DNA of 59,538 bases from a virus, in the IMG/VR virus record IMGVR_UViG_3300028888_000014, positions 1 through 59,538 of that record; one strand, given 5' to 3'. The notes under the pieces were generated by a model. The model did not search any database, had not been told where the DNA came from, and worked only from the letters and a program-made list of their open reading frames with translations. Position numbers and translations under genes: made by a program. Within the stretch, counting starts at the first letter, position 1. Each line of letters opens with the position of its first letter. Of this stretch, positions 1 to 59,538 are shown piece by piece.

Positions 1-127
1 ATAAAATCACTGCGCCAAAATCGCGCCAAAGTCTAAACGTCCTTTTGTTGATCGAAAGAAAATGAAAGGATAAAAAAAATGTCGCGTCCGTTTATCGACT
101 TCAAACCCGCACAATATGTTGAGACTA
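1..127. repeat. Left copy of the exact 127-bp terminal overlap
   Basis: Identical by direct comparison to 59412-59538; includes the first 49 nt of the integrase ORF. Confidence 0.95.
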
Positions 128-1200
128 AGACTGATAACTATGTCTCCTATTATGCAAAGAACCCTATGACCGACCGCTTGGAGCGCAAGCGTGTCCGTGT
201 CAATCACATTCACTCAAAGTCCGAACGTCGCAAGTTCGGCCGCCTTCTGGCCTGCGAGATCAACAGCCGTCTCTACAACGGGTGGAACCCATTCGTTGAC
301 GAGCTCAAAGGCCGTGGCTGCAGAACCATCGCCGCCGCTCTGGTCGAGTTCCTGAAGGAAAAGGAGAGATCCTTGAGGCCTGATTCCATGAGGTCCTACC
401 GTTCCTTGTGTGGTATCTTCCGTCTGTGGTGCGATTCGCAGGCACTTTCTGACAAGTTCTGCTTCTCCTTCGACAAGCCCCATGCGTCACGTTTCATGCG
501 TGACACGGATTCCGGCGGTCGCTTGTCCCCTAAAACCTACAACAACTATCTTCGCTTCTTCAGCACCCTTTTCCTTTGGATGGCTAACAAGGGATATGTT
601 TCCGGAAATCCTTTCGACGGTATTGAGCGGAAACGGGTTGACACGAAGATCAGGACAATCATTCCTCCTGCCGACCGCAAACGCATCGTCAATTATTATA
701 TGGATATCGGCCTCCCCGGTTTCGTCACTGTGATGGACCTGTGTTACCGCCTGCTCATCCGACCCAAGGAAATCCTCATGCTCCGCATCCGTGACCTTGA
801 CTTTGACAACGGCCTAATCGTCATCCCGCCTTCGGTCGCCAAGAACCACCATGGCCGCGTGGTGGCCGTACCTGAAGACCTGATGGCGAAGTTCCAGTCT
901 TTGAGGAATAGCAATTCCGATTATCTGATTTTCTCTGAGCATTACGAACCAGGCACAAAATTGCTCACTACACGTGACACGGGGCGTACATGGTCGCAGA
1001 TGCGCGAGGAGCTCGGGCTGCCGAAGTCCTATCAGTTCTACTCTCTCAAAGACACTGGCATCACGGAGATGCTGGATGCCGGTGTTCCGGCCAAGCTGGT
1101 CAAGGAACTTGCGGACCACCATTCGCTTGAAATGACAGAAAAGTATATGCACAAGTCCAATGCCAAAAAGATTCTCTCTTACAACCACTTGCGGCTTTAA
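79..1200 (+). CDS. int: Tyrosine recombinase / phage integrase
   Basis: 373 aa. C-terminal catalytic region LLIRPKEILMLRIRDLD ... ADHHSLEMTEKYMH has the conserved Arg, the H-x-x-R-like segment and the Tyr nucleophile pattern. An N-terminal SAM-like region is present. Confidence 0.9.
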   Translation: MSRPFIDFKPAQYVETKTDNYVSYYAKNPMTDRLERKRVRVNHIHSKSERRKFGRLLACEINSRLYNGWNPFVDELKGRGCRTIAAALVEFLKEKERSLRPDSMRSYRSLCGIFRLWCDSQALSDKFCFSFDKPHASRFMRDTDSGGRLSPKTYNNYLRFFSTLFLWMANKGYVSGNPFDGIERKRVDTKIRTIIPPADRKRIVNYYMDIGLPGFVTVMDLCYRLLIRPKEILMLRIRDLDFDNGLIVIPPSVAKNHHGRVVAVPEDLMAKFQSLRNSNSDYLIFSEHYEPGTKLLTTRDTGRTWSQMREELGLPKSYQFYSLKDTGITEMLDAGVPAKLVKELADHHSLEMTEKYMHKSNAKKILSYNHLRL

Positions 1201-3560
1201 TACACTTTCACCGCCTCGACCTGGCACAGCACCGTGTCATCGCGGTCGTTCTCGATCTGGATGGTGATTCTCTTGGGCACGCTTTTCACGTTGCGCACGA
1301 TCAGGAAGCGGGTTTGCCGCTGCGGGGCGAGCTCTGACGGGCGCAGGAGGTCCTCCACCTGCTGCAGCATGTTCGCGGGGAGCCTGAACTTGTAGGTCAC
1401 CGTCTTGTGGCCGAGCAGCTCCAGTACCGGCCTGACGTACTTTTCGCCGAGGCTGTTCGCGCCCTTGGCGGTGAGGGAGAACCCGTCAGCCCACACGGGC
1501 AGCATCACCTCGCTCTTGAGGTAGGTCAGCGGCTCCTCGCTGGTAGGCTGCCATTCGCGCCGGCGGAAGCCCCGGTACTGGGTGAGGATGATGTCGGATG
1601 GTTTCTCGGAGGCGTTGTAGAGGTCGCTGCAGATCGTGAAGTTGGCCACGGCGAGCTGCGGCGCGTCGCCGGTGGCGGTGTCGATGCCGGGCCGGCGGCG
1701 GCTCAGGCCGAAGATCCGCTGGTGCGGGATCTTTACGGCGGGCTCGCGCCTTTCCTCCTTTCCCTCGCCGACCTCCAGCCGGTCTGGGTTGCCGCTGTGC
1801 TCCTCCCAGCTCTCTGTCCAGTTGTCCGCAGCGCTTTCCTGCACGGCGGCCCGGTAGAGGGTGTTGGTCTTGCGGCGCAGCACCAGGTGCTCATGGCAGG
1901 CGTAGGCGTCGGGGAGTCTCATGTCCACGTCGGGCAGGCGCAGGTCCTCGCTGTATCCCTCGTCGGTGAGCGGGGTGAGGCGGAAGGTGCGCATGGTCTC
2001 CTCCCCCTCGGCCACCTCGGTCTCGCGGGTCAGCTCATAGGCGGTCAGGTCAAGGCTGTGCGCGTGGCGCAGCATGGCGTAGGGCACCAGCTCGGCCAGG
2101 CCGGTCTTCGCGCTCACGAACCAGCACAGCCCCATGGTTTCGAGCAGTGTCTTCAGGAACGATGCGTTGGAGACGTCGGGCAGCAGCTCTGGGATGCGGA
2201 AGGCGCGGCGGAAGATGTTGAAGCCGGTCAGCACCGTGTCGCGGCCGACCTGGTGCAGCACGACCTCCCATTTCAGGTTCACCGCCTGATAGATGTAACG
2301 TGTCCCCCACGGCTTTTTGCAGAACATGACGAGACGTATGCCGCTTGCCGACAGCACGTCGTTGATGTAGAGTTTTACGCTTTTCGTCCTGTTGTCGCAT
2401 TTCCACATCGCCAGGGTGTTGGTCTCGTCCAGCGTGATCAGATCCGTGTTTTCAGAATATATGGCCATTCGGAATCCGAAAGAATTGATTTCCGCTTTCT
2501 GCCGGCTGCTGGCGTTTGTGCTCCAGTGGTTCAGTACATCCTGTCTGTCTTTGGCCGTGTGCAACGGCGTGAGGGCGACTTCCCACCAGCCGGTCTGCAG
2601 CAGTTGCAGGTCGCCGTCTGCGGTGACATGGATGCCTGTCTCGGAATCCTCCGAATCCAGCATGTAGTGGACGTCTCCGTCCTGGCCATGGAGAACGTTG
2701 TAGGTCTCCGTCCTGAAGGTGCTGTCCTCGCCCCCGTACTGCGCCATGGTGCCGTCGAGCGACTTCTGCGACTGCAGGTAGGTGTCGTTGAAGTCCTCGC
2801 CAAGGTGGTTCACGAAGGTGTAGCCCGCGTTGCGGCACCAGATTTCCAGGATCCTTGCCAGACGGATCTGCGGGCAGAAGGCCAGCTGGTTGATCTCGGT
2901 GTACTGCGTGGTGACCGGGCTCCCGTCCGCGTCCGTTCCGTCTTCTTTTTCCAGTTCGAACCATCGGTTGGCGGTCTGTGAGAAGGCGCGGCCTGTGCTT
3001 TCGATGAGTTCGCCGGCGGGGTTGTGGAAAAGGCTGTTGACGATTTTCGTTCGGGCGTGGCCTCTCCAAAAGCCCCAGTTTTCGTTGTCGGACCCGTAGC
3101 CCTCGTCGTTGAGGAAAGGGGCGAACTTGATGTCGGGGTCGTCCTTGGCGGCAGCAAGGAACCTCGCCCAAGCCGCCGTGTGGGTCTCCCGCGTCTGGGA
3201 GATGATGATTTGAGGGTCCGCGTCCTCGGTGAGGCTGCGGTCGGCGAAGCCGTCCGGATAGGGGTTGAGCACGAGTGCGGCGGTGACGGTCTCGGGGGTG
3301 TTTTTCTGCACCACGAGGGTTCCGTTCCAGGCGAGGCCGCCGGAGGCCGTCACTGTGCAGGGCAGGCGGCGGGAGCCTTCGCATTGCGGGATGTGGGCGA
3401 AGCCCAACGCGGCCTCGTTGCCCTGCACGGGCAGGGAGAAGGCGAAGGTGACGTCGCCTTCGATGTCGGGTGCGGCGAACAGCGCGTTGTTGAGCTCCAC
3501 GGTCAGCGCGGTGCCCCGCCGCAGGGAGAGTGTGTGACCGTTGACTTGGATCTTGATCAT
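1197..3560 (-). CDS. Large distal tail / virion-associated protein (787 aa, function unknown)
   Basis: ATG start. It is the last gene of late operon 2, has the same high GC as the core structural genes and follows the fibre array. Confidence 0.55.
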   Translation of the reverse strand: MIKIQVNGHTLSLRRGTALTVELNNALFAAPDIEGDVTFAFSLPVQGNEAALGFAHIPQCEGSRRLPCTVTASGGLAWNGTLVVQKNTPETVTAALVLNPYPDGFADRSLTEDADPQIIISQTRETHTAAWARFLAAAKDDPDIKFAPFLNDEGYGSDNENWGFWRGHARTKIVNSLFHNPAGELIESTGRAFSQTANRWFELEKEDGTDADGSPVTTQYTEINQLAFCPQIRLARILEIWCRNAGYTFVNHLGEDFNDTYLQSQKSLDGTMAQYGGEDSTFRTETYNVLHGQDGDVHYMLDSEDSETGIHVTADGDLQLLQTGWWEVALTPLHTAKDRQDVLNHWSTNASSRQKAEINSFGFRMAIYSENTDLITLDETNTLAMWKCDNRTKSVKLYINDVLSASGIRLVMFCKKPWGTRYIYQAVNLKWEVVLHQVGRDTVLTGFNIFRRAFRIPELLPDVSNASFLKTLLETMGLCWFVSAKTGLAELVPYAMLRHAHSLDLTAYELTRETEVAEGEETMRTFRLTPLTDEGYSEDLRLPDVDMRLPDAYACHEHLVLRRKTNTLYRAAVQESAADNWTESWEEHSGNPDRLEVGEGKEERREPAVKIPHQRIFGLSRRRPGIDTATGDAPQLAVANFTICSDLYNASEKPSDIILTQYRGFRRREWQPTSEEPLTYLKSEVMLPVWADGFSLTAKGANSLGEKYVRPVLELLGHKTVTYKFRLPANMLQQVEDLLRPSELAPQRQTRFLIVRNVKSVPKRITIQIENDRDDTVLCQVEAVKVY

Positions 3561-3563
3561 GGC

Positions 3564-4214
3564 TTATGCGTATAAAAATGTTCCTGTGCCCTGATTGTAA
3601 AATGTATTCTTCGACACATAATCATACATGCACGGTACTCCTTGTGAATCCTGAACAGGAACAAAATAACCGACAAGTTTGTTAATGTCTTTGCGTCTAA
3701 ACTTTACATAATAAATTCTCCAAGACGAACGTGTAATGGCACCGTTTCCTTCAACTCCGGCAAACAGCAAAATTTTATTTGTCAATCCTTGTGCTGTTAT
3801 ATCGGGGATGGTTCCTTTTACTTCACCATTACAAATAATTTGGTTGTAATCATTATTATATATTACAACATTTATTTTTGTTAAATCCGTCAATTGTAGT
3901 CTTATAGGAGTGTTTGATTTTGTAACCGAACAAAGATAATTACTAGCAGAAGCATCATCTCTATCATGAATATGTGATGAAATATAATATCTGTTATTGT
4001 TTGCATTCCAACAACCTCCAACCAATTGTAATTTATAGGTAGGTTGGGACACTTGGCACTCCTTAAACTTTATTTCTGTTTCTAATTTATAAGTATCTAT
4101 CCCCGTGTTAATATATTGTCCTGTGCTACCTGAGGGATTGCCGTTACTTTCAAGATAGTTCAACAGCGTATAACCAGCTGGTATTGTGCCTTGTTGATAG
4201 TGATTTCTTCTCAT
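3564..4214 (-). CDS. Jelly-roll-type receptor-binding-like protein (216 aa), low-GC cassette member 3
   Basis: Starts MRR with an ATGA overlap onto the upstream gene. Motifs LLNYLESNG..STGQYINTGI and C-terminal GVPCMYDYVSKNTFYNQGTGTF recall prophage fibre-tip proteins. The gene is AT-rich. Confidence 0.5.
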   Translation of the reverse strand: MRRNHYQQGTIPAGYTLLNYLESNGNPSGSTGQYINTGIDTYKLETEIKFKECQVSQPTYKLQLVGGCWNANNNRYYISSHIHDRDDASASNYLCSVTKSNTPIRLQLTDLTKINVVIYNNDYNQIICNGEVKGTIPDITAQGLTNKILLFAGVEGNGAITRSSWRIYYVKFRRKDINKLVGYFVPVQDSQGVPCMYDYVSKNTFYNQGTGTFLYA

Positions 4215-4846
4215 ATCGCTGCTATTTGTTCGTCAGTAAGTTCAACGTTATATGTTCTTAAGTTTCTTATGTAACCTTTGAACCTCCCTGTGCTGCTGTT
4301 CTCTATTCTTCCAATGCAAAGATAACGCAATCGTCTGTTAGACGGAATACATATCGTTCCATGGTTTCTATGTTCTCCGTTTATGAAAAGGTCAGAGGTG
4401 TTTTGCGAGAGATTCTGTCGAATTGTAATTCTATAGTGTTTGTTCACTGTAAACGGGACTTCCGCCAAAGACAAGGCTGTATAAGTGCTTGATGCGCTAT
4501 AAATGCTACAATTGAGGTCTTGTCCCCAGTCTGGAGCATAGAAAACATTTATTGCGCCAGCATTCTCGAACAGCATTCTAACGCCTCGATACACCCCCGA
4601 TGCATAAAAGACGGGGAACATATATTCAAAGTCAACAACCGCAAACTCACTGTTAGGAACCTGCAATGATTGTTGAAATCCTGCTACCGAGCCGTTGAAG
4701 AATGCGCCATCGGCATTGAATCCAGCACAGCTCCCGCTCAAGGTTCCCCAGTCCCCAGTCACATCTGTCGCATTTGCCGTTAACGGGAAGAAGTGTGATG
4801 GTTCAGGCACGGACGGCTCTATGGTTTGATTAAATCCTCTTCTCAT
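4211..4846 (-). CDS. LamG / concanavalin-A-like lectin-domain protein (211 aa), cassette member 2
   Basis: C-terminal GYIRNLRTYNVELTDEQIAAI matches the LamG-type signature. Starts MRR, has an ATGA overlap and is AT-rich. Confidence 0.6.
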   Translation of the reverse strand: MRRGFNQTIEPSVPEPSHFFPLTANATDVTGDWGTLSGSCAGFNADGAFFNGSVAGFQQSLQVPNSEFAVVDFEYMFPVFYASGVYRGVRMLFENAGAINVFYAPDWGQDLNCSIYSASSTYTALSLAEVPFTVNKHYRITIRQNLSQNTSDLFINGEHRNHGTICIPSNRRLRYLCIGRIENSSTGRFKGYIRNLRTYNVELTDEQIAAI

Positions 4847-5505
4847 AGTTGTGCTAATTCATTTTCACTAAGTGCTCTATTATAAATACGAATATCTTTC
4901 AAGTAAACCTTATAATTCGTATCATTACTATCCCGTTTTGGGTTAAGCGAAACACGTTGTTTCATTATTGGTGTCCAATTCTGTGGGTCTATTACACTTC
5001 CTAATGATAAATTATTTTCACCAAATACATAATGTACACCAGCATCATCAATATAATAGGCTGAATACTCAGGAGCCATCGTGGCTGACTTAGTAGCAAC
5101 AAAGGCGCGTTTTTTCCGAAGCCCTCTAGTCGTATTGCTCTCATTTCTTATACATGCAACGCTTGGACGCCATGAGGTAGTGTCCGAATACCCACCTATG
5201 ACTACGTAGGGTGGATAGTTATAGTATCCATAGGTTTGTGCTTGACAGTCAACGAATATGGTGTATCTACACTGTTGGATTCCTGCTGCATACAAGTTTA
5301 CTGGGAAGTAAATTTCATTGGTTTTTGACATTTTGCTGAACAAATACATTCCCCTTTCACTATCAAACACAACTCCACCTGAAGGATATACCAATGATTG
5401 TCCGCTCACATGGTCTGTAAGATCCCCCTCGGTCAACGGTGCAAAAAATACAAGATTTTCTTCGAACGGTATTCCGCCGCCTTTTTCAAATGTTTCTCGT
5501 CTCAT
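4843..5505 (-). CDS. LamG / concanavalin-A-like lectin-domain protein (220 aa from ATG 5505), cassette member 1
   Basis: C-terminal YLKDIRIYNRALSENELAQL is the classic LamG_3-type motif. The ATG at 5505 gives an MRR start like its two neighbours. The track start at 5718 is GTG and overlaps the upstream gene by 50 nt. Confidence 0.6.
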   Translation of the reverse strand: MRRETFEKGGGIPFEENLVFFAPLTEGDLTDHVSGQSLVYPSGGVVFDSERGMYLFSKMSKTNEIYFPVNLYAAGIQQCRYTIFVDCQAQTYGYYNYPPYVVIGGYSDTTSWRPSVACIRNESNTTRGLRKKRAFVATKSATMAPEYSAYYIDDAGVHYVFGENNLSLGSVIDPQNWTPIMKQRVSLNPKRDSNDTNYKVYLKDIRIYNRALSENELAQL

Positions 5506-5668
5506 TGCCAGCCTCCTTTCGCCCAGCTGCTGTCCGCCGTCCATTGCGTTGTGATTGAAGGCGCAGAAACCCGCGAGATTGTCATGTACCTGCACAGCGA
5601 CAATGCCGCGCAGAGCAGCAATGCCGCGATGACCGCCTTTATAAGTTTCGAGTCTATACTTAATGTCC

Positions 5669-6172
5669 TCATAACTCCTCCATTGCTTGGTTATACACTT
5701 CGTCAATCGCTTCAACACTTGATGCCGCCTCTATCCTCGGCTTGTATGTGACGTACACGGTCATTGCCTTCTTGCTCTGCGTGCGGAAGTCGCTGACAAC
5801 ACGCTGTGCTTCGGCCAAGCCGTAATAACAGCTTGCCGTGGGATTCTCAACTTTATCGATAGCCACAGCGAATTCCAATGTCGTGACCGTCACCGATAAG
5901 TAACATACCTCTTTGAGTTCTTTGACTTTCTCTGCTGCGTATTCTTGCACATCGGGAGTCGGCGGCACGTATGGCGGCACAAGCTCGCAGTCCCATACCT
6001 CCATCACGGTCGCGTCTGGGTGTTCGAGATAAAACTCACGCTGTTCAGTTGTCATCTCTTGATAGATGCGATTGAGGATCGTGTTGACGTGCACGGCTGT
6101 GACTTTTATCTCATACGGCTTTCCGAGCCGCATTTTGAAATAGTAATATTGTTCGTTGTCTCTCAATGCCAT
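5669..6172 (-). CDS. Hypothetical protein (167 aa)
   Basis: ATG start, ordinary amino-acid composition, located in the tail module. Confidence 0.55.
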   Translation of the reverse strand: MALRDNEQYYYFKMRLGKPYEIKVTAVHVNTILNRIYQEMTTEQREFYLEHPDATVMEVWDCELVPPYVPPTPDVQEYAAEKVKELKEVCYLSVTVTTLEFAVAIDKVENPTASCYYGLAEAQRVVSDFRTQSKKAMTVYVTYKPRIEAASSVEAIDEVYNQAMEEL

Positions 6173-6174
6173 TT

Positions 6175-6291
6175 TTAATACTTTTTTGATTTAATCCACA
6201 GAACCAGAATCACGATTCCGATAATTACCAAGCCAACGCCCGCAAAGACGGCGTCCCATAACAGTTCTTGCTTTAAAAATTCAATATCCAT
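6175..6291 (-). CDS. Small single-pass membrane protein (38 aa), not in the ORF track
   Basis: My own translation is MDIEFLKQELLWDAVFAGVGLVIIGIVILVLWIKSKKY, a hydrophobic core followed by a KSKK tail. It fills the 6173-6296 gap. Confidence 0.35.
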   Translation of the reverse strand: MDIEFLKQELLWDAVFAGVGLVIIGIVILVLWIKSKKY

Positions 6292-6296
6292 AGTCG

Positions 6297-7391
6297 TTAC
6301 AATGATAAATCGTTACGTGTTGTTATGAAAGCGCCGTCGCTGTTGACTAATATACCTATTTCGCATACGCCGCCGGCGGGGACGGTGATGCCGTCGGATG
6401 GCACATAGACGTTGGACACGGAGGTACCTGATAGCGTCACCGCGCTGATGGTCACGTCAACCTCTGAAGAGCCGCTGTTGCGGATCCAGAGGTAGTTGTC
6501 GGAGAGGTTGTTGCAGGCGATGGACAGTCCGAGGTCGGCGGAGACGGTGAGCATCCGAGTGCATCGTTGCCCGGCTGCGAAGGTGACGGTGGCCGCGCTT
6601 CCGCTGATTGTGGTGTTGGCGGTGTGGGTGAAGTCGTGTTCGGTGAGACCGCCTGTGCCGGAACCTTTAGACACCCATTCCAGTCCGTCGGCTTCGGAGT
6701 TGACGGCCAGCACCTTCCCCGCGTTGCCCGTTTTGGACGGTAATTGCTCGTTGGGGACTTCGATGTTGAGGGTCTTGTCGGCGGAGGCATTGGAGGTGAA
6801 GGTGCCGATGGTTGTGCCGTTGAGCTGGATGGTCAGTGTGGCGTTGTTCACCGTGGGAATCGTCGGCTTGTTGCGCAGGTCGTTGTAGCTGCCCGTCTTG
6901 GCGACCCTGTGCAGGTTCACCGCCCCCGCCAGTGACTCCGAGCTCTGCGCCGTCTGCGCCGTCGAATTGTCGGTGTTTAGCGTGCCGGCAGAAGAGGAAC
7001 CTGTTGGTATAAGTTCTCCTGACATAGACCACCTGTCTTCAAGAGTGGAATGATTGTATTGTCCATAAGCATGAGTAATAAATAAATCACTGGAGAACAG
7101 TTGTGTAGTAACACTTTGAAAAACTACAAGTCCTGATTCTACGTGTATGCATGGTATCACATCCATATCTGAACCTTCATAAGGCTGACATTTCAGAAGC
7201 ACTATCTTTCCTTCACGAAACAAGGTGTAGATGTCGCTTATTGACTTGTCACAACTATATACCCCGTTGGTGTCTTTTGTCAGTTCCACAATCACTATGT
7301 CTGGAATATCCTCCTGCACCGCCTGCAGGGCGGTGTTGATCCAGCCCAACACCCGTTCGATGTTGCCCTTTGTGATCAATTTGTCATTCAT
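6297..7391 (-). CDS. Tail fibre protein (364 aa)
   Basis: Fibre motifs VAKTGSYNDLRNKPTIPT and GNAGKVLAVNSEADGLEWV, the latter shared with the 496-aa fibre. The N-terminal third is AT-rich and the remainder GC-rich. Confidence 0.65.
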   Translation of the reverse strand: MNDKLITKGNIERVLGWINTALQAVQEDIPDIVIVELTKDTNGVYSCDKSISDIYTLFREGKIVLLKCQPYEGSDMDVIPCIHVESGLVVFQSVTTQLFSSDLFITHAYGQYNHSTLEDRWSMSGELIPTGSSSAGTLNTDNSTAQTAQSSESLAGAVNLHRVAKTGSYNDLRNKPTIPTVNNATLTIQLNGTTIGTFTSNASADKTLNIEVPNEQLPSKTGNAGKVLAVNSEADGLEWVSKGSGTGGLTEHDFTHTANTTISGSAATVTFAAGQRCTRMLTVSADLGLSIACNNLSDNYLWIRNSGSSEVDVTISAVTLSGTSVSNVYVPSDGITVPAGGVCEIGILVNSDGAFITTRNDLSL

Positions 7392-7403
7392 GGCGCGTTC
7401 TCC

Positions 7404-8123
7404 TTAGTTGCTGCCGAACATGTCGTCGATCTCGCTGTTGGAGGCGATCACCAGCTTGGCCGTCTTGCCGGTGATGGCGGCCGTGTTGTTGGCGTCGGTG
7501 CCGCCCGTGGCCACCTCGATGGACTCTATGACGTTCACCTGTGCGCCCTCGGCGATGCCCGCCAGCTTGTTCTTCTCCACCGTGGTGTAGTCGTTCGAGG
7601 AGAGCCCCTTGCCAGTCTCCTTGTCCACCTTGTCCGCCAGGGCGGTGGTCATGGCGGCGGTCGTCGCGTAGCCGTAGTCCTCCACGATGGCGCGGATCTG
7701 CGCCTCGGTCTTGAAGCCGCTCACCGCGCTGGCGATGGCCGCGTTCATCTGCTCGGTGGTGCTGTAGCCCGACAGGTCGATGTCGGTGCTGCCGATCTTC
7801 TCCCACTTGTAGGCGTTGCCGTCCTGGATGGTGATGTACTCGTCCTTCACGTTCTGCCCGGCACCGCCCGTGGCGGGCACCAGCCAGATCTTGTGCATGG
7901 TGCTTTCCGCCGCCGTGGGCAGCGCGGCCACGCTCTCGTAGGTGAACTGCTTCACGGCGTTCACGAGCGCCTCGATCTCCGTCTTGGTGTAGGTCTCGGT
8001 CTTCAGGTAGTAGTTGGTCAGGTCGTCCACCGCCTTGGTGACGAACCCCTTGACGGCTATGGCCGCTTCCATCTTGGTCTTGAACTCAGCCATGTTGCTG
8101 AGCGTGATGAGTTTTTCTTTCAT
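7404..8123 (-). CDS. Tail fibre protein (239 aa)
   Basis: KGLSSNDYTTVEKNKLAGI is a common phage fibre repeat. The N-terminus MKEKLIT resembles MNDKLIT of the next fibre. Confidence 0.65.
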   Translation of the reverse strand: MKEKLITLSNMAEFKTKMEAAIAVKGFVTKAVDDLTNYYLKTETYTKTEIEALVNAVKQFTYESVAALPTAAESTMHKIWLVPATGGAGQNVKDEYITIQDGNAYKWEKIGSTDIDLSGYSTTEQMNAAIASAVSGFKTEAQIRAIVEDYGYATTAAMTTALADKVDKETGKGLSSNDYTTVEKNKLAGIAEGAQVNVIESIEVATGGTDANNTAAITGKTAKLVIASNSEIDDMFGSN

Positions 8124-8168
8124 TCTTGTCTTTTTTTTGGTGATAAGTGGTTATTCGTTTTTCGGCCG

Positions 8169-8399
8169 TCACTCGAACAGGCCGTCTATGTCCTCGTCGG
8201 TGGCGGTCTCGAAGTCTGCGTCCCACGATTCGCCGGGGTCGCCCTTGTCGCCCTTGTCGCCTTTCTCGCCCTTGTCGCCCTTGAACCAGCGGCCGAAGGT
8301 GATGACGGCCGACTGTTCCGCATCGGCGGCGCAGGCGGCGTCGATGCGCAGCGAGGGCTGCGAGAGGGTGATGGTCATTGTCAGTTCGCTGATGGTCAT
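8169..8399 (-). CDS. Small collagen-like repeat protein (76 aa)
   Basis: Contains G-X-Y run GDKGEKGDKGDKGDPG, encoded by a 9-bp tandem repeat. Confidence 0.55.
   Translation of the reverse strand: MTISELTMTITLSQPSLRIDAACAADAEQSAVITFGRWFKGDKGEKGDKGDKGDPGESWDADFETATDEDIDGLFE
8238..8282. repeat. 9-bp tandem repeat x5 (gtcgccctt) encoding the collagen-like G-X-Y run
   Basis: Read directly from the sequence; in frame with CDS 8169-8399. Confidence 0.8.
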
Positions 8400-8408
8400 G
8401 TCGTCGGT

Positions 8409-8762
8409 CTATTTGAGGTTTTGGGTTGCGGGTTCGCCCTCCCAGACCACGGGCACGGCGTTCTCGCCGGCGTTGACGTACGAGAGGTCGGGCGCGTAGA
8501 TGACGGCGCGGAGGGTGGTGGCGCCGGCCATGCGGCGGGTCATCTCGTGGGGGAGTTCGACGAGCAGGTGGGTGTCGTCGATGCGCGTGAGGCCGCCTCC
8601 TGAGATGGTGGCCTCGAAGAGGGGCTTGCCGTATGGCGAGTAGAAGCCGATCTTCACGTCCATGCCCTCGGGCAGCGGCTCGGAGATCTTCACCGCCACG
8701 GTGGTGCTGTCGCCCTGCCGCTGGGTGATGGGGTGTGGTCTGTCGGGGTGGTTCGGGTTCAT
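8409..8762 (-). CDS. Hypothetical tail-module protein (117 aa)
   Basis: ATG start, plausible composition, lies between fibre genes. Confidence 0.5.
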   Translation of the reverse strand: MNPNHPDRPHPITQRQGDSTTVAVKISEPLPEGMDVKIGFYSPYGKPLFEATISGGGLTRIDDTHLLVELPHEMTRRMAGATTLRAVIYAPDLSYVNAGENAVPVVWEGEPATQNLK

Positions 8763-8794
8763 ATCGTTGGTTTTGTACGTTTCTGATTTATTGA

Positions 8795-10285
8795 TTACTC
8801 GGTTGTTATGTTTTTTGCGACATCAAGATTGTTTTCCACCTCTAAAAGCACGCGCGAGCTTATTCTAATGAACATTACTTTAGCTGCTTTTCCTGCGGGT
8901 ATTGTAAATTGGTCTGAACCTTGTTTGTAATAAAAAATCGCATTGGTTGTTACTATAGAGACATCAACGTCAGATGAGTTGTCTGAATTGTCATATATTA
9001 TAAATGCGTCGTACTGTGTTATTACAACCGACAAAGAAGTAGAGGTGATTCCATTGGCGATGTGTAGAACTCTAAAAGTTCTGTAACTAAGCACGAACGT
9101 GTCACTGATTGAGGCTTCTTGCACAGCAGAAAAAAAGCGTCCAGTGTACAAATTGCCCGGTCCAAGTATAGTTGTGTTGTCAACTTTCTTAATATTCGTC
9201 CCGGAGACTAAAGATTGTTGTAGAGAAACACTCCCTTTAGTCCATTTGTCGGTGCTTTGGTTGTATGTTATATATGTGGTCTGTTCACCAAGTGTTCTGG
9301 AGAACGTCAATATATTATTTGAGACAAGAACATAGATGTCGTTTTCTGACACACACAGCACACATTTACCATCATTAGATGCTTGCGAAATTTCCGAAGT
9401 GGTCTTGTCCATAGTGCCGGTTGTCGCATCATAGCTGCACACAAAGACCTCTTCCGTTCCTGCGCTCTGCGCCACCCATTCCAGCCCGTTGGCCGTGTTG
9501 TTCACCGCCAGCACCTTGCCGGCATTGTTGGCGACGGGCGGCAATGCGTCTTGCTTGGAGGCGATGTCCGCGCCCCAGCGGTCGATGGCGATGATGATTG
9601 CATATCCACCAAAGCAATGTAGCAACACATTGTCTCCGGCCTTGATGACGCCAGCCGCTTGCAATCCGTAGTTTCTGTAGGCTATGCCGTAAGTTTTTGA
9701 GCCGATGGATACTATGGTCCCTGTAACGCTTGCAGCAACGTCGTTGTAGAACCTGAGAAACAGGAGGTCTCCGTCCTCGAACGTCGTATTGGCCGGCGTG
9801 TTTATCGTCACGACCTTCGTAGTTTCAGACGATGCGGAATAGGTCACCCCTTGGAAGATCTTCCCTGACAGCGACAAATCGCCGCTCCCCAGCAGCGAGT
9901 TCCCGTTCACGGTCTTGATGTTCGTGCCGCTGACCAGTTTTTTTTGCAAAGGGTAATAGCCTTCTCTCCATTGGAAATTGACACCATCTGAACTGTAGTA
10001 TTGTAACCAATGCATTTCATTTGTGCCGTTTCCAGTCTCATCGTGTACGAGAGATGCAAAGACACATGTGCCAGGGTATCCGTTTCCCGCTTCGGAATAT
10101 GCGGTCAAAATGAGACGGATCCCATAGTACTGGCACATCACGGTTTTCCCTTTCATCGCGTCAGACACTATCGGATCCGCTGTCACCACGTTGCCATTAG
10201 CGTCTTTCATCGTTTCTCCCGCGAAGGTATATACCACGATGTCCCGCAGCGTGTCGACATCCCTTATCTGTCCGAGGTCGATCAT
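8795..10285 (-). CDS. Tail fibre / receptor-binding protein (496 aa)
   Basis: Shares NNAGKVLAVNNTANGLEWV with the 364-aa fibre and has repeated LVSGTNIKTVNG / LVSGTNIKKVDN segments. The C-terminal half (8795 to about 9400) is AT-rich. Confidence 0.6.
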   Translation of the reverse strand: MIDLGQIRDVDTLRDIVVYTFAGETMKDANGNVVTADPIVSDAMKGKTVMCQYYGIRLILTAYSEAGNGYPGTCVFASLVHDETGNGTNEMHWLQYYSSDGVNFQWREGYYPLQKKLVSGTNIKTVNGNSLLGSGDLSLSGKIFQGVTYSASSETTKVVTINTPANTTFEDGDLLFLRFYNDVAASVTGTIVSIGSKTYGIAYRNYGLQAAGVIKAGDNVLLHCFGGYAIIIAIDRWGADIASKQDALPPVANNAGKVLAVNNTANGLEWVAQSAGTEEVFVCSYDATTGTMDKTTSEISQASNDGKCVLCVSENDIYVLVSNNILTFSRTLGEQTTYITYNQSTDKWTKGSVSLQQSLVSGTNIKKVDNTTILGPGNLYTGRFFSAVQEASISDTFVLSYRTFRVLHIANGITSTSLSVVITQYDAFIIYDNSDNSSDVDVSIVTTNAIFYYKQGSDQFTIPAGKAAKVMFIRISSRVLLEVENNLDVAKNITTE

Positions 10286-10288
10286 GGC

Positions 10289-11152
10289 TTACTGGTTCCT
10301 CTTGATGAAACAACAGGTCACGGTGTCGCCGCTCTTGGGCACGTAGGCGGAGGAGGTGAGGGTGAACACGCCGTAGCCGCTGGCGTCGATGGCGTAGGTG
10401 TAGTCGTTGGCGGCACCCTCGGCCTGTTTCACGCCGTTGATGTAGAGCGCGGCGTTCGCGCCCTGGGCGGTGTGTACGAAGCCTGGGGTCTTGAACACCT
10501 TGTTCGTGCCGTTGACGCTCCCCGTGCAGGCGGCCTCGAACAGTACCATCGCGCCGTAGTCGATTTGCGCGGGCAACGTGGCACGGATCAGTGTGATGAC
10601 CCCGGTGTCGGGGTTGATGCTCATGCCGCTCACGTACTGCCCGCTCACCGCCTCGCCATTCTGCACTTCGGGGAACTTCACGGTGAGCTTGAGCTTGGCG
10701 GGCGTGTCGTTGGTGGCGGGCACCTTTTCGATGGTCAGCGCGTCGCCGTTGCCGCTGGTCAGGGCGGCGAGGAGCTGGTCCACGAGGTTGGCCTGCGTCA
10801 CCGCGCCGGTGATGTTCACTTGCACGATGGTCCAGTGGTTGGCGTTGGTGATGCTGGCGGCGTCGGTGTTGGCGATGAGGGTGTCCCCTTCCTCAAGGGT
10901 CACGCCCGTGGGGGCGGTGCCGTTGCCGTTATACACATAGACGTAGCCTTTCTTGATGGTGTCGGAGGCCGCCTCCGTCCATGCGCCCCGGTAGAGCATC
11001 GCGCCGGTGACGCCCACGACCTCGCTCCGGATCTTGGCGGCGATGGCCGCTGCTGACGCGGTGAGGGTGTCGCTGTCCCAGTTCACTCCCCCGAGTGCCT
11101 GGATGAACTCGTCGATGCGTATCTGGTCTTTTCTGATGAGGGTTTTTGCCAT
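10289..11152 (-). CDS. Tail-associated structural protein (287 aa)
   Basis: Ala/Gly/Thr-rich, beta-type composition, within the fibre array. Confidence 0.5.
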   Translation of the reverse strand: MAKTLIRKDQIRIDEFIQALGGVNWDSDTLTASAAAIAAKIRSEVVGVTGAMLYRGAWTEAASDTIKKGYVYVYNGNGTAPTGVTLEEGDTLIANTDAASITNANHWTIVQVNITGAVTQANLVDQLLAALTSGNGDALTIEKVPATNDTPAKLKLTVKFPEVQNGEAVSGQYVSGMSINPDTGVITLIRATLPAQIDYGAMVLFEAACTGSVNGTNKVFKTPGFVHTAQGANAALYINGVKQAEGAANDYTYAIDASGYGVFTLTSSAYVPKSGDTVTCCFIKRNQ

Positions 11153-11170
11153 AGTTTCGGGTGTTTTCGG

Positions 11171-11893
11171 TTATGCTTTTCTGAATGCCATGGGAACGGC
11201 CATGAACACGAGCACGTCAGAGGGTGCGGGGATGTGCGTGAGCATGACGATGCCGTAGGAGCCGTCTTCGGCGTAGTCCTTGCCGGCGGTGAGGAGCTGC
11301 CCGTTGAAGTAGAGGACGGAGGTGCCGGTGGTGAAGCCGTCCTCCACGGCGAACTTGACGTTGCTGTCGTTCTGCTCGCCGGTGATGGGCAAGACCTTGA
11401 GCTGTGCCTTGACGGCCTCGCTCAGGACGGTCCGGGTGGCGTTGTTGGTGACTTCGGTGTAGGAGGCGACGTTGCGCAGGGTGGTCTTGCGGATGCCTGA
11501 CGGGGTGACGACGGGCACGAGGGCGTCTCCGGGGAAGGTGTCGGTGGCCTCGATGTTGGAGAGGTCCTTGTCGAGCTTGTTGTCCAGGGCGGCGGTGACG
11601 GCGGCCTGGGCGGCGGCCACGGCTTCTTCGTACTTGCCGTTAGTGTAGTCCTTGGTGGCCCAGGCGGCCTCGTAGGTGTCGTAGTCGGCGGTGTCAATGA
11701 TGCGGATGTCGAGCTGCCGGGTCGTCAGCATTCCGTTGAGTTCCACACCGTTGAGGGTGGGTTTGTCCGCGAGGTCCCTGTAGGAGATTCCCTGCCCGCT
11801 GACCCCTTCGTTGTGTGCGGCCACGAGCGCGTTGATGGTGTCGATGAGCTGCTGCCCGGTGCAGCCGATCTGCAAAAGTTCTATCTGTGCCAT
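11171..11893 (-). CDS. Tail fibre-like protein (240 aa)
   Basis: YRDLADKPTLNGVEL fibre-type motif; located in the fibre array. Confidence 0.55.
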   Translation of the reverse strand: MAQIELLQIGCTGQQLIDTINALVAAHNEGVSGQGISYRDLADKPTLNGVELNGMLTTRQLDIRIIDTADYDTYEAAWATKDYTNGKYEEAVAAAQAAVTAALDNKLDKDLSNIEATDTFPGDALVPVVTPSGIRKTTLRNVASYTEVTNNATRTVLSEAVKAQLKVLPITGEQNDSNVKFAVEDGFTTGTSVLYFNGQLLTAGKDYAEDGSYGIVMLTHIPAPSDVLVFMAVPMAFRKA

Positions 11894-11919
11894 GGTGTCT
11901 TACTGGGTTGGTTAGGGGG

Positions 11920-12327
11920 TTATCTGGTTGTGGGATTGGTGGCCGGGGTGGGATTTCTGCAGAGGGGCTTGCGTTCCTCGTTCATGAGCTTGTCGATGAT
12001 TTCGCCGCGCAGGTAGGAGGCGATCTGCTCCGACTCCTGCTTCACGGCGCCGGCGTGCACCGCGCCCATCACGGCGGAGTTCTTCACGGTGAGCGTCACC
12101 TCGCAGTGCACGCTCTCCATGGCTGCCAGCTTCTGGATGAGTTCCTGCTGGCTGATGACCTGCTGCTGCAGGACGGCGATCTGCGTGTCGGCCTCCCTGA
12201 GCTGTTTGCCCTTGCTGCCGGCCGAGATCCACCCGACGGCCAGCGCGATGACGGCGACGACGACCGGGATCCATTTGAGGTACTTCTTGGCGAATGTCCA
12301 GATTTTTCTTATGAAGGCTATCATCAT
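11920..12327 (-). CDS. N-terminal transmembrane plus coiled-coil protein (135 aa)
   Basis: Hydrophobic WIPVVVAVIALAVGWI is followed by Q/L-rich heptad-like sequence. Same architecture as CDS 35896-36330. Confidence 0.5.
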   Translation of the reverse strand: MMIAFIRKIWTFAKKYLKWIPVVVAVIALAVGWISAGSKGKQLREADTQIAVLQQQVISQQELIQKLAAMESVHCEVTLTVKNSAVMGAVHAGAVKQESEQIASYLRGEIIDKLMNEERKPLCRNPTPATNPTTR

Positions 12328-12365
12328 GTTAATATTTTTGTGTGTTTTTCAACTTGATTGTCATG

Positions 12366-13916
12366 TCACTTGAATTCAGTGTCGGTGGCGACCACCTGCG
12401 CGTCGGCGGCGATTTCGCCGGACGCGGCGATGGTCTGCGGGTTGCGGTTGACCTTCTCGCGCAGGCGGAACTGGAACTCGGCGGCCAGCACGTCCGCACT
12501 CTCGTCGCTGACGGCGAGGCTGCCGGGCAGCATGTCGATGCGCCAGGCATACTCGCCCTCCAGCAGGAGGTTGTCCTGTTTGGCGAAGGCGGTGCGCAGC
12601 AGCTTCAGCCCCTTTGCGTTGCGCGGGTGGCATTTGGCGGTGAAGACGGTCTGCCGGTCGGTGGTGCCGTAGCCGTCAACCCCCGCCATGACGCGCCGTT
12701 CCCCCTCGGTCTGCTCCTCGCGGGAGAGTTCCTCCACGATGAACGTCTCGTAGAGATTCAGCGCGTTGAGCATGAGGAAGGAGTGGAATCCCCACGCGAA
12801 GTCGCGCGTCAGGAACGTCCTGCGGATGCCGCCGATGGCCGCCGACCAGCGCACCACCTCCTCGGGGTGGTCGAGCTGCAGGTCTTCCAGGCCGACCTCC
12901 ACGCGGCTCAGCCCGGGCTGGAACGTGCGGGTGTAGGCGAAACCGTCGTCCACGGAGCCGTCGGCGAAGACCAGCGAGAGGCGGATGTCCTCGGTGACGG
13001 GCTCCGCCGAGTAGTTGTAGAGGTAAAGATACTGCGGCGCGTCGTGCGGGGTGGCGACGGTGTCGTCGTTGTCCTGCCCGAAGATATCGAGTCCGTTCTT
13101 GAGGTGGAGGTGCCGTCCGTCGAGGGCGATCCAGTCGGGGATGTTGTTCTGTGCCGCGTAGGGGTGCAGTTCCCCGTTGACGAGGATGATCCGGCGGCTG
13201 TGCTGCAGGGTGCGCAGCGTGGGGCTGCCGGCGTCCGTGTCGGCATGCATTTCGCCGGCCATGAGGCGCACGGCCATGCTGCTCGCCGGGCAGGGCTGCG
13301 GTTCGAAGGGCTTGTTGCAGCGCGGGATGTCGGGTTTGCCGAAGAGCGGACGCAGCATGTCGGTGGGGATGCGCACTGTGCCGCCGCTGTCTTCCAGGAG
13401 CATGGCGGGGGTCTGCTCCGTGGAGCCGTTCCTGACGATGCTGAACCATGCCTTCACACGGTAGCGCGGCTTCGGGTTGCCGTCGCGGCCGGTGACGTAG
13501 CTCAGGGAGGTGACGAAGAGCGGGGAGCCGGAATGGCGCAGGGTGACCAGGTGGCCTCCCGGCTCGCGGGCCGTGACCTTCACCTGCAGCTGTCCGTTGC
13601 GGACGGCGCAGGAGGCGGTGAAGTCGCGGTTGAGCACGGGGTTGTAGAGGAGCTTGGCTTCCAGGGTGTCGAGCATGGCGGCCACGCCTGTGGGGGCGGC
13701 CATCATGTCGTATAGCCCGTCGCCGGGGTCGTTGGAGAGATGCCATGTGAGCGCCTCCTCGTCGATTTCCATCACGAGGTCCCCGGCGGGCAGGGTGTTC
13801 ACCACGAACGTCCGGGTGTAGGGCCGCCCTTCGGTGAAGTTGGGCGTGGTGCGCACCACGAACTCCGGGCTGTTGCCCGCGAAGTCAATCGGATATGGCT
13901 CCTTCTGTATCTTCAT
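12366..13916 (-). CDS. Post-tape-measure tail-tip/baseplate protein (516 aa, putative)
   Basis: Lies immediately downstream of the tape measure gene, the usual position of distal tail or tip proteins. I recognised no motif. Confidence 0.45.
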   Translation of the reverse strand: MKIQKEPYPIDFAGNSPEFVVRTTPNFTEGRPYTRTFVVNTLPAGDLVMEIDEEALTWHLSNDPGDGLYDMMAAPTGVAAMLDTLEAKLLYNPVLNRDFTASCAVRNGQLQVKVTAREPGGHLVTLRHSGSPLFVTSLSYVTGRDGNPKPRYRVKAWFSIVRNGSTEQTPAMLLEDSGGTVRIPTDMLRPLFGKPDIPRCNKPFEPQPCPASSMAVRLMAGEMHADTDAGSPTLRTLQHSRRIILVNGELHPYAAQNNIPDWIALDGRHLHLKNGLDIFGQDNDDTVATPHDAPQYLYLYNYSAEPVTEDIRLSLVFADGSVDDGFAYTRTFQPGLSRVEVGLEDLQLDHPEEVVRWSAAIGGIRRTFLTRDFAWGFHSFLMLNALNLYETFIVEELSREEQTEGERRVMAGVDGYGTTDRQTVFTAKCHPRNAKGLKLLRTAFAKQDNLLLEGEYAWRIDMLPGSLAVSDESADVLAAEFQFRLREKVNRNPQTIAASGEIAADAQVVATDTEFK

Positions 13917-13935
13917 GCTCTATACACTATATGTA

Positions 13936-16900
13936 TCACAGTCGCGCCAGTTCCCTCACTTCCCGTTCCTGATCGTCGAACTCCAACTGTATCTTCCGGC
14001 TGATGTAGGCGCGGCGGTTGTTGGGGTCGCGCAGGTAGTCGTTCATCTGTCTGAGTTCCTTGAGCAGCTCGCCGTTGTCGTTCTGGTAGTAGTTGTTGGT
14101 GGTTGTCTGGTTTGACGGTGCAAAAGTACCGCTTCCCGCGCGAACGGCTTGGGACACGTTTTTCAGGTCGGGCTGCGGGATGGATATTCCGGCGAGGGCC
14201 TTGCGGTCGCCGCGCTGGTACTCGTCGAGGGCCGCGATGATGTCTGCGGTTTCGCGGTCCCGCAGCAGGCGGTTACTGGCCACCCATTCGTCGCCCTGCT
14301 CGCCCATCACAGCGTACTGCCTGCCGTGGATGTAGCCGCCCTTGTAGTACGGGTTGGGCTGGGAGGCGATGACTGCGAGTTGTGTTGCCTGTATCGCTGC
14401 CGCTATTGCGGATGCCGCGCTTTTGATAATGAGTCCGCCCGGCTCGTTGGCGAAGACGCTGGAGATGGTGAGCGCCAGGTTCACGGCCCCCTGTATGAGG
14501 TTCGCCGTGCGTTCCCGCTCGAAGGCGTCATGCTTCAGCTTCTTCTCCTTCTTCTCCTTCTCTTTCTGCATCCGCTCCATCTGCGCGTCATAGCGCTTCT
14601 GTGAGATGAGCCCGCTGTCGAGTTGCCGTTTCAGGACGGCCGATTTGGAATCATACATTTCCTCGTAGCGTTGCAGCTCCGCGTCCGCTTGGTTCTGCAT
14701 CACGCTGTCGATGGCCGACCACAGCTCGAACGCGTTGTCTGCGAATGTCCTGAGCCGGTCTGTCATCTTCGACAGGTTGTCCTCCCAGTTCTTGTCCCAC
14801 GCAGCCCAGTCTTCTTCTGTGATGCCGAACAGCGTCGCCCATGTGTCTTTGCCGAACGCCGTGTCGTATTTGGTCTGTATGTCGCTCTTCCGGCCTTTCA
14901 GAAACGCCAGTGTCTTCTCTATTTCCTTTAGTCGTTCGTCGTTCTCGCCCCCGTCGTTGTGCTCCTGCAGGTATTGTTGCGCGACCTCAAGTGTCAGGAT
15001 CTGGTCCTCGAGGGTCTTCATCGCCTCGCGGTACTGGCGTGTCACCGAGTCCGACATGGCGGTGACGATTTCGCGGGAGCGCTCGGCGGTCAGGGCCTGC
15101 ATCTCGGCGAGCTTCGCCTTGTCAAGCTCTTTTATCGCCTCGGTCACTTTGTCCAGTTTGCGCTGGTCCTCGTCGTCGAACTTGAGGCCGAGCAGTGTCA
15201 GCAGGTCTTGGGCGTTGCGCGGCTTCTGTTTCATCGCCTCTTCCCATTTCTCCCTTGTCAGTCCTATTTTCCCGAACAGCTCCGCGTTGTCTTCGAATGC
15301 CTGCTCAACCACATCCGTGTCGGACGACCAGTCGAACATGTTCCCTATTGTGAGTGAAGCGTCTTTCCTTTCGTTCAGCTTGTTCCGTTCCTCTTCCGCT
15401 TTCTGTCCCAGCTTGCCGAAGTCGTTTTCCATCTCCTTCATGTCCGTCTCCAGCTGCGTCTGGTATTTGCGCTGCTGCTTGAGGCGGAATTTGTTGAGCT
15501 TTTCTGTCACCGATGAGAGGTTGTCATCGATCTTCTTGAGCCTTTTCGCGCGTTCCTCGTCCTCGATCCGCGCTATCTCGTCCCACTTCTCCTGTTCCAG
15601 GCGTGCGCTTTCCGCTGCGGCTCTCTCTTCAAAGCCCTTGTATGTCTCGTTGAACGATTCCACTTCCTTGATGATGGCGTTGTAGGTGTTGATCACGGTT
15701 TCCTTGGCGGAGGATATGCCGAGGGATTCCGCCGAGGCTTTCTCGTTGAGCTTCGCGGTCTTCTTCATGAGGTCCGCCCAGCGTTCCTCCGGGGTCTTGC
15801 CGGATTCCTTGCCGCTGGTTACCGGGCTTGACGGGTCGTAGTCGTCGGTTTCGGCGTTGTAGCTTCCGCCGCCTCCATCATGTGATGCATTTCGGATCCT
15901 TGCTGTCACCATTGCTGCGGCATTGGTGAACATTTCAGCGACTTCCTCTCCCATTGTTGCGACATCATTCCCGAGAAGTTTTATTCCTTCGTTTTCCAAT
16001 TTTGTCAATGCAGCCTTTTGGGTTTTGTCGTCTGCTTGGTCTATCGTCTTCCCGTCAAATAGTTTGTCTATGATCATGTTGACTATTTCGCCTGTCATCT
16101 CGGATCTTTTTTTGTAAGCAAGGGCTTCTGCGGCCGCAGCTGAAGCGTTTGTCGCGGTTGGGGCGTAATCTTCAGTTCCGAATGCTTGGAAACCTGCCTT
16201 TTTCACGTTGAGCTTCCGGATGTTTTCGCTTGCCTTGATCATCTTGCTGGTTTCCGATTGGAATTCGCTCTCGTATTTTCTGAGTTCTTTGAGGTCTGCC
16301 GCGAGTTTTTCCGCTCCACTTTTCAGATTCACGCCGTATCGAGCCGCTTCTGTCTCTATCTTTTCGTTGAATTCCGAGAACTTCTCCCTGTATCTGTCCA
16401 TGCTTTCAGACAGGCTGACGAGAATGTTCAACTCTCCTTTCATTCCTTTGCCTGCCACGAATGTTTCGCGTGTTCCGAGAAGAGCGTTGATGTCTCTCGT
16501 GTATCCCATGCTGCTTAAAAGGGTTTTTATTTCCTCGTTTCCGCTGCCTGCTCTTAGCGCTTCGGCTATTTTTGATGCGTTTCGCGCGGCTTCGGCGCGG
16601 TCTTTTTCGTCAGGGTTTTTCACCCATTTGAGTAATATTTTTTCAAATCCGTTTTGGATTTCCGTAAGGTTCTGACCGAAGTGTTTCCCTTCGCCCATGT
16701 ATTCGTCGGTGAGTTTGTCTTTCGCTTTCTGGAACCCTTTTGCCGCTGCTTCGTCTTCTATCGCCTTGATCACCGCTCTGTGCGCCGCTTCGATGTTCCA
16801 AAGCTGGCCTTCTTCGTTGGTCAGGTTTGCAAGGTATTTTCCGTATTTCTCGTTGAGCGTCTTCATTATTTCCGCTCTCTGTTCCTCGGTGGTGTTAACA

Positions 16901-19236
16901 TTCTCCAATGCGTTGAAGAGTCTTTCCGCCCTGTCTTTCTCTTTCTCCATTTCCACTGCGGTTTCCTTGTGTATTCTTTCGAGTTCTCTGCTCTCTCTCA
17001 CAATCTTGATTATCAGCATTAGGACTTCAGCCGCGATTGTGGCGATGAGCATCCAGTGGTTTTTCAGCAGGGAGGTCAGAGTTGCTTTTTCTTTTAGACC
17101 GCCAATTTCATTTTCGAGACCGCTCATTTTCTTTTTGAGAATCTCTTCCCTTTGCATAAGGTTGACAATCTGATTTCTCACACCGGCCTCTATCTCTTTG
17201 GTTCGCAGGAGGTCTTTTTCCTGGACAGCGATGATTTCATTTATTTGAGCGATTTTTTCTTCTTTGGTCAGCGTGGTGCTGGCAAGTATGTTTTTCTGCG
17301 CTTCGAGACTTTTTTGCAGGGCTTTTTCTTTGGTGAGCTGTGCATTAGCCAGCAGTTGGCGTTGCTCTTCTGTCGCTATGGCGTTTTCAATTCTTGCTTT
17401 GTTCTGGAGCTCCCAGTTCATCTCCGCTTCGCTTGCTTTGCCCTGCATCTTCAACCCGAGGATTCTGTTCTCCGATTCCTGCAGGCTTTTCTTCAGCGTG
17501 TTTGTCCTTGCTGCGGACGCTGAGATTTCCTCTTCCAATGCAAGGGATGTGCGTTTGGAAATTTCTATCTGTTTGTTGAGAGCATATTCGGCCTTCAGTC
17601 TTGCATCGCTCCCTCTTGCTACCGCTTCTCTTTGCGCCTCAAGATCTTTGAGATTTTCTTGCATGGCAGCTTCCCTTTTCTTGGACCGTTCGACTTGCTC
17701 TTGCAGTTCGACACGTCGTCTTTCGACCATGGCGATTTCATCTTCTTTCTCCCTATATTGCTCTTGCGCCATCTTTATCTGGTTCTGTGCCACCTTCATC
17801 CCTTTGTACTCCTGCACAATTCCGATTTCATTAAAGCTGTTCTTCAGATTGTCCCAGTTCTTGCGCACTTTGTTGATGGCGAGCATTCCGGCTGCGCCGA
17901 TGGCCATCCATGCGTTCTCGGCGTGGTCCGTCACTCTGGACAGCCACTTGATGACCTTCCCGCCGAACATCGTGTATTTCACGATGTAGGGGTAGAGCTT
18001 CTCGCCGAGTTCCACGCGGGCATCGAACACGGTCTTCTTCGCCTTCTCCATTTGCGCCTGCAGGGTCTCGTTCATCACGGAGTACTCCTCGTTCATGGAG
18101 GTTCCTTCCTTTATGGCCTTGCTGGCGGTCTCCTGGGCGACCCTCACTTTGTCGATGTTGGTGGACAGGGCGAGGATCACCTGTGACGCTCTTGTTGCGT
18201 CAGCACCCAGGTCTTTGAATATGGGGACAATGGCCTGCACGTCGCCGATGTCGTGCAGCTTCTGCAGCACGGCGAGGAACGCCTGGTTGAAGTCCTTGGC
18301 CATGAGGTCCGACAGTTCTTTCTCGCCCATGCCGATCATCTCGGCGAAGCTGCCGGTCTTCTTTATCATCTGCTGCATGATCTTGGTGACGGCGGTGGCG
18401 GACATCTCAGGTGCCTTGCTGTTCTGCGACAGCACGCTGCCGAGACCGGCCATCTGGTCGAGGCTCATGCCGGCGATGGATGCGTAGGAGGCGATGCGCC
18501 CGAGGAACTTGGCGATCTGGCTCTCGTTGGCCGTGCTGGTCTTGCCCAGCTCGTTGATGACGGAGCCGGTGCGGATCAGCGTCTCCTCAAGTCCCGCGTT
18601 CCGGATTTCGCTGGTGGTGTCCTTGAAGACCTGCGCCAGCTTGGTGACCTCGATGATGGCGTCGGTGCCGCCGAGCACGTCTCCCAAGGCCACGTTGATG
18701 ACGTCCGCCGCTTTCACGAACTCCAGCACATCCTCCTTGCCGTTCACGCCCAGCTTGCCGGCGGCGTAGGCCAGCTCGTTGAGTTCCTCCCTCGATGTAC
18801 GGGTGTCTATCTTGGTGAACTCCCTGTTAAGGTCGGCCACCTCCTGCCGCGACAGCATGGTGGTCTTGCGCACCCTTCCCATGGCGTCGTCCAGTCCTGC
18901 CATGTCGGAGGCCAGGTCGCGCATCTTCTGCAGACCTCTACCGAGGAACTGTACGGTTTGCACGATGCCGGACAACACGGAGCCTATCATGCTGATCTGG
19001 TTAAGACGTTCCTTGTTCTTTTCCGTTGAACTTTTTATAAGTCTTTCCTCACGTTCCAAAGCGTCTTGCATCCTGGATATTTCCGCCGCCTTGGCGTAGT
19101 ATTCTTGTGTGCCTTTAGCCATCGCTTTCCACGCTGCCTTCTCTTTCTCCAATCTATTTGTCAGTTCGTCGATTGACTTTTTGGCATCCTTGTTGTTGAC
19201 GTATATGTTTACCGATCTTACTGCTCCTTTTGCCAT
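13936..19236 (-). CDS. Tail tape measure protein (1766 aa)
   Basis: Very long, Glu/Lys/Ala-rich with extensive coiled-coil-like sequence and hydrophobic central segments. It sits between candidate chaperone genes and tail-tip genes. Confidence 0.85.
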   Translation of the reverse strand: MAKGAVRSVNIYVNNKDAKKSIDELTNRLEKEKAAWKAMAKGTQEYYAKAAEISRMQDALEREERLIKSSTEKNKERLNQISMIGSVLSGIVQTVQFLGRGLQKMRDLASDMAGLDDAMGRVRKTTMLSRQEVADLNREFTKIDTRTSREELNELAYAAGKLGVNGKEDVLEFVKAADVINVALGDVLGGTDAIIEVTKLAQVFKDTTSEIRNAGLEETLIRTGSVINELGKTSTANESQIAKFLGRIASYASIAGMSLDQMAGLGSVLSQNSKAPEMSATAVTKIMQQMIKKTGSFAEMIGMGEKELSDLMAKDFNQAFLAVLQKLHDIGDVQAIVPIFKDLGADATRASQVILALSTNIDKVRVAQETASKAIKEGTSMNEEYSVMNETLQAQMEKAKKTVFDARVELGEKLYPYIVKYTMFGGKVIKWLSRVTDHAENAWMAIGAAGMLAINKVRKNWDNLKNSFNEIGIVQEYKGMKVAQNQIKMAQEQYREKEDEIAMVERRRVELQEQVERSKKREAAMQENLKDLEAQREAVARGSDARLKAEYALNKQIEISKRTSLALEEEISASAARTNTLKKSLQESENRILGLKMQGKASEAEMNWELQNKARIENAIATEEQRQLLANAQLTKEKALQKSLEAQKNILASTTLTKEEKIAQINEIIAVQEKDLLRTKEIEAGVRNQIVNLMQREEILKKKMSGLENEIGGLKEKATLTSLLKNHWMLIATIAAEVLMLIIKIVRESRELERIHKETAVEMEKEKDRAERLFNALENVNTTEEQRAEIMKTLNEKYGKYLANLTNEEGQLWNIEAAHRAVIKAIEDEAAAKGFQKAKDKLTDEYMGEGKHFGQNLTEIQNGFEKILLKWVKNPDEKDRAEAARNASKIAEALRAGSGNEEIKTLLSSMGYTRDINALLGTRETFVAGKGMKGELNILVSLSESMDRYREKFSEFNEKIETEAARYGVNLKSGAEKLAADLKELRKYESEFQSETSKMIKASENIRKLNVKKAGFQAFGTEDYAPTATNASAAAAEALAYKKRSEMTGEIVNMIIDKLFDGKTIDQADDKTQKAALTKLENEGIKLLGNDVATMGEEVAEMFTNAAAMVTARIRNASHDGGGGSYNAETDDYDPSSPVTSGKESGKTPEERWADLMKKTAKLNEKASAESLGISSAKETVINTYNAIIKEVESFNETYKGFEERAAAESARLEQEKWDEIARIEDEERAKRLKKIDDNLSSVTEKLNKFRLKQQRKYQTQLETDMKEMENDFGKLGQKAEEERNKLNERKDASLTIGNMFDWSSDTDVVEQAFEDNAELFGKIGLTREKWEEAMKQKPRNAQDLLTLLGLKFDDEDQRKLDKVTEAIKELDKAKLAEMQALTAERSREIVTAMSDSVTRQYREAMKTLEDQILTLEVAQQYLQEHNDGGENDERLKEIEKTLAFLKGRKSDIQTKYDTAFGKDTWATLFGITEEDWAAWDKNWEDNLSKMTDRLRTFADNAFELWSAIDSVMQNQADAELQRYEEMYDSKSAVLKRQLDSGLISQKRYDAQMERMQKEKEKKEKKLKHDAFERERTANLIQGAVNLALTISSVFANEPGGLIIKSAASAIAAAIQATQLAVIASQPNPYYKGGYIHGRQYAVMGEQGDEWVASNRLLRDRETADIIAALDEYQRGDRKALAGISIPQPDLKNVSQAVRAGSGTFAPSNQTTTNNYYQNDNGELLKELRQMNDYLRDPNNRRAYISRKIQLEFDDQEREVRELARL

Positions 19237-19244
19237 TGTCCTGT

Positions 19245-19763
19245 CTATTTAAGGTTGATAAGTTTCACTCCGAATGTGTTGACCAATACTTTGTCGCCGA
19301 CGTATTGTGCGGCGGTGTCGGCGAGTTCGTCGGCGTTCTTCTCCATGGTGTAGGATATCCAGTCCGACTCGGTGCGTTTCTTGCGGTACGCGCGCTTCAT
19401 CTTCTTCGGGTCGCGGGGCTGGCCGTTGCCCACGCCCCATTCGCGGAAGATGCCGTGGATGGGCGGCTTGAACTCGGTGCCGTAGTACTCCTTCTGCTCA
19501 TGGCGCAGCTTGAAGACGTATGCTCCGCCGCCTTTCTCCGAAAGTTTGTATTCCGTCTGTCCGGCTTTCTTCCCTCTTTTGTATGTATGAGGGTCCTTTG
19601 GCTCTCCTGGAGACCCTTTGCCTTTCGGGAACTTCTTGGCCTTGTTGCGCTGGATGGCCAGCACCTTGAGAGACCACTTCTTCGTGGTCGCGTTCCATTC
19701 GGCCATGGTCATGGCATGGCCTTGTATCTTCTGGCTTATATGGCCGTACTTGCCGACTTTCAT
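19245..19763 (-). CDS. Hypothetical protein (172 aa) upstream of the tape measure gene (tail-assembly region)
   Basis: The ATG at 19763 forms an ATGA overlap with the stop of the upstream gene. The longer 380-aa track ORF has an Arg/Pro-rich shadow N-terminus. Confidence 0.5.
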   Translation of the reverse strand: MKVGKYGHISQKIQGHAMTMAEWNATTKKWSLKVLAIQRNKAKKFPKGKGSPGEPKDPHTYKRGKKAGQTEYKLSEKGGGAYVFKLRHEQKEYYGTEFKPPIHGIFREWGVGNGQPRDPKKMKRAYRKKRTESDWISYTMEKNADELADTAAQYVGDKVLVNTFGVKLINLK

Positions 19764-20560
19764 CTCTTCCTTCTCCTTTCCGCCTCCCGGCTTTCCTTGA
19801 TCCTGCGGTTTATCCACGCCAGGATGGTGGTGGCCTTGCTCTTCAGGAATTTCTCCTCCTCGTATGCCAGGTTGCCCATCAGGATGTGGTGGGTGTCCGC
19901 CCATCCCGCAGCCTGGCTTGGAGCCTGCGCCCCTTCCTCCTCCATGGTGATCCTCTTGCCGTCCATGTAGGTCTCTTCCATGGACGGGAACAGGTAGCCG
20001 TTCAGCTCCTCCACCGCTTTCTTTCGCACGGCCCTGTAGTTCAGGGCCAGCAGCGCCACCGTCGTATCGTCCAGTCTGTCCGTCCGTTTCGAGTTGCGCG
20101 GAAGGTCCTTTTCGCTGAACGGGCGTTTCTTGCCTGTAAGCGGGTTTGCCGGACGGTACAGCACCGTGACCGTTTCGTGGTACATCTTCTTGAGCATGAA
20201 GGTGTCCGCGAAGATGAACTCTTCCCACGTCATGTCGGAGAGCATGTCGTCGAAGCCGTGCAGGCGGCGCGCGCCTGCGCGGACGACGGGTATCTTGTTG
20301 TCGCGGAACGACGGTGTCTCCTCGAAGACGAAGCGGAGCAGTTCCTCGTTCATCATGCATTTCTGCGCCGGCGGGATTCCCCTCCATACTCGCCTCTTCA
20401 CTCCGAGGATGCGCCTGGCTTCTTCATCGGAGTTCCCGGAAGAACCGGCGGCCCTGTAGAGCATGGCGTGCTTCAGCTGCCTGCCGTTGAGTTCCTCCCA
20501 GCTTTCCGGCACCTGGTACCTGTGCGCCTTCCTGCCTGTTATGATGTTGAGTTCCACCAT
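19760..20560 (-). CDS. Hypothetical protein (266 aa), possible tail assembly chaperone by position
   Basis: Position two genes upstream of the tape measure gene; no motif recognised. Confidence 0.4.
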   Translation of the reverse strand: MVELNIITGRKAHRYQVPESWEELNGRQLKHAMLYRAAGSSGNSDEEARRILGVKRRVWRGIPPAQKCMMNEELLRFVFEETPSFRDNKIPVVRAGARRLHGFDDMLSDMTWEEFIFADTFMLKKMYHETVTVLYRPANPLTGKKRPFSEKDLPRNSKRTDRLDDTTVALLALNYRAVRKKAVEELNGYLFPSMEETYMDGKRITMEEEGAQAPSQAAGWADTHHILMGNLAYEEEKFLKSKATTILAWINRRIKESREAERRRKR

Positions 20561-20562
20561 GG

Positions 20563-21027
20563 TCAGTTTTCCTTCCAGTAGGAGGATATCTCAATCTGGT
20601 AGCGCAGCCCCGCCCACCGTTCGGGCTGGTTTTCCACCTGCTCGCACTGCATCTTGCTGACGGTGACGATGCACCGCTGGCCGCGGTAGATGTCGATGAG
20701 CTTGCGCAGGATGTCGTCGCCGATGGTCTCCGCCACCGCGTAGGCTTTGTCTATCTGGTCCCAGTCGTTGGTGTCCTCGTAGCCGTCAACCACGGCGAAG
20801 GCGGTCTCGCGGCGTTTCCAGACGCCGTTGCCCTCCTCTTCGTAGTCGTTGGCGAAGCCTTCGCCTATCACGGCGGGGAACGCGCAGTCGTTGCGGAGCC
20901 CCGTGTAGAACTCGTTGATCTCGCCTCTGAAGAAGTGCTTCTCGCCCTCCTTCGCGCCTATCATCTCGTTGGTCTCCGCCTCGTTTCTCAGGAAGGCGTA
21001 GAAGTCCTTGATAGTGTCGTTTCTCAT
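20563..21027 (-). CDS. Hypothetical head-tail joining / tail completion candidate (154 aa)
   Basis: Position between portal-proximal genes and the tail assembly genes; ATGA overlap with the upstream gene. Confidence 0.35.
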   Translation of the reverse strand: MRNDTIKDFYAFLRNEAETNEMIGAKEGEKHFFRGEINEFYTGLRNDCAFPAVIGEGFANDYEEEGNGVWKRRETAFAVVDGYEDTNDWDQIDKAYAVAETIGDDILRKLIDIYRGQRCIVTVSKMQCEQVENQPERWAGLRYQIEISSYWKEN

Positions 21028-22016
21028 GCCATTACTATTTTGTGTCCTGTGTTGTCTCTTCTGAGCTCACCGCTGCGGGGGTTGTTGCGCCCGCGCTGGC
21101 GTTCGTATTCAGGGAAGTCCCCGGCGTGCGCGTTGAGCCAGTCCGTAGCCTTGGTCAGATAGCGTTCCGCTAGCTGCGCGTATTTGTTCTTCATGCGCAG
21201 GGCCTCTTCGAGCGGAATCTGCTTGATCTGCCTGCCGTCGTTGTAGGCGAAGAATTCCTCATACACCATGCCGCGCTCCGTGGGGCTGATCTTGAGTTCC
21301 TCCACGCATTCGGCGACGGCAGAATACACCAGGTACTTTTTGATGTCCCCGATGACGGGTTTGTATTTCTCGTTGTCGCGGTCCTCGATGATGGCCTCCG
21401 TCAGCTCCCGGCTGATGCGGTGGTGCAGGTTCAGCTCCTCGGCGGTGGCGCACCAGCGGCTCATGCGGATGAACACCAGCCGCGAGTTGTTGATGTTGAA
21501 GATGCTGTTGAACTCGGCGGTGCTGCGGATGATGTGTCTCCGGCTTTCCTTGTACCATGGGGATTCCCCGTATTCCGGAAGCTCCTCGATGTTCCGCTCG
21601 CAGTGCTCCAGCGCCGCGTCGATGGCCTTGTATCCCGTCTGCCGCAGCGCGTGGATCAGGTTGTCCTCCTGGTAGCGGTACGGCCGTTTGTCCCTTCCCT
21701 GCGGGGAAGTCGCTCCGGAATCGTCCATTTTCACGCTGATGGCGTAGTAGCCGTCCGCGTAGGCGAGGTTGGCCGTCGCGCTCTGCAGCAGCTCCAGGAG
21801 CGTGTCCATCACGGCGTTGCCGGTTCCGCCTTCGTCATAGTAGGTTGCCACGCGCTCGAACAGTCCCGTCCCGATGACGGGCACGATGTAGGTGGTCTCC
21901 GCCTCGGCGAGCGATGGGAGCAGGTTCTTGATGTTGAAGTTGACCGACACGGGGAGGAACTTCTTGAGTTCCTCCGCCTTGGTGTTCTTTTCCTGGCTGA
22001 ATAGTCTCGGGTTCAT
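21024..22016 (-). CDS. Hypothetical structural-module protein (330 aa)
   Basis: Directly downstream of the portal gene (1-nt gap); helical-type composition. Confidence 0.45.
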   Translation of the reverse strand: MNPRLFSQEKNTKAEELKKFLPVSVNFNIKNLLPSLAEAETTYIVPVIGTGLFERVATYYDEGGTGNAVMDTLLELLQSATANLAYADGYYAISVKMDDSGATSPQGRDKRPYRYQEDNLIHALRQTGYKAIDAALEHCERNIEELPEYGESPWYKESRRHIIRSTAEFNSIFNINNSRLVFIRMSRWCATAEELNLHHRISRELTEAIIEDRDNEKYKPVIGDIKKYLVYSAVAECVEELKISPTERGMVYEEFFAYNDGRQIKQIPLEEALRMKNKYAQLAERYLTKATDWLNAHAGDFPEYERQRGRNNPRSGELRRDNTGHKIVMA

Positions 22017-22017
22017 G

Positions 22018-23364
22018 CTATTGGATTTTTTCTTCCGTCGAATGACCTGTGTCCAGTGTGGTGAGCAGCAGGTTGCGGTATTTTATGTCAATGTATTTGT
22101 GTCCGTTGAAACGGAGCATGGTTTCCACGGGGTCGAGCACCAGCTGCCGTTCGCAGTGGTTGAGGATGATCGACACTATGAAGGCCTCGCGGATGTCGGA
22201 GCCGCTGCCGCTGTTGCCGGCGTATGCCCCTCCGGGCATCCCCGCGCCGAAGACGGCGGGGTTGATCATCAGAGAGAAAAGAATCTCGGAGTTGGCGGCC
22301 ACACTGGTCGTCAGCTTCTCGTCCGCGCTGGACTTGTTGTCGAGCTTGTTGACCTCCCATTTGCCGTCGCCGCGCCCCTGCGCATCGTCCATGTAGGGCG
22401 TGAAGAACCCCTTGTTGGCGTTCTCCACCGAGCAGAGGTTCTTTTCCAGGTCGTTGAGCCAGGTTTCGTATTCCCTCTGCCGTTCCTCAGGTGTCATGGA
22501 AGCGTATTTCTCCTCGCTGAACTTGTTGTCGATGTAGGAGTACGGCACATTGACGTGCCACATCAGCGACATCGCGTTCTTGTAGATGGTCTTCAGGAAC
22601 TTCGGGACTTCCTTGTACACGTCTATCCATCCGGATTTCTTCACGGCGTCCCATGCGGGTAGGGCGTAGTAGTCGTTGTTCGAGAAGTAGTTCTTGAGGC
22701 GTGGGAACGCCACCGCCCCCTTGCCTTTCAGTTTGCCGGTGTCCTTTCGCCACATCAGATCCTCCAGCGGCATCTTCTCGTCGAGCATGGGGATGACCCA
22801 TGCGGTGTCGTCCGGGTCTCCGTGTTCGAAGTCGTTGTATACAAGGAGTTTGTCTTTCTTGACGCTGATTCTGCAGTGCCGGGCGTTGACGGTGTCCACG
22901 CGCACTATTTTGTTGCCTCCGTTGTTGAAGACCAGCACGGGGAATGCGTTGCCGAACTTGAAGAGGTCTCGGAGGGCCTCGAACTGGTGGTTTCGGAACC
23001 AGTGGCTGTTGAGCATCTGGATCACGTCAAGGTCGTTGTACGGTTCGTATATCTCCTTGAACTTTTCGTCGATGCCCTTGAGCGTGACGGGCACCACGCC
23101 GCTGCCCGCGCAGGTGCGGCAGCGGTAGTCGATGCCCGTGTTGAGCACGCCGATGGATCCGACCAGCTCGGCACTCCGACCGGGCCAGTTGTTGTCGTAT
23201 CCCCACGGCACGTAATCTGTACCTTTGAAGTTGAACCAATCCTCCGCTTTCTCCGTCGTGGCTTTTTTCTCGCGGCTGCTTCTGTCGTCGTAGGCGGTCA
23301 CCACGGCGGTCTTGCCCACCATGGCCAGCGGTACGAACTTTTTGTTGGTGAGAATCTTTGTCAT
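22018..23364 (-). CDS. Portal protein (448 aa from ATG 23364), putative
   Basis: Size, position at the head of a structural operon, and the Gly-rich segment FGAGMPGGAYAGNSGSGSDIREAF. The track N-terminal extension (23365-23772) is an Arg-rich shadow overlapping another CDS. Confidence 0.55.
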   Translation of the reverse strand: MTKILTNKKFVPLAMVGKTAVVTAYDDRSSREKKATTEKAEDWFNFKGTDYVPWGYDNNWPGRSAELVGSIGVLNTGIDYRCRTCAGSGVVPVTLKGIDEKFKEIYEPYNDLDVIQMLNSHWFRNHQFEALRDLFKFGNAFPVLVFNNGGNKIVRVDTVNARHCRISVKKDKLLVYNDFEHGDPDDTAWVIPMLDEKMPLEDLMWRKDTGKLKGKGAVAFPRLKNYFSNNDYYALPAWDAVKKSGWIDVYKEVPKFLKTIYKNAMSLMWHVNVPYSYIDNKFSEEKYASMTPEERQREYETWLNDLEKNLCSVENANKGFFTPYMDDAQGRGDGKWEVNKLDNKSSADEKLTTSVAANSEILFSLMINPAVFGAGMPGGAYAGNSGSGSDIREAFIVSIILNHCERQLVLDPVETMLRFNGHKYIDIKYRNLLLTTLDTGHSTEEKIQ

Positions 23365-23633
23365 AGTGTCACTCGTTGTTCGTTGAATGTCCGGATGAAG
23401 TCGATGCGCACGGGTATGGGATGCCCGACGGGAAGGCCGTGGATGTCGTGTTCCTGTATCCCCCGCATCCTGTTGGCCTCCATGTCCATCTTCAGCCCGC
23501 AGGTCTGCGCCCGCTGGACGAATCTCACCTCCCCGTTCCTTGTGTAGAAGGATATGGAGAAATAGACCGGCTTTCCGCCAGCCTCCTTGATTTCCATTTC
23601 TTTCAGCGCCATTGCGCGTTTGATTTTCTTCAT
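23361..23633 (-). CDS. Hypothetical small protein (90 aa), first gene of late operon 2
   Basis: ATG lies 17 nt downstream of a TAatTTTG box; ATGA overlap with the portal start. Confidence 0.5.
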   Translation of the reverse strand: MKKIKRAMALKEMEIKEAGGKPVYFSISFYTRNGEVRFVQRAQTCGLKMDMEANRMRGIQEHDIHGLPVGHPIPVRIDFIRTFNEQRVTL

Positions 23634-23649
23634 CTCGTGAAATTTTCGG

Positions 23650-23657
23650 CAAAATTA
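23650..23657 (-). promoter_or_regulatory. Bacteroidota-type -7 promoter box (TAATTTTG)
   Basis: The reverse complement of caaaatta matches TAnnTTTG. It sits between terminator 23685-23716 and the ATG at 23633. Confidence 0.5.
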
Positions 23658-23684
23658 CTTCGGTTCTTCCGTTCGGGTTGGGAC

Positions 23685-23716
23685 AAAAAAAAGGGCATCG
23701 CCTGTGGCGATGCCCT
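23685..23716 (-). terminator. Rho-independent terminator
   Basis: Perfect 11-bp stem agggcatcgcc/ggcgatgccct with a tgt loop, followed on the - strand by an 8-nt T run. Confidence 0.75.
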
Positions 23717-23735
23717 CTGTTCAATTCTGTTTTTT

Positions 23736-24098
23736 TCATCCTCCCATGCCTCCGATAATCGGTGCCATCCACGTCATCGGGTTAGGTGCATGTTTTTTCT
23801 TTATTTCTTGTATAGCCCTGTCCTTGCCGTAGTGGAAAGATGTCGTAAAATCGAATTCTGACTTTTCATTCAGGACATAAATGCAATCCTCTGTTTCAAT
23901 TCCTTTTCCGAGAACGTTTCCGAAATCGTCCGTCACTTCATTTAGTTCGCTGAAAAAATCCACCGAGCAGTATGTTTCCCACCACGCCAAGCTCAAGCGT
24001 CTTTGATCCATGGATGTCTTGACTATATCGTATATCGCGCGCTCAAGTTTTATTCTTTGGTCTATGTCCATCGGACCGTCTATGATTTGTTTTTCCAT
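23736..24098 (-). CDS. Hypothetical protein (120 aa), partner of the RHH protein
   Basis: Lies 12 nt downstream of the RHH gene and shares its promoter and terminator. Confidence 0.5.
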   Translation of the reverse strand: MEKQIIDGPMDIDQRIKLERAIYDIVKTSMDQRRLSLAWWETYCSVDFFSELNEVTDDFGNVLGKGIETEDCIYVLNEKSEFDFTTSFHYGKDRAIQEIKKKHAPNPMTWMAPIIGGMGG

Positions 24099-24110
24099 GA
24101 CACGAGGTTT

Positions 24111-24527
24111 TTAGAAATTAGACCATTCCTCGATATTGTTCCCCGGCTTTTCCCAAAAGCGTTTCGCGCGCTTCATCATCGCGGCCGTCTGCGCGGCGGT
24201 GAGGGTTTCCACCTTCTTCCGCATCGTATCAAGGTCGGCGCCGTGGCGGGTGAGGGTTCCCTCGAACTTCTCGCCGTCCTCTATGGTGGCCATCATCAGG
24301 CTCTTGACGCAGATGTACTGCGGCACGAGCATCCTGCTGTTGACCAAGTCGATCAACGCTGTCCACTCTTCGGGTGAGAATTTCCCCTTCAGCTCATCTT
24401 CCGAATACTTGAGCATCTGCTGATGCTCTTCGATTATTTCAAGGACGGTCTGGTTGATGCCTTGGTCGTTGGAGGAGAGTCTATCGTAAATCTCCTCCGG
24501 GATTCTTAACGTGATGTTCTTGTTCAT
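24111..24527 (-). CDS. Ribbon-helix-helix (CopG/Arc-like) N-terminal domain protein (138 aa)
   Basis: The N-terminus NITLRIPEEIYDRLSS..INQTVLEIIEEH fits a beta-strand / helix / helix RHH pattern. Confidence 0.5.
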   Translation of the reverse strand: MNKNITLRIPEEIYDRLSSNDQGINQTVLEIIEEHQQMLKYSEDELKGKFSPEEWTALIDLVNSRMLVPQYICVKSLMMATIEDGEKFEGTLTRHGADLDTMRKKVETLTAAQTAAMMKRAKRFWEKPGNNIEEWSNF

Positions 24528-24551
24528 AATTTTTGGTTTTTAAATTCGCGG

Positions 24552-24559
24552 CAAAAATA
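24552..24559 (-). promoter_or_regulatory. -7 promoter box (TATTTTTG)
   Basis: The reverse complement of caaaaata matches TAnnTTTG, 24 nt upstream of the ATG at 24527. Confidence 0.5.
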
Positions 24560-24622
24560 CAAAATATTTCAATATACACACACTTTGCAAATATTTTTAT
24601 TTGCAAAGTGTGTGCATTGTTT

Positions 24623-25681
24623 TTAAAGCAAGGCGTCTATCATTTCCGCCTTGTAAAGTCTCGCCGGGGATAGTGGCGTGAGGAAGTCGAATCTGTCTAT
24701 CCATATTTCGGTTTTCGAAGGCATTCCGGGAGTGGGGTATTCGATAATTCTGATGTCAAGTATCCGGTACGGCCCGTGGAGCGCTAAAGAGATATCCATT
24801 GGTTCCCGATAGTAAGCCATATTCCCGATGTGCGCTTCCCATAAGCTGTGGTCGTATCTGCATCCGGCTGTTGTATAGGACAATCTTCTCCCTATTGCCG
24901 GCTCATAAAAATGGAAATACTTCTGTGCCGTGGTTCTTTCGTTGTCGTCAGGTCTTGTTATCTGTCCTTTATTGACGATGTTTATTCCGGTATTGAACGC
25001 CGCAACGAACCGTTCCAACGCGCTCTGTCCACTTTGCTTTTCTCCGTCCACTGGTACCCGTCCACTTTGCTTTTCTCCGTCCACCGGTACCCGTCCACTT
25101 TGCTTTTCCGCATCCACCGGCACCCGTCCACTTTGCTTTCCCGCCGCCACTGTCGTCAGTCCACTTTGCTTTTTTCCGTCCACTTGCACCCGTCCACTTT
25201 CGCTTTTCAATGTCTTTGTTTTTTCCATTTTTTTTGCTTTTTTGTCTGTATTTGTCATTCCTATCACAGCGATGTCGCATTTTTTCCCGAGTGCTTTCAT
25301 TGCCGCCTCTGCTGTCATTCCCGTGTCATATACGTTGTCGATGAGCACGAAATTTCCCCGTATTTCATGTCTGTATTTTTTTCGGAACACTGGTTCTTTT
25401 GGACGCTTTCCCGCCTTTTTCATTTCGCACAGTCCGTCACGCACTTCGCCTCTAAGGCAGTTTTCGACTTTGAATCCTCCTTTTTGCGCTATCCTTATTG
25501 TAAGCATCAATGTATATGCAGCATATCCGAACCTTCCCGGTATCGGTATTAGTGTGCTTCCTTCAGGTATCATTGTCGAGAGTGCTCTTGCCGCTTTTTC
25601 TATGGATTCGACGTCTCCTTCCTTTACTTTGCGGCACATTTTTCTGTATGTTCTGTATTCTCCCATGGTGATGATTTTCAT
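24623..25681 (-). CDS. ComF-like / type I phosphoribosyltransferase-domain protein with internal 11-aa repeats (352 aa)
   Basis: LIPIPGR ... NFVLIDNVYDTGMTAEAA resembles the PRPP-binding loop of the PRTase/ComF family. The middle has (SGRVPVDGEKQ)n and the C-terminal 120 aa are unknown. Confidence 0.55.
   Translation of the reverse strand: MKIITMGEYRTYRKMCRKVKEGDVESIEKAARALSTMIPEGSTLIPIPGRFGYAAYTLMLTIRIAQKGGFKVENCLRGEVRDGLCEMKKAGKRPKEPVFRKKYRHEIRGNFVLIDNVYDTGMTAEAAMKALGKKCDIAVIGMTNTDKKAKKMEKTKTLKSESGRVQVDGKKQSGLTTVAAGKQSGRVPVDAEKQSGRVPVDGEKQSGRVPVDGEKQSGQSALERFVAAFNTGINIVNKGQITRPDDNERTTAQKYFHFYEPAIGRRLSYTTAGCRYDHSLWEAHIGNMAYYREPMDISLALHGPYRILDIRIIEYPTPGMPSKTEIWIDRFDFLTPLSPARLYKAEMIDALL
25028..25205. 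repeat. 33-bp tandem repeat, about 5.4 copies, in frame within the PRTase-like CDS
   Basis: Units begin at 25028, 25061, 25094, 25127, 25160 and 25193 (tccactttgcttttctccgtccacyggtacccg). Confidence 0.85.
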
Positions 25682-25699
25682 GTCTTCTCATACTTTGTT

Positions 25700-26134
25700 T
25701 CAAATCAATCCCTCTTCTGCGAACGAATAGTATTTGTCTTCAGTCACTATTATGTGATCCACCAGGTTTATTGAGAAGATTTCCAATGCGGCTTTAACTT
25801 TCTCTGTTATAAGTTTGTCGTTTTTGCTTGGTTTTGTTGAACCGCTCGGATGGTTGTGTATGAGTATTACCTGTGTAGCCAGTGTATCCAGCGCGGCTTT
25901 GCAAACCAGTCTTGCGTCCACGGGTGTGTCCGCCACCCCTCCCTGCGATATCTTCATCCACCCTATGATCATTCCTGCGTTGTTTATCATTATCATGAAG
26001 CAAGATTCGTATAAGTTTATGTCTTCATGATAGAACTCCATGGCGTAGTTGTATGCGTCCACTGAACTCTTCACATACGCTTCTTTGAAGCATTCCGTTT
26101 TTTTAGCTTTTATTTCGTATTTGTATGATTCCAT
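25700..26134 (-). CDS. RadC-like JAB/MPN domain protein (144 aa)
   Basis: VILIHNHPSGSTKPSKNDKLITEKV contains the HNHPSG JAMM-type signature of the RadC family. Confidence 0.85.
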   Translation of the reverse strand: MESYKYEIKAKKTECFKEAYVKSSVDAYNYAMEFYHEDINLYESCFMIMINNAGMIIGWMKISQGGVADTPVDARLVCKAALDTLATQVILIHNHPSGSTKPSKNDKLITEKVKAALEIFSINLVDHIIVTEDKYYSFAEEGLI

Positions 26135-26218
26135 CTTTTTTTCGCCGGTGTTATCCTCTTGGCTCTTGAGTTCTTTTTGAAAAATGCACTAAATACGTGT
26201 CGTGCGCAACTTTTGTTC

Positions 26219-27100
26219 TTAAATCAGGTAGTTGTCCAGGAATTTGTTCATTGCTATGTTCTGCGGCAGGACGTTTGGTATTTCCATTTTGTCCGCTTTG
26301 TACAGTTCTGTCGCGGTGTTGTATATGTCCCACAGCGTCACTGTTCCCTGTTGTTTCTGTTTTATCAATAGCGCTTCCGTGAATGTGCTGATTTGCGTCT
26401 GGTTGAACGGATATGTGTCCTTCATCCGGATTTCCGGGTTCGAGCTGTCATGTGCCACCCTCATGGCTGTCAGTTCCCCGATTATCTGAAGCACTTGTTC
26501 CGGTCTCATGACTGTTTCTCTCATTCTTCGGATGTATTCCTGTTCCTCTCCGATGATTTTCCCGCTTTCCGCCATCCATCTTTCAACTTCTTCGCTTATT
26601 TGGTTCATGTCCCGTTTGTTCCTTCCGTAGTTCGACACCATTCTGTCTGCCCCGAGGATGCACTGGTTGTGGCAGACTTTCACCATGGTCCCGTAAGCCA
26701 CCTGTATTCCGTCCTGATGGAACGCCACGGCCATGTTGGATGTGAACTCTTCCGTGTCATAGTCGAGTATTCTGATGTTGGCGTACACTCTTCTGAGCAC
26801 ATGTGCTTCCACCGCTTTGTACCCGTATCTTTTTTCCACCTCCGGCAGCAGGACCACTCCCGGTTGCGATTTGTCTCTGTTCTGTGCCGCGAAGATCTCC
26901 TCTATTTTCATCTTCAGCCCGTGTCTTTCCGCGATGTCCCTGCACATCTCTATCACTTGCCAATGGTACATTCCTTTGAGCGGGTGTCCCATGATGTCGT
27001 TTTCCTCGTGTGTCCTCTTGAGTTGTTCAAGAGTCAGTGTCTGCACTTTCGCTTTTTCGAAGTCCAGGAATTCTGTGTTTAAGTTTGTTATTTGTTCCAT
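26219..27100 (-). CDS. DUF932-like protein (293 aa)
   Basis: AFHQDGIQVAYGTMVKVCHNQCILG resembles the NS.DGS...G..R.VC.NG core of DUF932. It is adjacent to a RadC-like gene, as in integrative elements. Confidence 0.55.
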   Translation of the reverse strand: MEQITNLNTEFLDFEKAKVQTLTLEQLKRTHEENDIMGHPLKGMYHWQVIEMCRDIAERHGLKMKIEEIFAAQNRDKSQPGVVLLPEVEKRYGYKAVEAHVLRRVYANIRILDYDTEEFTSNMAVAFHQDGIQVAYGTMVKVCHNQCILGADRMVSNYGRNKRDMNQISEEVERWMAESGKIIGEEQEYIRRMRETVMRPEQVLQIIGELTAMRVAHDSSNPEIRMKDTYPFNQTQISTFTEALLIKQKQQGTVTLWDIYNTATELYKADKMEIPNVLPQNIAMNKFLDNYLI

Positions 27101-27130
27101 TTTTTTTGATTTTAAGTTTTTCTGTTCTTT

Positions 27131-27955
27131 TTATGCACGCATTCTTTCTTCATTCATTCTTTCGTTCTCTTCAATCCGTTTTTTCAGTCCTTCTTTCACG
27201 AACTCGTTGATTTTTTCGGTGAGCCCTGGCATCAGAATTGTGATGTCGCACGTCTCTTTGAAGCTTTTCATTTTCATTATCCCTTTCCATTCCTGAATTT
27301 TCCCTGCTTCCGGATATTTCACCTCTTCTATCATTTCCTCTATCGCTGGGATGTCCGCCCCTGATGTGTATTGCGCAATCCCCAGTATGGTTTCCGCCAC
27401 CGATACTTGGGCTGTCGCGTCTCCGTGGATTTTCTGTTTGCTTTTGAATTCGAACGTCCTTAACCTTTCTGTATCCTCTATCCAGCTTCTGTCTTTGTTC
27501 ATCCTCCAGCTTATTCTTGTCGCGCATTCCACCACGGCGGCTCTTTTTGTCAGCGCTATCACGTAGCACATTTCGTCTATTTCACCTCCTGTCGCATTTT
27601 TCCCGCTGAATTGGTTCCTTATGCTTGCCGTCCATCTCTCCGCTCCGTAGTTTCTTTTGTCCCAGAACTTCCCCGCTGCTATCTGGCATACCTTTTCCAA
27701 TACGCATTCGTCTGTGTCTTCCCTCATTTCTTCCGGTGTTCTCATTCCTCGATAGCTGTTGTTTCCGTACCAATCCTGGATTTTCGGGTCGATTTTCCTC
27801 ATGTTCTCGTTCAGTTCTTTCATTCTGTCGTACATTTCGTCGTACGATTTTATTGTGGTCTCCCTCAGTTCTGCCAGGCGGACTATTTTTTCCGTCTTTT
27901 TGTTTCCGAACACTTTCGGAGCCCATTCTTTGAATTTTTCCATGAATTTTTCCAT
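27131..27955 (-). CDS. Hypothetical protein (274 aa)
   Basis: ATG start, ordinary composition, within the accessory operon. Confidence 0.55.
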   Translation of the reverse strand: MEKFMEKFKEWAPKVFGNKKTEKIVRLAELRETTIKSYDEMYDRMKELNENMRKIDPKIQDWYGNNSYRGMRTPEEMREDTDECVLEKVCQIAAGKFWDKRNYGAERWTASIRNQFSGKNATGGEIDEMCYVIALTKRAAVVECATRISWRMNKDRSWIEDTERLRTFEFKSKQKIHGDATAQVSVAETILGIAQYTSGADIPAIEEMIEEVKYPEAGKIQEWKGIMKMKSFKETCDITILMPGLTEKINEFVKEGLKKRIEENERMNEERMRA

Positions 27956-27973
27956 TTTGTTTCTCCTTTCTTT

Positions 27974-28144
27974 TTATCTTTTGTGAAATCCGACTTTCTT
28001 TTCTTCCTTTTCGAGTGATTTGTAGAATCTTGCCAGTGATTCTTTGAGTTCTTTCCACTCTTCGTGTCTGATCAGCTCTCTTTTCTCGTGTCTCACGGCT
28101 ATCACTGTCGCCGCGTTTATCACGCTGTTTGTCGATGCGTTCAT
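27974..28144 (-). CDS. Hypothetical small protein (56 aa from ATG 28144)
   Basis: The track start at 28171 is TTG and overlaps a hairpin; the first ATG is at 28144. Confidence 0.35.
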   Translation of the reverse strand: MNASTNSVINAATVIAVRHEKRELIRHEEWKELKESLARFYKSLEKEEKKVGFHKR

Positions 28145-28169
28145 ATCCTTTTTTTTAAATCGATAAAAC

Positions 28170-28199
28170 AAAGGGGAAAGGATTTCTCCCTCCCCCTTT
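28170..28199 (-). terminator. Possible intra-operon hairpin/terminator
   Basis: Stem aaagggg/cccc-ttt with an inner gga/tcc pairing, downstream of the stop at 28207. The T run is only moderate. Confidence 0.35.
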
Positions 28200-28206
28200 C
28201 TGTTTG

Positions 28207-28710
28207 CTATCTGAGGATTTCATCTTCGAGGCTCTTGAGTTTGCTTTCAATCTTGGTATCCAGCCACTCGCAGAACTCCTTCAGGATTTCCCTGTTGGAG
28301 ATGTTGAACATGTCCTTGAACTCGGCGTTGTACCCTACCGAGGCAAGTTTCCTCAGCGTCAGCTTGCAGAAGTCCACCTCGAAGTCCTTGGATTTCTCCA
28401 GCTTCGATTTGAGTTCCTTCAGTTCCTCCCTTGTGTTAAGGAGTACCTGTCGTTTCTTCGAGGCTTCTTCCCTTTCCTTGCCCTCTTCGATGATTTTCTT
28501 GATCATCCGTTCGCGTTCCGCCGGGTCTTGCATTAAGTTTGCCGGCTTCGTCGCTGGTACTATCTCCGTGCCCTTTGAGTCTGCCGCGGCTCCTGCGATG
28601 GCCTCTGCAATCTGCTCTTTCGTCTTTGCGAGGTCTTTCGAATCAAGCACCACAGCGGTTGTTTCGATGGTGTTGTTCTGGTTCTTGCTGGTTTCGTTGT
28701 TTTTCTTCAT
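28207..28710 (-). CDS. Hypothetical coiled-coil-rich protein (167 aa), first gene of the leftward accessory operon
   Basis: ATG start, E/K-rich sequence, preceded by a conserved 25-bp leader motif. Confidence 0.55.
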   Translation of the reverse strand: MKKNNETSKNQNNTIETTAVVLDSKDLAKTKEQIAEAIAGAAADSKGTEIVPATKPANLMQDPAERERMIKKIIEEGKEREEASKKRQVLLNTREELKELKSKLEKSKDFEVDFCKLTLRKLASVGYNAEFKDMFNISNREILKEFCEWLDTKIESKLKSLEDEILR

Positions 28711-29122
28711 TTTGATTGTTGCCTGTGTTATCCTCTTGGCTCGTGAGTTTTTTTGTTGGATTTTTTTTGTTTGGCTTTTCAGTTTGCCGCGCCCGAAATC
28801 CTTCGCGGGCGGCTGGCGCGTGCGCCTGCCCGCTGCTGTTGTCGTCCGCCCTGTGGCGGTGCTTTGGTCTTCCCGATACTGGCGGCCTCGCGGTTCCCGC
28901 CCTGCCTCCGTGCCGCACTTCTCGCGGTGGCTTCTTTGTTGCTTCGATGCGGTTTCAGTCTTTCAATGAACGGACCCGAAAAAATTCGGGTTGGGTCGCG
29001 GCGGGGTCCTGGTACACTCTTTTTGTTTTGTCCTTTTCTGCTTCTTTAGTTGTCCGGTGCGTTTCCCGCTTTCGCCGTTGTCGCGGGGTGTCGGTGCTGT
29101 GCCTCAACCCTTTAACAATGCA

Positions 29123-29130
29123 CAAATATA
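29123..29130 (-). promoter_or_regulatory. -7 promoter box (TATATTTG) of the leftward early promoter
   Basis: The reverse complement of caaatata matches TAnnTTTG. Operator O1 lies 11 nt upstream. Confidence 0.5.
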
Positions 29131-29141
29131 CAAAAATTATT

Positions 29142-29161
29142 GATACTGTCAACACACAATC
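29142..29161. promoter_or_regulatory. Operator O1: 20-bp dyad GATacTGTcaacACAcaATC
   Basis: Fits GAT-N2-TGT-N4-ACA-N2-ATC; one of three copies. Confidence 0.65.
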
Positions 29162-29186
29162 AAAAATATTTTTATCTTTTTCAGTC

Positions 29187-29206
29187 GATAATGTCAATAC
29201 ATAATC
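29187..29206. promoter_or_regulatory. Operator O2: 20-bp dyad GATaaTGTcaatACAtaATC
   Basis: Same dyad pattern, 10 nt upstream of the -7 box at 29217 and 45 bp centre-to-centre from O1. Confidence 0.65.
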
Positions 29207-29216
29207 AAAAAAGTCT

Positions 29217-29224
29217 TATCTTTG
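29217..29224 (+). promoter_or_regulatory. -7 promoter box (TATCTTTG) for the RHH gene
   Basis: Matches TAnnTTTG, 19 nt upstream of the ATG at 29244. Confidence 0.55.
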
Positions 29225-29243
29225 CCGCCTCAAACAAACAGCA

Positions 29244-29465
29244 ATGGACGAAAAAAAAGTTTCCGAGAAAAAAGCCTCCCGCGGCGGTCGCCGCGAAAAC
29301 GCGGGGCGCAAAGCCCCCGACGGGAAAAAGGCCGTGAATCTGAACATCCGCACAACTCCCGATTTTCGCGTAAAATTGAAAGATTTGGCGCAAAATGAAA
29401 AAATGAGCGTATCGGATTTCTTGCGGTTTCTCGTCACTGACTACGAGAGGCGGAAAAATTCTTGA
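29244..29465 (+). CDS. Ribbon-helix-helix DNA-binding protein (73 aa), candidate switch regulator
   Basis: Basic N-terminal tail (SRGGRRENAGRK), then VNLNIRTTPDFRVKLKDLAQNEKMSVSDFLRFLV, which fits a strand-helix-helix RHH fold. Operators flank it. Confidence 0.6.
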   Translation: MDEKKVSEKKASRGGRRENAGRKAPDGKKAVNLNIRTTPDFRVKLKDLAQNEKMSVSDFLRFLVTDYERRKNS

Positions 29466-29469
29466 TTGG

Positions 29470-29510
29470 AGCGGGCGCGGCTGTGATGGCTTCGCCCGCT
29501 TTTGTTTTTT
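29470..29510 (+). terminator. Rho-independent terminator after the RHH gene
   Basis: 8-bp stem agcgggcg/cgcccgct followed by tttgtttttt. Confidence 0.65.
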
Positions 29511-29562
29511 CTGCTTTTTCGTGATTGTTAGTTTATGGATTTGCAACTCCTTTAAAGTCAAT

Positions 29563-29592
29563 AAAAAAAGCTCGGCGCGGTTAACGCGCCGA
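29563..29592 (-). terminator. Orphan minus-strand rho-independent terminator
   Basis: Stem tcggcgcg/cgcgccga, with an A run on the + strand, which is a T run on the - strand. No annotated - strand CDS ends here. Confidence 0.55.
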
Positions 29593-29728
29593 TACTTTAT
29601 GTATAAAGTCGCCCGCCTCACGCCCTACCCCGTGAGGCGCGCGCCCGCACCCCCGAACACGCAAATATGAGAGGCTGCACAGCGTCACACAGCAGCCGCC
29701 ACAGTGACTGACACAACGAGCCGCGCCC

Positions 29729-29891
29729 CGATGGCGACCAGCACCACGGCGGCAGGGCTGGACGGATGGCGACCAGCACCACGGCGGCAGGGCTGGACGG
29801 ATGGCGACCAGCACCACGGCGGCAGGGCTGGACGGACGGCGACAAGCACCACGGCGGCACGGCTGGACAGACGGCGACCACCGCCACGGCA
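29729..29891. repeat. 35-bp GC-rich tandem repeat, about 4.6 copies, non-coding
   Basis: Units start at 29729, 29764, 29799, 29834 and 29869 (gatggcgaccagcaccacggcggcagggctggacg). The period is not a multiple of 3. Confidence 0.9.
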
Positions 29892-29954
29892 GATAAATAT
29901 AATTTCCTTATATTCAGTATGTTATAAAAACAATTGTTTGTATAATGCTGATAT

Positions 29955-30091
29955 TCAATTTGTTATAAGCTATAAAAAACCGCGTTCGATTTTTGCAAGA
30001 AAAACCCGATTTTGCGCGACTCGTTGATTATCAGTGAATTATAATTTATTGATAATCAATTTGTTATACTAAAAAATACGGATTTTTGCAG
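29955..30091. repeat. AT-rich region with two imperfect direct repeats of about 40 bp (tcaatttgttata ... gatttttgca)
   Basis: Copies at 29955-29995 and 30056-30091, about 100 bp apart, read directly from the sequence. Confidence 0.7.
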
Positions 30092-30194
30092 ATATGACAC
30101 CCACGGAAACGGCACACGATATTTTTTTTGTTTATTATGTTGTAACTAATTGAAACACAGATAAATAAAAACAATAAAAAGATAAAAATAATTT

Positions 30195-30214
30195 TGATTA
30201 TGTGTTGACAATAT
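30195..30214. promoter_or_regulatory. Operator O3: 20-bp dyad GATtaTGTgttgACAatATC
   Basis: Same dyad pattern as O1 and O2, 11 nt upstream of the -7 box at 30226. Confidence 0.65.
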
Positions 30215-30225
30215 CAAATAAAATA

Positions 30226-30233
30226 CTATCTTT
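30226..30233 (+). promoter_or_regulatory. -7 promoter box (TATCTTTG) of the rightward early operon
   Basis: Matches TAnnTTTG, upstream of CDS 30364-30927. Confidence 0.55.
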
Positions 30234-30363
30234 GTAGTGGGTTGATACAACGACAGCCCGCCCGCGTTCCTTGACATATTGACAGAGCGACACCAATTTT
30301 TTTTCAACATATCAAATTTTCCTTTAAAAGTCTTGGGGGTGTGTGGATAACCCCCGCAATAGT

Positions 30364-30927
30364 ATGACTTACACAGAATCAGTTAACAGAGCACGCAGAA
30401 GTAACACGGACAACCGCCTCGCAAACTTGCAGGCCGTGACCAACGCCGCCCGCCGCGCACACAAAAACGTGAGCGCGAATGAGGCCATCGCCCTTTATTG
30501 CGGCGTAAATTTCCGAAATCTTCGGAGTTATAGACAATGTGTTGACGAAATCGGCCTAACGCCCGAACAGATTCACACGCTCCCCACAATTGACATTTGG
30601 GGGGCAAACAGCCCCGAATGGTGCGAACGGACGGGCGCGGCGCGGTTTTTCCCGAAAGCGGCTTTCGACTGCACGAACTTTCTAAAAGTTGACAACCACG
30701 ACCCTGCCGCCGACATTCCCGCCGAACCGATGGACAACACCGCCACCGCGCCAACGTCCGACCTGCTGAGCAGGTCGCAGGAAGCGGAGGACATCGCCGA
30801 CAGTTTTTTTGACGGCGAAACGCCCGCCACGGCGGAAACGCCCAAGGCGGCAAAGAAGCGCGGCGGGCGCGGCAAGAAATCAGCCGCCCCCGTGGAGGTC
30901 GCCACGGTTGACGACCTGCCGTTTTAA
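30364..30927 (+). CDS. Hypothetical early protein (187 aa from ATG 30364; the track start at 30343 is GTG)
   Basis: First ORF after the promoter at 30226. The C-terminus is basic (KAAKKRGGRGKK); no motif recognised. Confidence 0.5.
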   Translation: MTYTESVNRARRSNTDNRLANLQAVTNAARRAHKNVSANEAIALYCGVNFRNLRSYRQCVDEIGLTPEQIHTLPTIDIWGANSPEWCERTGAARFFPKAAFDCTNFLKVDNHDPAADIPAEPMDNTATAPTSDLLSRSQEAEDIADSFFDGETPATAETPKAAKKRGGRGKKSAAPVEVATVDDLPF

Positions 30928-31069
30928 ACCGTTGCGGTGGTTGGGATTCCCCGACCACCGCAACCAGCCCACCTGCCGGACGGCCCGCCAGGGCCTTGAC
31001 CGGCAGGTACAAACCAAAATCCTTTTCAAAAAAAAAGATCCGCGCAGCGGACCGCAACGATAAATTTAT

Positions 31070-31077
31070 TATCTTTG
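31070..31077 (+). promoter_or_regulatory. -7 promoter box (TATCTTTG)
   Basis: Matches TAnnTTTG, 66 nt upstream of the ATG at 31144. Confidence 0.45.
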
Positions 31078-31103
31078 CAAAACAAAACAAACGAATAATA
31101 ATT

Positions 31104-31162
31104 AAACTGACGGGCCGACAGGATAAAACAGGCGACAGACATTATGACAAACAACAGCGACA
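31104..31162 (+). repeat. Copy A of the duplicated leader plus start region (aaactgacgGgccgacaggataaa...cattATGacaaacaacagcgaca)
   Basis: About 57-59 bp, near-identical to 31436-31492; spans the 5-prime UTR and the first 6 codons (MTNNSD). Confidence 0.85.
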
Positions 31163-31419
31163 GCAAAAAAAATCTGAAAACTTTCAGCGAAAAAGCGAGA
31201 GAGTTTTACAACAAACTCAACCAGTTTGTTTCCGAGAACGGCGACACCAGTTATTGCGATCTCCTATTCTCGAATCATGACGGGAAAGGTGATGCTGCAG
31301 CCGCAGCGGAACTGATGCAGTTGAAATACGAAATCAATGGAATAGCCAAGGGCTGCGAGATGTTGATCAAAAACGTTGATTTAGCCTTGGAAGTTTACGA
31401 CGAAAGCGAAGCATTATAA
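31144..31419 (+). CDS. Hypothetical small protein (91 aa), starts MTNNSD
   Basis: ATG start, ordinary composition. Confidence 0.55.
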   Translation: MTNNSDSKKNLKTFSEKAREFYNKLNQFVSENGDTSYCDLLFSNHDGKGDAAAAAELMQLKYEINGIAKGCEMLIKNVDLALEVYDESEAL

Positions 31420-31435
31420 GACATCAATCACATAA

Positions 31436-31492
31436 AAACTGACGAGCCGACAGGATAAACTGGCAAGAACATTATGACAAACAACAGCGACA
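31436..31492 (+). repeat. Copy B of the duplicated leader plus start region
   Basis: Near-identical to 31104-31162. Confidence 0.85.
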
Positions 31493-31890
31493 ACAGAATC
31501 GTGGTGGCATTCCACATCGGCCGCGGAGGCCAATTCTACAACCCTGGTCACAAGACCTACAAGGGCGAAATCAATTTCACGCAGCTGTGCAATTCACAGA
31601 ATCAGTACCTAAATGTAGTAAACCGCGACAGCAACGGGCGGTTCTGCCGTCCGTACCTCTCCGATGACGGTGGAAGCGTGGTCGTCACTCCGGAGGACTA
31701 CGGCAAGGAAGTCGGCACCATCGACTATGACGGAACCTACGACATGTGGGTTTGCAAGTACATAGAAGACTGCGACAATGAAGAACTAATGATGATCTAT
31801 CAAGCTGGGGAAACCAGGACAGAAGCATTCGATTTCGCGAAGAACAAACTTAGCGAAGATGGGATGAGCAACGATGCGCAAATAAGTTAA
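31474..31890 (+). CDS. Hypothetical protein (138 aa), starts MTNNSD
   Basis: ATG start, ordinary composition. Confidence 0.55.
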   Translation: MTNNSDNRIVVAFHIGRGGQFYNPGHKTYKGEINFTQLCNSQNQYLNVVNRDSNGRFCRPYLSDDGGSVVVTPEDYGKEVGTIDYDGTYDMWVCKYIEDCDNEELMMIYQAGETRTEAFDFAKNKLSEDGMSNDAQIS

Positions 31891-31936
31891 AGCAAATAAC
31901 ATCCAAAAAAATATATTACACTTAAAAATCAAGATT

Positions 31937-32233
31937 ATGAAAAAAATTTATGTCATTATCACGGACAAAAAAGAATTTGAAATTTATCTAAAAAGAGATA
32001 ACGCGAACAAAAATCGCGACGAGAAAAGAAACGCAGGAATAAAATGCGACGTGTATATAGTATCAGTTTATGAGGACGAAATATATGTCCCAATGAAACG
32101 TAATAATAGATGGATTATCTATAATAGGCCGAAACATGAAGTAATGTTCGACGGATTTGGTTATGAATTCTGCAATAAACTTAGCAAGGTACTCAACGAT
32201 ATATCTCACCATCGTATCGATGTCGACGAGTAG
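31937..32233 (+). CDS. Hypothetical protein (98 aa), AT-rich
   Basis: ATG start, K/N/Y-rich low-GC gene. Confidence 0.5.
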   Translation: MKKIYVIITDKKEFEIYLKRDNANKNRDEKRNAGIKCDVYIVSVYEDEIYVPMKRNNRWIIYNRPKHEVMFDGFGYEFCNKLSKVLNDISHHRIDVDE

Positions 32234-32240
32234 AAATAAA

Positions 32241-32636
32241 ATGAAACGCTATAAAATCACCATCATTTTCAAGGACGGCACGCGGTCGGAGAACCGCGTG
32301 ACCGCCCGGAACCAGAAGGATGCCGTCGCGCGGCTGATGAACAACGACCAGTTCCGCGCCTTCAGCGACGGCAAGGCGGTGGACAGCATCGGCGTGAAGC
32401 CCATCCCCATCGAGCCCGTGGACGATACCAGGTTCACCGTCCGCACCATCCGCAACAAGAGCGGATGGTACATCGTCGAAGACTCCGTGACCGGAATCCG
32501 GGTAGAGTGGAAGAGGGGGATGTACAACGAGACCAACCGGCCTTTGCTGACCGAAGATCTGACGGCCCTTGAAAAAGCTACCGCACTCCGTGAGATCGGC
32601 GAGTACCTCTACAGCAACTTCCGGGAACTCCTTTGA
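32241..32636 (+). CDS. Hypothetical protein (131 aa from ATG 32241)
   Basis: The upstream part of the track ORF overlaps the previous gene. MKRYKITIIFKDG is a plausible start. Confidence 0.5.
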   Translation: MKRYKITIIFKDGTRSENRVTARNQKDAVARLMNNDQFRAFSDGKAVDSIGVKPIPIEPVDDTRFTVRTIRNKSGWYIVEDSVTGIRVEWKRGMYNETNRPLLTEDLTALEKATALREIGEYLYSNFRELL

Positions 32637-32661
32637 GTTTGGAAGGAAATTTGATATGTGG

Positions 32662-32695
32662 AAGGGCGTGCCGAACGGCGCGCCCTTTTGGTTTT
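32662..32695. terminator. Terminator hairpin between convergent operons
   Basis: Stem aagggcg/cgccctt followed by ttttggtttt, lying between the stop at 32636 (+) and the terL stop at 32695 (-). Confidence 0.55.
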
Positions 32696-34425
32696 CAGCC
32701 CATGCTCGTGCGGATGAACGGCCGCACCTTCCTGCCCACGGTGTCGCCGTATTTGGTCCAAGCCAGCTTATCAATTGCGTCGGAGAAGTGCGTGGCCTCC
32801 TCGGGCAGCACGCCCGAGGTGGGCTTCTCCGAGCGCTTGTCCTTCTTGAAGACGTTGCCTCCATAGACCATCCGGGCGTTGTTCATTGAGATGAGCGTGT
32901 AGCGGCAGCGGTTGCCGTTGATCCGGAACCGTACGGGGCACGACGGCCTCTCGGAGAGGATCTCCTGCCACAGCAGGTGCTTGTCGCTCATCGGCGGCTC
33001 GCCGCGCCGGTGCACCCTGGCGACCACGTTCCAGCCGTTGCGGCGGAAGATGTCCATGGCCTGCTCGTTGTAGGAGCGGGAGTTGACGACGTTGGGGTTT
33101 CTGTGGTCGCCGTAGCGGTCGCGGTAGTAGTACAGCGTCCTGTTGCGGTGGCCGGCGTAGTAGCGGCAGAACCGGTTGCAGATGTCGTCGATGACGGTGT
33201 CCGAGCCGTCCGGCTTGGCGAAGAACTCGTTGATCTGGTAGAGGTAGTCGCCCCGGAAGCCGGCCTCCGGCTCGTAGCCTGGTGTGGCCGCGACGAACGG
33301 AAGCTCCAGCCTGTAGGTCTGGCAGACCACGAACAGCGAGATCTGCGAGCCCCAGTCGGGGGCGATTTCCAGCGGCCGGTCGGGGTCGTAGTCGCGGTCG
33401 AACCTGGCGCTCTCGATCTTGCCAGTAAACCCGAGTTCGGCGTGGGAGGTGAGCCCCGCCTCCTCCATGGCCTTGACGTCGTAGCCGGTGTAATAGACGT
33501 GCCGCTGCTCGTCCAGGTTGTAGAAGCAGTCCTCGACCCTCTCCACGTAGAGGTTGAGGATTTCGATGAGGAACTCGAGGTTGGTGAGCGCGTCGCGCTG
33601 GTCCTTGATGTACTTGAGCCCGATGTTGGCCAGGTTGTCGAAGGCGTTGGCCACGTAGAACAGGGTGCCGTCGTCGGAGAGGCGCGGCGGCATCAGTTTC
33701 CGGACATTCTCGATGTCGTTCCAGCACTCGGCGAACTCTTTCGCGTCGCCGGTGTCCAGCAGCTGCTGCTGCAGGTGGACGATGCGGTTCCAGACCTGCA
33801 TGATCTCGATGCCGAACCTCTCGCGGTAGTATTCCGCGAACTTGAAGATCCAGCGGCCCTCCCGCGTGTAGGGCATGGAGGTGGTGAGGTCGAAGCCGTG
33901 GTGCAGGTGGCAGGCGTGGTGTGCGCCCTTGCCGAAGTGCTCCAGGTTGCCGCGGTTGGTCGGGAAAGCCACTTTGAGCAGCTTCTGCTCGCTGAGCAGG
34001 AGCACCTCGTCGGCCATGATCTTGTCCACGTTGACGCCGCGCATGTTGTCGCTTTCCGTCTGCGAGAACATGGCCATCTTGCAGCCGTTGGCCACGGAGA
34101 TGCAGTTCTCGTACTTTTCGATTTTGCCGTAGCTGTCCTCCCACCTTTCAGGCGGGCGGCGGTTGACCACGTAGTTGCCGTCCTTGACGTAGCCGAACTT
34201 GTCCAGGGCCGACAGCATGGTCTGGAAGGTGCCGGTGTAGCCCACGCCGAAGGTCTTGACCGGCATCCCGATCATGCATCTGGGCATGAGGCGTATGGCC
34301 TCGTCCAGGCGTTGGCCGAGGATCCACGACTTTCCGGTGGCGCGGCCGCACACCAGCACGAGGCTGCGGGGCGCCAGCACCTTGCACATCAGCTGTATCC
34401 TGTTGACCGGGATGTTGATTTCCAT
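32695..34425 (-). CDS. terL: Terminase large subunit
   Basis: 576 aa. Walker A-like VCGRATGKS, Walker B-like VDKIMADEV, and a C-terminal region of nuclease-domain size. Confidence 0.85.
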   Translation of the reverse strand: MEINIPVNRIQLMCKVLAPRSLVLVCGRATGKSWILGQRLDEAIRLMPRCMIGMPVKTFGVGYTGTFQTMLSALDKFGYVKDGNYVVNRRPPERWEDSYGKIEKYENCISVANGCKMAMFSQTESDNMRGVNVDKIMADEVLLLSEQKLLKVAFPTNRGNLEHFGKGAHHACHLHHGFDLTTSMPYTREGRWIFKFAEYYRERFGIEIMQVWNRIVHLQQQLLDTGDAKEFAECWNDIENVRKLMPPRLSDDGTLFYVANAFDNLANIGLKYIKDQRDALTNLEFLIEILNLYVERVEDCFYNLDEQRHVYYTGYDVKAMEEAGLTSHAELGFTGKIESARFDRDYDPDRPLEIAPDWGSQISLFVVCQTYRLELPFVAATPGYEPEAGFRGDYLYQINEFFAKPDGSDTVIDDICNRFCRYYAGHRNRTLYYYRDRYGDHRNPNVVNSRSYNEQAMDIFRRNGWNVVARVHRRGEPPMSDKHLLWQEILSERPSCPVRFRINGNRCRYTLISMNNARMVYGGNVFKKDKRSEKPTSGVLPEEATHFSDAIDKLAWTKYGDTVGRKVRPFIRTSMG

Positions 34426-34428
34426 GGG

Positions 34429-35007
34429 CTACGAGTTGAGGATTTCCGCCGCCTGCGCCTCGGTCAGGCTGTTGGGCATCGATCCCAGCAGCCGCTCGCG
34501 GTCGGCGGGTTTGAGGTGGAGGATGTCCGCCTCGGAATAGACGATCCGGCGGTTGTCGGTGTTGAAGACGATGTTGATCTGGTTGCGCTCCACCAGGTGC
34601 GGGTCTATCTCCACCGGCGGCTGCGCCTTGAGCCAGGCCCCGAGCGTCTGCAGGTTCCGCGCCTTGACGGCCTCCGACGCCCCGGGGTTGCTGATCTCCT
34701 TGAGCAGGGTGTCCACGAACCAGCCTTCCAGGAAGTCGCGGTCCACCTTTTCGGAGACGTTCCACAGCCTGGTTGCGGACTGGATGTCCACGCGGGCCTG
34801 CGCCAGCGAGATCTCCGGGTAGCGGGACTGCAGCATCTTGGCGGCCACGTAGGGGCGCGGGTACTTGCGCAGGATGGCGTGCGCCGTGCGCCAGCGCTCC
34901 AGGACGGCCTTCTGGTCGTCCCTGAGCTCCACGTCCGTCGTGCCGCTGTAGTAGAGCGCGATGGCGTTGTAGTTTTCCTCGTTCGCTTGTGCAAGTGATT
35001 TCTTCAT
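34429..35007 (-). CDS. Possible terminase small subunit (192 aa)
   Basis: Position only, 3 nt upstream of terL. Confidence 0.35.
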   Translation of the reverse strand: MKKSLAQANEENYNAIALYYSGTTDVELRDDQKAVLERWRTAHAILRKYPRPYVAAKMLQSRYPEISLAQARVDIQSATRLWNVSEKVDRDFLEGWFVDTLLKEISNPGASEAVKARNLQTLGAWLKAQPPVEIDPHLVERNQINIVFNTDNRRIVYSEADILHLKPADRERLLGSMPNSLTEAQAAEILNS

Positions 35008-35010
35008 TCC

Positions 35011-35298
35011 CTATTCCTCCCAGATGTCGGTGTTCTCGTACTCGCTCTGCCGGAAGAACTCCAGCATCTTCTCGATTGCGGGGGTGGATGAGTTGAGGGC
35101 GGAGGCCATGAGCGTCCTCCTGAGATCGACCTTGCCCTGGATCCTTCCTGCCGTGTACGCGGAATAGAGTTCGCCGCGTTTTTCCGTGAACTGCGCGAAA
35201 ACCTCTTTCTCGGGCAGTTCCATCAGCTGCGCGACCGCCGAGATGGGGAAGCCGAGCTTTCCGAGTTCGAACACGCTGTCATGTTGTTCATTCGTCAT
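35011..35298 (-). CDS. Small HTH-like protein (95 aa from ATG 35298)
   Basis: GFPISAVAQLMELPEKEV resembles a helix-turn-helix. The track N-terminus is a shadow frame, and AAAGGAG lies upstream of the ATG. Confidence 0.4.
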   Translation of the reverse strand: MTNEQHDSVFELGKLGFPISAVAQLMELPEKEVFAQFTEKRGELYSAYTAGRIQGKVDLRRTLMASALNSSTPAIEKMLEFFRQSEYENTDIWEE

Positions 35299-35908
35299 CG
35301 AGGTCTCCTTTCTCGCAGTCCGACAGCTTGAGCCGGTCGCCCTTGTCGAACTCCGCGTCAATGATAGTTTTGTCGCGGTCATAGACCGCATCGATACACT
35401 GGATGATGCCTCTTTCAGGCTGTGGGTTGCTCGTGAAGTTGACGCTGCCGCTCACGCTAATCTTCCAGTTGGCGTTGCCTATAAGCGCGATTTTGGCGTG
35501 GACGGGCGCTATCACCGTCTTGAAGTTGTGCCTGAGCAGCGCCAGCGGCTCGGGGGCCGCCCTGCGCACGCGCGGGTCTATCCACATCCGGAAGCTCGTC
35601 AGCAGGCCGTCCTTGCGCCGGTTGAGCATCGTCTGCACGCTGGCGGCGTTGAGCGACCAGGTGGTGGCCGTGACGTCCGCCGGGCCGGTGATGCGCAGCA
35701 GGTGGTTGATGATATCAGTCATGCAGTAGCGTCCAAACGTCCAGAAGTTGTAGATGCCGCCGTGTTCGACCTGCCCGACGTGCTTCGACAGGATGTCCCA
35801 CGGTTCCCCGACAAAGTCTATGTGCTGGGGGAACAGCGGGTCGTAGGGGTAGTCGGAGAGTTTCTGCGGCTTGCGCTTCGGCGCGACGGTCTCTTTCAGT
35901 TCGAACAT
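35288..35908 (-). CDS. PLD-family (HKD-motif) protein, putative nuclease (206 aa)
   Basis: VHAKIALIGNANWKISVSGSVNFTSN fits H-x-K ... G-S-x-N of the phospholipase D / Nuc superfamily; the usual Asp is replaced by Gly. Confidence 0.5.
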   Translation of the reverse strand: MFELKETVAPKRKPQKLSDYPYDPLFPQHIDFVGEPWDILSKHVGQVEHGGIYNFWTFGRYCMTDIINHLLRITGPADVTATTWSLNAASVQTMLNRRKDGLLTSFRMWIDPRVRRAAPEPLALLRHNFKTVIAPVHAKIALIGNANWKISVSGSVNFTSNPQPERGIIQCIDAVYDRDKTIIDAEFDKGDRLKLSDCEKGDLDDE

Positions 35909-36330
35909 GGCGCCTCCTTTCTCAGCGGCACGGGCTTTTTCTTCTTCCCGGCGTACTGCAGGGTTTCGAGTTTGTACTTCAGCTGCTCGTTCTCGCTGAG
36001 GAGCTTCTGCTGGTTCTCGCGGAGCGTCTTGTTCTCGCTTTCAAGCTCGCGGATGCGGCCGTCCTGTCTGGCGGCGTTCCGCTTCTGCGTCTCCAGTTCG
36101 ATTTTCAGGCTGTTCATTTCCTGCCGCAGCGACAGGATTTCCCGCATGCACTCGTCGTTTTTCTTGGAGAGCTCGTCCACGATGCTCTCCTTGGCCCGCA
36201 CGTCGTCGTACTTGCGTTTGTTTTTCTCCTTTATCCAGGCGATGAGCGAAGCGATATTCGTGCAGATGAGCAGGATCACGCCGGTCAGCGTCGTTATGTT
36301 TTCGCCCTCGAAGATGTTCATGATGTTCAT
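35896..36330 (-). CDS. N-terminal transmembrane plus coiled-coil protein (144 aa), spanin-like candidate
   Basis: Hydrophobic LTGVILLICTNIASLIAWI is followed by long heptad-like E/K/L/N sequence. It lies two genes downstream of the endolysin. Confidence 0.45.
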   Translation of the reverse strand: MNIMNIFEGENITTLTGVILLICTNIASLIAWIKEKNKRKYDDVRAKESIVDELSKKNDECMREILSLRQEMNSLKIELETQKRNAARQDGRIRELESENKTLRENQQKLLSENEQLKYKLETLQYAGKKKKPVPLRKEAPCSN

Positions 36331-37190
36331 GCGCCCCTCCTTTCAAGTTCCTTGTTGATTCTCTCCAGCTCGCCGATGTATTCGTCGAGCCGTTTCTGTG
36401 TCTTGGCCCTTTCGGGTCCCGGCGGCATGGGGTTTTTCTCCGCCTGCGCCGTCTTGGTGCCGTATTCGAGGCGGTTGCGGCACTTGGTGATGTACTTGCG
36501 CACGTTTTCCTTGCGTTTCACCAGCCACGCGCTGTCCTTGGCCTTCAGGTCTTCCTTCTCCCCGTCTCCGGGTTCGTTTCTGTTGTAGTAGGCTTCGAGC
36601 ATGTCCTTCAGCGCCTGGCTCGGCTTGCCCGTGTCGCAGTAGAGCTCTTTCTCGTCCCACAGCGACTCTTTCAGGTCTGTGGCCGTGCGTAGCGCTTCCA
36701 GCATTTCCGCGCGTGCCTTGTTGTTCTTCGCGTTGTTCACCTCTCCCGTCTCGAAGAGGGCGTTGTGTAGCTTCGACGCTTCCACAGCCAGTTCCGCCAC
36801 CGCCTCTTTAGCCTGCAGCAGAAGATGGTCGTCAGCGGGAACACGCGGGCGAGCTTTTTCCTTCTTTCCTTGCGCCGCATGTCCCGCAGCATTTCCGCGC
36901 GGAGCGTTTCCGGCGACGTTGCGCTTCTCTTGTCCTGTTTCTCTTGTGACATATCTGTTGATGAGTTCTTTGTTGCTGCATCTCTGTGTGAAGAGTGCCT
37001 CCTTCGGTATTCCGAGCAGTGCCTTGAGCTCGTAGGCCGTCATGTTCGCGCTCATGCGCTGGGCGTTTCTGGCCAGCCGCCTGTTCGGGTGGATGTCCGC
37101 CAGGAGCCTTCTGCCTTCCTGGAGGTCCATGTCCGATTCCAGCCACCGGACGATTCTTTCCTTGTCCTTTCCGTTCATGTTCATGGTCAT
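36327..37190 (-). CDS. Hypothetical protein (287 aa from ATG 37190)
   Basis: ATGA overlap with the endolysin stop; the track N-terminal extension is an Arg/Pro shadow. Confidence 0.5.
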   Translation of the reverse strand: MTMNMNGKDKERIVRWLESDMDLQEGRRLLADIHPNRRLARNAQRMSANMTAYELKALLGIPKEALFTQRCSNKELINRYVTRETGQEKRNVAGNAPRGNAAGHAAQGKKEKARPRVPADDHLLLQAKEAVAELAVEASKLHNALFETGEVNNAKNNKARAEMLEALRTATDLKESLWDEKELYCDTGKPSQALKDMLEAYYNRNEPGDGEKEDLKAKDSAWLVKRKENVRKYITKCRNRLEYGTKTAQAEKNPMPPGPERAKTQKRLDEYIGELERINKELERRGA

Positions 37191-37837
37191 AGCATTTTGA
37201 GCATGTCGCACAGTTCCGGCTGCGGGTGGCAGTCGGACTTGTCCTTGCGGTACGAGGCGTGTGTCCAGATGCCGGGCGTTCCCTGCAGGGCGTTGCGGGA
37301 CACCCCCCACATGTCGATGTTGTATTTCTTCGGGATCCCCAGCGTGGCGCACAGCTCGCGCAGCAGGTCCCTGAGCGCGTTGATCTGCGCCGCGGTGTAT
37401 TTCTCGTAGAGGGTGTGCCCTCTCCATTTGTTATCTTTGCAGTATTCCGTCGCGTCCGCCACGGGCCGTGCCTTCCCGGCCATTCCCGTGGGGTAGAGCC
37501 TCCCGTCCTGCGCTTTCTGCAGGTGTCCCCAGCTGTCGATTTCGATGCCGACGCTGGCCTTGTCCAGGTTGCGGTACGTGCAGCCCATGGAGGCGAAGTC
37601 CTTGTTGCTGAGCCCGAGGTGCCATGCCCAGTGTTTGAGGTCGAAGAGCTGGTATATCTGGCCGTTGCGGTCCACGATGAAGTGTACGGCCACCCGTTCC
37701 GGGGTTTTCCGCCACCATGTCGTGTCGCCGTCGATGCCCGGGCCGCTGGCGGTGTGGTGGAGCACGATCTGCGTCTTGGCGGTCTCCTCCTTGACGTACT
37801 GCGTCTCCGGGAACTGCACTCTTATGATGTTTGCCAT
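37187..37837 (-). CDS. N-acetylmuramoyl-L-alanine amidase endolysin (Amidase_2/PGRP type)
   Basis: IVLHHTASG ... VHFIVDRNGQIYQL ... AWHLG ... VGIEIDSWG is the pattern of T7-lysozyme-like amidases. Confidence 0.8.
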   Translation of the reverse strand: MANIIRVQFPETQYVKEETAKTQIVLHHTASGPGIDGDTTWWRKTPERVAVHFIVDRNGQIYQLFDLKHWAWHLGLSNKDFASMGCTYRNLDKASVGIEIDSWGHLQKAQDGRLYPTGMAGKARPVADATEYCKDNKWRGHTLYEKYTAAQINALRDLLRELCATLGIPKKYNIDMWGVSRNALQGTPGIWTHASYRKDKSDCHPQPELCDMLKML

Positions 37838-37934
37838 AGCTTTGTTTTCCTTTTTGAAAAGGGCGGGCTGGCGCCCGCCCTTCCGCTAACATAAATCACA
37901 AATTAACAAAACGTCCCTTTCGGGTGAGAGAGTC

Positions 37935-38792
37935 CTATGCGGTGGTGAAGGAATACGTTCCCGAATAGCGTTCCTGGCCGTCCACGACCATGAAGGCGTA
38001 GTAGAGGTAGTCCTTGCCCGATGCGAGTCCGGTGACGGCCTTGGTCCACGGGACCCCGGAGGTGAAGTTGGTGGCGGATACGGTCTCCCAGGCGGAGGTG
38101 CCTTCCTCCTTGTAGCGGAAGCCGACCTTGGAGATCGCCTCGTCGTTCTCGGTGAAGGTCGCCCCGAGGGTGGCTCCTGTGGCCAGCACGTTGCTCTCGC
38201 CGACCGCGCTGATGGCGGCAGGCGTCATGTCGCCGCTGACGCTGCAGAGGATGTCGACCTGTGAGTCGGTGAGCTCGATCACGCGGTCGGAGGGTGTGTT
38301 GTAGATGAAGGTCATGTCCGCGCCGTTGGCGTCGGTGGTGGCCTTGCCGCTGGTGGCGGTGAACTCGGAGAGCACCGCGCCTCTGTAGCGGTCGCCCATC
38401 ACGTGCCATTCGCCCTGGTTGGTGAGGCAGATGATGAAGAGCTGCGCGTTCTGCACGGCGCGGATGAACCCGTTGATGCTCTTGCGGAACCCCGGGTTGT
38501 AGATGTTCAGGTTCGCCTGCTGCGAGCGGGAGCCCTCCTCGCCCTGTCCGGTGCACTGGTACTCGCCCGCGTCGTTCTTGCTGTAGAGCTTGAACATCCG
38601 CTTGCCGGGCTTCATGACGGGCACGCCGACGAGCATCACGTTCTCTTCCATGGAGGCCGGGTTATCGATTTCCTGCGGCCACACGGCCACGTCGTCGATC
38701 AGGCCGATGAGCACGGTCTTGACGCCGCTCATCACGGTTTCGCACCCCTGTCCGCTGCGGAGGTCGTCCAATTTATATTTGCATTCAGCCAT
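37935..38792 (-). CDS. Virion protein with a C-terminal FN3/Ig-like domain (285 aa); tail tube or capsid decoration
   Basis: Immediately downstream of the capsid gene. The C-terminal 90 aa (ATGATLGATF ... GLASGKDYLYYAFMVV ... YSFTT) fit an FN3-like pattern. Confidence 0.45.
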   Translation of the reverse strand: MAECKYKLDDLRSGQGCETVMSGVKTVLIGLIDDVAVWPQEIDNPASMEENVMLVGVPVMKPGKRMFKLYSKNDAGEYQCTGQGEEGSRSQQANLNIYNPGFRKSINGFIRAVQNAQLFIICLTNQGEWHVMGDRYRGAVLSEFTATSGKATTDANGADMTFIYNTPSDRVIELTDSQVDILCSVSGDMTPAAISAVGESNVLATGATLGATFTENDEAISKVGFRYKEEGTSAWETVSATNFTSGVPWTKAVTGLASGKDYLYYAFMVVDGQERYSGTYSFTTA

Positions 38793-38875
38793 AATTTTTG
38801 GATTTGGTGTTTTAAGTTTCTGTTAAGGTGAAAATGGGGAGACGTGCCGTGGCGCGGCTCCCCGTGCACGAATGG

Positions 38876-40186
38876 TTAGGATGCGAGGGTGGTGAGGCTT
38901 GCCATCTGTCCGCGCAGGGTGTTCCCGCCCGCGGTCAGCTGGATTTGGAAGTAGTACTTCGTCTCGGCGGTCAGTCCGGTGACTTCCGCGCTGTAGGATC
39001 CGTTCTCGCCGGCCACGGCTTCCGCCTCCCCGTCGAGGGCGGTGGCGTCGGTGCCGTAGGCGAACTTGACGGTGGAGTCTTCGGGGGCGTTGGCCACGGT
39101 GCCGTTGAGCGTTGCGCCGGCGGCGGTCACGTCGCTGGCCTCTCCGGTCTCCACGGCCGGGGTCACCACAATGGTCTCGGGCGTGTCGTCGCCGCCCTCG
39201 TCCGGGGTGGTCGTCTCCTTGTCAACGGTCGGCTCGGTGGCCCACACCATCTGGTTGCAGGCGAACCCGAGGCCCTCCCACCAGTCGAGCAGCAGCTTGA
39301 CCTGGCGGTCGAAGACCTGTACCTGGATGTTGCTGACGGGCTGGTAGCGTTTGGTGAGCCACAGCAGGTTGCGCTGCACGGAAGCCCACAGGTGCTTGGT
39401 GCCGGCCATGGCCGGGCTGCCGAAGATCGTGTGGTTCGTGAAGTCGATGCGGTAGCCGATCTCCTCGTCGCCCTTGATCTGGTAGTAGCCCTTCTCGCGC
39501 TTGTTGCGCAGGTACTCCAGCGCCATCTCCGGCGCCATGAACAGCGTCAGCTTCTCGCTGAAGTAGCGGGAAGGGATTCTGGCGTTGAAGGCCTCCACCT
39601 GGTCGAAGACGGTAGCGGCGGAAAGCTCGCCGATTCCCTCTATGACGTTGATCGGGTACTGGGCGACGGCGCCGTCCACGAGCAGCTTGTGAATGCCGTC
39701 GAGGCAGTTCTCGGGCTTGCGCTCCGTCGCGCCAGGGTCATAGACGCCGTTATAGACCATCTTCAGTTCTCTGTCCTCCTCGATCTGTTTCTTGAGGTAC
39801 TCCTCCATGATGAACCGGACGATGGGCCAGTCTTTGATGGAGCAGTTGTTCGCGGCCAGGAAGCCGAGCCAGCTCTCCTCGATCTCGTTCGGCACGATTG
39901 GGACATCGGTCTTCACCTGCCGCATCGGGATCGAGTTCGGGATGAACTCCATGCCCCCCATCGGGGTGAATTCGGGGGTGAAGGGTTGCACCACGCTGGA
40001 GGTCTTGAAGTTGGCGGCCTTGTAGATTGTGTTCTCCGTCGGGATTCTGTGGGCGTTCCTCTCAAGGGTCACGGCGGGGGTCATGAGCGCTCTGACGAGA
40101 CGCTGGCGGTTCTGCCCCGCGTTCTCGTAGTATCTTCCGTATTCCTCAACGATTTTTTGTGTGGTAAGTACGTTCTGTAAAGACAT
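38876..40186 (-). CDS. Major capsid protein (436 aa) with a C-terminal FN3/Ig-like display domain
   Basis: Position directly after the protease-scaffold gene, appropriate size, and a C-terminus (AAGATLNGTV ... TGLTAETKYYFQIQL ... ASLTT) that is FN3-like. Confidence 0.6.
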   Translation of the reverse strand: MSLQNVLTTQKIVEEYGRYYENAGQNRQRLVRALMTPAVTLERNAHRIPTENTIYKAANFKTSSVVQPFTPEFTPMGGMEFIPNSIPMRQVKTDVPIVPNEIEESWLGFLAANNCSIKDWPIVRFIMEEYLKKQIEEDRELKMVYNGVYDPGATERKPENCLDGIHKLLVDGAVAQYPINVIEGIGELSAATVFDQVEAFNARIPSRYFSEKLTLFMAPEMALEYLRNKREKGYYQIKGDEEIGYRIDFTNHTIFGSPAMAGTKHLWASVQRNLLWLTKRYQPVSNIQVQVFDRQVKLLLDWWEGLGFACNQMVWATEPTVDKETTTPDEGGDDTPETIVVTPAVETGEASDVTAAGATLNGTVANAPEDSTVKFAYGTDATALDGEAEAVAGENGSYSAEVTGLTAETKYYFQIQLTAGGNTLRGQMASLTTLAS

Positions 40187-40213
40187 ATCGGTTTGTTTTG
40201 GTTGGTGATACTT

Positions 40214-41398
40214 TTAGAGACCCATCGACTCGCTGATCTGCTTGTAGTAGGGGTCGTTGTCAACGTACGCGGCGAAGGTGTCCTCGGGGTTCTCCTCGGG
40301 GTCCTTCCCGTTGGTCTGGGTGGCGGCTGCCGGCATGGCTTCGTATTTCTCCTTGAAGTCGTCGCGCTCGGCGGTGAGGGTTTCGATGGCGGTTTTGTCC
40401 TGTTCCGCCTTTTCCTGTGCGGCTTTGAGTTCGTCGGTCTTCTTCTGCAGCTCGGCTCTCACGCTCTCGAGGTCCGCCTTGGCCTGCTTGCCGGCCTTCA
40501 GCTCCTCTTCCAGCTTGCCGAGCTCGTCGGGGCTGAGGGTGAGCCCCTTGGTCTCGTCGAACTCCTTCTCTGCGCCGTAGGCCAGTGCGGCGGCCAGCAG
40601 CGCGAATGTGGTGATGATTTTTTTCATCTCGGTGTGGGTTTGATTAGTGATAGGTGGATTATTTTCGGAACCATTGTCGTCATGGTTGTCCGTTTTCGTG
40701 TTGACTGTCGCCCCGAGTGTCATCCGGGCGTGGTTGAGGAACGAGGCCATCAGCCCTGAGCTCATGCCCTTCGCGGATGCCTCTTCCGGATCCGCCCACA
40801 TCTCGGTGGCGAACCCGTAGTTCACGGCCTCCTCGGCGGTGATCCACTTGCCGTTTCCGTTTGCGGCCTCCATCAGGTCGTCGAGTTCGGAGTTCTTGCC
40901 CTTGAACACCCTGCGGTAGATCTTCATCATCTGCCCGTTGACCTTCTGCTGGAAGTCAAGGTATTCCTTCAGCTCGTTCTCGTTGCCGACGCATCTTCCC
41001 CAGCACTTGTGGATAAGGTAGAGGCTGGTCGGGGAGATCTTGCGCACGCTTCCCGCGCAGGCTATGACCGTGGCCGCGGAGGCGCACAGTCCCGTCACGA
41101 TGGTCGTGACCCTGCATTTTGCCGCTTTCTCGGCGAGCGCGTCGTAGATCTGCAGTGCCGCGTCCACGTCCCCGCCGAGGGAGCTGATCAGCACTTCCAC
41201 TTCGGTCGCATCGCCGACGGCGTCCAGTGCCTCGCGGATCTGCTTGCCGGTATTCACCGGTTCCCAGGTGTCCCAGTCCCAGCCGCCGATGTCGCCGTCT
41301 ATGTTGATGCGCACCACGCCGTTCTCTGGCTCGGCCACGCTCATCGTGAGTTTGCCGGCCTGGACTGTGGCCATGATGCGTCTTTTATTGATATCCAT
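40214..41398 (-). CDS. ClpP/S14-like prohead protease fused to a coiled-coil scaffold-like C-terminal domain (394 aa)
   Basis: LISSLGGDVDAALQIYDAL ... TGLCASAATVIACAG matches the ClpP-family active-site region. The C-terminal 137 aa are coiled-coil and begin at an in-frame ATG (40627). Confidence 0.8.
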   Translation of the reverse strand: MDINKRRIMATVQAGKLTMSVAEPENGVVRINIDGDIGGWDWDTWEPVNTGKQIREALDAVGDATEVEVLISSLGGDVDAALQIYDALAEKAAKCRVTTIVTGLCASAATVIACAGSVRKISPTSLYLIHKCWGRCVGNENELKEYLDFQQKVNGQMMKIYRRVFKGKNSELDDLMEAANGNGKWITAEEAVNYGFATEMWADPEEASAKGMSSGLMASFLNHARMTLGATVNTKTDNHDDNGSENNPPITNQTHTEMKKIITTFALLAAALAYGAEKEFDETKGLTLSPDELGKLEEELKAGKQAKADLESVRAELQKKTDELKAAQEKAEQDKTAIETLTAERDDFKEKYEAMPAAATQTNGKDPEENPEDTFAAYVDNDPYYKQISESMGL

Positions 41399-41430
41399 TG
41401 CAGTCTTTTTTGGTGATGATTTTAAGGCTG

Positions 41431-41438
41431 CAAAAATA
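41431..41438 (-). promoter_or_regulatory. -7 promoter box (TATTTTTG) upstream of the protease gene
   Basis: The reverse complement of caaaaata, 32 nt upstream of the ATG at 41398. Confidence 0.4.
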
Positions 41439-41527
41439 AAACGTGCCTCCGGATAGAGTTGGGAACTCCGTCGGAGGCACTGTCAACCAAATAATTATGA
41501 GTATGGATTACATCAATGGTTCAAGTG

Positions 41528-41962
41528 TCATTCTGCCAGTTCGAGGAAGCCGAACTCGCTTTCGTTCTCAAGGTTGATCTCCGCGCCGTACTGTCCGGAG
41601 GGTTCCTCCGGCTCCGTGCGCCTGACGGTCATCCGCAGCGGCTCGCCGAAGCCGCACATCCTCCGCCTGCCGTGGTTGTCGGTCCATGTGGCGACATATC
41701 TGCCCTTGGCCAGAGTGTCGGCGTTGCCGGGCCATCCCGCCATGCGGGCTGTGATCTTGTTCTTGTGGGTTTTTTCCCCGGTGCTTTCCGCGGCCATCCG
41801 CGTGCCGTCGATTTTGCCCCATGCGCATCCTGGCTTCAGCGTGACGCCGACGGTGTCGGCGGCGGTGACCTGCATGGAGGCCACCTCTTTCACGTTCACT
41901 ACGCGCAGTTCGGCGATGCCGGGCATGCCGCCGCATTCCTCTTGCGGTCTTATGTCTTCCAT
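41528..41962 (-). CDS. Hypothetical protein (144 aa from ATG 41962)
   Basis: The C-terminal part of a 330-aa track ORF whose N-terminus is an Arg/Gly/Pro shadow over the upstream gene. Confidence 0.45.
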   Translation of the reverse strand: MEDIRPQEECGGMPGIAELRVVNVKEVASMQVTAADTVGVTLKPGCAWGKIDGTRMAAESTGEKTHKNKITARMAGWPGNADTLAKGRYVATWTDNHGRRRMCGFGEPLRMTVRRTEPEEPSGQYGAEINLENESEFGFLELAE

Positions 41963-42570
41963 ATAGTCGGTATTTTTGGTTCCGTGTCGAATATGTCGAG
42001 CTGCCCGCGCGTGTCGCTCGCCTTCAGCTTCAGCCTGCGCGGCGGCGGCAGGGCGGTCTCGTCCCCGGTGAAGTCGCTCAGCGCGGCGCGGTCCAGGGCG
42101 CGGTACTCCTCTTCCAGCTTCAGGTACTCCCTGCGGTAGCGCTTGCGCAGTGTCTCGAACCGCACGTCCTCCTCCGCCAGGTTGTAGAACACCATGATGT
42201 TGCCTATGGACCTGGAGAGGCTCATCGCGTACCTGGCCCGCATGATGGCGGCGTTGCGGAGTATCTCGTCGCAGATGATGTCGCGCAGCAGGCGGCTCAT
42301 CCTGATCTCCTGGGTCATGTTCACCTCCCAGCCGTAGTGGTAGAAGTCGTACTCGGTGATGCCGATCTTCACGGGCACGAAGCCCGCGTACTTCTCCGGC
42401 GGCAGGCTCACGCGCTCCGCCCTGGCGCTCTGGCACAGGGCCATGCTCACCAGCGTGTACCAGCGCGACTCCTGCAGGCGGTAGATGCCGCGGACCTTCC
42501 GGAACCGCGCGTCCATCCATTTGACCACCAACGGGTCAACCTTCATGTCGACATTGTACTGGCACATCAT
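41950..42570 (-). CDS. Hypothetical protein (206 aa from ATG 42570), first gene of late operon 1
   Basis: The track start at 42609 is TTG and overlaps the -7 box. The ATG-ATG at 42570 lies 21 nt downstream of the box. Confidence 0.5.
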   Translation of the reverse strand: MMCQYNVDMKVDPLVVKWMDARFRKVRGIYRLQESRWYTLVSMALCQSARAERVSLPPEKYAGFVPVKIGITEYDFYHYGWEVNMTQEIRMSRLLRDIICDEILRNAAIMRARYAMSLSRSIGNIMVFYNLAEEDVRFETLRKRYRREYLKLEEEYRALDRAALSDFTGDETALPPPRRLKLKASDTRGQLDIFDTEPKIPTIWKT

Positions 42571-42591
42571 TTCCCTTGCTGTTTTCGGCTG

Positions 42592-42599
42592 CAAAGATA
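42592..42599 (-). promoter_or_regulatory. -7 promoter box (TATCTTTG) of late operon 1
   Basis: The reverse complement of caaagata matches TAnnTTTG and precedes the first late ATG. Confidence 0.55.
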
Positions 42600-43146
42600 A
42601 TATTTTCAACGGAATGCACCGTTTACTTGAAGCAGTACTTCAAGTTAAAAGTTTTCCACACCTGTTTATATACGCCGAAGCGTGACAATCCCTCCCGAAT
42701 TGTTAAGACGCCCGGCGGGGAACGGTCGCGGATTTCTCCGTCATGGCTGAAAGTTGGGAAAAAAAGTGTATTTGTGTAATAGTGTGTTTTTTGGATGCAA
42801 AGTATTGGTTTTCAGCGGTTACAATTTGGCCTACACATTTGGAAAACAAGAATACACATTTGAAATTCCCGAAACTGGCTTTGCCAGGCTTGCAAAGCCC
42901 GGATTTTCCGCAAATGTGTAATGGATGTGTGGCCGATGTGTAATCCTTTATCTGTAATCTTTTCTCTCTCTTTCTAACTGTAAGTAAATTAAACGAATAG
43001 TTAATGAAATAAGACGTCCGCCCCCCTGCAATTACAAAATTACAGATTTTTTCCTTAAAATTTGATTGAGGGGAAAGGGGAGTGGCGTTTGTTAACGCCC
43101 CTCCTCCCTTCCTGGAGGGAGCGTTAACTGTCTGTTTTAAAAGGAC

Positions 43147-43170
43147 AAAGCCGCCCTCAGGGGCGGCTTT
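43147..43170 (-). terminator. Rho-independent terminator hairpin 1 (end of the replication operon)
   Basis: 10-bp stem aaagccgccc/gggcggcttt with a tcag loop. Confidence 0.65.
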
Positions 43171-43185
43171 GATCTCCCATAAATG

Positions 43186-43213
43186 AAAAACGCCCTTCCG
43201 AAGGGGCGTTTTT
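43186..43213. terminator. Bidirectional rho-independent terminator hairpin 2
   Basis: Stem aaaaacgccc/gggcgttttt with A and T runs on both sides. Confidence 0.7.
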
Positions 43214-43273
43214 CATTGGCTGGCGCGCGACTTTGACGCGCACCGCCTCTCCTACGCTTTCCCGGACTCGATG

Positions 43274-44161
43274 TCATCCGTCCGTGGTTGTCTCCTGCGT
43301 GTTGTCGTGCGGACCGCGGACCTGTGCGCGATTCTCGTTGGGTTGTTGATGCTTCCCGAAGACGAGCCAGTCCTCGAGTTTCGACCCGACAACGTTATGT
43401 ATCTCTATGGCGCGTGATTTGTTGATTTCATGCACCTTTGCGATCAGTTTGTCTATCTCTTCCACCTTACTTGCCGGTATGATGTCTTCCGGGTGTTTGT
43501 GGAAGTCCTCAAGCGACGGGGCGTTCAGGTACTCGCCCGCGCAGGAGTTCTCCAGCATTTCGCGATACTCTATCCACAGTTTCAACGCGCGGGGGTCCAT
43601 CCGGCTGTTGTCCAGCCAGTAAGCTATGTCGAAGACACTCCCCTCCTCCATCAGGTGTATTGCCGGATTCCTGTCGGTCGGGAACCCGGGTCGCGTGCTG
43701 ACGGCAAACGACACCGTTGCCCTGCTGTAGTCCTCCATCTGGCATGTTATTGCACTGTCGGCTAATAAGTTGTTGAATGTATTGACCAGCTCGTCGAATT
43801 CGTTGTGCAGTCCGAATGTCGCTGTTTTGGATTCGCGGTGGGTCTTCTTCTCTGTCTCTTCCCGCATTGCTGTCACGAATTCTTCTCTGATTGTCGCGAA
43901 GACCTCCCGCGACTCCTTTATGTAATTTCTTATCGCGGCGTTCCCGGCGTTTATCACGAGTTTCGCGGTCTCCGCCAATGCGTCTCCCGCGTGTGTCATG
44001 ATTCTTTCCAGTTTGTCGGATTCCGTGCATGTGTATGCCGCAAACATTTTGACTGTTGGCAGTCTGTGCAGCGGCATGTCGTGGAACATCATCTCCTGTT
44101 TCACTATTCTGTCCAGATCTCCTGAGTCGGGCAATTCCACGCCCTTTGTTTTGTATGTCAT
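43274..44161 (-). CDS. Hypothetical protein (295 aa)
   Basis: ATG start, ordinary composition; last gene of the replication operon. Confidence 0.55.
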   Translation of the reverse strand: MTYKTKGVELPDSGDLDRIVKQEMMFHDMPLHRLPTVKMFAAYTCTESDKLERIMTHAGDALAETAKLVINAGNAAIRNYIKESREVFATIREEFVTAMREETEKKTHRESKTATFGLHNEFDELVNTFNNLLADSAITCQMEDYSRATVSFAVSTRPGFPTDRNPAIHLMEEGSVFDIAYWLDNSRMDPRALKLWIEYREMLENSCAGEYLNAPSLEDFHKHPEDIIPASKVEEIDKLIAKVHEINKSRAIEIHNVVGSKLEDWLVFGKHQQPNENRAQVRGPHDNTQETTTDG

Positions 44162-44248
44162 TTTATTTGATTTTGTTTTATTACTTTCCTTGTTGTTTAA
44201 TCCAACGCGCTGTTTTGCAGCGCGTTGGCTATTTGACTGTCATTTGCC

Positions 44249-44521
44249 TCACGCGTGCGTGCGATTCTCGGATGGTTGATTTTCTTTCCTCAACCCCTCT
44301 ATGCAGCATTCCAGCCAATCCACGGTGTCGCACACTGCCTTGATGGTCCTATCGTGTAGCGGGTACCACTGGATGTGCGTGGCCATGGTCATGTTGCAGA
44401 CGGCCAGCTTGAGTTCGTTGAGCAGCGACCCGGATATGTTGTACGTGATGTCGCCGTCCGTGCCGGGCGCGAAGGCTTCGAGGATTTCCGCCTGTGCGGG
44501 TGTTATCGTCCTGTCGTTCAT
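44249..44521 (-). CDS. Hypothetical protein (90 aa from ATG 44521)
   Basis: ATGA overlap with the upstream stop and GGAGGAAGGAGG upstream. The track N-terminus is a shadow. Confidence 0.45.
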   Translation of the reverse strand: MNDRTITPAQAEILEAFAPGTDGDITYNISGSLLNELKLAVCNMTMATHIQWYPLHDRTIKAVCDTVDWLECCIEGLRKENQPSENRTHA

Positions 44522-45768
44522 AGCAGCCCTCCTTCCTCCGTTATTTCCAGCCCGTTTTTCCTGCATCTCAGGTAGAACTGCAGGCAGTCCACGGCGAAGT
44601 TCGCGTCCCTGTTCCAGTCCTCCTGCGTGTATCTGTCGTCCATCAGTATCCTTCCGAATTGTGTGGACGGCTTGTAGAGAGGGTCGAACCAGTCGCTGAA
44701 TCCGCAGGTCAGCCACACGCCGTCATGCGCGGAAGCGATATGTTCCGGAGGCATGACCGCCGTGACCGCTATCTTCGGTGCATCGTGGTAGTCCAGCGTC
44801 GTTTGCGGACACATCTTCCGCTCAACGGTGATTCCATCCTTGACATATTCGCGGAGGTGGTGGGTAGCGTTCGCAGGGATCAGGTCGTCGAAGATCACCA
44901 TCCCCGTGTCCCTGCTCACGCCATCGAACAGGAACCTCCTGTTGTGCATTCCCGGATACCTCCCGTATATCGGGAACGTGTTGCGGAATAGCGACACCCA
45001 CCGTGCAACGAAGGTTTTCCCGGTTGGCATATTCGAGTCCGGCTGGGCGTTGTGGAACCAGACCCCGGCTTTGAACTCGTCCTTGTAGGAGTGCAGCAGG
45101 TAGCCGATGGCGAAGAGTTTTGCGGCGAGGCTCTTCGATTCGCTTTCCGTCAGTTCCGCAGTCGCGTCCCTGTTGCTGCGGGGCTCCATTGATGCCATGG
45201 CCAGGAGCCGGAACACGGGGCTGCTGTCGCCGTGCGGGTCCATGACGCGCAGCACATCCTGCGCTGTGAACAAATAGGGCATGCGCGTGAACGCGCACGG
45301 GAACACCTTCACTGTCCTGTCCGGCAGTTCCTGGGTCCGTTCCACGCCGTCGGCGGTGACCCTGAAGTAGCCGTTGCGGAAGGCCAGCGTCTGCGCGTCC
45401 GGCTCAGGCTGCGACGGCACGTGTTTCTCCTTCAGCTCGTTGTCCGACTCCACCTCCACCGTGCCTGTCCATTGCGGGTCTATGTGTTCGCGGTAGAGGC
45501 GTTTCAGCGTGTCGCGGAACCCAAGGCCGTTCATCCTCATCTCCAGTCCCACGGGCGACATGGTGTGCGCTGCCATGCCGTAGTCTATGATGTGCCACAC
45601 CCCGTCTATCTGTATGAGGTGGCACGACGGGGTTCTCTGCCCCTTGTAGGCCCTGAAGAACGCCCCGACGCGGTCGCATCCAACGGCCTCGGGGATGTGG
45701 CCGGTTATGATTTTCATGCCGTTGTCCGTGGCCTTGTAGATGGCCGTGAGCATTTCGGTGTCTTTCAT
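44518..45768 (-). CDS. Primase-helicase paralog lacking TOPRIM (416 aa), degenerate P-loop
   Basis: The N-terminal 100 aa and the C-terminal NTPase region align by eye with the 951-aa protein (KLFAIGYLLHSYK ... MPTGKTF ... VIFDDL ... NFAVDCLQFYL). Confidence 0.6.
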   Translation of the reverse strand: MKDTEMLTAIYKATDNGMKIITGHIPEAVGCDRVGAFFRAYKGQRTPSCHLIQIDGVWHIIDYGMAAHTMSPVGLEMRMNGLGFRDTLKRLYREHIDPQWTGTVEVESDNELKEKHVPSQPEPDAQTLAFRNGYFRVTADGVERTQELPDRTVKVFPCAFTRMPYLFTAQDVLRVMDPHGDSSPVFRLLAMASMEPRSNRDATAELTESESKSLAAKLFAIGYLLHSYKDEFKAGVWFHNAQPDSNMPTGKTFVARWVSLFRNTFPIYGRYPGMHNRRFLFDGVSRDTGMVIFDDLIPANATHHLREYVKDGITVERKMCPQTTLDYHDAPKIAVTAVMPPEHIASAHDGVWLTCGFSDWFDPLYKPSTQFGRILMDDRYTQEDWNRDANFAVDCLQFYLRCRKNGLEITEEGGLL

Positions 45769-46103
45769 CTCGCCCCTCCTTCCTCCACGTCCGCCGCGAA
45801 GCGGATGTCCTCGCTGAGCACCTGCAGGCGGGCCACCTGCCCGAGCACGCGCATGTTCAGGATGAACCCTTCCGGGAAGAAGTTCCCCGCCGTGGCCACC
45901 GCCACTATGAGGTTGTTCCAGCAGAGCGCCCAGTGCTGGGCGTCGACTTTGTCGAAGCGGTACCGGTTGTTGAACCGGTCGCCGACCACCAGGAACGGCT
46001 CCCCGCGCTGCACGCGCTCCATGGGTTTTGTCTTCTTCACCAGCCGCATGATCCCCGCGGCCGGCGCGTTGTTCGTCTCTTTGTTTTTTTTGAGGTTGAA
46101 CAT
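45765..46103 (-). CDS. Hypothetical protein (112 aa from ATG 46103)
   Basis: The track start at 46259 is GTG. The first plausible ATG gives MFNLKKNKE. ATGA overlap with the downstream gene. Confidence 0.4.
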   Translation of the reverse strand: MFNLKKNKETNNAPAAGIMRLVKKTKPMERVQRGEPFLVVGDRFNNRYRFDKVDAQHWALCWNNLIVAVATAGNFFPEGFILNMRVLGQVARLQVLSEDIRFAADVEEGGAR

Positions 46104-46284
46104 AATTTTGTGTTTTTTTTGTGGCATAAATGCAGAAAGCCCGCTGCAGGAGTGTTCAACCTCCAAGCGCGTGCTTGATTGTTGGCTTTGTTTCCTCGGC
46201 CTGCTCCATACGGGCTTTCTGTTATACCGTGACAAATAAATTTTCTGTTTTATCTGCACACTTTATTATTGAAGGTTGAACGCT

Positions 46285-46292
46285 GCAAAAAT
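46285..46292 (-). promoter_or_regulatory. -7 promoter box (TATTTTTG), internal to the replication operon
   Basis: The reverse complement of caaaaata, in the 46104-46379 intergenic gap. Confidence 0.35.
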
Positions 46293-46379
46293 ACACTTTT
46301 TCTTTTCCGGTGTTATTCCCCTGGGGAATATTTTTTTTCAACAGGGCGGTGTTCACGGCTGCGGGTGTCCCGGCGGCCC

Positions 46380-49235
46380 TCAGATGCTGTTGTCTATGTC
46401 GTCGTTGATGGGCGTTCCGTGTGTCTTGATGTAGATGAACTCCTTGGTGTCGCCGTACATGGTCCTGATCAGCCTGCCCTTGTACCATCCCTTGCATTCC
46501 TCGGGGTTGAGCGCCTCGATGTGCTCGGCGTTGGCGCAGAAGGCCCTCAGGCGCTTGGTGAACCCCTTCATGGTCATCTTGCCCTTGGGGTCGTAGTCCT
46601 CCTTGACGGCGGACTTCGTCAGCAGCCTGTCGAGATGTATCTGGTTGCCGGGGGCGAAGTAGGCCTCGGCCCACTCCTTGAAGTCCTCGCCCATGGTCTG
46701 GTTGCGCATCCTGCGGTCCACGTTCTCCATGGGGGGCTGCAGCATGATGTTGCGCTTCGAGCACTGGAGGTAGAACTGCAGGCAGTCGGCCGCGAAGTTG
46801 AAGTCTTCGTTCCACCACTCCTCCTTGTATGCGGCGTTGTACAGTTCGTAGCCGAAGTCGTCTGCTATGCGCACGGTTTCCTCGTAGTCGTTTTCGGCGG
46901 TTGCCTGGTGGTACCAGTCGCTGAACACGCAGTTCAGCAGTCGGCGCGCCGTGGATCCGTCGCCCGCCGGCGGCGGGAAGTTGGAGGTGAACACGATCTT
47001 GGGCGAGAGCGCGAAGGGTATCTCCTTGGAGCGCGCGTTCTTGTAGTTGACCACCATGTTGTCGGTGATCATGCTGTAGAAGTAGTTGAAGTTGAAGTAT
47101 TTCACAGCGTCGTCGATGAGCAGCAGGTCGGTGCGTTCGGTCACGCGGTCCATGAAGAAGTTGTTCTCGGTGAGTTTCTTGTCCCGGCCGTTTACGGTCT
47201 CGGTGTTCTTGAAGTTCTTCAGGAACCGTATCATGAAGGTCTTTCCGGAGCCGCCGCCGCTCTCGTCCTCCTCGGTGATCTTGTTCTCCATCACCCAGAG
47301 CCCCCACGCCTTGGCCAGGCTCTTGTAGGAGTGCATCATGTAGCCCACGGCGAACAGCTTGTTGACCAGGTGTCGCTGCTGCTCCATCTGCTCCTCCTCC
47401 GTCAGGCGCGGGCCTGCTATGTCCCAGTGGTGCTCCTTGCGGTATGCCTCCTCTTTGGCCGGCTCCCTGGAGGCCCTGTCTTCGAGCTCCTCTCGCCAGT
47501 AGATGCGGCTGGCGTTGATCAGGAACCGGAAGTAGTGGCTGCGGATGTGGTTGGTCTTGATGGAGAACGAGCCGGGGTTGGTCTCCCAGTCGGCTGTGAA
47601 TGCGGGCTCTATGCGCTTGAAGTCGTGCGGGCACACGGTCTTCTCCATGGCGTACACCCCGTTCTGCGGTCCCGTGCTCTCCTCTATGGAGTCCGCCTTC
47701 ACTTTCACCACCCTGTTGCGGAAGAAGATGGTCTGGCTGTTTTCGTCGAAGCTGGTGAAGTCAGGGTTCACGCTCTCGATTTTTTCGAACACGCCGTTCC
47801 CGATGCGCGTGGAGTTGAGTATGAGGTTCTGGATTCCCACGTTGAGTTTGCGTTTTTCCGCCCACTCGATGATGAAGTCCTGGATGTTGCGCGTGCTGAT
47901 CAGTTTCACCTTGAAGCCGTCGATGTGCACGTAGGTGACCACGTCGTTGTCGGGGTCCACTATCTTTCCGAATCCGTGCACCTTGAGGAAGTAGAGCAGG
48001 TACAGGGTGTTGATTTCGTAGCGGATCTTCTTGCCGTCGTTCACTTTCTCCCAGAAGCGGCACGGCTTGGCCACCTCCAGCATCTCCTTGAACTTGCGTA
48101 TGGTCTTCTCCTTCTCTCTCTTGAACCGCTCTTTCCTGGTCTCCTCGCTCTCCCCCGGCCTCGATGTGCTGATCTGCGTGTCCACCCAGTCGCGCATGTC
48201 CTTGCGGGGCTTGCCTCGGTTGTCCATGTATCCGGTCAGCTCCCGGGGGAGCTCTATGGTGCGGATGTCGATGTATTTCTTTGCCAGTTCGGCGGCCGCC
48301 TTCGCGCCCGTGTTGTCCATGTCGGGCAGATTGTAGAGGATGTCCACGCGTTTCATGATCTCGGCGTAGGCGGCGGGGTCCAGGTCGGCGGTCTCGCTGT
48401 TGAGCCACAGCGGCAGGTAGCCGAGGCCTGCGGTGTTGAGCGCGTCGCGTTCGCCTGAGCAGAGTACGGCTTCCGGCAGTTTCTTGGACTTCTTCTTCCT
48501 TGTCTCGCCGGCATCCCCGGCGGCTTCGTCCAGCTCCTGGTCGTCGCCCTGCTGCTTCAGCCATTTTTCGTGCGCCTTCTTCAGCTCGTCGAGGCCGTTG
48601 ATGTAGTCCGCCGCTTTCTTCCCCAGGTAGCGGAACCGGTACGCTTTGTCAGCTGCCAGGGGCTGGTATATTTTTTTGAACTCTCCGCAGTCGTGCATGA
48701 ATATAGGGTAGTCGTCGTTGGCGGTCACCGTCACGGTCTTCCTGTCCTTGGTGAATCGGTACCATTCCAGGGCGAAGTAGCTGTATTTGTCGCACACCTC
48801 CTGTGTCACGAGGGGGCCGAGCAGTTCCAGCTCGTCCTCTGTCATTTTCTCCTTCACCTTCACCTCGTACCATCCCTCCTTCTGCTCCGGCGTGGCGTCG
48901 GTCTTCTCCACCTTCGCCCTGTTGACGGCGGCGTTGATGGTCGGGCTCACCCCGTAGCGCTGTGCGAGGGTCAGGAGCGCCTCGCGGAACTCCTTCCCCT
49001 CCTCTTTCATGCACACGTTCACGGGCTGCAGCGCCTTGCCCGTGTCGCCGAAGTCCGTCACTCGCCACACTCCGTGGATCATCACCACGCTGGCTGATGC
49101 TGTCCTCTCCGGGCGTATCTTGAATGTCTTCCTGAGGTTCCCGTCCGGCCCTTTTGCCTGCGGGTAGTAGTACAGGATGATGTCCAGACCGTTGTCCGTG
49201 GCGTCGTATATCTTCTTTAGCAGGTCTTCTTTCAT
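46380..49235 (-). CDS. DNA primase-helicase (N-terminal primase-like domain, TOPRIM, SF3/P4-type P-loop NTPase; 951 aa)
   Basis: TOPRIM signature CSGERDAL ... LPDMDNTG, Walker A GGGSGKT and Walker B LLLIDDA. Confidence 0.8.
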   Translation of the reverse strand: MKEDLLKKIYDATDNGLDIILYYYPQAKGPDGNLRKTFKIRPERTASASVVMIHGVWRVTDFGDTGKALQPVNVCMKEEGKEFREALLTLAQRYGVSPTINAAVNRAKVEKTDATPEQKEGWYEVKVKEKMTEDELELLGPLVTQEVCDKYSYFALEWYRFTKDRKTVTVTANDDYPIFMHDCGEFKKIYQPLAADKAYRFRYLGKKAADYINGLDELKKAHEKWLKQQGDDQELDEAAGDAGETRKKKSKKLPEAVLCSGERDALNTAGLGYLPLWLNSETADLDPAAYAEIMKRVDILYNLPDMDNTGAKAAAELAKKYIDIRTIELPRELTGYMDNRGKPRKDMRDWVDTQISTSRPGESEETRKERFKREKEKTIRKFKEMLEVAKPCRFWEKVNDGKKIRYEINTLYLLYFLKVHGFGKIVDPDNDVVTYVHIDGFKVKLISTRNIQDFIIEWAEKRKLNVGIQNLILNSTRIGNGVFEKIESVNPDFTSFDENSQTIFFRNRVVKVKADSIEESTGPQNGVYAMEKTVCPHDFKRIEPAFTADWETNPGSFSIKTNHIRSHYFRFLINASRIYWREELEDRASREPAKEEAYRKEHHWDIAGPRLTEEEQMEQQRHLVNKLFAVGYMMHSYKSLAKAWGLWVMENKITEEDESGGGSGKTFMIRFLKNFKNTETVNGRDKKLTENNFFMDRVTERTDLLLIDDAVKYFNFNYFYSMITDNMVVNYKNARSKEIPFALSPKIVFTSNFPPPAGDGSTARRLLNCVFSDWYHQATAENDYEETVRIADDFGYELYNAAYKEEWWNEDFNFAADCLQFYLQCSKRNIMLQPPMENVDRRMRNQTMGEDFKEWAEAYFAPGNQIHLDRLLTKSAVKEDYDPKGKMTMKGFTKRLRAFCANAEHIEALNPEECKGWYKGRLIRTMYGDTKEFIYIKTHGTPINDDIDNSI

Positions 49236-49250
49236 GGCATCTCGCGTGCT

Positions 49251-49784
49251 TTAGTATTCGAACCCCATGTTTTTCGGCGGCAGCCAGCCGGTCATCTGCG
49301 CCTGGTAAGGCTCTGCAGGGGCCGACGGCACCTGCGGTTCCTGGTTTACTGGTGCCGTCGCCTGCGCGGGGGGTGCGGGGGGATAGCCCGACGGCGGGGT
49401 CTGCGGCTGCGGGTACTGCGGTGCCGCCGGCTGACCGGGCATGTACTGCGGTGCCGCCGGCTGACCGGGCATGTACTGCGGCTGCATGCTCTGCCTGGTG
49501 ATCAACGCCAGTCCGTAGCATCTCAGTTCTGTGTCGTATCTTTTCCGGCCGTTTTTGTCAATATAGTTACTGCTCTCGGCATTAAACTTCACCTCCACGG
49601 TGGCTCCCTTTGGCACCGCCTTCACTTGCTCCACCGAGCGGCCGAAAGCGCAGAAAGCCACTCTGCGCGAGCGCTCGCCCTCGTTGGTGATGATCTCGAA
49701 ATAGGTTTTCTGCCAGCTGTTGCCGGCCATTGACACCCCGGTCTGCACGGGGTCCATTCCTTGGAATATGCCTTCGATTTTCAT
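49251..49784 (-). CDS. DUF3127-type OB-fold SSB-like protein with a P/Q-rich tail (177 aa)
   Basis: The N-terminus MKIEGIF..PVQTGVSMAGNSWQKTYFEIIT ... VAFCAFG resembles the Bacteroidota DUF3127 family. The tail has QYMPGQPAAP x2. Confidence 0.5.
   Translation of the reverse strand: MKIEGIFQGMDPVQTGVSMAGNSWQKTYFEIITNEGERSRRVAFCAFGRSVEQVKAVPKGATVEVKFNAESSNYIDKNGRKRYDTELRCYGLALITRQSMQPQYMPGQPAAPQYMPGQPAAPQYPQPQTPPSGYPPAPPAQATAPVNQEPQVPSAPAEPYQAQMTGWLPPKNMGFEY
49423..49495. repeat. 30-bp tandem repeat, about 2.4 copies, in frame in the SSB-like tail
   Basis: gtactgcggtgccgccggctgaccgggcat repeated, starting at 49423, 49453 and 49483. Confidence 0.8.
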
Positions 49785-49866
49785 GTCTTTCTTATTTTTT
49801 TAATTGTTTGACTTTTAATAATTTGACACACTGGCCACACTTGTGGCCGCAAACAGGGTCGCGAAG

Positions 49867-50085
49867 TTAGGTTTTCTCCGGATTCGGGATGTCCTGCACG
49901 GTGTAGTACCCGTCCTTGCCGTCCCCCCTGAACTCGGGGCTGCAGGCGGCTCTGCGGCAGTCCTCGATGGTCTCGCGAAGGATGCAGTGCCGGCACGTTT
50001 TGATGGGGCTCCAGTCCTTCGGCGACTCCTTGAACACGGTCGTGCCCCATGTTTCCGATACATACACGTCCTGGTCCCCTTTCAT
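49867..50085 (-). CDS. Hypothetical Cys-containing small protein (72 aa)
   Basis: ATG start; ATGA overlap with the upstream gene. Confidence 0.45.
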   Translation of the reverse strand: MKGDQDVYVSETWGTTVFKESPKDWSPIKTCRHCILRETIEDCRRAACSPEFRGDGKDGYYTVQDIPNPEKT

Positions 50086-50795
50086 CTTCCGCCCCCTTTC
50101 TCCAGCTGCCTCAGCACTTCCGCGCGCCTGATGTTCTGCGACATCCTGAGGCTGGCCATGATGTCCTCCCTCTCGTCGTCGCTCAGTTTCTGTTCTTCGG
50201 TCGAATCCAGAAGCAGGTCGTTGCGGTGCAGGTAGGCGTAGAAGAACCTGTCCATGTTCTTCCTGAAGTCATCTTTGTACATCATGTATTTTGCCATCCC
50301 TTCCGCAAACACGCTCTTTTTCGTGAATACTATCACATTGAATTTTTCGCCATCCCTTAGCAGGAATTTCCAGTCGCGTTCCGCATCCCGCTGCATTTTT
50401 TCCGGCCAGTCCGGTAAGTACGCCAGCCTTATGTGCCTGCCTCCTGTCAGTGCCATTGTCTGGACAAACAGTTTGTAGTGCATTCTGTCCGGCACCTCCA
50501 GGCAGAACGGTTCGTCTTCTTCCATCCCGAGGTCTTCCTCGCTGATGCCGTGCCGGCGCATGATGTCCTCGATCAGGGCGGCGGCGTTCGTCCGCTCGCC
50601 CTCCTCTCCGTTTTCGCGCATCTTCTTCAGCTTGTTCAGCCGCTCGATGATTCTCTCTTTGTTCGTCATTGCTCGTTGTTTTAGCATGATTTTCTCTTCG
50701 TCGGGACGTAGTTGTCGCAGCAATGGTGCATTTGCTTCACCTGGAGTATCGGTTTGCTGCAGCGTAATTTGTTCGGGTTCTCGCACGTCTTGCAT
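50082..50795 (-). CDS. Hypothetical protein (237 aa; start uncertain, alternative ATG at 50687)
   Basis: The segment ERIIERLNKLKKMRENGEEGERTNAAALIEDIMRRHGI resembles a DUF2786-like helical N-terminus. Confidence 0.45.
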   Translation of the reverse strand: MQDVREPEQITLQQTDTPGEANAPLLRQLRPDEEKIMLKQRAMTNKERIIERLNKLKKMRENGEEGERTNAAALIEDIMRRHGISEEDLGMEEDEPFCLEVPDRMHYKLFVQTMALTGGRHIRLAYLPDWPEKMQRDAERDWKFLLRDGEKFNVIVFTKKSVFAEGMAKYMMYKDDFRKNMDRFFYAYLHRNDLLLDSTEEQKLSDDEREDIMASLRMSQNIRRAEVLRQLEKGGGR

Positions 50796-50953
50796 CTTCT
50801 TCCGCGCAGCTGCCAGAAGCTCGGGTGCTTTGCTTTTATAATTCCGAACAGTCGGTCGAGGAATGTTCCTATCCCTCTTTTTCTCTTGTTCTTTCTGTCG
50901 TTCCTTGTTCTGATTCTAAGTTTCATACTATATCTTTTTTGGGTTTGACAATA

Positions 50954-51820
50954 TTACATGAAATAGAACTTGATCCACAGTTCCGAGAAGCTCTTCGCGG
51001 CGTGTTTCGCGAGCTCGCTTGTTTTGAAGCAGAGGCGGGATCCGACATTCACGGGCGTGAACGTGGGAGCGTATTTCAAGTCCGCATGAGCTACACTGTA
51101 AGTCGCGCCGTAGTACGCACTACCGCCGGACAGGACGCACCGCACAGCTTCGGGGATTTCCATCACGATTTCATCTTCATCTTTGCATTGTTCCGCGTCC
51201 TCCAGTGTTTTGTACGAGTATATGAGGATGACGTAGTATTTTTCGTCATCGTTGTACTCCGGGTGCCATCCTTCGTTTATGGCTTCCGTCACCATGCGCA
51301 GTTGCATGAAGGTGGCCAGGTAGTCGTCGCGCTGTCCTGGTTCTGTTGTCTCCATGTAGTGTCGGTACTGCGCCACCAGCGGGTGGTCGGGTCCGAGTTC
51401 TGCCAGCACGTCGTTCATGTTGCGGATGCGCTCGGTGACGGGTCGGCCGTCTTTCTCCCGTTTCTCCGGCCAGTCGATTGTACTCTCTGTTGTGCTTTGC
51501 CGTTGTATTCCCTCTCCGGTTTCCTTCTCTCGCTTTTCTTCCCGCGTTTTGTCCACTCTGTCGAGAAAGTCTTCTGCATATCTCACCGACATTTCCGCGA
51601 TTTGCTTAGAGTCTGGAATGATTTCTCTCCTCATCAATTCCTTGAACACGTACTCTGCCAGCTCATCCCGCTTCTGTTCTTTTGTTTTCGCAGGCTGCCA
51701 GCCAAAATGTCCGCATTCCGGACATTCGAATCTTATTTCTTTCGACGGTTTCATTTCCGTCCCGCAGTTTTTGCACTTCATTTTTTTTTCGATCCTTTCT
51801 TTTTTGTTATTCCACTTCAT
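50954..51820 (-). CDS. Zinc-ribbon protein (288 aa from ATG 51820)
   Basis: N-terminal CKNCG ... CPECG motif. The track start at 51826 is TTG. Confidence 0.5.
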   Translation of the reverse strand: MKWNNKKERIEKKMKCKNCGTEMKPSKEIRFECPECGHFGWQPAKTKEQKRDELAEYVFKELMRREIIPDSKQIAEMSVRYAEDFLDRVDKTREEKREKETGEGIQRQSTTESTIDWPEKREKDGRPVTERIRNMNDVLAELGPDHPLVAQYRHYMETTEPGQRDDYLATFMQLRMVTEAINEGWHPEYNDDEKYYVILIYSYKTLEDAEQCKDEDEIVMEIPEAVRCVLSGGSAYYGATYSVAHADLKYAPTFTPVNVGSRLCFKTSELAKHAAKSFSELWIKFYFM

Positions 51821-52634
51821 CTTCAAGCACCAGTCCTCCCTTCAGGACATGATCGATGGTTGCGATGTTCATTTTCATCATCTGATCGAACGAGGGTCTC
51901 ACCCAGTTTCTCACCAGTTCTTGTCTTTTTATTACATTGTCTTCAACCGTTTTCACGTGCCTCATCATCCAGCCGCATCGCTCACAGGGGATGATGTAAG
52001 GTGTGACTCCTTTGTCTTTATATCGGGTGAAAATGCTTGTTTGGCATTTGTCGCAGTGATAGATGTCTATACCCTTGCCCCGGCCGTCATAGATCCGGGA
52101 GTTTTCTATTTCCGATACAATCTTTTCGTATTCTTTTTTCAGTTCCTCTTTTCCCATCCGGGAGATGTCTTTTGGTTCTTTCATGTTTTTTTCTTTTTGG
52201 GTTTTTTCTACTTTTGATTCGGTATCTTCTTTCACAATCAGCAATCTTCGATTTTTTCTCAGCTTCTCAATCCAGGCAAGACTCCTCTTTTTCCTTGGAT
52301 TGTGAGGGTTTGCCGTGGCAAATATAACCCTCACGTGTTTCCTCATCATTTTGTTTGTTTTTTTGAGCTTCCGGTATTCCTTCCGGCTCTTGCAGCCGTT
52401 CAGCGCCCAAACCAGCCTCGTTCTCGTTCTCTTTCCCATCCTGACTGTGAGTGTCGCCGTGTATGTTTTGGGTTCTACTTGCTCATCGTCCTTTTCACCT
52501 GCCGGCCATTCTAATGCTCCGGCTTTTGCGTTTATCTTGTAGGTCTTTCCCTCCCGGTCGGTGATGAAGACGGCGGTCGTGTTCGGTATTTTTTCTTCCT
52601 CTTCCATATTGATTGATCTTTCGTTTTCCGTCAT
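51807..52634 (-). CDS. Zinc-binding hypothetical protein (275 aa)
   Basis: C-terminal CDKC ... CERC four-Cys motif. Confidence 0.5.
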   Translation of the reverse strand: MTENERSINMEEEEKIPNTTAVFITDREGKTYKINAKAGALEWPAGEKDDEQVEPKTYTATLTVRMGKRTRTRLVWALNGCKSRKEYRKLKKTNKMMRKHVRVIFATANPHNPRKKRSLAWIEKLRKNRRLLIVKEDTESKVEKTQKEKNMKEPKDISRMGKEELKKEYEKIVSEIENSRIYDGRGKGIDIYHCDKCQTSIFTRYKDKGVTPYIIPCERCGWMMRHVKTVEDNVIKRQELVRNWVRPSFDQMMKMNIATIDHVLKGGLVLEDEVE

Positions 52635-53260
52635 TAAGCTCTGCTCTCTTCCGTGTGCGTGAATGTCTCCAGCACTGCGCTGCAGAGCCTGTCGAACAGG
52701 GTGGAGAAGGCTTTCGATGCATCGTCCATTTCAGGGAGCCTGCCTTCGTTAAGCAGCCAGCAGCCGATTCTCTCGTCAATCCATCCCAGTCTCTCGTGCA
52801 CGGGGTCGTACTTGTGTACTTTGCCGGTCAGCCACTCGTGGATGCGGGCCGCGCTGTCGGTGAGCCCTCCGGCCACGGCGATGTGTTCCGCCCGTTGGAT
52901 GTGCTGGTATCCCACCTTCTGCAGCAGCGCGTTCCTTATCTCCTTGTGGAGCGCATGTCTCTGCTGGTCGCATTTATCTACGGCGACCAGCATTTTCTCT
53001 TCGTACAGCTCCGCCCGGTCGTGCGGCCACACCCGCCTTATCTCCCGGACGCGCCTGTCGATGAAGTCGAGGATTTCGGCCAGGTTCAGCATCGCCAGCC
53101 CCGAGGACTGCACCTCCTTGAGGTTGCGCAGGAACCTGATCTCGTCGCGCAGGAAGCGCACGGCGGCGTCTTCGAGGATGACCAGCAGGTCGCGCTGGTT
53201 GTTGTCCAGGTTCTTTTTCCCGCTTACCGATGTTATGGGGATCGTCACGTGCCTTTTCAT
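52634..53260 (-). CDS. Hypothetical protein (208 aa)
   Basis: ATG preceded by GGAAGGAGG; higher GC than its neighbours. Confidence 0.5.
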   Translation of the reverse strand: MKRHVTIPITSVSGKKNLDNNQRDLLVILEDAAVRFLRDEIRFLRNLKEVQSSGLAMLNLAEILDFIDRRVREIRRVWPHDRAELYEEKMLVAVDKCDQQRHALHKEIRNALLQKVGYQHIQRAEHIAVAGGLTDSAARIHEWLTGKVHKYDPVHERLGWIDERIGCWLLNEGRLPEMDDASKAFSTLFDRLCSAVLETFTHTEESRA

Positions 53261-53553
53261 TCCCCGCCTCCTTCCGTTTCTTTGTATTGTCCGTTGATCA
53301 ATCCTACAGCCAATGTGCTTATTGCATAAAATGCTTCTTTGAAAAATTCCCTCTCAGGTAGGCAGTCGTCCACGATTTTCGCGACATACAGACATCCTGC
53401 CGTCAGTGCGTCCGGTATTTTTGTTTTATCCGGAGTGGCCTGTATCAATATATTTGCTATGTCGCGTTGAAGCTTTGTCACTTCTGGTCCTCTTACTACG
53501 CTCTTGAATTTTATTTCCATTTCAACTGAACTATTGTTATTGTCTTTGCTCAT
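53257..53553 (-). CDS. Hypothetical protein (98 aa)
   Basis: ATG start; ATGA overlap with the downstream gene. Confidence 0.45.
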   Translation of the reverse strand: MSKDNNNSSVEMEIKFKSVVRGPEVTKLQRDIANILIQATPDKTKIPDALTAGCLYVAKIVDDCLPEREFFKEAFYAISTLAVGLINGQYKETEGGGE

Positions 53554-53562
53554 GATAATGAT

Positions 53563-54174
53563 TTATTTGATTAAGGTGAATTCGTATGCTATTCTGTAAG
53601 GATTCTTCTCCCATGTTCCTTTGCCGAATATATCTTCTACAATCCGGAGGAAAGGGTCCAACGCCGAATTATATCTGTAGTCTATTCCGGGTATGCTGTA
53701 AATGTATCTTTCTACGACATTCGGATAATCGTCAAAACATTTTTCGAATCTGAGGACTCCTTCCTTTAAGATATCCAATTCGCTAATTTGCCGCAGCCGT
53801 TCGCATTTTACATTCTCGATCCTGATTCGGTGCGGCATCAGATCTGCGCGGACGAACATCTTGTTATACCATCCGGCCGTTTTGCACCACCTGTCGATAA
53901 GGTCAGGGTTGTCTATGTAGTTCCAGTCGTCTCTTTCGTATAACGTTTCATATCTTTCTGCCACCGCCACTACTTCCCCGACCTTGAATTTTGGCTTTAT
54001 GATCACCGTTTCGTAGCTGCCGCCGATCCGGAACTCGAAATCGCCTTTCCCGATGGTTCCGACGAGTTCCGTTTCAGGTCCGAGTTCGGGGAGTATGTCG
54101 CTGGTCATGGTCTTCCATCCTTGAATCACGGCGAACGTTAACTGGAATTTGTCGTTGAACATTCTTTTTTTCAT
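53563..54174 (-). CDS. Hypothetical protein (203 aa)
   Basis: ATG preceded by GGAAGGAGG; no motif recognised with confidence. Confidence 0.5.
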   Translation of the reverse strand: MKKRMFNDKFQLTFAVIQGWKTMTSDILPELGPETELVGTIGKGDFEFRIGGSYETVIIKPKFKVGEVVAVAERYETLYERDDWNYIDNPDLIDRWCKTAGWYNKMFVRADLMPHRIRIENVKCERLRQISELDILKEGVLRFEKCFDDYPNVVERYIYSIPGIDYRYNSALDPFLRIVEDIFGKGTWEKNPYRIAYEFTLIK

Positions 54175-54210
54175 TCCTTGCCTCCTTCCGTTTCTTTGTA
54201 TTGTTCTTTG

Positions 54211-54408
54211 TCAATTTGATTTTTGTTTATTCTCTTCTTTGATATGATCACAGAGAAACCAATGCACTCTTTCCAAGTTTTCGATGATTTCGAGTTGTTT
54301 TTTTCTTGTAAGTTCCTCCCATATCTTTTTTCTCTTTCCTTTTAGTATGATCCATCCGACGAGATTTCTTTCGCGCCATATCGTTATTTTGCACATTCCT
54401 TCCTCCAT
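54211..54408 (-). CDS. Hypothetical small protein (65 aa)
   Basis: ATG with GAGGAGG upstream; overlaps the upstream gene by 25 nt. Confidence 0.35.
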   Translation of the reverse strand: MEEGMCKITIWRERNLVGWIILKGKRKKIWEELTRKKQLEIIENLERVHWFLCDHIKEENKQKSN

Positions 54409-54791
54409 TCCTCCTCTTCAAGCAGTTCCACCCTTGCGTGGCAGGACCACTTCAGGTTCTCCATGGGTGCGTCCTTCCCGGCTCCGATGCACTCTTCGAG
54501 CGTGGCGCTGATCACGCCGCCCACCAATGTCATGTTTGCTTCGTTCTTGTACACGTTCATAAAGCCGTACACGGGGGCCATATATAAATTATATTTTGGA
54601 TACCACGCGTCATCGAACGGATCGATACATACGCCTTCATTATTCGCAATCCAGTGATTCTTTATTCCGTGTCGTACGATTTCGTACAGAATATTTCCGT
54701 TGTAGTCGAAGTCCAGGATCTTCACCGGGGTGCCGTCGCGCAGGCACACGGCCGCCCCGTTTTTCGCTTTCTCGATGTCGAACTGTTTCAT
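54384..54791 (-). CDS. Hypothetical protein (135 aa)
   Basis: ATG preceded by GGAAGGAGGGGCGAG; ordinary composition. Confidence 0.5.
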   Translation of the reverse strand: MKQFDIEKAKNGAAVCLRDGTPVKILDFDYNGNILYEIVRHGIKNHWIANNEGVCIDPFDDAWYPKYNLYMAPVYGFMNVYKNEANMTLVGGVISATLEECIGAGKDAPMENLKWSCHARVELLEEEEWRKECAK

Positions 54792-55150
54792 CTCGCCCCT
54801 CCTTCCGCAATAGTCTTTTCCAAGATTTTTCTCAGATCGGCCAACCCTGATTCGTTCAGGACTTCTGGAATGGATTGGCTTGCGAGTATGTGAGCCAGCA
54901 CACTGGAAGCTAAGATATCACGAATATTTTCATCTATTCTCATATACAATGCTATGTTCTTGGAGATGTCTATACCGTTCCCTCGGATATGTATTAAACT
55001 TCCCTTTGTTCCTTTGCATAAAACGATGCCCGTGTTCTTTCCTCCCTTTGTAAACATTCCGCAAATCATTCTGATAGCTTTAATTTTTTCTTTCATATTG
55101 TTTGGTTTCATTTGATGATTGTTTTTCTTCGATTTCTTTTCTCCTGTCAT
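54788..55150 (-). CDS. Hypothetical protein (120 aa)
   Basis: ATG preceded by AAAGGAGG; ATGA overlaps on both sides. Confidence 0.45.
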   Translation of the reverse strand: MTGEKKSKKNNHQMKPNNMKEKIKAIRMICGMFTKGGKNTGIVLCKGTKGSLIHIRGNGIDISKNIALYMRIDENIRDILASSVLAHILASQSIPEVLNESGLADLRKILEKTIAEGGAR

Positions 55151-55278
55151 TTGCGGCCTCCTTTCGCTATTTTTTTCAGGTACTTCTGCACCTCGTGGAT
55201 GCCCACCCGGTCGAGGTCGAGTTGTGGTTGCTTTTTCCCCGCCGTGTTCACGGTTTCGTCTTTGCTCTCTTTTTCCAT
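55147..55278 (-). CDS. Possible small ORF (43 aa), not in the track
   Basis: My own translation is MEKESKDETVNTAGKKQPQLDLDRVGIHEVQKYLKKIAKGGRK. It fills the 55151-55301 gap and has an ATGA overlap with the next gene. Confidence 0.3.
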   Translation of the reverse strand: MEKESKDETVNTAGKKQPQLDLDRVGIHEVQKYLKKIAKGGRK

Positions 55279-55301
55279 TTGTTTGTTTTTTTATTTGATG
55301 T

Positions 55302-56867
55302 TCAGTTCACTTCGGCCAGTGCCTCGCACAGCCGGCGGCTCATGTTCACCTCCACGGCGTTGCCGATGTACTTTTTCTGCTCAGACTGCGTGCCTATCAG
55401 CACGTAGTCCTTCGGGAACCCCATGATGGCTTTCAGCTCGTTCACCTTCAGCATCCGCATCTTCACCTCCGTGATTCCGTGCGCGGCCATGAACTCCTTT
55501 ATCTTCACCGTCATGGGGCTGTCGCCTTCGAACACGGCGATTCCCGTGTCGCCTTTGACGGTCGTCACCAGGTAGGGCGGAACTTTGTCCATGCGGGCGA
55601 CGAGTGTGAAGCATGGGGCCTCCACCGATCCGCCCGCGCTCCTGTACTGCGGGTTTAAGATAAAGCACTCTACGAGTTTCTGTTTCGGCACGCTGAGCAC
55701 TGCAGGACACGGGGCGTTCACGTCGCTCACCTGGCCTCCGCCGGAGTACTCGTTGGCCAGGAACGTGACCTTGGCTAAATGGTCTTTTGCCAGTATCGCC
55801 GGTGCCGGTTTGTCGCATCCGCATGCTTGGCCGTGTTTGTAGTAGGTGATGAGCGCGTGGTGGTCGCGGGCGGTTATCGTCCCCGACGGGCCTTGGGCGC
55901 TGATGTTCTTGCTGCTGTCGTGTCCGCTGTAGTTCTTGCAGAGGAACACGCATTTCACCAGGCCGAAGCGGTTCTCGGTGGTCACTACCCCGCACGGGCT
56001 TTCGATCGACTTCACCGTTTCTTCCGGCTTCACCTGGTTGTATCTTATTGTATAATTGTCTATGCCGTTTCCTGCGAACTTCACCAGTCCGGCATAGATG
56101 CGCTTTAGTGTGTTCTCCACCAGCGGCCGTTTCCGTGTGAAGATGTTCTCTCCTTCGTCCCCGATGTCGAGGACATCGATCACGGCCTTCCACGGGCGAA
56201 GCGTGTCGTGGAATAGGTTGTCCGATTTTTCGGGTTGCTTGCTGTAGGTGGCTTCCGGGTAGTTGTGCTTGAGGCCGAGCTTTGCGAATGTTCCGAAAAA
56301 TCTCTTCCGGCTGGTGTATGCGCCGTGGTCGGCGGCGTTGATGATGCGCCATGAAAAGGAGTAGCCGAAGGAGCACATCTTGTCGACCCATTTCAGGTAG
56401 TCGCAGCCCCGGAGCCTGCTCACCGGGCGACCGTACTCGTCTAACCGTCCCCATGCCATGAACTCCTCCACGTTTTCAATCTGGATATAGTCTGGATCCA
56501 GAACATCCACGTACCTGAAGAGGTGCTCGGCGAGGGTGCGGCTGTCCGGGTCGCGCGGCTTGCCGCCTTTGGCGCGGCTGAAGTTCGTGCATTCGAGGCT
56601 GGCCCACAGCACCAGCTTGGCTCCGGGATGGCGCTTCATAGCTTTCTTTGCCAAGTCTCTCAGCGGGCGTATGTCGAGGGTTCTGATGTCCTCGGTGAAG
56701 TGTTTCACCCCCGGATGGTTGGCCGCGTGGGATGCGATGGCGTTGGCGTCGTGGTTCACGCAGGCAATCGTCTTGGCCACCTTCTTCCCGCCGAGCCGCG
56801 CGGATTCTACACCCGTGGTGGTGCCTCCCGCGCCGCAGAAAAGGTCTATGTAGAGCAGCTTTATCAT
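55302..56867 (-). CDS. DNA (cytosine-5)-methyltransferase (521 aa), orphan
   Basis: Motif I DLFCGAGGTTTG, motif IV-like SLECTNFS, motif VI IQIENVEEF, motif VIII-like TSRKRFFG and motif X IGNAVEV. No adjacent endonuclease. Confidence 0.85.
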   Translation of the reverse strand: MIKLLYIDLFCGAGGTTTGVESARLGGKKVAKTIACVNHDANAIASHAANHPGVKHFTEDIRTLDIRPLRDLAKKAMKRHPGAKLVLWASLECTNFSRAKGGKPRDPDSRTLAEHLFRYVDVLDPDYIQIENVEEFMAWGRLDEYGRPVSRLRGCDYLKWVDKMCSFGYSFSWRIINAADHGAYTSRKRFFGTFAKLGLKHNYPEATYSKQPEKSDNLFHDTLRPWKAVIDVLDIGDEGENIFTRKRPLVENTLKRIYAGLVKFAGNGIDNYTIRYNQVKPEETVKSIESPCGVVTTENRFGLVKCVFLCKNYSGHDSSKNISAQGPSGTITARDHHALITYYKHGQACGCDKPAPAILAKDHLAKVTFLANEYSGGGQVSDVNAPCPAVLSVPKQKLVECFILNPQYRSAGGSVEAPCFTLVARMDKVPPYLVTTVKGDTGIAVFEGDSPMTVKIKEFMAAHGITEVKMRMLKVNELKAIMGFPKDYVLIGTQSEQKKYIGNAVEVNMSRRLCEALAEVN

Positions 56868-57067
56868 CTTTCGCCGTTTTTATGTTTCTTCCTTGATATG
56901 AAAACCGCTATCACGGTTATGATAAACAGCCATGACAGTGCTCCCATCAGAATCGAGCCGACTATTCTCTCTCCTAAGTCGTCTGAGCTGTGCTTTGTGC
57001 TTACAAACGTCAGCGTCATGGCCAGTACAAAGCCGATCATCCATGTTATAACTATTGTTTCTCTCAT
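56864..57067 (-). CDS. Small two-TM membrane protein (67 aa)
   Basis: Two hydrophobic segments (IVITWMIGFVLAMTLTFV and ILMGALSWLFIITVIAVFI) and a basic C-terminus; ATGA overlap with the methyltransferase start. Confidence 0.5.
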   Translation of the reverse strand: MRETIVITWMIGFVLAMTLTFVSTKHSSDDLGERIVGSILMGALSWLFIITVIAVFISRKKHKNGER

Positions 57068-57087
57068 TTTTGTGATTTTTATTCGCC

Positions 57088-57185
57088 GTCGCCGGACCGG
57101 GAATCGAACCCGTTATGAAGTTTTCTTGTTATTTTATGGCAATACAACTGAACTTGTCACTCCATCCGCTCCGCAACTGTCCGGC
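57088..57185 (-). tRNA. Atypical tRNA-like element (98 nt)
   Basis: On the - strand: perfect 7-bp acceptor stem CGCCGGA/TCCGGCG, T-arm CGGG-TTCGATT-CCCG, discriminator A. The D region is non-canonical and the anticodon arm is extended (AAGTT/AACTT plus TTGT/ACAA). Confidence 0.4.
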
Positions 57186-57235
57186 GTTTCCAGGTGCGCT
57201 GTGATTGCAACCCACACCTGGACCATTAAATAAAA

Positions 57236-57270
57236 GAACTCAGGCTGTTTATACTCGCACCTCCTTGAGT
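57236..57270 (-). terminator. Possible terminator hairpin downstream of CDS 57291-57512
   Basis: Imperfect stem aactcagg/ccttgagtt, followed on the - strand by cttttattt. Confidence 0.35.
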
Positions 57271-57290
57271 TAGGATTTCCGGAACCCTGA

Positions 57291-57512
57291 TTATTTCGTC
57301 ACGTTGAATGTCACGCTGCCGTACTTCGGTTTGTCATACATGTAGTTGGTGCCTTCCGTCAGGAATTCCACTTCCATGTAGGTGTCCGTGTCGTCTTCAT
57401 CCTGATCCGTGATGGTTAACTGCGTGATTGTTATCTGCACGATATTTTCTGTTTCGAGCGGGCACCGCTCGAAGAGTTTGTCGATCGCCCTTTTCGCGTG
57501 AGTCTTTTTCAT
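57291..57512 (-). CDS. Hypothetical small acidic protein (73 aa from ATG 57512)
   Basis: ATG preceded by ACAGGAGG; the track N-terminus MGAAHRQRDRRRK is probably not translated. Confidence 0.45.
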   Translation of the reverse strand: MKKTHAKRAIDKLFERCPLETENIVQITITQLTITDQDEDDTDTYMEVEFLTEGTNYMYDKPKYGSVTFNVTK

Positions 57513-57889
57513 CTTTCGCCTCCTGTCTCGTTGTCGATGGGCGGCTCCCACAAATCCTCCTTCTTCTTTTCCGCTCTCGGTTTTTCTTTTGTCATATATT
57601 TCACTTTTTTAAATTTCTTAAAGAAAGTACTCCGGAGGGTTGGTTACCTCTTGGCCAAACTTTTCTTTCCTCCTTGCTCCAGATTAGGGCGCGAGGCCGC
57701 AAGGTGTTCCGAAAACTCCCATCGTTGCCCCGATGGCGGCGGAGTACTTCAGCGGGATCCTGACGCTTCCGTATGGTTGCCGGCGGCTTGGTGCCGTTGA
57801 AAAACGACGTTGATCGTTATGGATCTTTCGCGCCGCCGGGCTTTCATGCAGGGGTACCTCGCAGGGTTTTGGTCGGCCTACTGATTTGA

Positions 57890-58162
57890 TTATGGCTTTG
57901 GGGATCCTTCTGGGTATGTCTTTCCATCCTTCACTTTTTTGATATACTCTTTTATTTCCTCCTCGCAATCCGTCTTGTGTCTCCTTTCGATTGCGGATAA
58001 TTTCTCGTAATGAAGAAGAATCATCTTGTTCCTTTCCTTTATATCGTTGCTTGACGCGTTGTAGTAACCGCGCACCACCTGCTTGATGGTGCTTTTGTCA
58101 ACCTTTGACCTCATGCAGGCTTTGACTGCTTCAGCCATGTCGTCTGTGATTCTGTTTCTCAT
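57890..58162 (-). CDS. Hypothetical protein (90 aa)
   Basis: ATG start; second gene of the early leftward (replication) operon. Confidence 0.45.
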   Translation of the reverse strand: MRNRITDDMAEAVKACMRSKVDKSTIKQVVRGYYNASSNDIKERNKMILLHYEKLSAIERRHKTDCEEEIKEYIKKVKDGKTYPEGSPKP

Positions 58163-58166
58163 ATTG

Positions 58167-58370
58167 CTACATGTTTTGTTCCGTTGTCACTTGTTTCGCA
58201 CGCAGTACGTACGCGGCTTGTATGGCGGATCTGACACCGCCTTCTTTCAAGTTGTGCTTTTCCCCGATATGTTTGTATGCATCCATCTTTGGCCACCCTT
58301 CTGCGATGAGTTTCTCGTACTCCACGAGAATTTTTTCGTTTCTCTTTTGTTTTTTCGTTATGGGTTTCAT
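58167..58370 (-). CDS. Small basic protein (67 aa), Cro-like by position
   Basis: Divergent from the CI-like repressor across a 109-bp AT-rich intergenic region. Confidence 0.4.
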   Translation of the reverse strand: MKPITKKQKRNEKILVEYEKLIAEGWPKMDAYKHIGEKHNLKEGGVRSAIQAAYVLRAKQVTTEQNM

Positions 58371-58385
58371 ACCGTTTCTTTTTTA

Positions 58386-58393
58386 TATATTTG
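58386..58393 (+). promoter_or_regulatory. -7 promoter box (TATATTTG) for the repressor operon
   Basis: Matches TAnnTTTG in the divergent intergenic region. Confidence 0.4.
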
Positions 58394-58421
58394 CTGTTGT
58401 AATATTGTTGAAATAATGCGG

Positions 58422-58429
58422 CAAAAATA
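58422..58429 (-). promoter_or_regulatory. -7 promoter box (TATTTTTG) for the early leftward operon
   Basis: The reverse complement of caaaaata. The two boxes are arranged so that the divergent transcripts would overlap at their 5-prime ends. Confidence 0.4.
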
Positions 58430-58479
58430 TAAATAAAATGAATACGATGTACTCATCTTGAATATAAAAATTAATATTT

Positions 58480-58869
58480 ATGGATAAACGTCAGATACTC
58501 AATGAAATAAAATGTTCTTTAGGATTCAAATCGGATGCTGATTTTGCCCGTTTTTTAGGCATTTCGCCTCAGACTTTATCATCTTGGCATAGCAGAAATA
58601 TGTATAACATTGACATCCTGTATGCAAAATGCGTAGATATTAATCCAGAATTTCTGATATCCGGTCGCGGTGATATATTGCGAAAATCTTCTATCAAAAA
58701 TCAAAATTCTGTTGTCAGCCCTGCTCATGTTGGCGACAAATTGACTGATGATTTAGTTTCATCCGTTTCCAAAGGACTTGATGATGATATTACTCGTGGT
58801 CTGATTGCATCTATCCAGTCGCTAACCCATGCTATTGAAAAGCTCACCGACAAATTGTGCGATTTGTAA
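58480..58869 (+). CDS. CI-like HTH repressor (129 aa)
   Basis: LGFKSDADFARFLGISPQTLSSWHSRN ... NPEFLISGRGDI matches the phage CI-repressor HTH pattern, including the W/F-L-x-x-G-x-G tail. Confidence 0.7.
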   Translation: MDKRQILNEIKCSLGFKSDADFARFLGISPQTLSSWHSRNMYNIDILYAKCVDINPEFLISGRGDILRKSSIKNQNSVVSPAHVGDKLTDDLVSSVSKGLDDDITRGLIASIQSLTHAIEKLTDKLCDL

Positions 58870-58898
58870 TGAACTTTTAATCACCAAATTATTGTATT

Positions 58899-59201
58899 AT
58901 GAAAGACATTAAGGAAATTTTCAACGATTATCTCGCCAGTCAGGAAGTTGGCACACCTTTATGGTATTCTGTCCTGGAATACGCTCAGATTCTTGCTGAA
59001 TTCGCAGACAGGGATTTCGACAAGTTCTGTAAGATGTATGACCGTTACGTGATGGCTCACGGTGAACGATATTCTGACGGTGCGTTGTTTGTCTTCGACC
59101 TCACAGATGACTACACCTTGTATCTCTCGACTGTAGGCTATAAGGTTGAAGGGCTCAAAATCAAATTCAGACCCATTGAATCTGTCACTGAAACGTTTTA
59201 A
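58899..59201 (+). CDS. Hypothetical protein (100 aa) co-oriented with the repressor
   Basis: ATG start; low-GC lysogeny module. Confidence 0.45.
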   Translation: MKDIKEIFNDYLASQEVGTPLWYSVLEYAQILAEFADRDFDKFCKMYDRYVMAHGERYSDGALFVFDLTDDYTLYLSTVGYKVEGLKIKFRPIESVTETF

Positions 59202-59262
59202 TTCGTAGCGTGTAACGTTTTGTCTTTTATGTAGTTGCACGCTTATTTTTACCTCTTTGGCC

Positions 59263-59283
59263 TGGCCAAATTTGCGCCAAAAA
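59263..59283 (+). repeat. Pair of GGCCAAA / GCGCCAAA direct repeats upstream of int
   Basis: tggccaaa at 59263 and tgcgccaaaaa at 59273. A related pair lies at 59422 and 59433 (equivalent to 11 and 22). Confidence 0.6.
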
Positions 59284-59370
59284 CAACTCGTTTTTTGACA
59301 AATGTATAATTGATTATCAGGCGTTTAGCTTTGTGTTGTGAGAGTTGGAATGTCTCGCTCTCTCCGCAAC

Positions 59371-59413
59371 AACCCCGCAACGCGCTGTTTTACAAAACGT
59401 TGCGGGGTTTTAT
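59371..59413 (+). terminator. Rho-independent terminator between the repressor operon and int
   Basis: 12-bp stem aaccccgcaacg/cgttgcggggtt followed by tttta. Confidence 0.6.
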
Positions 59414-59538
59414 AAAATCACTGCGCCAAAATCGCGCCAAAGTCTAAACGTCCTTTTGTTGATCGAAAGAAAATGAAAGGATAAAAAAAATGTCGCGTCC
59501 GTTTATCGACTTCAAACCCGCACAATATGTTGAGACTA
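59412..59538. repeat. Right copy of the exact 127-bp terminal overlap (includes a duplicated int start at 59490)
   Basis: Identical to 1-127. A length of 127 is typical of an assembler k-mer overlap on a circular contig. Confidence 0.95.

Follow-up and report, generated by a model that had tools for sequence, protein, structure and literature searches.

The 59,538-nt stretch of viral DNA analysed here (the window) appears to carry a hypervariable slot where its tail-fibre operon ends distally, in which tandem genes for single-domain cassette proteins of ~200–220 aa stand before the conserved gene p787. On balance we favour the view that this is a standing tail-fibre slot supplying exchangeable, tail-associated carbohydrate-binding adhesins. 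The hypervariable array is a standing one, and it is its content that is exchanged. An earlier note on this DNA had described a recently swapped cassette; the swapping of content is borne out, whereas a one-off insertion is not, the slot and its low GC being common to all relatives. The window itself is probably a temperate rumen phage in its circular form, equipped with a tape-measure gene; that the hosts are Bacteroidales, as the note had implied, is supported here.

A low-GC island at the end of the tail module

The island consists of three minus-strand open reading frames in the order C (4843–5505), B (4211–4846) and A (3564–4214), which overlap by ATGA at each junction and encode proteins starting MRRETF, MRRGFN and MRRNHY respectively. 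The earlier note had these positions, the MRR starts and the ATGA chaining right; its GC counts are exact (40.0% for 3601–3660 and 65.0% for 3301–3360) and the C-terminal motifs that it quoted are present. Its description of the island as AT-rich agrees with both base composition and codon usage, since GC is 39.3% over 3564–5505 as against 63.1% in the 787-aa gene, and GC3 is 0.27 in A, 0.43 in B and 0.31 in C as against 0.86–0.95 in p787, p239, p117, p287, p240 and p516. The GC-poorest gene of the island is A (34%). Among 650-nt segments of the genome only 0.17% have a GC content at or below that of A and 2.3% at or below that of C (11% for B), and the scarcity of segments as GC-poor as A or C indicates that the dip is real. 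Its limits nearly coincide with the three reading frames, the low GC starting inside the first ~25 codons of C and stopping at the stop codon of A. The whole genome is heterogeneous in GC (sd 7.4%), and the tail module contains two more low-GC patches (6900–7350 and 8795–9450).

Upstream of the cassettes lie a tape-measure gene and genes matching tail-fibre PHROGs, in keeping with the earlier placement of the island in a tail module, and the array is near the integrase end, with the cassettes followed by p787 and then by the integrase. A megablast search of window positions 1–12000 against GenBank phages gave a 42-nt collagen repeat as its sole match, and NCBIfam returned nothing for ten tail-region proteins.

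On its upstream side the module is bounded by the conserved C-terminal ~115–150 aa (6297–6653, minus strand; ...CEIGILVNSDGAFITTRNDLSL) of the fibre-like protein p364, which matches a PHROG for virion structural protein. At 35–78% identity this region recurs in the protein preceding p167 in 17 loci, in proteins of 136–1079 aa, with nucleotide matches in L005 and L008. Between this gene and p167 comes s38 (38 aa, 6175–6291, minus strand), a reading frame encoding a hydrophobic helix that is uncertain as a gene and had no homologue in other loci by blastp. The companion protein p167 (167 aa, 5669–6172, minus strand) lies directly upstream of the cassettes, or upstream of the last cassette in L007; its homologues share 72% identity in L005 and L008, 44% and 30% in the crAss-like L009 and L012, and 38% in L007, and a profile search found sixteen further loci. 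Neither the protein nor its profile matched Pfam, PHROG, NCBIfam or the PDB. ATGA overlaps chain p167 to s56 (56 aa, 5502–5672, minus strand) and s56 to C. This small protein, with one hydrophobic helix and a conserved C-terminal motif (QWTADSSWAKGGW), is conserved in L005, L008 and the crAss-like L009, and homologues occupy the same module in L013, L014, L016, L017, L022, L025, L033, L034 and L036 as well. The stretch 5506–5718, read earlier as either an N-terminal adaptor or untranslated, in fact holds the 3' end of p167 and the conserved s56 in another frame. A 291-aa form of C extended to a GTG start was ruled out, the frame of the extension not being conserved (it has stops in L005) and that of the overlapping s56 being conserved. 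The downstream bound of the array is the conserved backbone gene p787 (787 aa, 1197–3560, minus strand; GC3 0.86), homologues of which, 775–824 aa long, follow the arrays of L013, L014, L016, L017 and L026. It had no family match in Pfam, PHROG or NCBIfam and its profile none in the PDB; scans of IMG/VR with p787 and with B as single proteins gave no match.

Two domain families among the cassettes

The claim that cassettes of this island are of LamG type holds for B and C, both of which are single-domain LamG/ConA-like proteins. B (211 aa, with the C-terminal end GYIRNLRTYNVELTDEQIAAI) matches Pfam Laminin_G_3 (PF13385) over residues 86–209 at 2.2e-8 (34.8 bits, cut-off 27.6); an exact-protein look-up with B found no record. 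C (220 aa from the ATG at 5505) by itself reaches only 15 bits against PF13385, over its C-terminal 27 residues, and the assignment comes from its family and its predicted fold. PF13385 is found in 13 of 31 C homologues, and the family profile matches the sialic-acid-binding CBM40 lectin domain 4c1w at 3.8e-9 and also the BoNT Hc domain. The AF2 model of C (pLDDT 86.6) gave 108 PDB matches in Foldseek at E ≤ 1e-3 with a probability of 1.00, headed by the lectin-like Hc-N domain of TeNT/BoNT, and its matches in BFVD include phage proteins with structural or minor-tail annotations, among them two ‘structural proteins’ of phage CBB and a virion structural protein of S-PM2. The end motifs ..APL..D.SG.. 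and ..RIYNRAL...E...L, both hallmarks of Laminin_G_3, are likewise present. In C a conserved N-terminal PFEENLVFFAPLTEGDLTDHVSG and C-terminal KDIRIYNRALSENELAQL enclose a hypervariable centre, family identity being 88% in residues 13–35 as against 20% in the centre.

Judged by profile and model comparison, A (216 aa) appears to belong to a different domain family from B and C and is not detectably LamG. The island is not the single three-gene LamG cassette of the earlier description but two separately derived pieces, C+B and A. Alignment of A with the LamG profile by hhalign covered only the MRRE tag, and with a 250-domain profile the probability was 0.3%. The AF2 model of A is all-beta (pLDDT 68.5, pTM 0.75), and its best Foldseek matches are all ConA-like folds but weak (E ≥ 0.019, TM ~0.4, none below 1e-3). 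The idea that A is a paralogue of B or C was dismissed, since pairwise BLAST and two profile–profile tests aligned the tag only. No match to A was found in Pfam, PHROG or NCBIfam, and in Pfam none even at E ≤ 10 for any of ten family members. With its N-terminal IPAGYTLLNYLESNG..YINTG and C-terminal PCMYDYVSKNTFYNQGTGTFLYA, A, which has 11 close homologues, typifies a family of ~12,900 representative proteins that is unannotated in Pfam, PHROGs and NCBIfam; what had been taken for a fibre-tip motif in A is the C-terminal hallmark of this very large family and no known fibre-tip signature. PDB sequence searches with the A-type profile and with a four-domain A-type protein gave nothing meaningful.

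Domains of the A type often occur in 4–11 tandem copies and are also fused into multi-domain proteins of 600–2500 aa. In some contexts these lie between a 2299-aa protein without domain assignment and holin/endolysin genes, and others adjoin genes for a pectate-lyase-domain protein and an SU10 adaptor. The closest relative of A, in L002, has a thymidine kinase gene on one side and a gene of the poly(A) polymerase family on the other, away from any recognisable tail genes.

A common slot with variable content

Related Bacteroidales prophages, which adjoin tRNA genes, share a common slot made up of the fibre C-terminal domain, p167, a small transmembrane (TM) protein, the cassettes and p787. Relatives with the p167 and p787 flanks hold 1, 2, 3, 3 and 5 different cassettes, and L008 has six; the relatives examined carry different cassettes rather than the same alleles throughout, and cassette GC3 in them is usually below that of the flanks. 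Contig L008 shows a convergent arrangement. Elsewhere the number ranges from one in crAss-like phages to 14 in L007, where the array directly follows a Phage_fiber_2 fibre gene. Of the nine lineages that cassette queries found, eight have homologues of p167 and s56 directly upstream of cassettes, or inside the array in the case of L007. In crAss-like loci the module is flanked by fibre genes on one side and by the endolysin, ring and muzzle genes on the other; the 20-kb loci examined contain no integrase.

The pool of cassettes spans crAss-like phages, a large 34%-GC phage, a 62-kb PolB phage and Bacteroidales prophages, and comprises several LamG/ConA-like subtypes together with the separate beta-rich A-type domain. 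This pool of interchangeable, mostly lectin-fold cassettes traded among very different phages is undescribed. Literature on the motifs, on LamG with crAss or tail fibres and on hypervariable fibres of rumen crAss phages yielded no description of the module, and tblastn of A, C and p167 against 50,697 phage records gave no match.

Composite origin of the island

The body of C together with B (window 5469–4166) is 97.9% identical at the nucleotide level to positions 5202–6505 of L008, B itself matching L008 5825–6460 at 98.6%. The body of A (4177–3566) shares 90% nucleotide identity with a gene of L002, a large, unrelated phage of 34% GC whose own genes have a GC3 of 0.25, like that of A. Where the window has C and B, L008 holds six cassettes plus a truncated 22-codon A remnant. 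A crossover zone in C (5392–5469, minus strand) coincides with conserved 5' codons; upstream of it the sequence is that of L008 cassette 1 and downstream that of cassette 5, identity to the two being 0.97 and 0.47 at 5470–5505 as against 0.45 and 0.98 at 5300–5391. The first ~16 codons of A (4166–4214, minus strand) are identical to the truncated A start of L008, and the sequence becomes L002-like at GCTGGTTATAC (P-A-G-Y-T).

Three-way alignments place both junctions inside conserved 5' codons, and they show that cassettes are gained, lost and replaced through homologous recombination in these codons. The island, rightly regarded earlier as foreign and horizontally acquired given nucleotide identities of 98% and 90% to genes in other backbones and the mapped junctions, is by the same alignments a composite import in which C+B and A were separately derived. 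An L008-like array contracted when the first part of cassette 1 became fused with the body of cassette 5, which gave C, followed by B, and in a second, separate event the body of A was exchanged for an allele from a low-GC phage. These two events explain why the GC of the cassettes lies so far below that of the backbone.

Function of the cassettes

Each cassette starts with a short, basic tag. It reads M[RK]REH, with MSKRH and MERRRLL as the forms of other phages; it is kept as protein despite synonymous changes of Arg and Lys codons and is disordered in the AF2 predictions of A and C. The tag follows the phage, not the type of domain: MSKRH occurs five times in L033, and MERRRLL is found on A-type as well as LamG cassettes in L034 and L036. 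Identity over the first six residues is 0.63 within a phage as against 0.50 between phages, for pairs that are non-independent. Across 58 cassette boundaries only ttATGAGaAGAgAAcA is common, varying at synonymous positions, and the sequences upstream are type-specific.

We propose that the cassette proteins are made together with the late tail genes through translational coupling and that the disordered basic tag (MRR...) may mount them on the phage's own platform, either the fibre C-terminal domain or p167 or both. So placed, they could serve as interchangeable carbohydrate-binding adhesins, with the content of the array setting or broadening the range of surface glycans bound, for example capsules. 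Fold, position and variability all point to such a putative receptor-binding, host-range role. Against it, the proteins are small and have no recognisable trimeric fibre or anchor domain, the LamG fold also serves non-binding structural roles, and the conserved membrane-type s56 within the module is unexplained by the adhesin model. The position of the A relative in L002, outside recognisable tail genes, and the weak fold support for A likewise count against this role, and no relative of A, B or C was found among cultured or deposited phages. The likeness of tags within a phage could also have arisen from 5' gene conversion instead of docking.

An alternative is that the cassettes decorate the virion as Hoc-like or whisker-like lectins which bind mucus, plant fibre or host debris and so favour retention in the niche, rather than binding a host receptor. 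Stand-alone ConA-like proteins of ~220 aa annotated as structural do occur in large phages, as the matches to CBB and S-PM2 illustrate, and in the relative L005 the capsid protein carries a fused BACON domain; the unexplained tail whiskers of phage CBB (PMC5259590) also count towards decoration. We nevertheless judge it unlikely, as the cassettes are always tied to the conserved fibre C-terminal domain and the end of the tail operon, not placed beside capsid genes, and as both the extreme turnover of the cassettes and the variability of their centres are in keeping with an arms race against host surfaces.

Prophage integrase ends are hot spots for accessory genes, and receptor masking is a role of small membrane proteins or lipoproteins encoded beside receptor-binding protein (RBP) genes, T5 Llp and Cor being examples. 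The cassettes could accordingly be non-structural morons in an att-proximal hot spot which, with the TM protein, provide superinfection exclusion, receptor masking or defence, and the proximity of the array to the integrase end, the moron-like low GC and fast turnover and the presence of s56 in the module are all in line with this. It is made rather improbable by the occurrence of the same module in crAss-like phages, without an integrase in the 20-kb loci, and next to the fibre gene in L007. No signal peptide or TM segment was found in the cassettes, which are ATGA-coupled to late genes with no terminator or promoter of their own evident in a scan whose sigma-70-like matches reflect AT-richness, Bacteroidales promoters being different. 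A known defence system was likewise rejected: PADLOC gave no match for A, B, s56, p167, p787 or s38, and a single chance-level one for C (E = 0.0077, 12.9 bits).

The position directly 3' of a fibre gene is the classic place of Tfa/gp38-type factors, and small genes directly downstream of fibre genes might encode fibre-specific assembly chaperones instead of adhesins. We regard this as very unlikely, given that A, B, C and p167 matched neither Caudo_TAP nor any other chaperone in Pfam, PHROGs and NCBIfam, that B and C have the LamG lectin fold, one that serves binding, and that up to 14 cassettes stand behind one fibre gene while the same domains recur in proteins of 600–2500 aa. That the low GC is an old intrinsic trait of resident genes maintained by amino-acid or codon selection, as lower GC in the same slot of all relatives might suggest, is scarcely credible in view of 90% and 98% nucleotide identities to other backbones that end exactly at gene or motif boundaries, of the different cassettes held by close relatives and of a module that is GC-richer than its flanks in the 30%-GC crAss-like L012.

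Retaining the reading of the cassettes as tail-associated adhesins, one may go further and envisage a pan-phage, plug-and-play system of Bacteroidales phages in which a conserved platform (fibre C-terminal domain, p167 and perhaps s56) accepts any cassette with the phage's own tag and cassettes of lectin fold or A type are traded across viral orders including Crassvirales, an extension that we put forward tentatively and consider doubtful as yet. Were it true, arrays of up to 14 cassettes could yield multivalent or heterogeneous virions keeping pace with phase-variable capsules, and the A-type unit would be a major unrecognised receptor-binding domain of phages. For uncultured phages of Bacteroidales in the rumen and gut, those of crAss-like type among them, little is understood about host range, and the combination of fibre C-terminal domain, p167, small TM reading frame and tagged cassettes offers a compact marker of a probable specificity site. 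The island provides a mapped example of putative specificity modules moving between unrelated phages and of arrays growing and shrinking, it defines candidate parts for engineering (tag, platform and cassette), and the A-type domains constitute a very large family outside the coverage of Pfam, PHROGs and NCBIfam.

Comparison with known systems

The nearest functional parallel is gp38, a small monomer whose gene comes right after that of the fibre. Its conserved N-terminal part binds the conserved fibre tip, conserved motifs enclose the hypervariable segments on which receptor specificity depends, and gp38 is readily exchanged between phages (PMC3157838; PMC12032242). There is no kinship in sequence or fold, gp38 having a polyglycine-rich domain where the cassettes have a LamG/ConA-like or an unannotated beta domain; moreover gp38 occurs once per phage, in contrast to arrays of 1–14 here, for which attachment is a proposal. 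No adhesin in Pfam or PHROG matched the cassettes, and neither A nor C had a tblastn match among the 50,697 phage records, so the likeness is functional only. In the branched systems of Klebsiella phages and Viunalike phages (PhiK64-1; TSP1–4 of CBA120), tandem RBPs share a platform through short conserved N-terminal anchors and their specificity parts undergo horizontal exchange. Those RBPs are large trimeric beta-helix depolymerases, whereas the cassettes are ~210-aa lectin-fold domains with no enzymatic domain and are accompanied by a TM protein and p167. Laminin_G_3 (PF13385) is usually found inside larger phage tail proteins, in contrast to the stand-alone, tagged, tandem genes seen here, and A is not detectably one of its members.

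Gut phages, crAss-like ones included, possess C-type-lectin tail fibres in which diversity-generating retroelements (DGRs) diversify a lectin-type tail domain against variable Bacteroidales surfaces (for example PMC12386605). Here variation appears to come from cassette exchange and from expansion and contraction of the array instead of reverse-transcriptase mutagenesis, and the notion of a DGR target was dropped, there being no reverse transcriptase domain in the 30 largest reading frames and no direct repeat or template repeat with the cassettes in 3000–10500. An invertible segment or shufflon of the Mu G or P1 C type, a possibility prompted by L008, was discarded too, as no meaningful inverted repeats surround the cassettes, which are all co-oriented. 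Integron-type cassettes were rejected because no common nucleotide attC-like site exists over the 58 boundaries and both junctions are situated within homologous coding regions; the sole integrase is a tyrosine integrase of the phage type, not IntI. Finally, s56 resembles T5 Llp and Cor as a small membrane-type protein in a putative RBP locus and differs from them in having neither homology nor a lipobox consensus, and its conservation across phages with different cassettes argues against receptor-specific masking.

Results

The AT-rich island consists of three minus-strand open reading frames arranged in the order C, B, A, which lie, as an earlier note on this DNA had read them, at 4843-5505 (C, 220 aa counted from its ATG, beginning MRRETF), 4211-4846 (B, 211 aa, MRRGFN) and 3564-4214 (A, 216 aa, MRRNHY), each ATG overlapping the preceding stop codon as ATGA. 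The GC counts of that note proved exact on recount (40.0% for 3601-3660, 65.0% for 3301-3360), and the whole island (3564-5505) has 39.3% GC against 63.1% for the adjoining 787-aa gene (p787). GC3 is 0.27, 0.43 and 0.31 in A, B and C respectively versus 0.86-0.95 in most tail genes nearby, and by sliding-window GC 0.17% of the genome's 650-nt windows are as AT-rich as A and 2.3% as AT-rich as C. The genome is otherwise GC-heterogeneous, with two further low-GC tail patches, one covering 6900-7350 in the N-terminal part of p364, the other 8795-9450 in the C-terminal half of p496.

The island is a composite that has been acquired horizontally, and the import proposed in the earlier note is borne out by closely matching sequence in other phages. 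L008 is a close backbone relative (p167 identity 72%). Its positions 5202-6505 are 97.9% identical to window 5469-4166, a segment that takes in the body of C together with the whole of B and 48 nt at the beginning of A; its positions 1388-2652 are 84% identical to window 6653-5392, which extends from the last part of p364 across s38, p167 and s56 into the start of C. L008 has six cassettes between p167 and its B homologue, and a three-way alignment shows the window tracking L008 cassette 1 to ~5430 and cassette 5 from ~5395, with the crossover within the conserved codons PFEENLVFFAPLTEGDLTDHVSG. Because the start of C is that of cassette 1 and its body that of cassette 5, the window array is an L008-like one from which four cassettes are missing, or L008 is the expanded form. 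A gene of L002/L003 shares 90% identity with the body of A (4177-3566). L002/L003 are contigs (up to 154 kb) of an unrelated 34%-GC phage that carries TK, Thg1, adenylosuccinate synthase and a poly(A) polymerase-family gene and whose own genes have a GC3 of 0.25, the same as A. L008 retains a 22-codon remnant of A, with which the window's A agrees exactly over its first 16 codons; the switch to L002-like sequence occurs at GCTGGTTATAC, and homology to L002 stops at the A stop codon, 3 bases ahead of the p787 start. The data thus contradict the explanation that low GC is intrinsic to resident genes.

In L008 (6460-8554, compared with window 4166-9931) the cassette array is convergent with a p496-N-like gene, an LRR_5 gene and the p117 start, all encoded on the opposite strand, an arrangement resembling an inversion of window segment 4166-8689, with a terminator-like hairpin and the A remnant at the junction. 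No inverted repeats matching this junction were found in the window, and the arrangement reflects either a genuine rearrangement or a chimeric assembly.

Comparison of relatives having p167 upstream and a p787 homologue downstream showed one cassette in L014, two in L026/L027, three in both L013 and L016, and five in L017 with another upstream of p167. In L005/L021 four cassettes precede an unrelated 620-aa gene, L024, L018 and L025 carry four or five, and L033 five, while in L007, a 38%-GC, 62-kb phage with PolB, ~14 consecutive cassettes stand behind a 1347-aa Phage_fiber_2 protein. Two crAss-like phages (L009-L011 and L012, so called from Pfam CrAss_Ring, crAss_MUZ and crAss_CARG1) present p167 and then one LamG cassette, the module lying between fibre genes and ring/muzzle/cargo genes; among these loci s56 was found in L009 only, where a GH108 lysin directly follows the cassette. 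The slot itself is old, its contents are not: the cassette array it houses is hypervariable as a standing feature, and its recombination junctions could be mapped. The earlier expectation of a swapped rather than ancient feature holds for the arrays, which differ among relatives, but not for the slot, which is common to them.

Cassette GC3 is mostly under that of the flanks (0.44-0.53 against 0.67-0.79 in L016; 0.29-0.38 against 0.64-0.76 in L036), whereas in the 30%-GC crAss-like L012 the module is GC-richer than its surroundings (0.40-0.54 against 0.10-0.24); the module therefore travels between phages of differing composition. At L012 9480-12114 GC3 is 0.37-0.54 in the p167-like gene, the LamG cassette and the two genes after them, mirroring the dip in the window; this contig is binned in a 'Bacilli' MAG, probably in error.

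The module, comprising a fibre C-terminal domain, p167, s56 and the cassettes, is common to several phage lineages including crAss-like phages. The GC-rich stretch at 5506-5718, previously taken as a GTG-fused N-terminal adaptor or as untranslated, is neither, since the extension frame has stops in L005 and overlaps the conserved s56, and the stretch contains the 3' end of the 167-aa gene p167 (5669-6172, minus strand) and, in another frame, s56. This 56-aa ORF (5502-5672, minus strand; MRTLSIDSKLIKAVIAALLLCAALSLC...QWTADSSWAKGGWQ) is ATGA-chained at both ends, and its protein is conserved in L005 and L008 and as far afield as the crAss-like contig L009. The protein encoded before p167 varies from 136 to 1079 aa across loci, with a constant C-terminal domain of ~115-150 aa that is 35-78% identical to p364 residues ~247-364. 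Phage fibres usually conserve the N-terminus and vary the tip; in p364-type proteins this is reversed, the C-terminal end being the conserved one. Between the fibre gene and p167 lies s38 (6175-6291, minus strand), a 38-aa ORF predicting a hydrophobic helix (MDIEFLKQELLWDAVFAGVGLVIIGIVILVLWIKSKKY), which is uncertain as a gene because no homologue was found among the other loci compared.

B and C have the LamG lectin fold. B passed the Pfam Laminin_G_3 cut-off (34.8 against 27.6 bits); for C alone the Pfam match is confined to the last 27 residues, with PF13385 in 13 of 31 homologues. The C family profile matches NanA's sialic-acid-binding CBM40 (4c1w, 3.8e-9) as well as the lectin-like Hc-N domain found in clostridial neurotoxins. 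The confident AF2 model of C (pLDDT 86.6, pTM 0.87) has 108 PDB matches (E<=1e-3) to CBM40/neurotoxin Hc-N folds and further resembles phage proteins with ConA-like, structural or minor tail annotations. Family identity in C is 88% in residues 13-35 versus 20% in the centre. The designation of all three as LamG/jelly-roll proteins does not detectably extend to A, which belongs to a distinct, large domain family. A has no Pfam, PHROG or NCBIfam match, profile-profile comparison with the LamG family aligns just the seven-residue MRRE start, and a deep profile of 250 domain copies gives LamG 0.3% probability. Its AF2 model is all-beta (pTM 0.75, pLDDT 68.5), and the best Foldseek matches, all ConA-like folds, are weak (E>=0.019, TM ~0.4).

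The A-type family numbers 12,898 representative library proteins at E<=1e-3, a figure that falls to 4,366 when the threshold is tightened to E<=1e-10. Many of these proteins span 600-2500 aa and repeat a ~197-aa unit 4-11 times in tandem, with ..EYIESTGTQYIDTG.. and ..LVRDYIPVLD..PCMYD.V...FYNQGTG.F.Y marking the unit's boundaries; one joins two Laminin_G_3 domains to A-type units. Neither Pfam nor PHROG annotates the giant proteins (P0045-P0192; loci L029-L032), which reach 2513 aa with 4-11 tandem units. One, from a gut phage, is flanked by a 2299-aa protein without domain assignment and a holin/Amidase_2 lysis cassette, and another adjoins a pectate-lyase-domain protein and SU10-adaptor genes.

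The starts of 58 cassette genes read ttATGAGaAGAgAAcA, giving M-[RK]-R-E-[H]. The Arg/Lys codons of this tag vary synonymously (AGA, AGG, CGA, CGG; AAA, AAG) and in non-overlapping starts the motif is kept one residue later (MPRREH, MSKREH), so the constraint acts on the peptide. The models predict disorder at residues 1-5 in C and 1-7 in A. All five cassettes of L033 begin MSKRH or MSRRH, A-type and LamG-type cassettes of L034 both begin MERRRLL, and both L036 cassettes begin MERRRL(L/I). Identity over the first six residues is 0.63 between different types in one phage versus 0.50 between the same type in different phages (Mann-Whitney p = 2e-5, the pairs not being independent); on these comparisons the tag tracks the phage and not the domain type.

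The identical 127-nt direct repeat at the two ends (1-127 and 59412-59538) and a second contig, L001, which spans the junction, identify the window as a circular or circularly assembled phage genome of ~59.4 kb rather than an integrated prophage. It encodes a tyrosine integrase (79-1200), a ClpP-type prohead protease, a DUF5906 primase/helicase-like protein and a C5 methylase. On the minus strand the late operon extends from the tape-measure gene (13936-19236, 1766 aa, PhageMin_Tail) through p516, p240, p287, p496, p117, p76, p239, p364, s38, p167, s56, C, B and A to p787; PHROG matches of p239 and p364 are tail-fibre and virion-structural. GC is ~0.47 in the centre of the tape-measure gene (~16000-17500) against 0.59-0.61 at both ends, suggesting mosaicism there too. 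A second site of swapping in the tail module that contains the cassettes is p496 (8795-10285, minus strand), whose C-terminal half (8795-9450) has a GC of 0.39-0.41. Its N-terminal part (9557-9931) is 98.7% identical to L008, in which a stop and a separate 403-aa LRR_5 gene follow. The small collagen-like p76 (8169-8399, minus strand; GDKGEKGDKGDKGD) contains a 9-nt repeat (8221-8283), of which 27 nt (8239-8265) are absent from the otherwise identical L001, amounting to a repeat-number polymorphism between assemblies.

The p167 profile retrieved related prophages, located on contigs assigned to Bacteroidales MAGs from the rumen of yak, sheep and goat and adjoining tRNA-Met or tRNA-Glu genes. 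Such positions fit integration targeted at tRNA genes of Bacteroidales genomes; within the window no tRNA was detected. The tRNA genes lie just past the p787 homologue (L013 14350-14424, L014 11613-11687, L016 14467-14539, L017 15481-15557), with tRNA-Met at three loci and tRNA-Glu at one.

Discussion

Phages are already known to exchange receptor-binding parts as modules and to carry LamG domains in their tails. Our literature searches found no description of tagged stand-alone cassettes in arrays of 1-14 genes, of the conserved companions p167 and s56, of their occurrence in both crAss-like and unrelated Bacteroidales phages, or of the size of the unannotated A-type family, and these features have no relatives among deposited phage genomes, where tblastn with p167, C and A gave no match in 50,697 records.

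The cassettes are candidate exchangeable carbohydrate-binding adhesins, which would be co-expressed with the tail genes and may dock via the tag onto the conserved fibre end and/or p167, their nearest functional analogue being the T2/T6 gp38 adhesin (PMC3157838). Less probably, they could be decoration proteins, att-proximal morons or exclusion genes, or chaperones. If the cassettes are adhesins, one might speculate that stacked, swappable lectins are advantageous because Bacteroides surfaces, capsules and S-layers alike, are phase-variable (for example PMC12548429).

A short dead-end ORF in L009 (~9780-10000), beginning MRREHTIEFKTANYITGL*, separates the s56-like ORF from the functional cassette and resembles a stump left by deletion of a cassette. 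In several phages a GH108-type endolysin and a small Cys-rich membrane/lipoprotein-like ORF lie within a few genes after the array (L018 6008-6529, L024 5111-6132, L009 10667-11173), and the module therefore often borders lysis genes.

What the first reader, a model, noticed from the sequence alone, without database searches (positions are those of the whole stretch)
24623..29130. Leftward early operon resembling a conjugative-element leading region: candidate anti-defence island in a phage
From the promoter at 29123-29130 the operon encodes, in order: a 167-aa, a 56-aa and a 274-aa unknown, a DUF932-like protein, a RadC-like JAB protein and a ComF-like phosphoribosyltransferase. DUF932 together with a RadC-like JAB protein, usually with antirestriction and toxin-antitoxin genes, is a recurring gene string in integrative and conjugative elements and in E. 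coli cryptic prophages (the CP4-57 and CP4-6 type strings). There it is thought to act early after DNA entry. Here the string sits under an operator-controlled early promoter of a phage, with a PRTase and three unknowns that have no assigned function. The combination is not a described system as far as I can tell.
Basis: partly seen in the sequence, partly recalled or inferred. Interest (0 to 1): 0.7.

Follow-up and report, generated by a model that had tools for sequence, protein, structure and literature searches.

The report
Accessory gene island in Bacteroidales phage
A temperate gut or rumen Bacteroidales phage carries, between its terminase and portal genes, a separately promoted six-gene cassette (DUF932, RadC-type JAB enzyme, mobile-element phosphoribosyltransferase and three orphans) whose families belong to the toolkit that invading DNA elements are thought to use against host immunity; its function has not been tested.

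Summary
Six minus-strand genes (167, 56, 274, 293, 144 and 352 aa) run from a Bacteroidota-type promoter at 29130-29123 to a 17-bp hairpin at 24614-24577. Related phages keep them in the same order.

RadC is solid. DUF932 is confirmed by Pfam, by its homologues and by predicted fold. The "PRTase" has no direct Pfam hit. Its N-terminal 150 aa belong to a large mobile-element PRTase clade (D-N instead of D-D in the PRPP loop). This clade occurs solo and inside 4,000-7,400-aa polyvalent proteins, 7 of which also carry RadC. Its C-terminal half (SGRVPVD repeats plus an unknown domain) is a separate gene in sister phages.

The cassette lies in a low-GC variable hotspot between terL and portal. Across diverged phages this hotspot holds PRTase, RadC and DUF932 in varying combinations and orders, or PcfK/PcfJ, ADP-ribosylglycohydrolase and DpnD/PcfM.

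The resemblance to conjugative elements is therefore real. Early timing and anti-defence activity remain inferred. A prophage-expressed moron or defence role and late virion delivery are not excluded.

Iyer et al. 2017 already described this PRTase clade, RadC in polyvalent proteins and solo copies in phages. I rate it a new variant of a known kind, of moderate interest.

The parts
29123..29152 (-). Leftward promoter: TTGACA (29152-29147), 16-nt spacer, then TATATTTG (29130-29123), the Bacteroidota -7 box
   Evidence: TAnnTTTG occurs 39 times in the window against 18.4 expected.
29142..29166 (.). 25-nt operator or promoter element, copy A. It is part of the 60-nt module 29122-29181, which is inverted-repeated at 30176-30235.
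   Evidence: I1, 82% complementary; D9
29187..29211 (.). Operator or promoter element, copy B (88% identical to copy A). It abuts the -7 box TATCTTTG (29217-29224, + strand) of the RHH gene.
30176..30235 (+). Third copy of the promoter module. It drives the rightward genes (TTGACA at 30205; -7 box at 30227-30234).
29244..29465 (+). Divergent 73-aa ribbon-helix-helix protein (weak NikA-like/RHH_10 hits), the candidate regulator of the shared operator
   Evidence: It holds this position in all close relatives.
28711..29122 (-). 412-nt non-coding leader, more conserved than the first CDS
   Evidence: The overall RNA fold is not significant (z -0.74). Local hairpins show 8 covarying pairs.
28207..28710 (-). 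167-aa coiled-coil protein with no family. A 133-137-aa homologue follows DUF932 in more distant phages.
28170..28199 (-). Terminator-like hairpin inside the operon, after the 167-aa gene (13-bp stem)
   Evidence: conserved in L006
27974..28144 (-). 56-aa protein, conserved only in the close lineage
27131..27955 (-). 274-aa orphan protein. The family has only 11 clusters among 5.8 billion proteins and no Pfam or PDB match.
26219..27100 (-). DUF932 protein (293 aa), the constant anchor of the hotspot. Conserved FAAQN(R/K) and CHNQC motifs.
25700..26134 (-). Short RadC-type JAB protein (144 aa) with an intact HxH-x7-S-x2-D metal site (HNHPSGSTKPSKND)
25232..25681 (-). N-terminal domain of the 352-aa protein: mobile-element PRTase clade. 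Signature residues are K20, P46-x-P48, R50, G52, K88 and D115-N116-V-x-D-T-G-x-T123.
25027..25208 (-). 33-nt tandem repeat (5.5 copies) encoding the SGRVPVD(G/A)EKQ linker
24623..25009 (-). C-terminal domain of about 125 aa, of unknown fold. In sister phages it is a separate gene together with the repeats.
   Evidence: A gene-start-like sequence lies at M152 (D10).
24577..24614 (.). Perfect 17-bp palindromic hairpin directly after the stop codon; the likely end of the transcription unit
24111..24559 (-). Second small unit: -7 box TATTTTTG (24559-24552) and the 138-aa gene
23690..24098 (-). 120-aa gene (24098-23736) followed by a strong intrinsic terminator (23718-23690)
   Evidence: Its homologue in L001 lies on the other side of the switch region.
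26148..26165 (-). 18-nt motif GAGCCAAGAGGATAACAC just upstream of the RadC start. A second exact copy at 28725-28742 lies upstream of the 167-aa gene.
   Evidence: (D11)
32695..34425 (-). Flank: large terminase subunit (576 aa)
   Evidence: tblastn to annotated terminases, E 2e-43
22018..23400 (-). Flank: portal protein (about 450 aa)
   Evidence: tblastn to annotated portal proteins, E 6e-26

Best explanation
This is an autonomously promoted accessory cassette in a hypervariable, low-GC hotspot between the terminase and portal genes of a temperate Bacteroidales siphovirus.

Its recognisable genes are stand-alone versions of domains that other mobile elements fuse into giant polyvalent proteins delivered with invading DNA. 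These are a RadC-type JAB metallohydrolase and a D-N-type PRTase. DUF932, a gene typical of integrative elements, accompanies them.

The most likely role is to help the phage establish itself in a new cell. The proteins would act on host nucleic-acid-based or nucleotide-based immunity, or on its protein components.

Proposed sequence of events:
1. The promoter at 29130 fires when no regulator is present.
2. RadC and the PRTase-like protein, which are often adjacent or translationally coupled elsewhere, act together.
3. The divergently encoded RHH protein then binds the shared 25-nt element and shuts off all three promoters, as Aca proteins do for anti-CRISPR operons.

Shown here: the gene content, the homologies, the domain fusions, the hotspot behaviour and the promoter repeats. 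Inferred: expression timing, regulation by the RHH protein, enzymatic activities and any anti-defence effect.
For: - The genes are real and syntenic.
- Region 24-33 kb has 45-50% GC against 54-63% in the flanks.
- The flanks are terL and portal.
- Cargo at this site varies between related phages:
  - PRTase fused, split or absent.
  - PcfK/PcfJ in place of the PRTase domain.
  - A DUF932 cassette in the opposite orientation.
  - DUF7659, ADP-ribosylglycohydrolase, DpnD/PcfM and DUF3846 in other DUF932 cassettes.
- The PRTase-like domain sits in polyvalent proteins with LPD11, LPD23, ArdC-N, ART-PolyVal, MutS_I, SNF2 and a methylase.
- RadC shares the same polypeptide in 7 of 41 large proteins and in a viral 3,119-aa ORF that also has LPD38.
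- Among 22 distant viral loci with the PRTase domain, 8 have RadC and 6 have DUF932 within 6 kb, in both gene orders.
- The solo PRTase P0009 overlaps the preceding RadC gene by 4 nt.
- Another solo PRTase lies in an array with ArdA and LPD28.
- The RadC JAMM motif and the family-invariant PRTase residues are intact.
- Three copies of the promoter/operator module flank a divergent RHH gene.
- Iyer et al. 2017 propose early-invasion roles for exactly these domains.
Against: - No protein matches a characterised anti-defence protein. The evidence is guilt by association.
- The cassette lies among late genes. In L197-type phages PRTase and RadC are co-directional with terL and portal, with no opposite-strand genes between them. 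That fits late expression.
- The phage is temperate (integrase). The cassette has the promoter-plus-terminator form of a moron, which could be expressed from the prophage.
- DUF932 has no structural relative in the PDB, and three of the six proteins have no family at all.
- The D-N substitution in the PRPP loop leaves catalytic competence uncertain.
- The only biochemistry on a mobile-element RadC (LfgB) shows unspecific protease activity against an antitoxin and casein.
Confidence: 0.5

Rival explanations
1. Prophage-expressed moron cluster. The cassette is transcribed from the integrated phage and benefits the lysogen, for example through superinfection exclusion or defence against other phages and plasmids, rather than helping the phage invade.
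For: - It has its own promoter and terminator-like hairpins and is embedded between late genes.
- The phage has an integrase.
- Hotspots next to the portal gene of P2-like phages carry defence systems.
- A preprint reports strong selection on a DUF932 gene of an integrated plasmid after phage exposure, and its authors suggest a role in phage defence.
- CP4-57 LfgB, a RadC-type protein, acts in host stress physiology.
Against: - None of the eight proteins tested hit PADLOC at a meaningful E-value.
- RadC and the PRTase domain are fused into polyvalent proteins with ArdC-N, methylases and LPD domains, which are the invading element's side of the conflict.
- Neighbours elsewhere include ArdA.
Confidence: 0.2
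2. Late-expressed effectors delivered in the virion. The proteins are made with the structural genes, packaged in the capsid and injected with the DNA, as proposed for phage polyvalent proteins and for P1 Dar proteins. This is still counter-defence, but pre-early rather than early-transcribed.
For: - The position is directly upstream of portal.
- In L197, L199, L201, L203, L206 and L207, PRTase and RadC lie co-directionally between terL and portal. In L197, the one examined in detail, no opposite-strand regulatory genes lie between them.
- A viral polyvalent ORF combines RadC, PRTase and the phage-type domain LPD38.
- Iyer et al. read solo copies next to virion genes this way.
Against: - In the window the cassette has its own promoter, shared with a divergent regulator.
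- A hairpin, a second promoter and a strong terminator separate it from portal.
- In L086-type phages the DUF932 cassette is antiparallel to the structural genes.
- No MuF or other capsid-targeting domain was found.
Confidence: 0.15
3. Housekeeping for the phage itself. The proteins would be accessory factors for DNA packaging, end processing, replication or recombination, or for nucleotide or DNA-modification metabolism. The reasoning draws on ComFC as an ssDNA-binding PRTase, on RadC as a nuclease, and on the position next to the terminase.
For: - The location lies between terL and portal.
- The PRTase clade shares a conserved arginine with ComFC-type proteins (R50 in the window).
- RadC has been proposed to process nucleic acids.
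Against: - Presence is patchy and the genes are replaced by unrelated cargo in close relatives.
- GC content is low relative to the core.
- There is no hit to replication, recombination or structural families.
- Polaribacter phage Leef_1 has different small genes at this site.
Confidence: 0.1

Closest known systems
Solo versions of polyvalent-protein domains in phages and conjugative elements (Iyer, Burroughs, Anand, de Souza, Aravind 2017, PMC5512222)
   Same: - The PRTase-like domain belongs to a mobile-element clade that occurs both solo and inside giant multi-domain proteins.
- RadC occurs in the same proteins.
- Solo copies sit next to virion genes.
- A role early in invasion is proposed.
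   Different: - The paper describes a catalytic D-D motif. This clade has D-N in 94% of 157 domains.
- The paper places the PRTase mainly in Proteobacteria and Verrucomicrobia and RadC only in conjugative-type polyvalent proteins. Here both are in Bacteroidales phages, and one viral ORF combines them with the phage-type LPD38.
- DUF932 is not mentioned in that paper.
- The fusion to the repeat plus C-terminal domain is new.
E. coli cryptic prophage CP4-57 string yfjQ ... yfjX(lfgA)-yfjY(lfgB)-ypjJ-yfjZ-ypjF
   Same: It contains a DUF932 gene, an antirestriction-like gene and a RadC-type JAB gene in one integrated element.
   Different: - In CP4-57, DUF932 and RadC are 7 kb apart and the RadC gene belongs to an operon with a toxin-antitoxin pair.
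- CP4-57 has no PRTase.
- The window has no antirestriction or toxin-antitoxin homologue.
Anti-defence islands in the leading region of conjugative plasmids (Samuel et al. 2024, PMC11541004)
   Same: Both are arrays of small co-directional genes enriched in anti-restriction-type families. These genes are thought to be expressed first after entry.
   Different: - The window has no oriT, relaxase or T4SS, and no ssDNA promoters. It is a tailed phage with terL, portal, protease and tape measure genes.
- I did not read that paper's family lists.
Anti-CRISPR operons controlled by Aca repressors
   Same: A small DNA-binding protein is encoded next to a strong promoter that carries repeated dyad elements.
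   Different: - The regulator is an RHH protein transcribed divergently.
- Binding and repression are untested.
- No Acr homologue is present.
Morons and defence hotspots of temperate phages (for example the P2 old/tin hotspot next to portal)
   Same: A variable cargo site flanked by conserved genes and adjacent to portal, with its own promoter and terminator.
   Different: The cargo families here are those of invading elements. They are not known defence systems.
ComFC competence protein
   Same: It has the type I PRTase core with the PRPP loop, and the clade has a conserved basic residue after strand 2.
   Different: There is no N-terminal zinc-finger region, no hit to any ComF model, D-N instead of D-D, and no ComFA-type helicase partner.

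Membership tests
RadC-like JAB (PF04002) | Profile match above the curated cut-off | tested here: met
   126.6 bits against a cut-off of 22.1, E 6e-37. PHROG 10276, E 2e-33.
RadC-like JAB (PF04002) | JAMM metal site H-x-H-x7-S-x2-D | tested here: met
   Read from the translation: HNHPSGSTKPSKND.
Full-length bacterial RadC/YicR (NF000642, TIGR00608) | N-terminal helix-hairpin-helix region plus JAB domain, scoring above the equivalog cut-off | tested here: not met
   108 bits against 180, and 97 against 134. Only model positions 83-212 are matched. This is the short mobile-element form.
DUF932 (PF06067) | Profile match above the gathering score | tested here: met
   23.7 against 23, which is marginal. 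Many homologues carry PF06067.
DUF932 (PF06067) | Shared fold with annotated members | tested here: met
   A model with pLDDT 90.9 matches BFVD DUF932/DUF945/TIGR03299 proteins (E 4.5e-9 to 1e-3, TM up to 0.61).
Type I phosphoribosyltransferase superfamily (PF00156) | Direct profile match | tested here: not met
   No Pfam or NCBIfam hit at E < 0.1.
Type I phosphoribosyltransferase superfamily (PF00156) | Transitive homology through family members | tested here: met
   - 23 of 60 solo relatives hit PF00156 (best E 2e-5).
- The profile covers residues 1850-2003 of P0014, where Pfam calls Pribosyltran at 37.7 bits.
- A plasmid homologue is annotated as phosphoribosyltransferase.
Type I phosphoribosyltransferase superfamily (PF00156) | PRPP-binding loop with two acidic residues followed by x-x-T-G-x-T | tested here: inconclusive
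   The loop is present (VLIDNVYDTGMT), but the second acidic residue is Asn in the window and in 94% of the clade. Activity was not tested.
Type I phosphoribosyltransferase superfamily (PF00156) | Rossmann-like PRTase fold | tested here: inconclusive
   The AF2 model with a 4-sequence alignment failed (pLDDT 34).
ComF/ComFC family | ComF-specific profile and N-terminal zinc-binding region | tested here: not met
   No ComF model hit. The domain starts at residue 1 with no Cys-rich region.
Polyvalent protein (Iyer et al. 2017) | Several unrelated effector domains in one large polypeptide | tested here: not met
   The window proteins have one or two modules each. Only their relatives are polyvalent.
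Conjugative leading region | Adjacent to oriT and relaxase in an element with a T4SS | tested here: not met
   The larger ORFs scanned gave phage genes (terL, portal, protease, tape measure, integrase) and no relaxase or T4SS hit among them. The window was not scanned exhaustively. The weak NikA-like hit is an RHH fold below the cut-off.
Known anti-phage defence systems (PADLOC) | Profile match to a defence protein | tested here: not met
   Best E-values are 0.02-0.03 with poor coverage.
Characterised anti-defence proteins (ArdA, Ocr, Acr, Tad, Acb and others) | Homology to a protein with demonstrated anti-defence activity | tested here: not met
   No such Pfam or PHROG hit for any cassette protein. 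A Tad2-like gene exists in sister phages but not in the window. No dedicated anti-defence library was available.
Phage moron | Own promoter and terminator, inserted between conserved genes, with deviating base composition | tested here: met
   These are sequence features only; expression was not tested.

The most novel reading that the evidence does not exclude
RadC-type JAB, the D-N PRTase and DUF932 form a functional module that is repeatedly assembled, in any gene order, at the terL-portal hotspot of Bacteroidales phages and is fused in polyvalent proteins elsewhere. The module would carry out a specific and so far undescribed counter-immunity reaction. One example would be a PRTase-fold protein that binds or breaks down a ribose-phosphate-based immune signal or DNA/protein ADP-ribose adduct while the JAB enzyme removes a conjugate or processes the product. 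That would give a first function to three widespread families of unknown role.
Probability: 0.15. Interest if true: 0.8.

Novelty: new variant of a known kind. Interest (0 to 1): 0.45.

Why it matters
RadC-type JAB proteins, DUF932 and the mobile-element PRTase clade are abundant in phages, plasmids and integrative elements, yet none has an established function.

This phage group offers a compact cassette with its own promoter in which all three occur together. Natural variants also exist: PRTase fused, split, replaced by PcfK/PcfJ, or absent. Independent evidence links RadC and the PRTase functionally: fusion in one polypeptide, and adjacency in both gene orders.

This makes the question experimentally approachable in Bacteroidales, whose phage-host conflict systems are poorly known. 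If the cassette is an anti-defence module it would add a new class. If it is expressed from the prophage it would point to a new defence or exclusion function.

Tried and rejected
- AF2 on the 352-aa protein with the only four homologues available gave pLDDT 34. It was useless for fold assignment and was not searched.
- Foldseek of the good DUF932 model against the PDB gave nothing (best E 0.36, TM 0.13), so no function could be read from the fold.
- PDB sequence and profile searches for the PRTase protein, DUF932 and the 274-aa family gave only noise.
- Profiles of the 167-, 56-, 274-, 138- and 120-aa proteins and of DUF932 found no counterpart inside the polyvalent giants. Only RadC did.
- Megablast of 12 kb against GenBank phages found no match. 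tblastn of the PRTase domain against phages also found none.
- Rfam on 23-31.5 kb gave only sub-threshold miRNA noise on the hairpins.
- The 412-nt leader does not fold better than shuffles (z -0.74), so I do not claim a structured RNA.
- The strict Bacteroides pattern TTTG-N17-23-TAnnTTTG is not present at the promoter. Only the -7 box and a TTGACA hexamer are.
- I considered that the 167-aa gene starts further upstream, as the longer ORFs in L001 and L006 suggest. I rejected this because the extension is Arg/Gly-rich read-through of the GC-rich leader and the window has a stop codon there.
- I considered NARP-type NAD+ reconstitution.

Full report
**1. What is there**

The window is a closed circular assembly of about 59.4 kb; its first and last 127 nt are identical. 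It is a temperate tailed phage. It encodes:
- a tyrosine integrase at 79-1200;
- a head maturation protease at 40214-41398;
- a tape-measure protein at 13936-19236 and a DUF6712 protein;
- a 576-aa protein homologous over at least 95% of its length to annotated large terminases (E 2e-43);
- a protein of about 450 aa homologous to annotated portal proteins (E 6e-26).

The TAnnTTTG -7 box typical of Bacteroidota promoters occurs 39 times against 18 expected. Relatives of the DUF932 gene are found in Alistipes, Bacteroides, Phocaeicola, Prevotella, Paludibacter and Muribaculaceae genomes. The host is therefore a member of the Bacteroidales.

**2. The observation**

The same string is found in related contigs (L001, L002, L006-L012, L015, L174-176) with protein-level conservation.

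The minus strand at 29130-29123 reads TATATTTG, with TTGACA 16 nt upstream. This promoter lies in a 60-nt module that recurs as an inverted copy at 30176-30235, where it faces the rightward genes. A 25-nt part of it recurs at 29187-29211, next to the -7 box of a divergent 73-aa ribbon-helix-helix gene.

Downstream of the promoter, in order:
- a 412-nt leader;
- the 167-aa gene;
- a terminator-like hairpin (28199-28170);
- the 56-, 274-, 293-, 144- and 352-aa genes;
- a perfect 17-bp hairpin (24614-24577).

A new -7 box (24559-24552) then precedes two further small genes (138 and 120 aa). After them come a strong intrinsic terminator (23718-23690), another -7 box, a conserved 90-aa ORF and the portal gene.

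**3. Identities**

*RadC.* The call is unambiguous (PF04002, E 6e-37). The JAMM site HNHPSGSTKPSKND is intact. This is the short mobile-element form, without the N-terminal part of bacterial RadC.

*DUF932.* The protein just passes the Pfam gathering score. It has more than 2,300 homologues, many of them flagged PF06067. It gives a confident model (pLDDT 90.9) whose best viral matches are DUF932/DUF945/TIGR03299 proteins. Nothing in the PDB resembles it. Invariant His, Cys and acidic positions (FAAQN, CHNQC, E98, R103, R104) suggest, as my own inference, an enzyme or a metal site.

*The 352-aa protein.* It has no hit in any family library and only four close homologues among 5.8 billion proteins. 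A profile search of 1.84 billion representatives gave 821 hits and showed two modules.

- Residues 1-150 are a widespread domain. It occurs as solo proteins of 140-180 aa and inside giants of 2,000-7,400 aa.
- The giants scanned carry LPD11, LPD23, ART-PolyVal, ArdC-N, MutS_I, SNF2/helicase and an Eco57I-type methylase. They are polyvalent proteins in the sense of Iyer et al. 2017.
- The domain belongs to the PRTase superfamily. 23 of 60 solo members hit PF00156. In P0014 the profile covers the stretch Pfam calls Pribosyltran. A plasmid homologue is annotated as phosphoribosyltransferase.
- The clade signature is K20, LVPxP[SG][HR]xG, K88 and D-N-V-x-[DA]-T-G-x-T. Asn replaces the second acidic residue in 94% of 157 domains.
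- It is ComF-like only loosely, and no ComF model matches it.
- Residues 152-352 consist of an SGRVPVD(G/A)EKQ repeat, encoded by a 33-nt tandem repeat, plus a domain of about 125 aa with no known relatives.
- This half is a separate gene in L006-L009 and L174-176. A gene-start-like sequence survives at M152.

*The orphans.* The 274-aa protein belongs to a family of 11 clusters. The 56-aa protein is confined to the close lineage. The 167-aa protein has a shorter homologue that follows DUF932 in more distant phages.

**4. Context and comparative evidence**

The cassette and the adjacent rightward genes (about 24-33 kb) have 45-50% GC, against 54-63% in the flanks. The region lies between terL and portal.

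The same site in related phages holds different cargo:
- DUF932 plus RadC without a PRTase (L017/18).
- A PRTase-like ORF upstream of DUF932, hit with the whole 352-aa query (L005, L013).
- PcfK and PcfJ in place of the PRTase domain, with the repeat/C-domain gene retained (L174-176).
- A three-gene cassette of a 66-aa protein, DUF932 and the 167-like protein, in the opposite orientation (L086).

Other DUF932 cassettes in viral contigs hold DUF7659, ADP-ribosylglycohydrolase (25 loci), DpnD/PcfM and DUF3846. In Bacteroidales genomes DUF932 sits in long arrays with LPD28, DUF3846, DpnD/PcfM, a reverse transcriptase and a methylase fragment. It also sits next to PcfK, PcfJ, DUF2958 and WYL_2 just upstream of a portal gene.

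I then scanned viral contigs starting from the PRTase domain. Of 30 loci, 8 are close relatives with the whole operon. Among the 22 distant ones (27-41% identity):
- 8 have RadC within 6 kb, mostly as an adjacent PRTase-then-RadC pair between terL and portal;
- 6 have DUF932 within 6 kb;
- 9 have neither.

RadC and the PRTase domain also share one polypeptide in 7 of 41 large proteins and in a 3,119-aa viral ORF with LPD38. A solo PRTase overlaps the preceding RadC gene by 4 nt in an unrelated contig. A further solo PRTase lies in an array with ArdA and LPD28. A Prevotella plasmid has the domain in a 3,234-aa protein flanked by DUF1896 and DUF4099, with radC 6 kb away.

These counts are not corrected for relatedness. 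Fusion plus adjacency in both gene orders is nevertheless the usual signature of functional linkage between RadC and this PRTase.

The DUF932-RadC pairing is less general. Among 84 Bacteroidales genome loci anchored on DUF932, RadC appeared once and the PRTase never.

**5. How it most likely works**

- Shown: an autonomous, compositionally distinct, variable cassette; the identities above; the RadC-PRTase linkage; a promoter module repeated three times around a small RHH gene.
- Inferred: the cassette helps the phage establish itself against host immunity; RadC and the PRTase-like protein act together; the RHH protein represses the three promoters after an initial burst.

The inference rests on the company these families keep: polyvalent proteins, ArdA, ArdC-N, LPD domains and Pcf genes. 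It also rests on the proposal of Iyer et al.. The only biochemistry for a mobile-element RadC is LfgB of CP4-57, which degrades the antitoxin MqsA and casein in vitro. That fits a peptidase, not a nuclease.

I put the counter-defence/establishment reading at about 0.5.

**6. Rivals**

- (a) *Moron cluster expressed from the prophage, giving defence or exclusion.* The promoter-plus-terminator architecture, the integrase, the precedent of P2 hotspots next to portal and a preprint on a DUF932 gene under selection by phage fit this reading. No PADLOC hit and the 'offensive' associations argue against it.
- (b) *Late, virion-delivered effectors.* In L197-type phages PRTase and RadC lie co-directionally between terL and portal, and in L197, the one I examined, no opposite-strand regulatory genes lie between them. 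In the window the cassette is insulated from portal, and in L086 it is antiparallel.
- (c) *Packaging, replication or nucleotide-metabolism functions.* The patchy distribution and the replacement by unrelated genes argue against an essential role.

**7. Comparison with what is known, and novelty**

The claim that the combination is undescribed needs qualifying. Iyer et al. 2017 defined the invasive-element PRTase clade, noted its kinship to ComFC, described RadC in polyvalent proteins, and noted solo copies in phages next to structural genes.

What appears to be new:
- the D-N variant clade, which has no direct Pfam match for the window protein and only weak PF00156 hits in 23 of 60 solo relatives;
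- its occurrence with RadC in Bacteroidales phages, including one phage-type polyvalent ORF;
- the recurrent PRTase/RadC/DUF932 set at the terL-portal hotspot;
- the fusion to a repeat plus an unknown domain;
- the shared-operator layout.

Full-text searches found no paper that describes a RadC-PRTase-DUF932 module. I rate it a new variant of a known kind, with interest 0.45.

Noticed in passing
window 28711-29122 (minus strand): The 412-nt leader of the operon is better conserved between related phages (78-94% identity to L001) than the first coding sequence (28-76%). It contains several GC-rich hairpins with a few compensatory changes, but its overall fold is no better than that of shuffled sequence.
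   Followed up: partly
window 26148-26165 and 28725-28742 (minus strand); L002, L006-L010: The exact 18-nt motif GAGCCAAGAGGATAACAC, within a 39-nt repeat, lies about 14 nt upstream of the start codons of both the 167-aa gene and RadC (0.02 matches expected by chance). It recurs at the same places in relatives. L006 has a third copy on the other strand in the rightward module, just beyond the 138-aa-homologue ORF. It could be a translational control site, an RNA-processing site or a recombination boundary.
   Followed up: partly
window 29730-29890: A GC-rich 35-nt tandem repeat (4.6 copies, 94% matches) lies between the RHH gene and the rightward promoter. Arrays with different units (47 nt x2.9 in L001, 43 nt x2.9 in L174) occupy the same intergenic position. 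An 18-nt stretch of the unit is complementary to 28895-28912 in the operon leader. The array may be iterons (an origin) or a regulator-binding array.
   Followed up: partly
window 1-127 and 59412-59538: The two ends are identical 127-nt direct repeats. The window is therefore a circularly closed assembly of about 59.4 kb, a complete phage genome.
   Followed up: no
window 25199-25241; L006-L009, L174-176: The 352-aa gene keeps a gene-start-like sequence (AAAAAAAATGGAA) at Met152. In near-identical relatives the N- and C-terminal halves are separate or overlapping ORFs. Repeat-mediated frameshifting, or internal initiation producing two proteins, is possible.
   Followed up: partly
L174 2568-2855, L175 2507-2812: Sister phages carry a Tad2-like (PF11195) gene two genes upstream of terL, next to the 192-aa gene. 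The window has no homologue.
   Followed up: partly
IMG/VR loci L022, L030, L057 and others (cluster c10): An ADP-ribosylglycohydrolase gene (PF03747, E 2e-35) sits 4-6 ORFs downstream of DUF932 (in my ORF ordering) in 25 viral loci and 8 genome loci. It is a plausible counter to ADP-ribosylating defence systems.
   Followed up: no
window 55302-56867, 46380-49235, 44518-45768: The phage encodes a C-5 cytosine DNA methylase and two paralogous DUF5906/phrog_28855 proteins (951 and 416 aa) that share repeated DNA segments (D6 and D8).
   Followed up: no
window 49413-49472: A perfect 30-nt tandem duplication lies inside a minus-strand ORF.
   Followed up: no
window 23361-23633 (minus strand): A conserved 83-90-aa ORF lies directly upstream of portal. 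It is present in L174 and its relatives, and its upstream half overlaps the spurious N-terminal extension of the long portal ORF. The true portal start is therefore near 23360-23400.
   Followed up: partly
window 23736-24098 against L001 3077-3433: The 120-aa gene lies downstream of the PRTase gene in the window. Its homologue in L001, L011 and L015 lies at the far end of the rightward module on the other strand. This points to gene shuffling within the hotspot.
   Followed up: no

Follow-up and report, generated by a model that had tools for sequence, protein, structure and literature searches.

The 59,538-nt stretch of viral DNA analysed here (the window) carries, around the gene of a 73-aa protein, three dyad-symmetric 20-bp sequences which each lie next to a TAnnTTTG promoter box. 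This arrangement raises the question of which protein reads the three sites and what kind of circuit they form. Genes for an integrase, a prohead protease and a tape-measure protein mark the DNA as that of an integrating tailed phage. Searched at the DNA and the protein level, deposited phage genomes gave no match for the region or for the 73-aa protein, and only distant relatives of the prohead protease. Scans of genomes and metagenomes added only close relatives with a single host label, an uncultured Bacteroidales MAG. To our knowledge the gene regulation of Bacteroidales phages is almost unexplored and no ribbon-helix-helix (RHH) repressor/operator system has been described in them, with which a literature search agrees. 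Judging from the sequence, one autoregulated RHH repressor probably silences two divergent operons, PL and PR, via three operators, O1, O2 and O3; we put the probability of this reading at roughly 70%.

A whole-window scan with the pattern GATNNTGTNNNNACANNATC gave exactly three matches, all at the promoter sites where a sequence-only reading had placed the operators and nowhere else in the 59.5 kb. Dinucleotide shuffles of the window give an expectation of 0.01 matches, and 0 out of 100 shuffles attained three, in a test that is not independent because the pattern was built from O1, O2 and O3 themselves. Independent support for the operators comes from related phages, because the sites and their spacing are conserved there. 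With up to two mismatches allowed, just two more sites appeared (30533-30552 and 43564-43583), about as many as chance predicts (1.8). The site at 30533-30552, matching O3 in 16 of 20 positions, was considered as a fourth operator and dropped, as it is not conserved in type-1 relatives (ribbon types are described below) and stands at chance level with two mismatches.

Promoter positions are given in the -7 element numbering from T-12 to G-5 (PMC6847099). Operator O1, GATACTGTCAACACACAATC (29142-29161), is an exact match to the pattern and spans -43 to -24 of PL. O2, GATAATGTCAATACATAATC (29187-29206), covers -42 to -23 of the promoter of the RHH gene itself, and O3, GATTATGTGTTGACAATATC (30196-30215), spans -43 to -24 of PR. 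The operators are thereby centred at -33 or -33.5 of Bacteroidota-type promoters, with operator-to-box gaps of 11, 10 and 11 nt for O1, O2 and O3, just as the sequence-only reading had it. Its coordinates are right for O1 and O2, but O3 and the adjoining box were each placed 1 nt too far left (at 30195-30214 and 30226-30233). The operator core GTCAAYAC is not fully palindromic, and the sites can be oriented: O2 has the same absolute orientation as O1 and is, relative to its promoter, inverted compared with O1/PL and O3/PR, and O3 is inverted compared with O1 and O2 in every type-1 relative. In every related locus O1 is found at the same place, with a core that depends on the type; relatives show more degeneracy at O2 than at the other two sites, and the operator-to-box spacing is conserved. 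Cooperative binding at O1 and O2 by helical phasing was also considered; it was rejected, as the centre-to-centre distance ranges from about 36 to 46 bp among relatives.

The three promoters were recognised by matches to TAnnTTTG. The PL box, TATATTTG (29123-29130, minus strand), has a predicted start near 29118, and its CAAATATA columns are almost invariant over 15 lineages (1 of 15 rows differs at one base). The box of the RHH promoter, TATCTTTG (29217-29224, plus strand), predicts a start near 29229 and a 15-nt leader; its TAT.TTT core is invariant in the 15 lineages, and GCCGCC after the box is kept in 14 of them. PR has the same box, TATCTTTG (30227-30234, plus strand), with a predicted start near 30239. 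Aligning PL and PR showed that they are mirror copies of one promoter-operator cassette. A further candidate, a rightward promoter after O1 (TATCTTTT, 29173-29180), lacks conservation and was discarded for that reason.

The predicted repressor gene (29244-29465, plus strand) is assigned on weak RHH-family matches, an AF2 model and Foldseek. In the AF2 monomer model two helices, A (residues 39-51) and B (56-72), are predicted at a pLDDT of about 92, following a strand of alternating polar and hydrophobic residues; in the monomer this strand region has no structure, in keeping with a strand that needs the dimer to form. The layout is completed by a basic disordered N-terminal arm (residues 1-29) and the ribbon at about 31-38, with a variable stretch at 30-37. 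The 8-residue ribbon V31-N-L-N-I-R-T-T38 is followed by P-D-F, so that the alternation stands directly before helix A, and the turn before helix B is K53-M-S55, where wider relatives show G-I/M/L-S/T. Almost all top Foldseek matches of the model are RHH proteins, among them CopA, ORF56, ParG, CopG, Arc, AmrZ, NikA and antitoxins, every one with an E-value above 0.5. The weak HMM matches all belong to RHH families as well: NikA-like (23.7 bits) and RHH_10 (16.1 bits) in Pfam, both below their cut-offs of 27, and MobA and ORF56 in NCBIfam, both far below theirs. A PDB sequence search with the RHH profile found no RHH match. The predicted structure, with the sub-threshold family matches pointing the same way, identifies the 73-aa protein as having the RHH (MetJ/Arc/CopG) fold.

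The RHH gene is monocistronic, with its own promoter and its own terminator. This intrinsic terminator (29468-29512, plus strand) consists of a hairpin, which starts 3 nt past the stop codon, followed by UUUUGUUUUUU; it has a folding energy of -23.1 kcal/mol (z = -3.3) and is conserved in relatives. The next feature beyond it is on the opposite strand. A conserved, convergent small-RNA candidate adjoins the RHH gene.

The link between this protein and the operators comes from about 25 related loci, mostly short metagenomic contigs in which variant cassettes could be mis-phased. Within a conserved scaffold the ribbon alone is hypervariable: pairwise identity is 31% for residues 30-37 versus 74% elsewhere. 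Five ribbon types were found, each with its own 8-10-bp operator core inside invariant GAT/ATC flanks. The ribbon AVNLNIRT goes with the core TGTCAAYACA, SERLFLCV with ATTGCGCAAT, TKHLNVVV with TATGCGCATA, TSHISWRV with TGTAGCTACA and MVNFQLCG with ATACAACTAT. Across the types the flanks, the -7 boxes and the remainder of the region are unchanged, and an Arg in ribbon contact position 6 (R36) is confined to types with TGT...ACA cores. Two near-identical pairs of loci, L010 with L012 and L014 with L019, come from two separate sequence backgrounds and differ only at the O1 core, O2 and the ribbon cassette. Phages of type 2 carry the type-2 core also at O3, in the same position; O3 was checked in types 1 and 2, the contigs of the other types ending before it. 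One exception is L017, a 666-bp contig with a sixth ribbon, TFFCWRIS, and type-1 operators, which is either a mis-phased assembly or a genuine mismatch.

Related phages thus appear to have exchanged the ribbon together with the operator cores, which ties the RHH protein to the sites and lends support to the earlier proposal that it is the operator ligand. It is known that grafting whole 8-residue ribbons transfers RHH specificity (PMC3413123). Palindromic cores that covary with the ribbon also fit a dimer whose beta-sheet would enter the major groove. The analysis shows that the sites exist, how they are placed with respect to the promoters, which fold class the protein has and that ribbon and operator covary; binding itself we infer.

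Two operons lie behind the outer operators. The PL transcription unit (24623-29118, minus strand), delimited by ORFs and family scans, opens with an untranslated leader of about 400 nt (28711-29118). Its genes are a conserved gene for 167 aa (28207-28710), 27131-27955, a DUF932 gene (26219-27100), a RadC gene (25700-26134) and 24623-25681. Gene content differs among relatives, which have PcfJ, PcfK or DUF7659 in this operon, and the PL leader of L021, a locus with an identical RHH protein, diverges about 20 nt past the predicted start. RadC, DUF932, PcfJ and PcfK are proteins that may accompany incoming mobile DNA. Downstream of PL the same strand carries tail genes, and PL may feed late transcription, which would be at odds with a simple early burst.

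The PR operon consists of five small orphan genes on the plus strand (30364-30927, 31144-31419, 31474-31890, 31937-32233 and 32241-32636; g1 to g5), with no family matches in Pfam, PHROGs, NCBIfam or PADLOC. A hairpin and T-run, read by eye near 32655-32695 and shared with convergent head genes, would end it. The genes g1, g3 and g5 are conserved in relatives, and the first genes of both PL and PR are conserved in all lineages. After a disordered linker g1 ends in an invariant DDLPF, which matches the SSB C-terminal motif (PMC5531588); its structure prediction is of low confidence (pLDDT 53), with no meaningful fold match for the protein or its N-terminal domain. Between the RHH gene and O3 there is an array of a 35-bp repeat in 4.6 copies (29730-29890), after which comes an AT-rich block containing a 36-bp palindrome and a 21-nt motif, and the same layout recurs in relatives with different repeat units. 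An Rfam scan of 28000-31000 gave sub-threshold chance matches only.

In the circuit that we propose, the two-stranded beta-ribbon of the RHH protein would read the central 8-10 bp of each 20-bp operator, and the invariant basic N-terminal arms may read the invariant GAT/ATC flanks. If the arms do so, a single dimer, placed at the centre of the dyad, would occupy an operator; many RHH operators of similar length, such as those of Arc and Reg576, bind two dimers. As the operators are centred at -33 of host-sigma (TAnnTTTG) promoters, bound repressor would exclude RNA polymerase. O1 and O3 would act in PL and PR, which mirror each other as copies of a single strong promoter cassette, and O2, inverted and usually weaker, in the promoter of the repressor gene itself. 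On entry of phage DNA into a repressor-free cell all three promoters would fire, until RHH protein has built up, shuts off PL and PR and holds its own level steady. In a lysogen it would silence both operons, and an incoming phage would be repressed too if it shares the ribbon type. We likewise infer the stoichiometry, the sign of the regulation (repression and not activation), its timing and what the cargo does biologically, and an 'establishment' role of the PL and PR genes is suggested by analogy with the plasmid system discussed below.

The sequence-only reading went further and saw the architecture of a genetic switch. We found one self-repressing regulator and, scanning the PL and PR genes against Pfam, PHROGs, NCBIfam and PADLOC, neither an antagonist nor positive feedback; the architecture is that of a negative-feedback shut-off or silencing circuit and not of a demonstrated bistable switch. 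A true bistable switch would set the RHH protein against an antagonist from PL, from PR or from the convergent small-RNA candidate, as a second decision point beside the CI/Cro-like region. The divergent promoters do share operators, the second immunity region of P22 is run by RHH proteins, a conserved small-RNA candidate adjoins the RHH gene, and the conserved first genes of PL and PR are without assigned function. Against this, the products of both operons contain no Ant, KilA or Bro domain and no detected antirepressor or second DNA-binding regulator (Pfam, PHROGs, NCBIfam), a single operator family is present, and negative autoregulation alone leads to homeostasis and not to bistability, so we regard such a switch as unlikely. 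That the module is separate from the CI/Cro-like region stands: the CI-like HTH protein is encoded at 58480-58869 (Pfam: PF07022), where no RHH-type operator occurs. This absence also bears on whether the dyads are promoter elements or sites of another phage or host protein, for example the CI-like repressor, with the RHH protein acting elsewhere. The type-1 core holds TTGACA 16 nt from TATATT or TATCTT (11/12 and 10/12 versus the sigma-70 consensus), with TTG at about -33, and the flanking ATCAAA falls within the AT-rich -18/-28 zone of Bacteroidota promoters (PMC6847099). However, the cores change completely between near-identical phages in which the -7 boxes stay fixed, they vary with the RHH ribbon and with no other part of the region, and O2 is inverted relative to its promoter, all of which makes this reading very improbable.

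Two further readings give the RHH protein another task. It could be a copy-control repressor like CopG or ORF56, with the repeats and the AT-rich block as an origin and g1 as an origin-binding or recruiting protein that it limits. The 35-bp array, the block with its motif and palindrome, the recurrence of this layout with other repeat units in relatives, the weak NCBIfam match to the ORF56 copy-control protein and the SSB-like C-terminus of g1 all fit this. The protein with the DUF5906 domain, which we take to be possibly a primase-helicase, is however encoded elsewhere (46380-49235), the N-terminal domain of g1 has no detectable fold match, and the same operator on the variable cargo operon PL would be left unexplained. 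Copy control is improbable as the whole account, and it is compatible with our main explanation rather than exclusive of it. The other possibility is a relaxosome accessory protein (NikA/MobA-like), a partition protein (ParG/omega-like) or an antitoxin, for which the promoter overlap would be secondary. The best Pfam and NCBIfam matches are NikA-like and MobA, many fold matches are antitoxins, and a small RHH domain with an N-terminal tail is also seen in the Foldseek match ParG (76 aa), whose tail is disordered. Those family matches are nevertheless all below curated cut-offs, the element is an integrating tailed phage, and the only three sites are single dyads each locked to a promoter, with no repeat array of sites of the ParG/omega type. 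The RHH gene stands alone between its promoter and terminator with no adjoining relaxase, ParA or toxin gene; family scans of the neighbouring genes gave no relaxase match, and the terminator followed by a feature on the opposite strand differs from the layout of an RHH type II antitoxin. We consider this possibility the most remote from the evidence and give it hardly any weight.

Returning to the autoregulated repressor, the locus represents a fully specified, testable regulon of one 73-aa protein, three sites and three host-type promoters. The repression mechanism itself is a familiar one, and the natural set of ribbons and operators is unusually clear. Five matched ribbon/operator pairs on one scaffold offer material for an RHH recognition code, and the pairs could be used as orthogonal repressible promoters in Bacteroides engineering, with the operator already at -33 of a native promoter. 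We tentatively suggest that five or more mutually orthogonal repressor/operator pairs have arisen naturally in the lineage, by swaps of a ribbon cassette of about 45-60 nt together with all operator cores. The driver might be escape from resident prophages of the same family, i.e. a second, RHH-based immunity system governing entry-phase genes. In the same speculative scheme a single dimer would read the 20-bp site in two layers, with the ribbon on the variable core and the conserved GG[KR]R-x-GAGRK arms on the fixed GAT/ATC flanks; if true, this would be a binding mode not described for RHH proteins.

Among known systems, Arc and Mnt of the P22 immI region are likewise small phage RHH repressors that act at overlapping or divergent promoters, in a control region apart from the CI/Cro-type one. 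Arc shuts off an early burst and represses itself, as proposed here, and its ribbon makes contacts through N11 and R13, to which the N-x-R contact pattern of the phage ribbon is similar. The immI region, in contrast, controls an antirepressor gene, and none was found among the PL and PR products, which may include a novel one. P22 has two RHH proteins and the present locus one, and the Arc operator takes up two dimers at two subsites, whereas here the conserved N-arm and GAT/ATC flanks suggest that the 20 bp are used in another way. Omega of pSM19035, which has a disordered N-terminal tail, and CopG of pMV158 are also small RHH proteins, repressing several promoters or their own operon via promoter-overlapping repeats. 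Omega binds cooperatively to arrays of 7-bp heptads and the phage protein presumably to single dyads; CopG is co-transcribed with its target, the rep operon, whereas the phage RHH gene is monocistronic.

A close parallel in logic is Reg576 of the Bacillus pumilus plasmid p576, an RHH autorepressor of four promoters of plasmid establishment genes, which are transiently expressed after DNA entry (PMC6294495). In both systems the same operator occurs at several promoters, including the repressor's own weaker one; here it lies at the RHH promoter (O2) and at the targets (O1/PL and O3/PR), and one target in each system has a long structured untranslated leader. Reg576 targets genes that are required as soon as the DNA has entered, among them the anti-restriction gene ardC. 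By analogy, DUF932 and RadC in the window and PcfJ, PcfK and DUF7659 in relatives are candidate establishment cargo, with no proven anti-restriction gene among them and no defence-system match of the PL and PR genes in PADLOC, and de-repression on entry may likewise last until the repressor accumulates. Reg576 differs in having no sequence similarity to the phage RHH protein detectable by PDB sequence search, in its operators, which are direct TTATCCC repeats for two dimers and not 20-bp dyads with a variable core, and in its host element, a Firmicutes plasmid instead of a temperate phage of Bacteroidales; for Reg576 no ribbon/operator polymorphism is described. If the phage circuit does control entry-phase accessory genes, the Reg576-type logic of 'de-repress on entry, then shut off' would extend from a plasmid to phages.

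The covariation itself has its counterpart in the engineered ParG ribbon chimeras of Zampini and Hayes 2012 (PMC3413123), in which swapping an 8-residue ribbon on a constant helical scaffold retargets the core box. Those chimeras were made in the laboratory, whereas in this phage lineage nature seems to have made the exchange five times or more, and as many as three operators in a genome changed to match.

The 20-bp operator pattern GATNNTGTNNNNACANNATC has exactly three matches in the 59,538-base window, at 29142-29161 (O1), 29187-29206 (O2) and 30196-30215 (O3), where shuffling gives an expectation of 0.01 and 0 of 100 shuffles reached three. Permitting two mismatches adds just two operator-like sites, about the chance level. 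Each operator is accompanied by a -7 box of the TAnnTTTG type: TATATTTG on the minus strand at 29123-29130 for the leftward promoter PL, and TATCTTTG on the plus strand both at 29217-29224 for the promoter of the ribbon-helix-helix (RHH) gene and at 30227-30234 for the rightward promoter PR. The gaps are 11, 10 and 11 nt for O1, O2 and O3, and the motif is enriched in the window overall (39 vs 18.4 expected). A sequence-only reading had described three operators, each 10-11 nt from such a box. All of them are recovered at its coordinates apart from O3 and the O3 box, each of which it had set 1 nt too far left. Since the Bacteroidota -7 element is numbered T-12 to G-5 (PMC6847099), the dyads are centred at -33/-33.5 of the predicted promoters and the operators cover -43/-42 to -24/-23. 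A sequence within PR gene 1 (30533-30552, GACAATGTGTTGACGAAATC) shares 16 of its 20 positions with O3, those of the asymmetric core among them, and was rejected as a further site, as relatives with the same core type (type 1) do not conserve it.

The RHH protein is conserved in all related loci except in its DNA-reading ribbon, with a mean pairwise identity of 31% in residues 30-37 vs 74% elsewhere. Across about 25 related loci, five ribbon types are associated with five operator cores. Type 1, AVNLNIRT and close variants, occurs with TGTCAAYACA (window, L001-5, L019-23, L028-30), type 2, SERLFLCV, with ATTGCGCAAT (L006-8), type 3, TKHLNVVV, with TATGCGCATA (L010, L011, L014-16, L026), type 4, TSHISWRV, with TGTAGCTACA and flanks 1 bp closer on each side (L012, L013) and a fifth ribbon, MVNFQLCG, with ATACAACTAT (L018). 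The GAT/ATC flanks, -7 boxes, spacing and surrounding sequence are unchanged among the types. The type-2 core is likewise present at O3 in type-2 phages, at a distance of 11 nt from TATCTTTG. Base contacts in RHH ribbons are made by positions 2, 4 and 6, and grafting entire 8-residue ribbons in the laboratory transfers specificity (PMC3413123); here, Arg at contact position 6 (R36) goes together with cores containing TGT...ACA.

The locus pairs L010/L012 and L014/L019, each on its own common background, are essentially identical over about 410 nt outside three patches, namely the O1 core, the O2 region and the ribbon cassette; judged by sequence, they are two separate coordinated swaps. The sole exception to the pairing is the 666-bp contig L017, which combines a sixth ribbon, TFFCWRIS, with type-1 operators and equals L019 over 1-666 apart from the ribbon cassette. 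Either the metagenomic assembly is mis-phased here, or the phage is a real recombinant with mismatched repressor and operators. The covariation of ribbon and core in these comparative data strongly supports the RHH protein as the operator ligand, as had been proposed.

Family scans of the protein gave solely weak matches, every one to an RHH family (NikA-like, RHH_10, MobA, ORF56). AlphaFold2 confidently predicts helices at 39-51 and 56-72, preceded by an alternating polar/hydrophobic stretch, and nearly all structure-search matches of this model are RHH proteins (CopA antitoxin, ORF56, ParG, CopG, Arc, AmrZ, NikA and others), with individual E-values that are not significant for so tiny a domain. 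Residues 1-29 are basic and predicted to be disordered, yet almost invariant. A library-wide profile search found 4 clusters at E <= 1e-10 and 248 at E <= 1e-3, of which the sampled members have the arm motif GG[KR]R-x-GAGRK followed by the RHH domain. None of the deposited phages searched encodes this RHH protein or resembles the window at the DNA level; an identical RHH gene is carried by an uncultured Bacteroidales MAG contig.

The window represents a temperate tailed phage: it encodes a tyrosine integrase (79-1200), tape-measure protein (13936-19236), prohead protease (40214-41398) and CI-like HTH protein (58480-58869), and the RHH module has the block of head genes on one side and that of tail genes on the other. 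A C-5 cytosine DNA methylase (PF00145, E = 7e-29) is encoded at 55302-56867, and a 208-aa protein at 52634-53260 has a faint ECF-sigma-like match below the cut-off (E = 0.0095). The leftward PL unit consists of a leader of about 400 nt (28711-29118, minus strand), which is untranslated, GC- and purine-rich and without ORF, followed by a conserved 167-aa gene, a 274-aa gene, DUF932, RadC and a 352-aa gene. In relatives, 500-530 nt separate the RHH gene from the first opposite-strand gene called. At the junction of PL cargo and tail genes, a 17-bp perfect hairpin (24577-24614, CACACACTTTGCAAATA...TATTTGCAAAGTGTGTG) adjoins a leftward TATTTTTG box (24552-24559) and may mark a tail-gene promoter or regulatory site. 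The RHH gene (29244-29465) is monocistronic with a strong terminator at its end (-23.1 kcal/mol). The PR operon (30364-32636) contains five small orphan genes and ends, by eye, in a hairpin and T-run facing the head genes. PR gene 1 (30364-30927), an orphan confined to this phage group, encodes an N-domain that is conserved and a low-complexity linker that varies, and its product invariably ends in DDLPF. As bacterial SSB proteins carry DDLPF as their C-terminal motif (PMC5531588), the product may mimic the SSB tip and recruit host DNA-metabolism proteins; its structure model is poor and a fold search with it gave no match.

Convergent with the RHH gene, without overlap, the minus strand at 29563-29669 may encode a small RNA about 95 nt long. 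This candidate has a -7 box close to the consensus (CATATTTG, 29669 to 29662) and three hairpins, together with an intrinsic terminator formed by TCGGCGCG-ttaac-CGCGCCGA and a T-run. Its conservation extends to 11 distinct sequences representing all lineages, with compensatory changes at 3 base pairs. The fold energy is -46.3 kcal/mol (z = -3.6), and an Rfam search gave no match. Beyond it, a GC-rich tandem array (29730-29890, 35 bp x 4.6 copies, 94% identity), replaced in relatives by arrays with different units and periods at the same place, may represent iterons or another protein-binding array. The adjacent AT-rich block (29890-30190) contains the 21-nt motif YTGATATTCAnTTTGTTATAA at 29907, 29948 and 30049 and, in weaker form, at 30125, as well as a 36-bp palindrome (30024-30059). 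Together, block and array look like a replication origin.

When PL is read on the minus strand, it aligns with PR, the two being mirror copies of a single cassette, AATAnTTTTGATT-core-GTATCAA-N9-TATnTTTGT. In this orientation type 1 has TTG at -34 to -32 and also a near-consensus TTGACA-16-TATATT or TATCTT. O2 is inverted relative to its own promoter and therefore lacks this TTG. Most relatives, moreover, have their least perfect site at O2: types 2 and 3 carry the hybrid ATTGC|GCATA there, and type 4 keeps only one half intact. Such sequences would fit two strong target promoters under tight repression, and an autoregulated promoter that is weaker and repressed less tightly. In relatives O1 and O2 lie from about 36 to 46 bp apart, which makes phased cooperative binding unlikely.

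Because full ribbon replacement alters just the central 8-10 bp of the operator and the cores are palindromic or near so, we favour one RHH dimer centred on the dyad. Its ribbon would lie in the central major groove, with the conserved arms extending about 9 bp to either side to reach GAT/ATC; two dimers arranged as in Arc are also possible. RHH bound at -33 would block the polymerase. The architecture of a genetic switch, as suggested by the sequence-only reading, is not supported: family scans of the PL and PR products (Pfam, PHROGs, NCBIfam, PADLOC) brought up neither an antagonist nor a second regulator, and we therefore infer a negative-feedback shut-off and silencer, not a demonstrated bistable switch.

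A true switch would need an antagonist still to be discovered and has a low probability. Similarly improbable is CopG-like copy control. It would be tied to PR gene 1 and to the origin-like repeats that separate the RHH gene from O3, and it could coexist with shut-off and silencing. That the operators are the promoter's own elements or sites of another protein conflicts with the covariation and with the isolated position of the gene, and so does a role of RHH in a relaxosome, partition or antitoxin system.

The regulator favoured here, a negative-feedback repressor, is of a well-known kind, and the added interest lies in the natural ribbon/operator series. The many ribbon types suggest, as a hypothesis, selection against cross-repression by related resident prophages. 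By analogy, the best functional precedent comes from plasmid p576: its RHH autorepressor Reg576 acts on four promoters, and the genes that they drive are de-repressed at DNA entry until the repressor builds up (PMC6294495). The PL cargo would fit this picture: it is exchanged among relatives (PcfJ/PcfK, DUF7659), and in L021, with an identical RHH, the PL sequence diverges about 20 nt beyond the predicted start. One Reg576 target has a long structured leader (PMC6294495), resembling PL with its long leader here.
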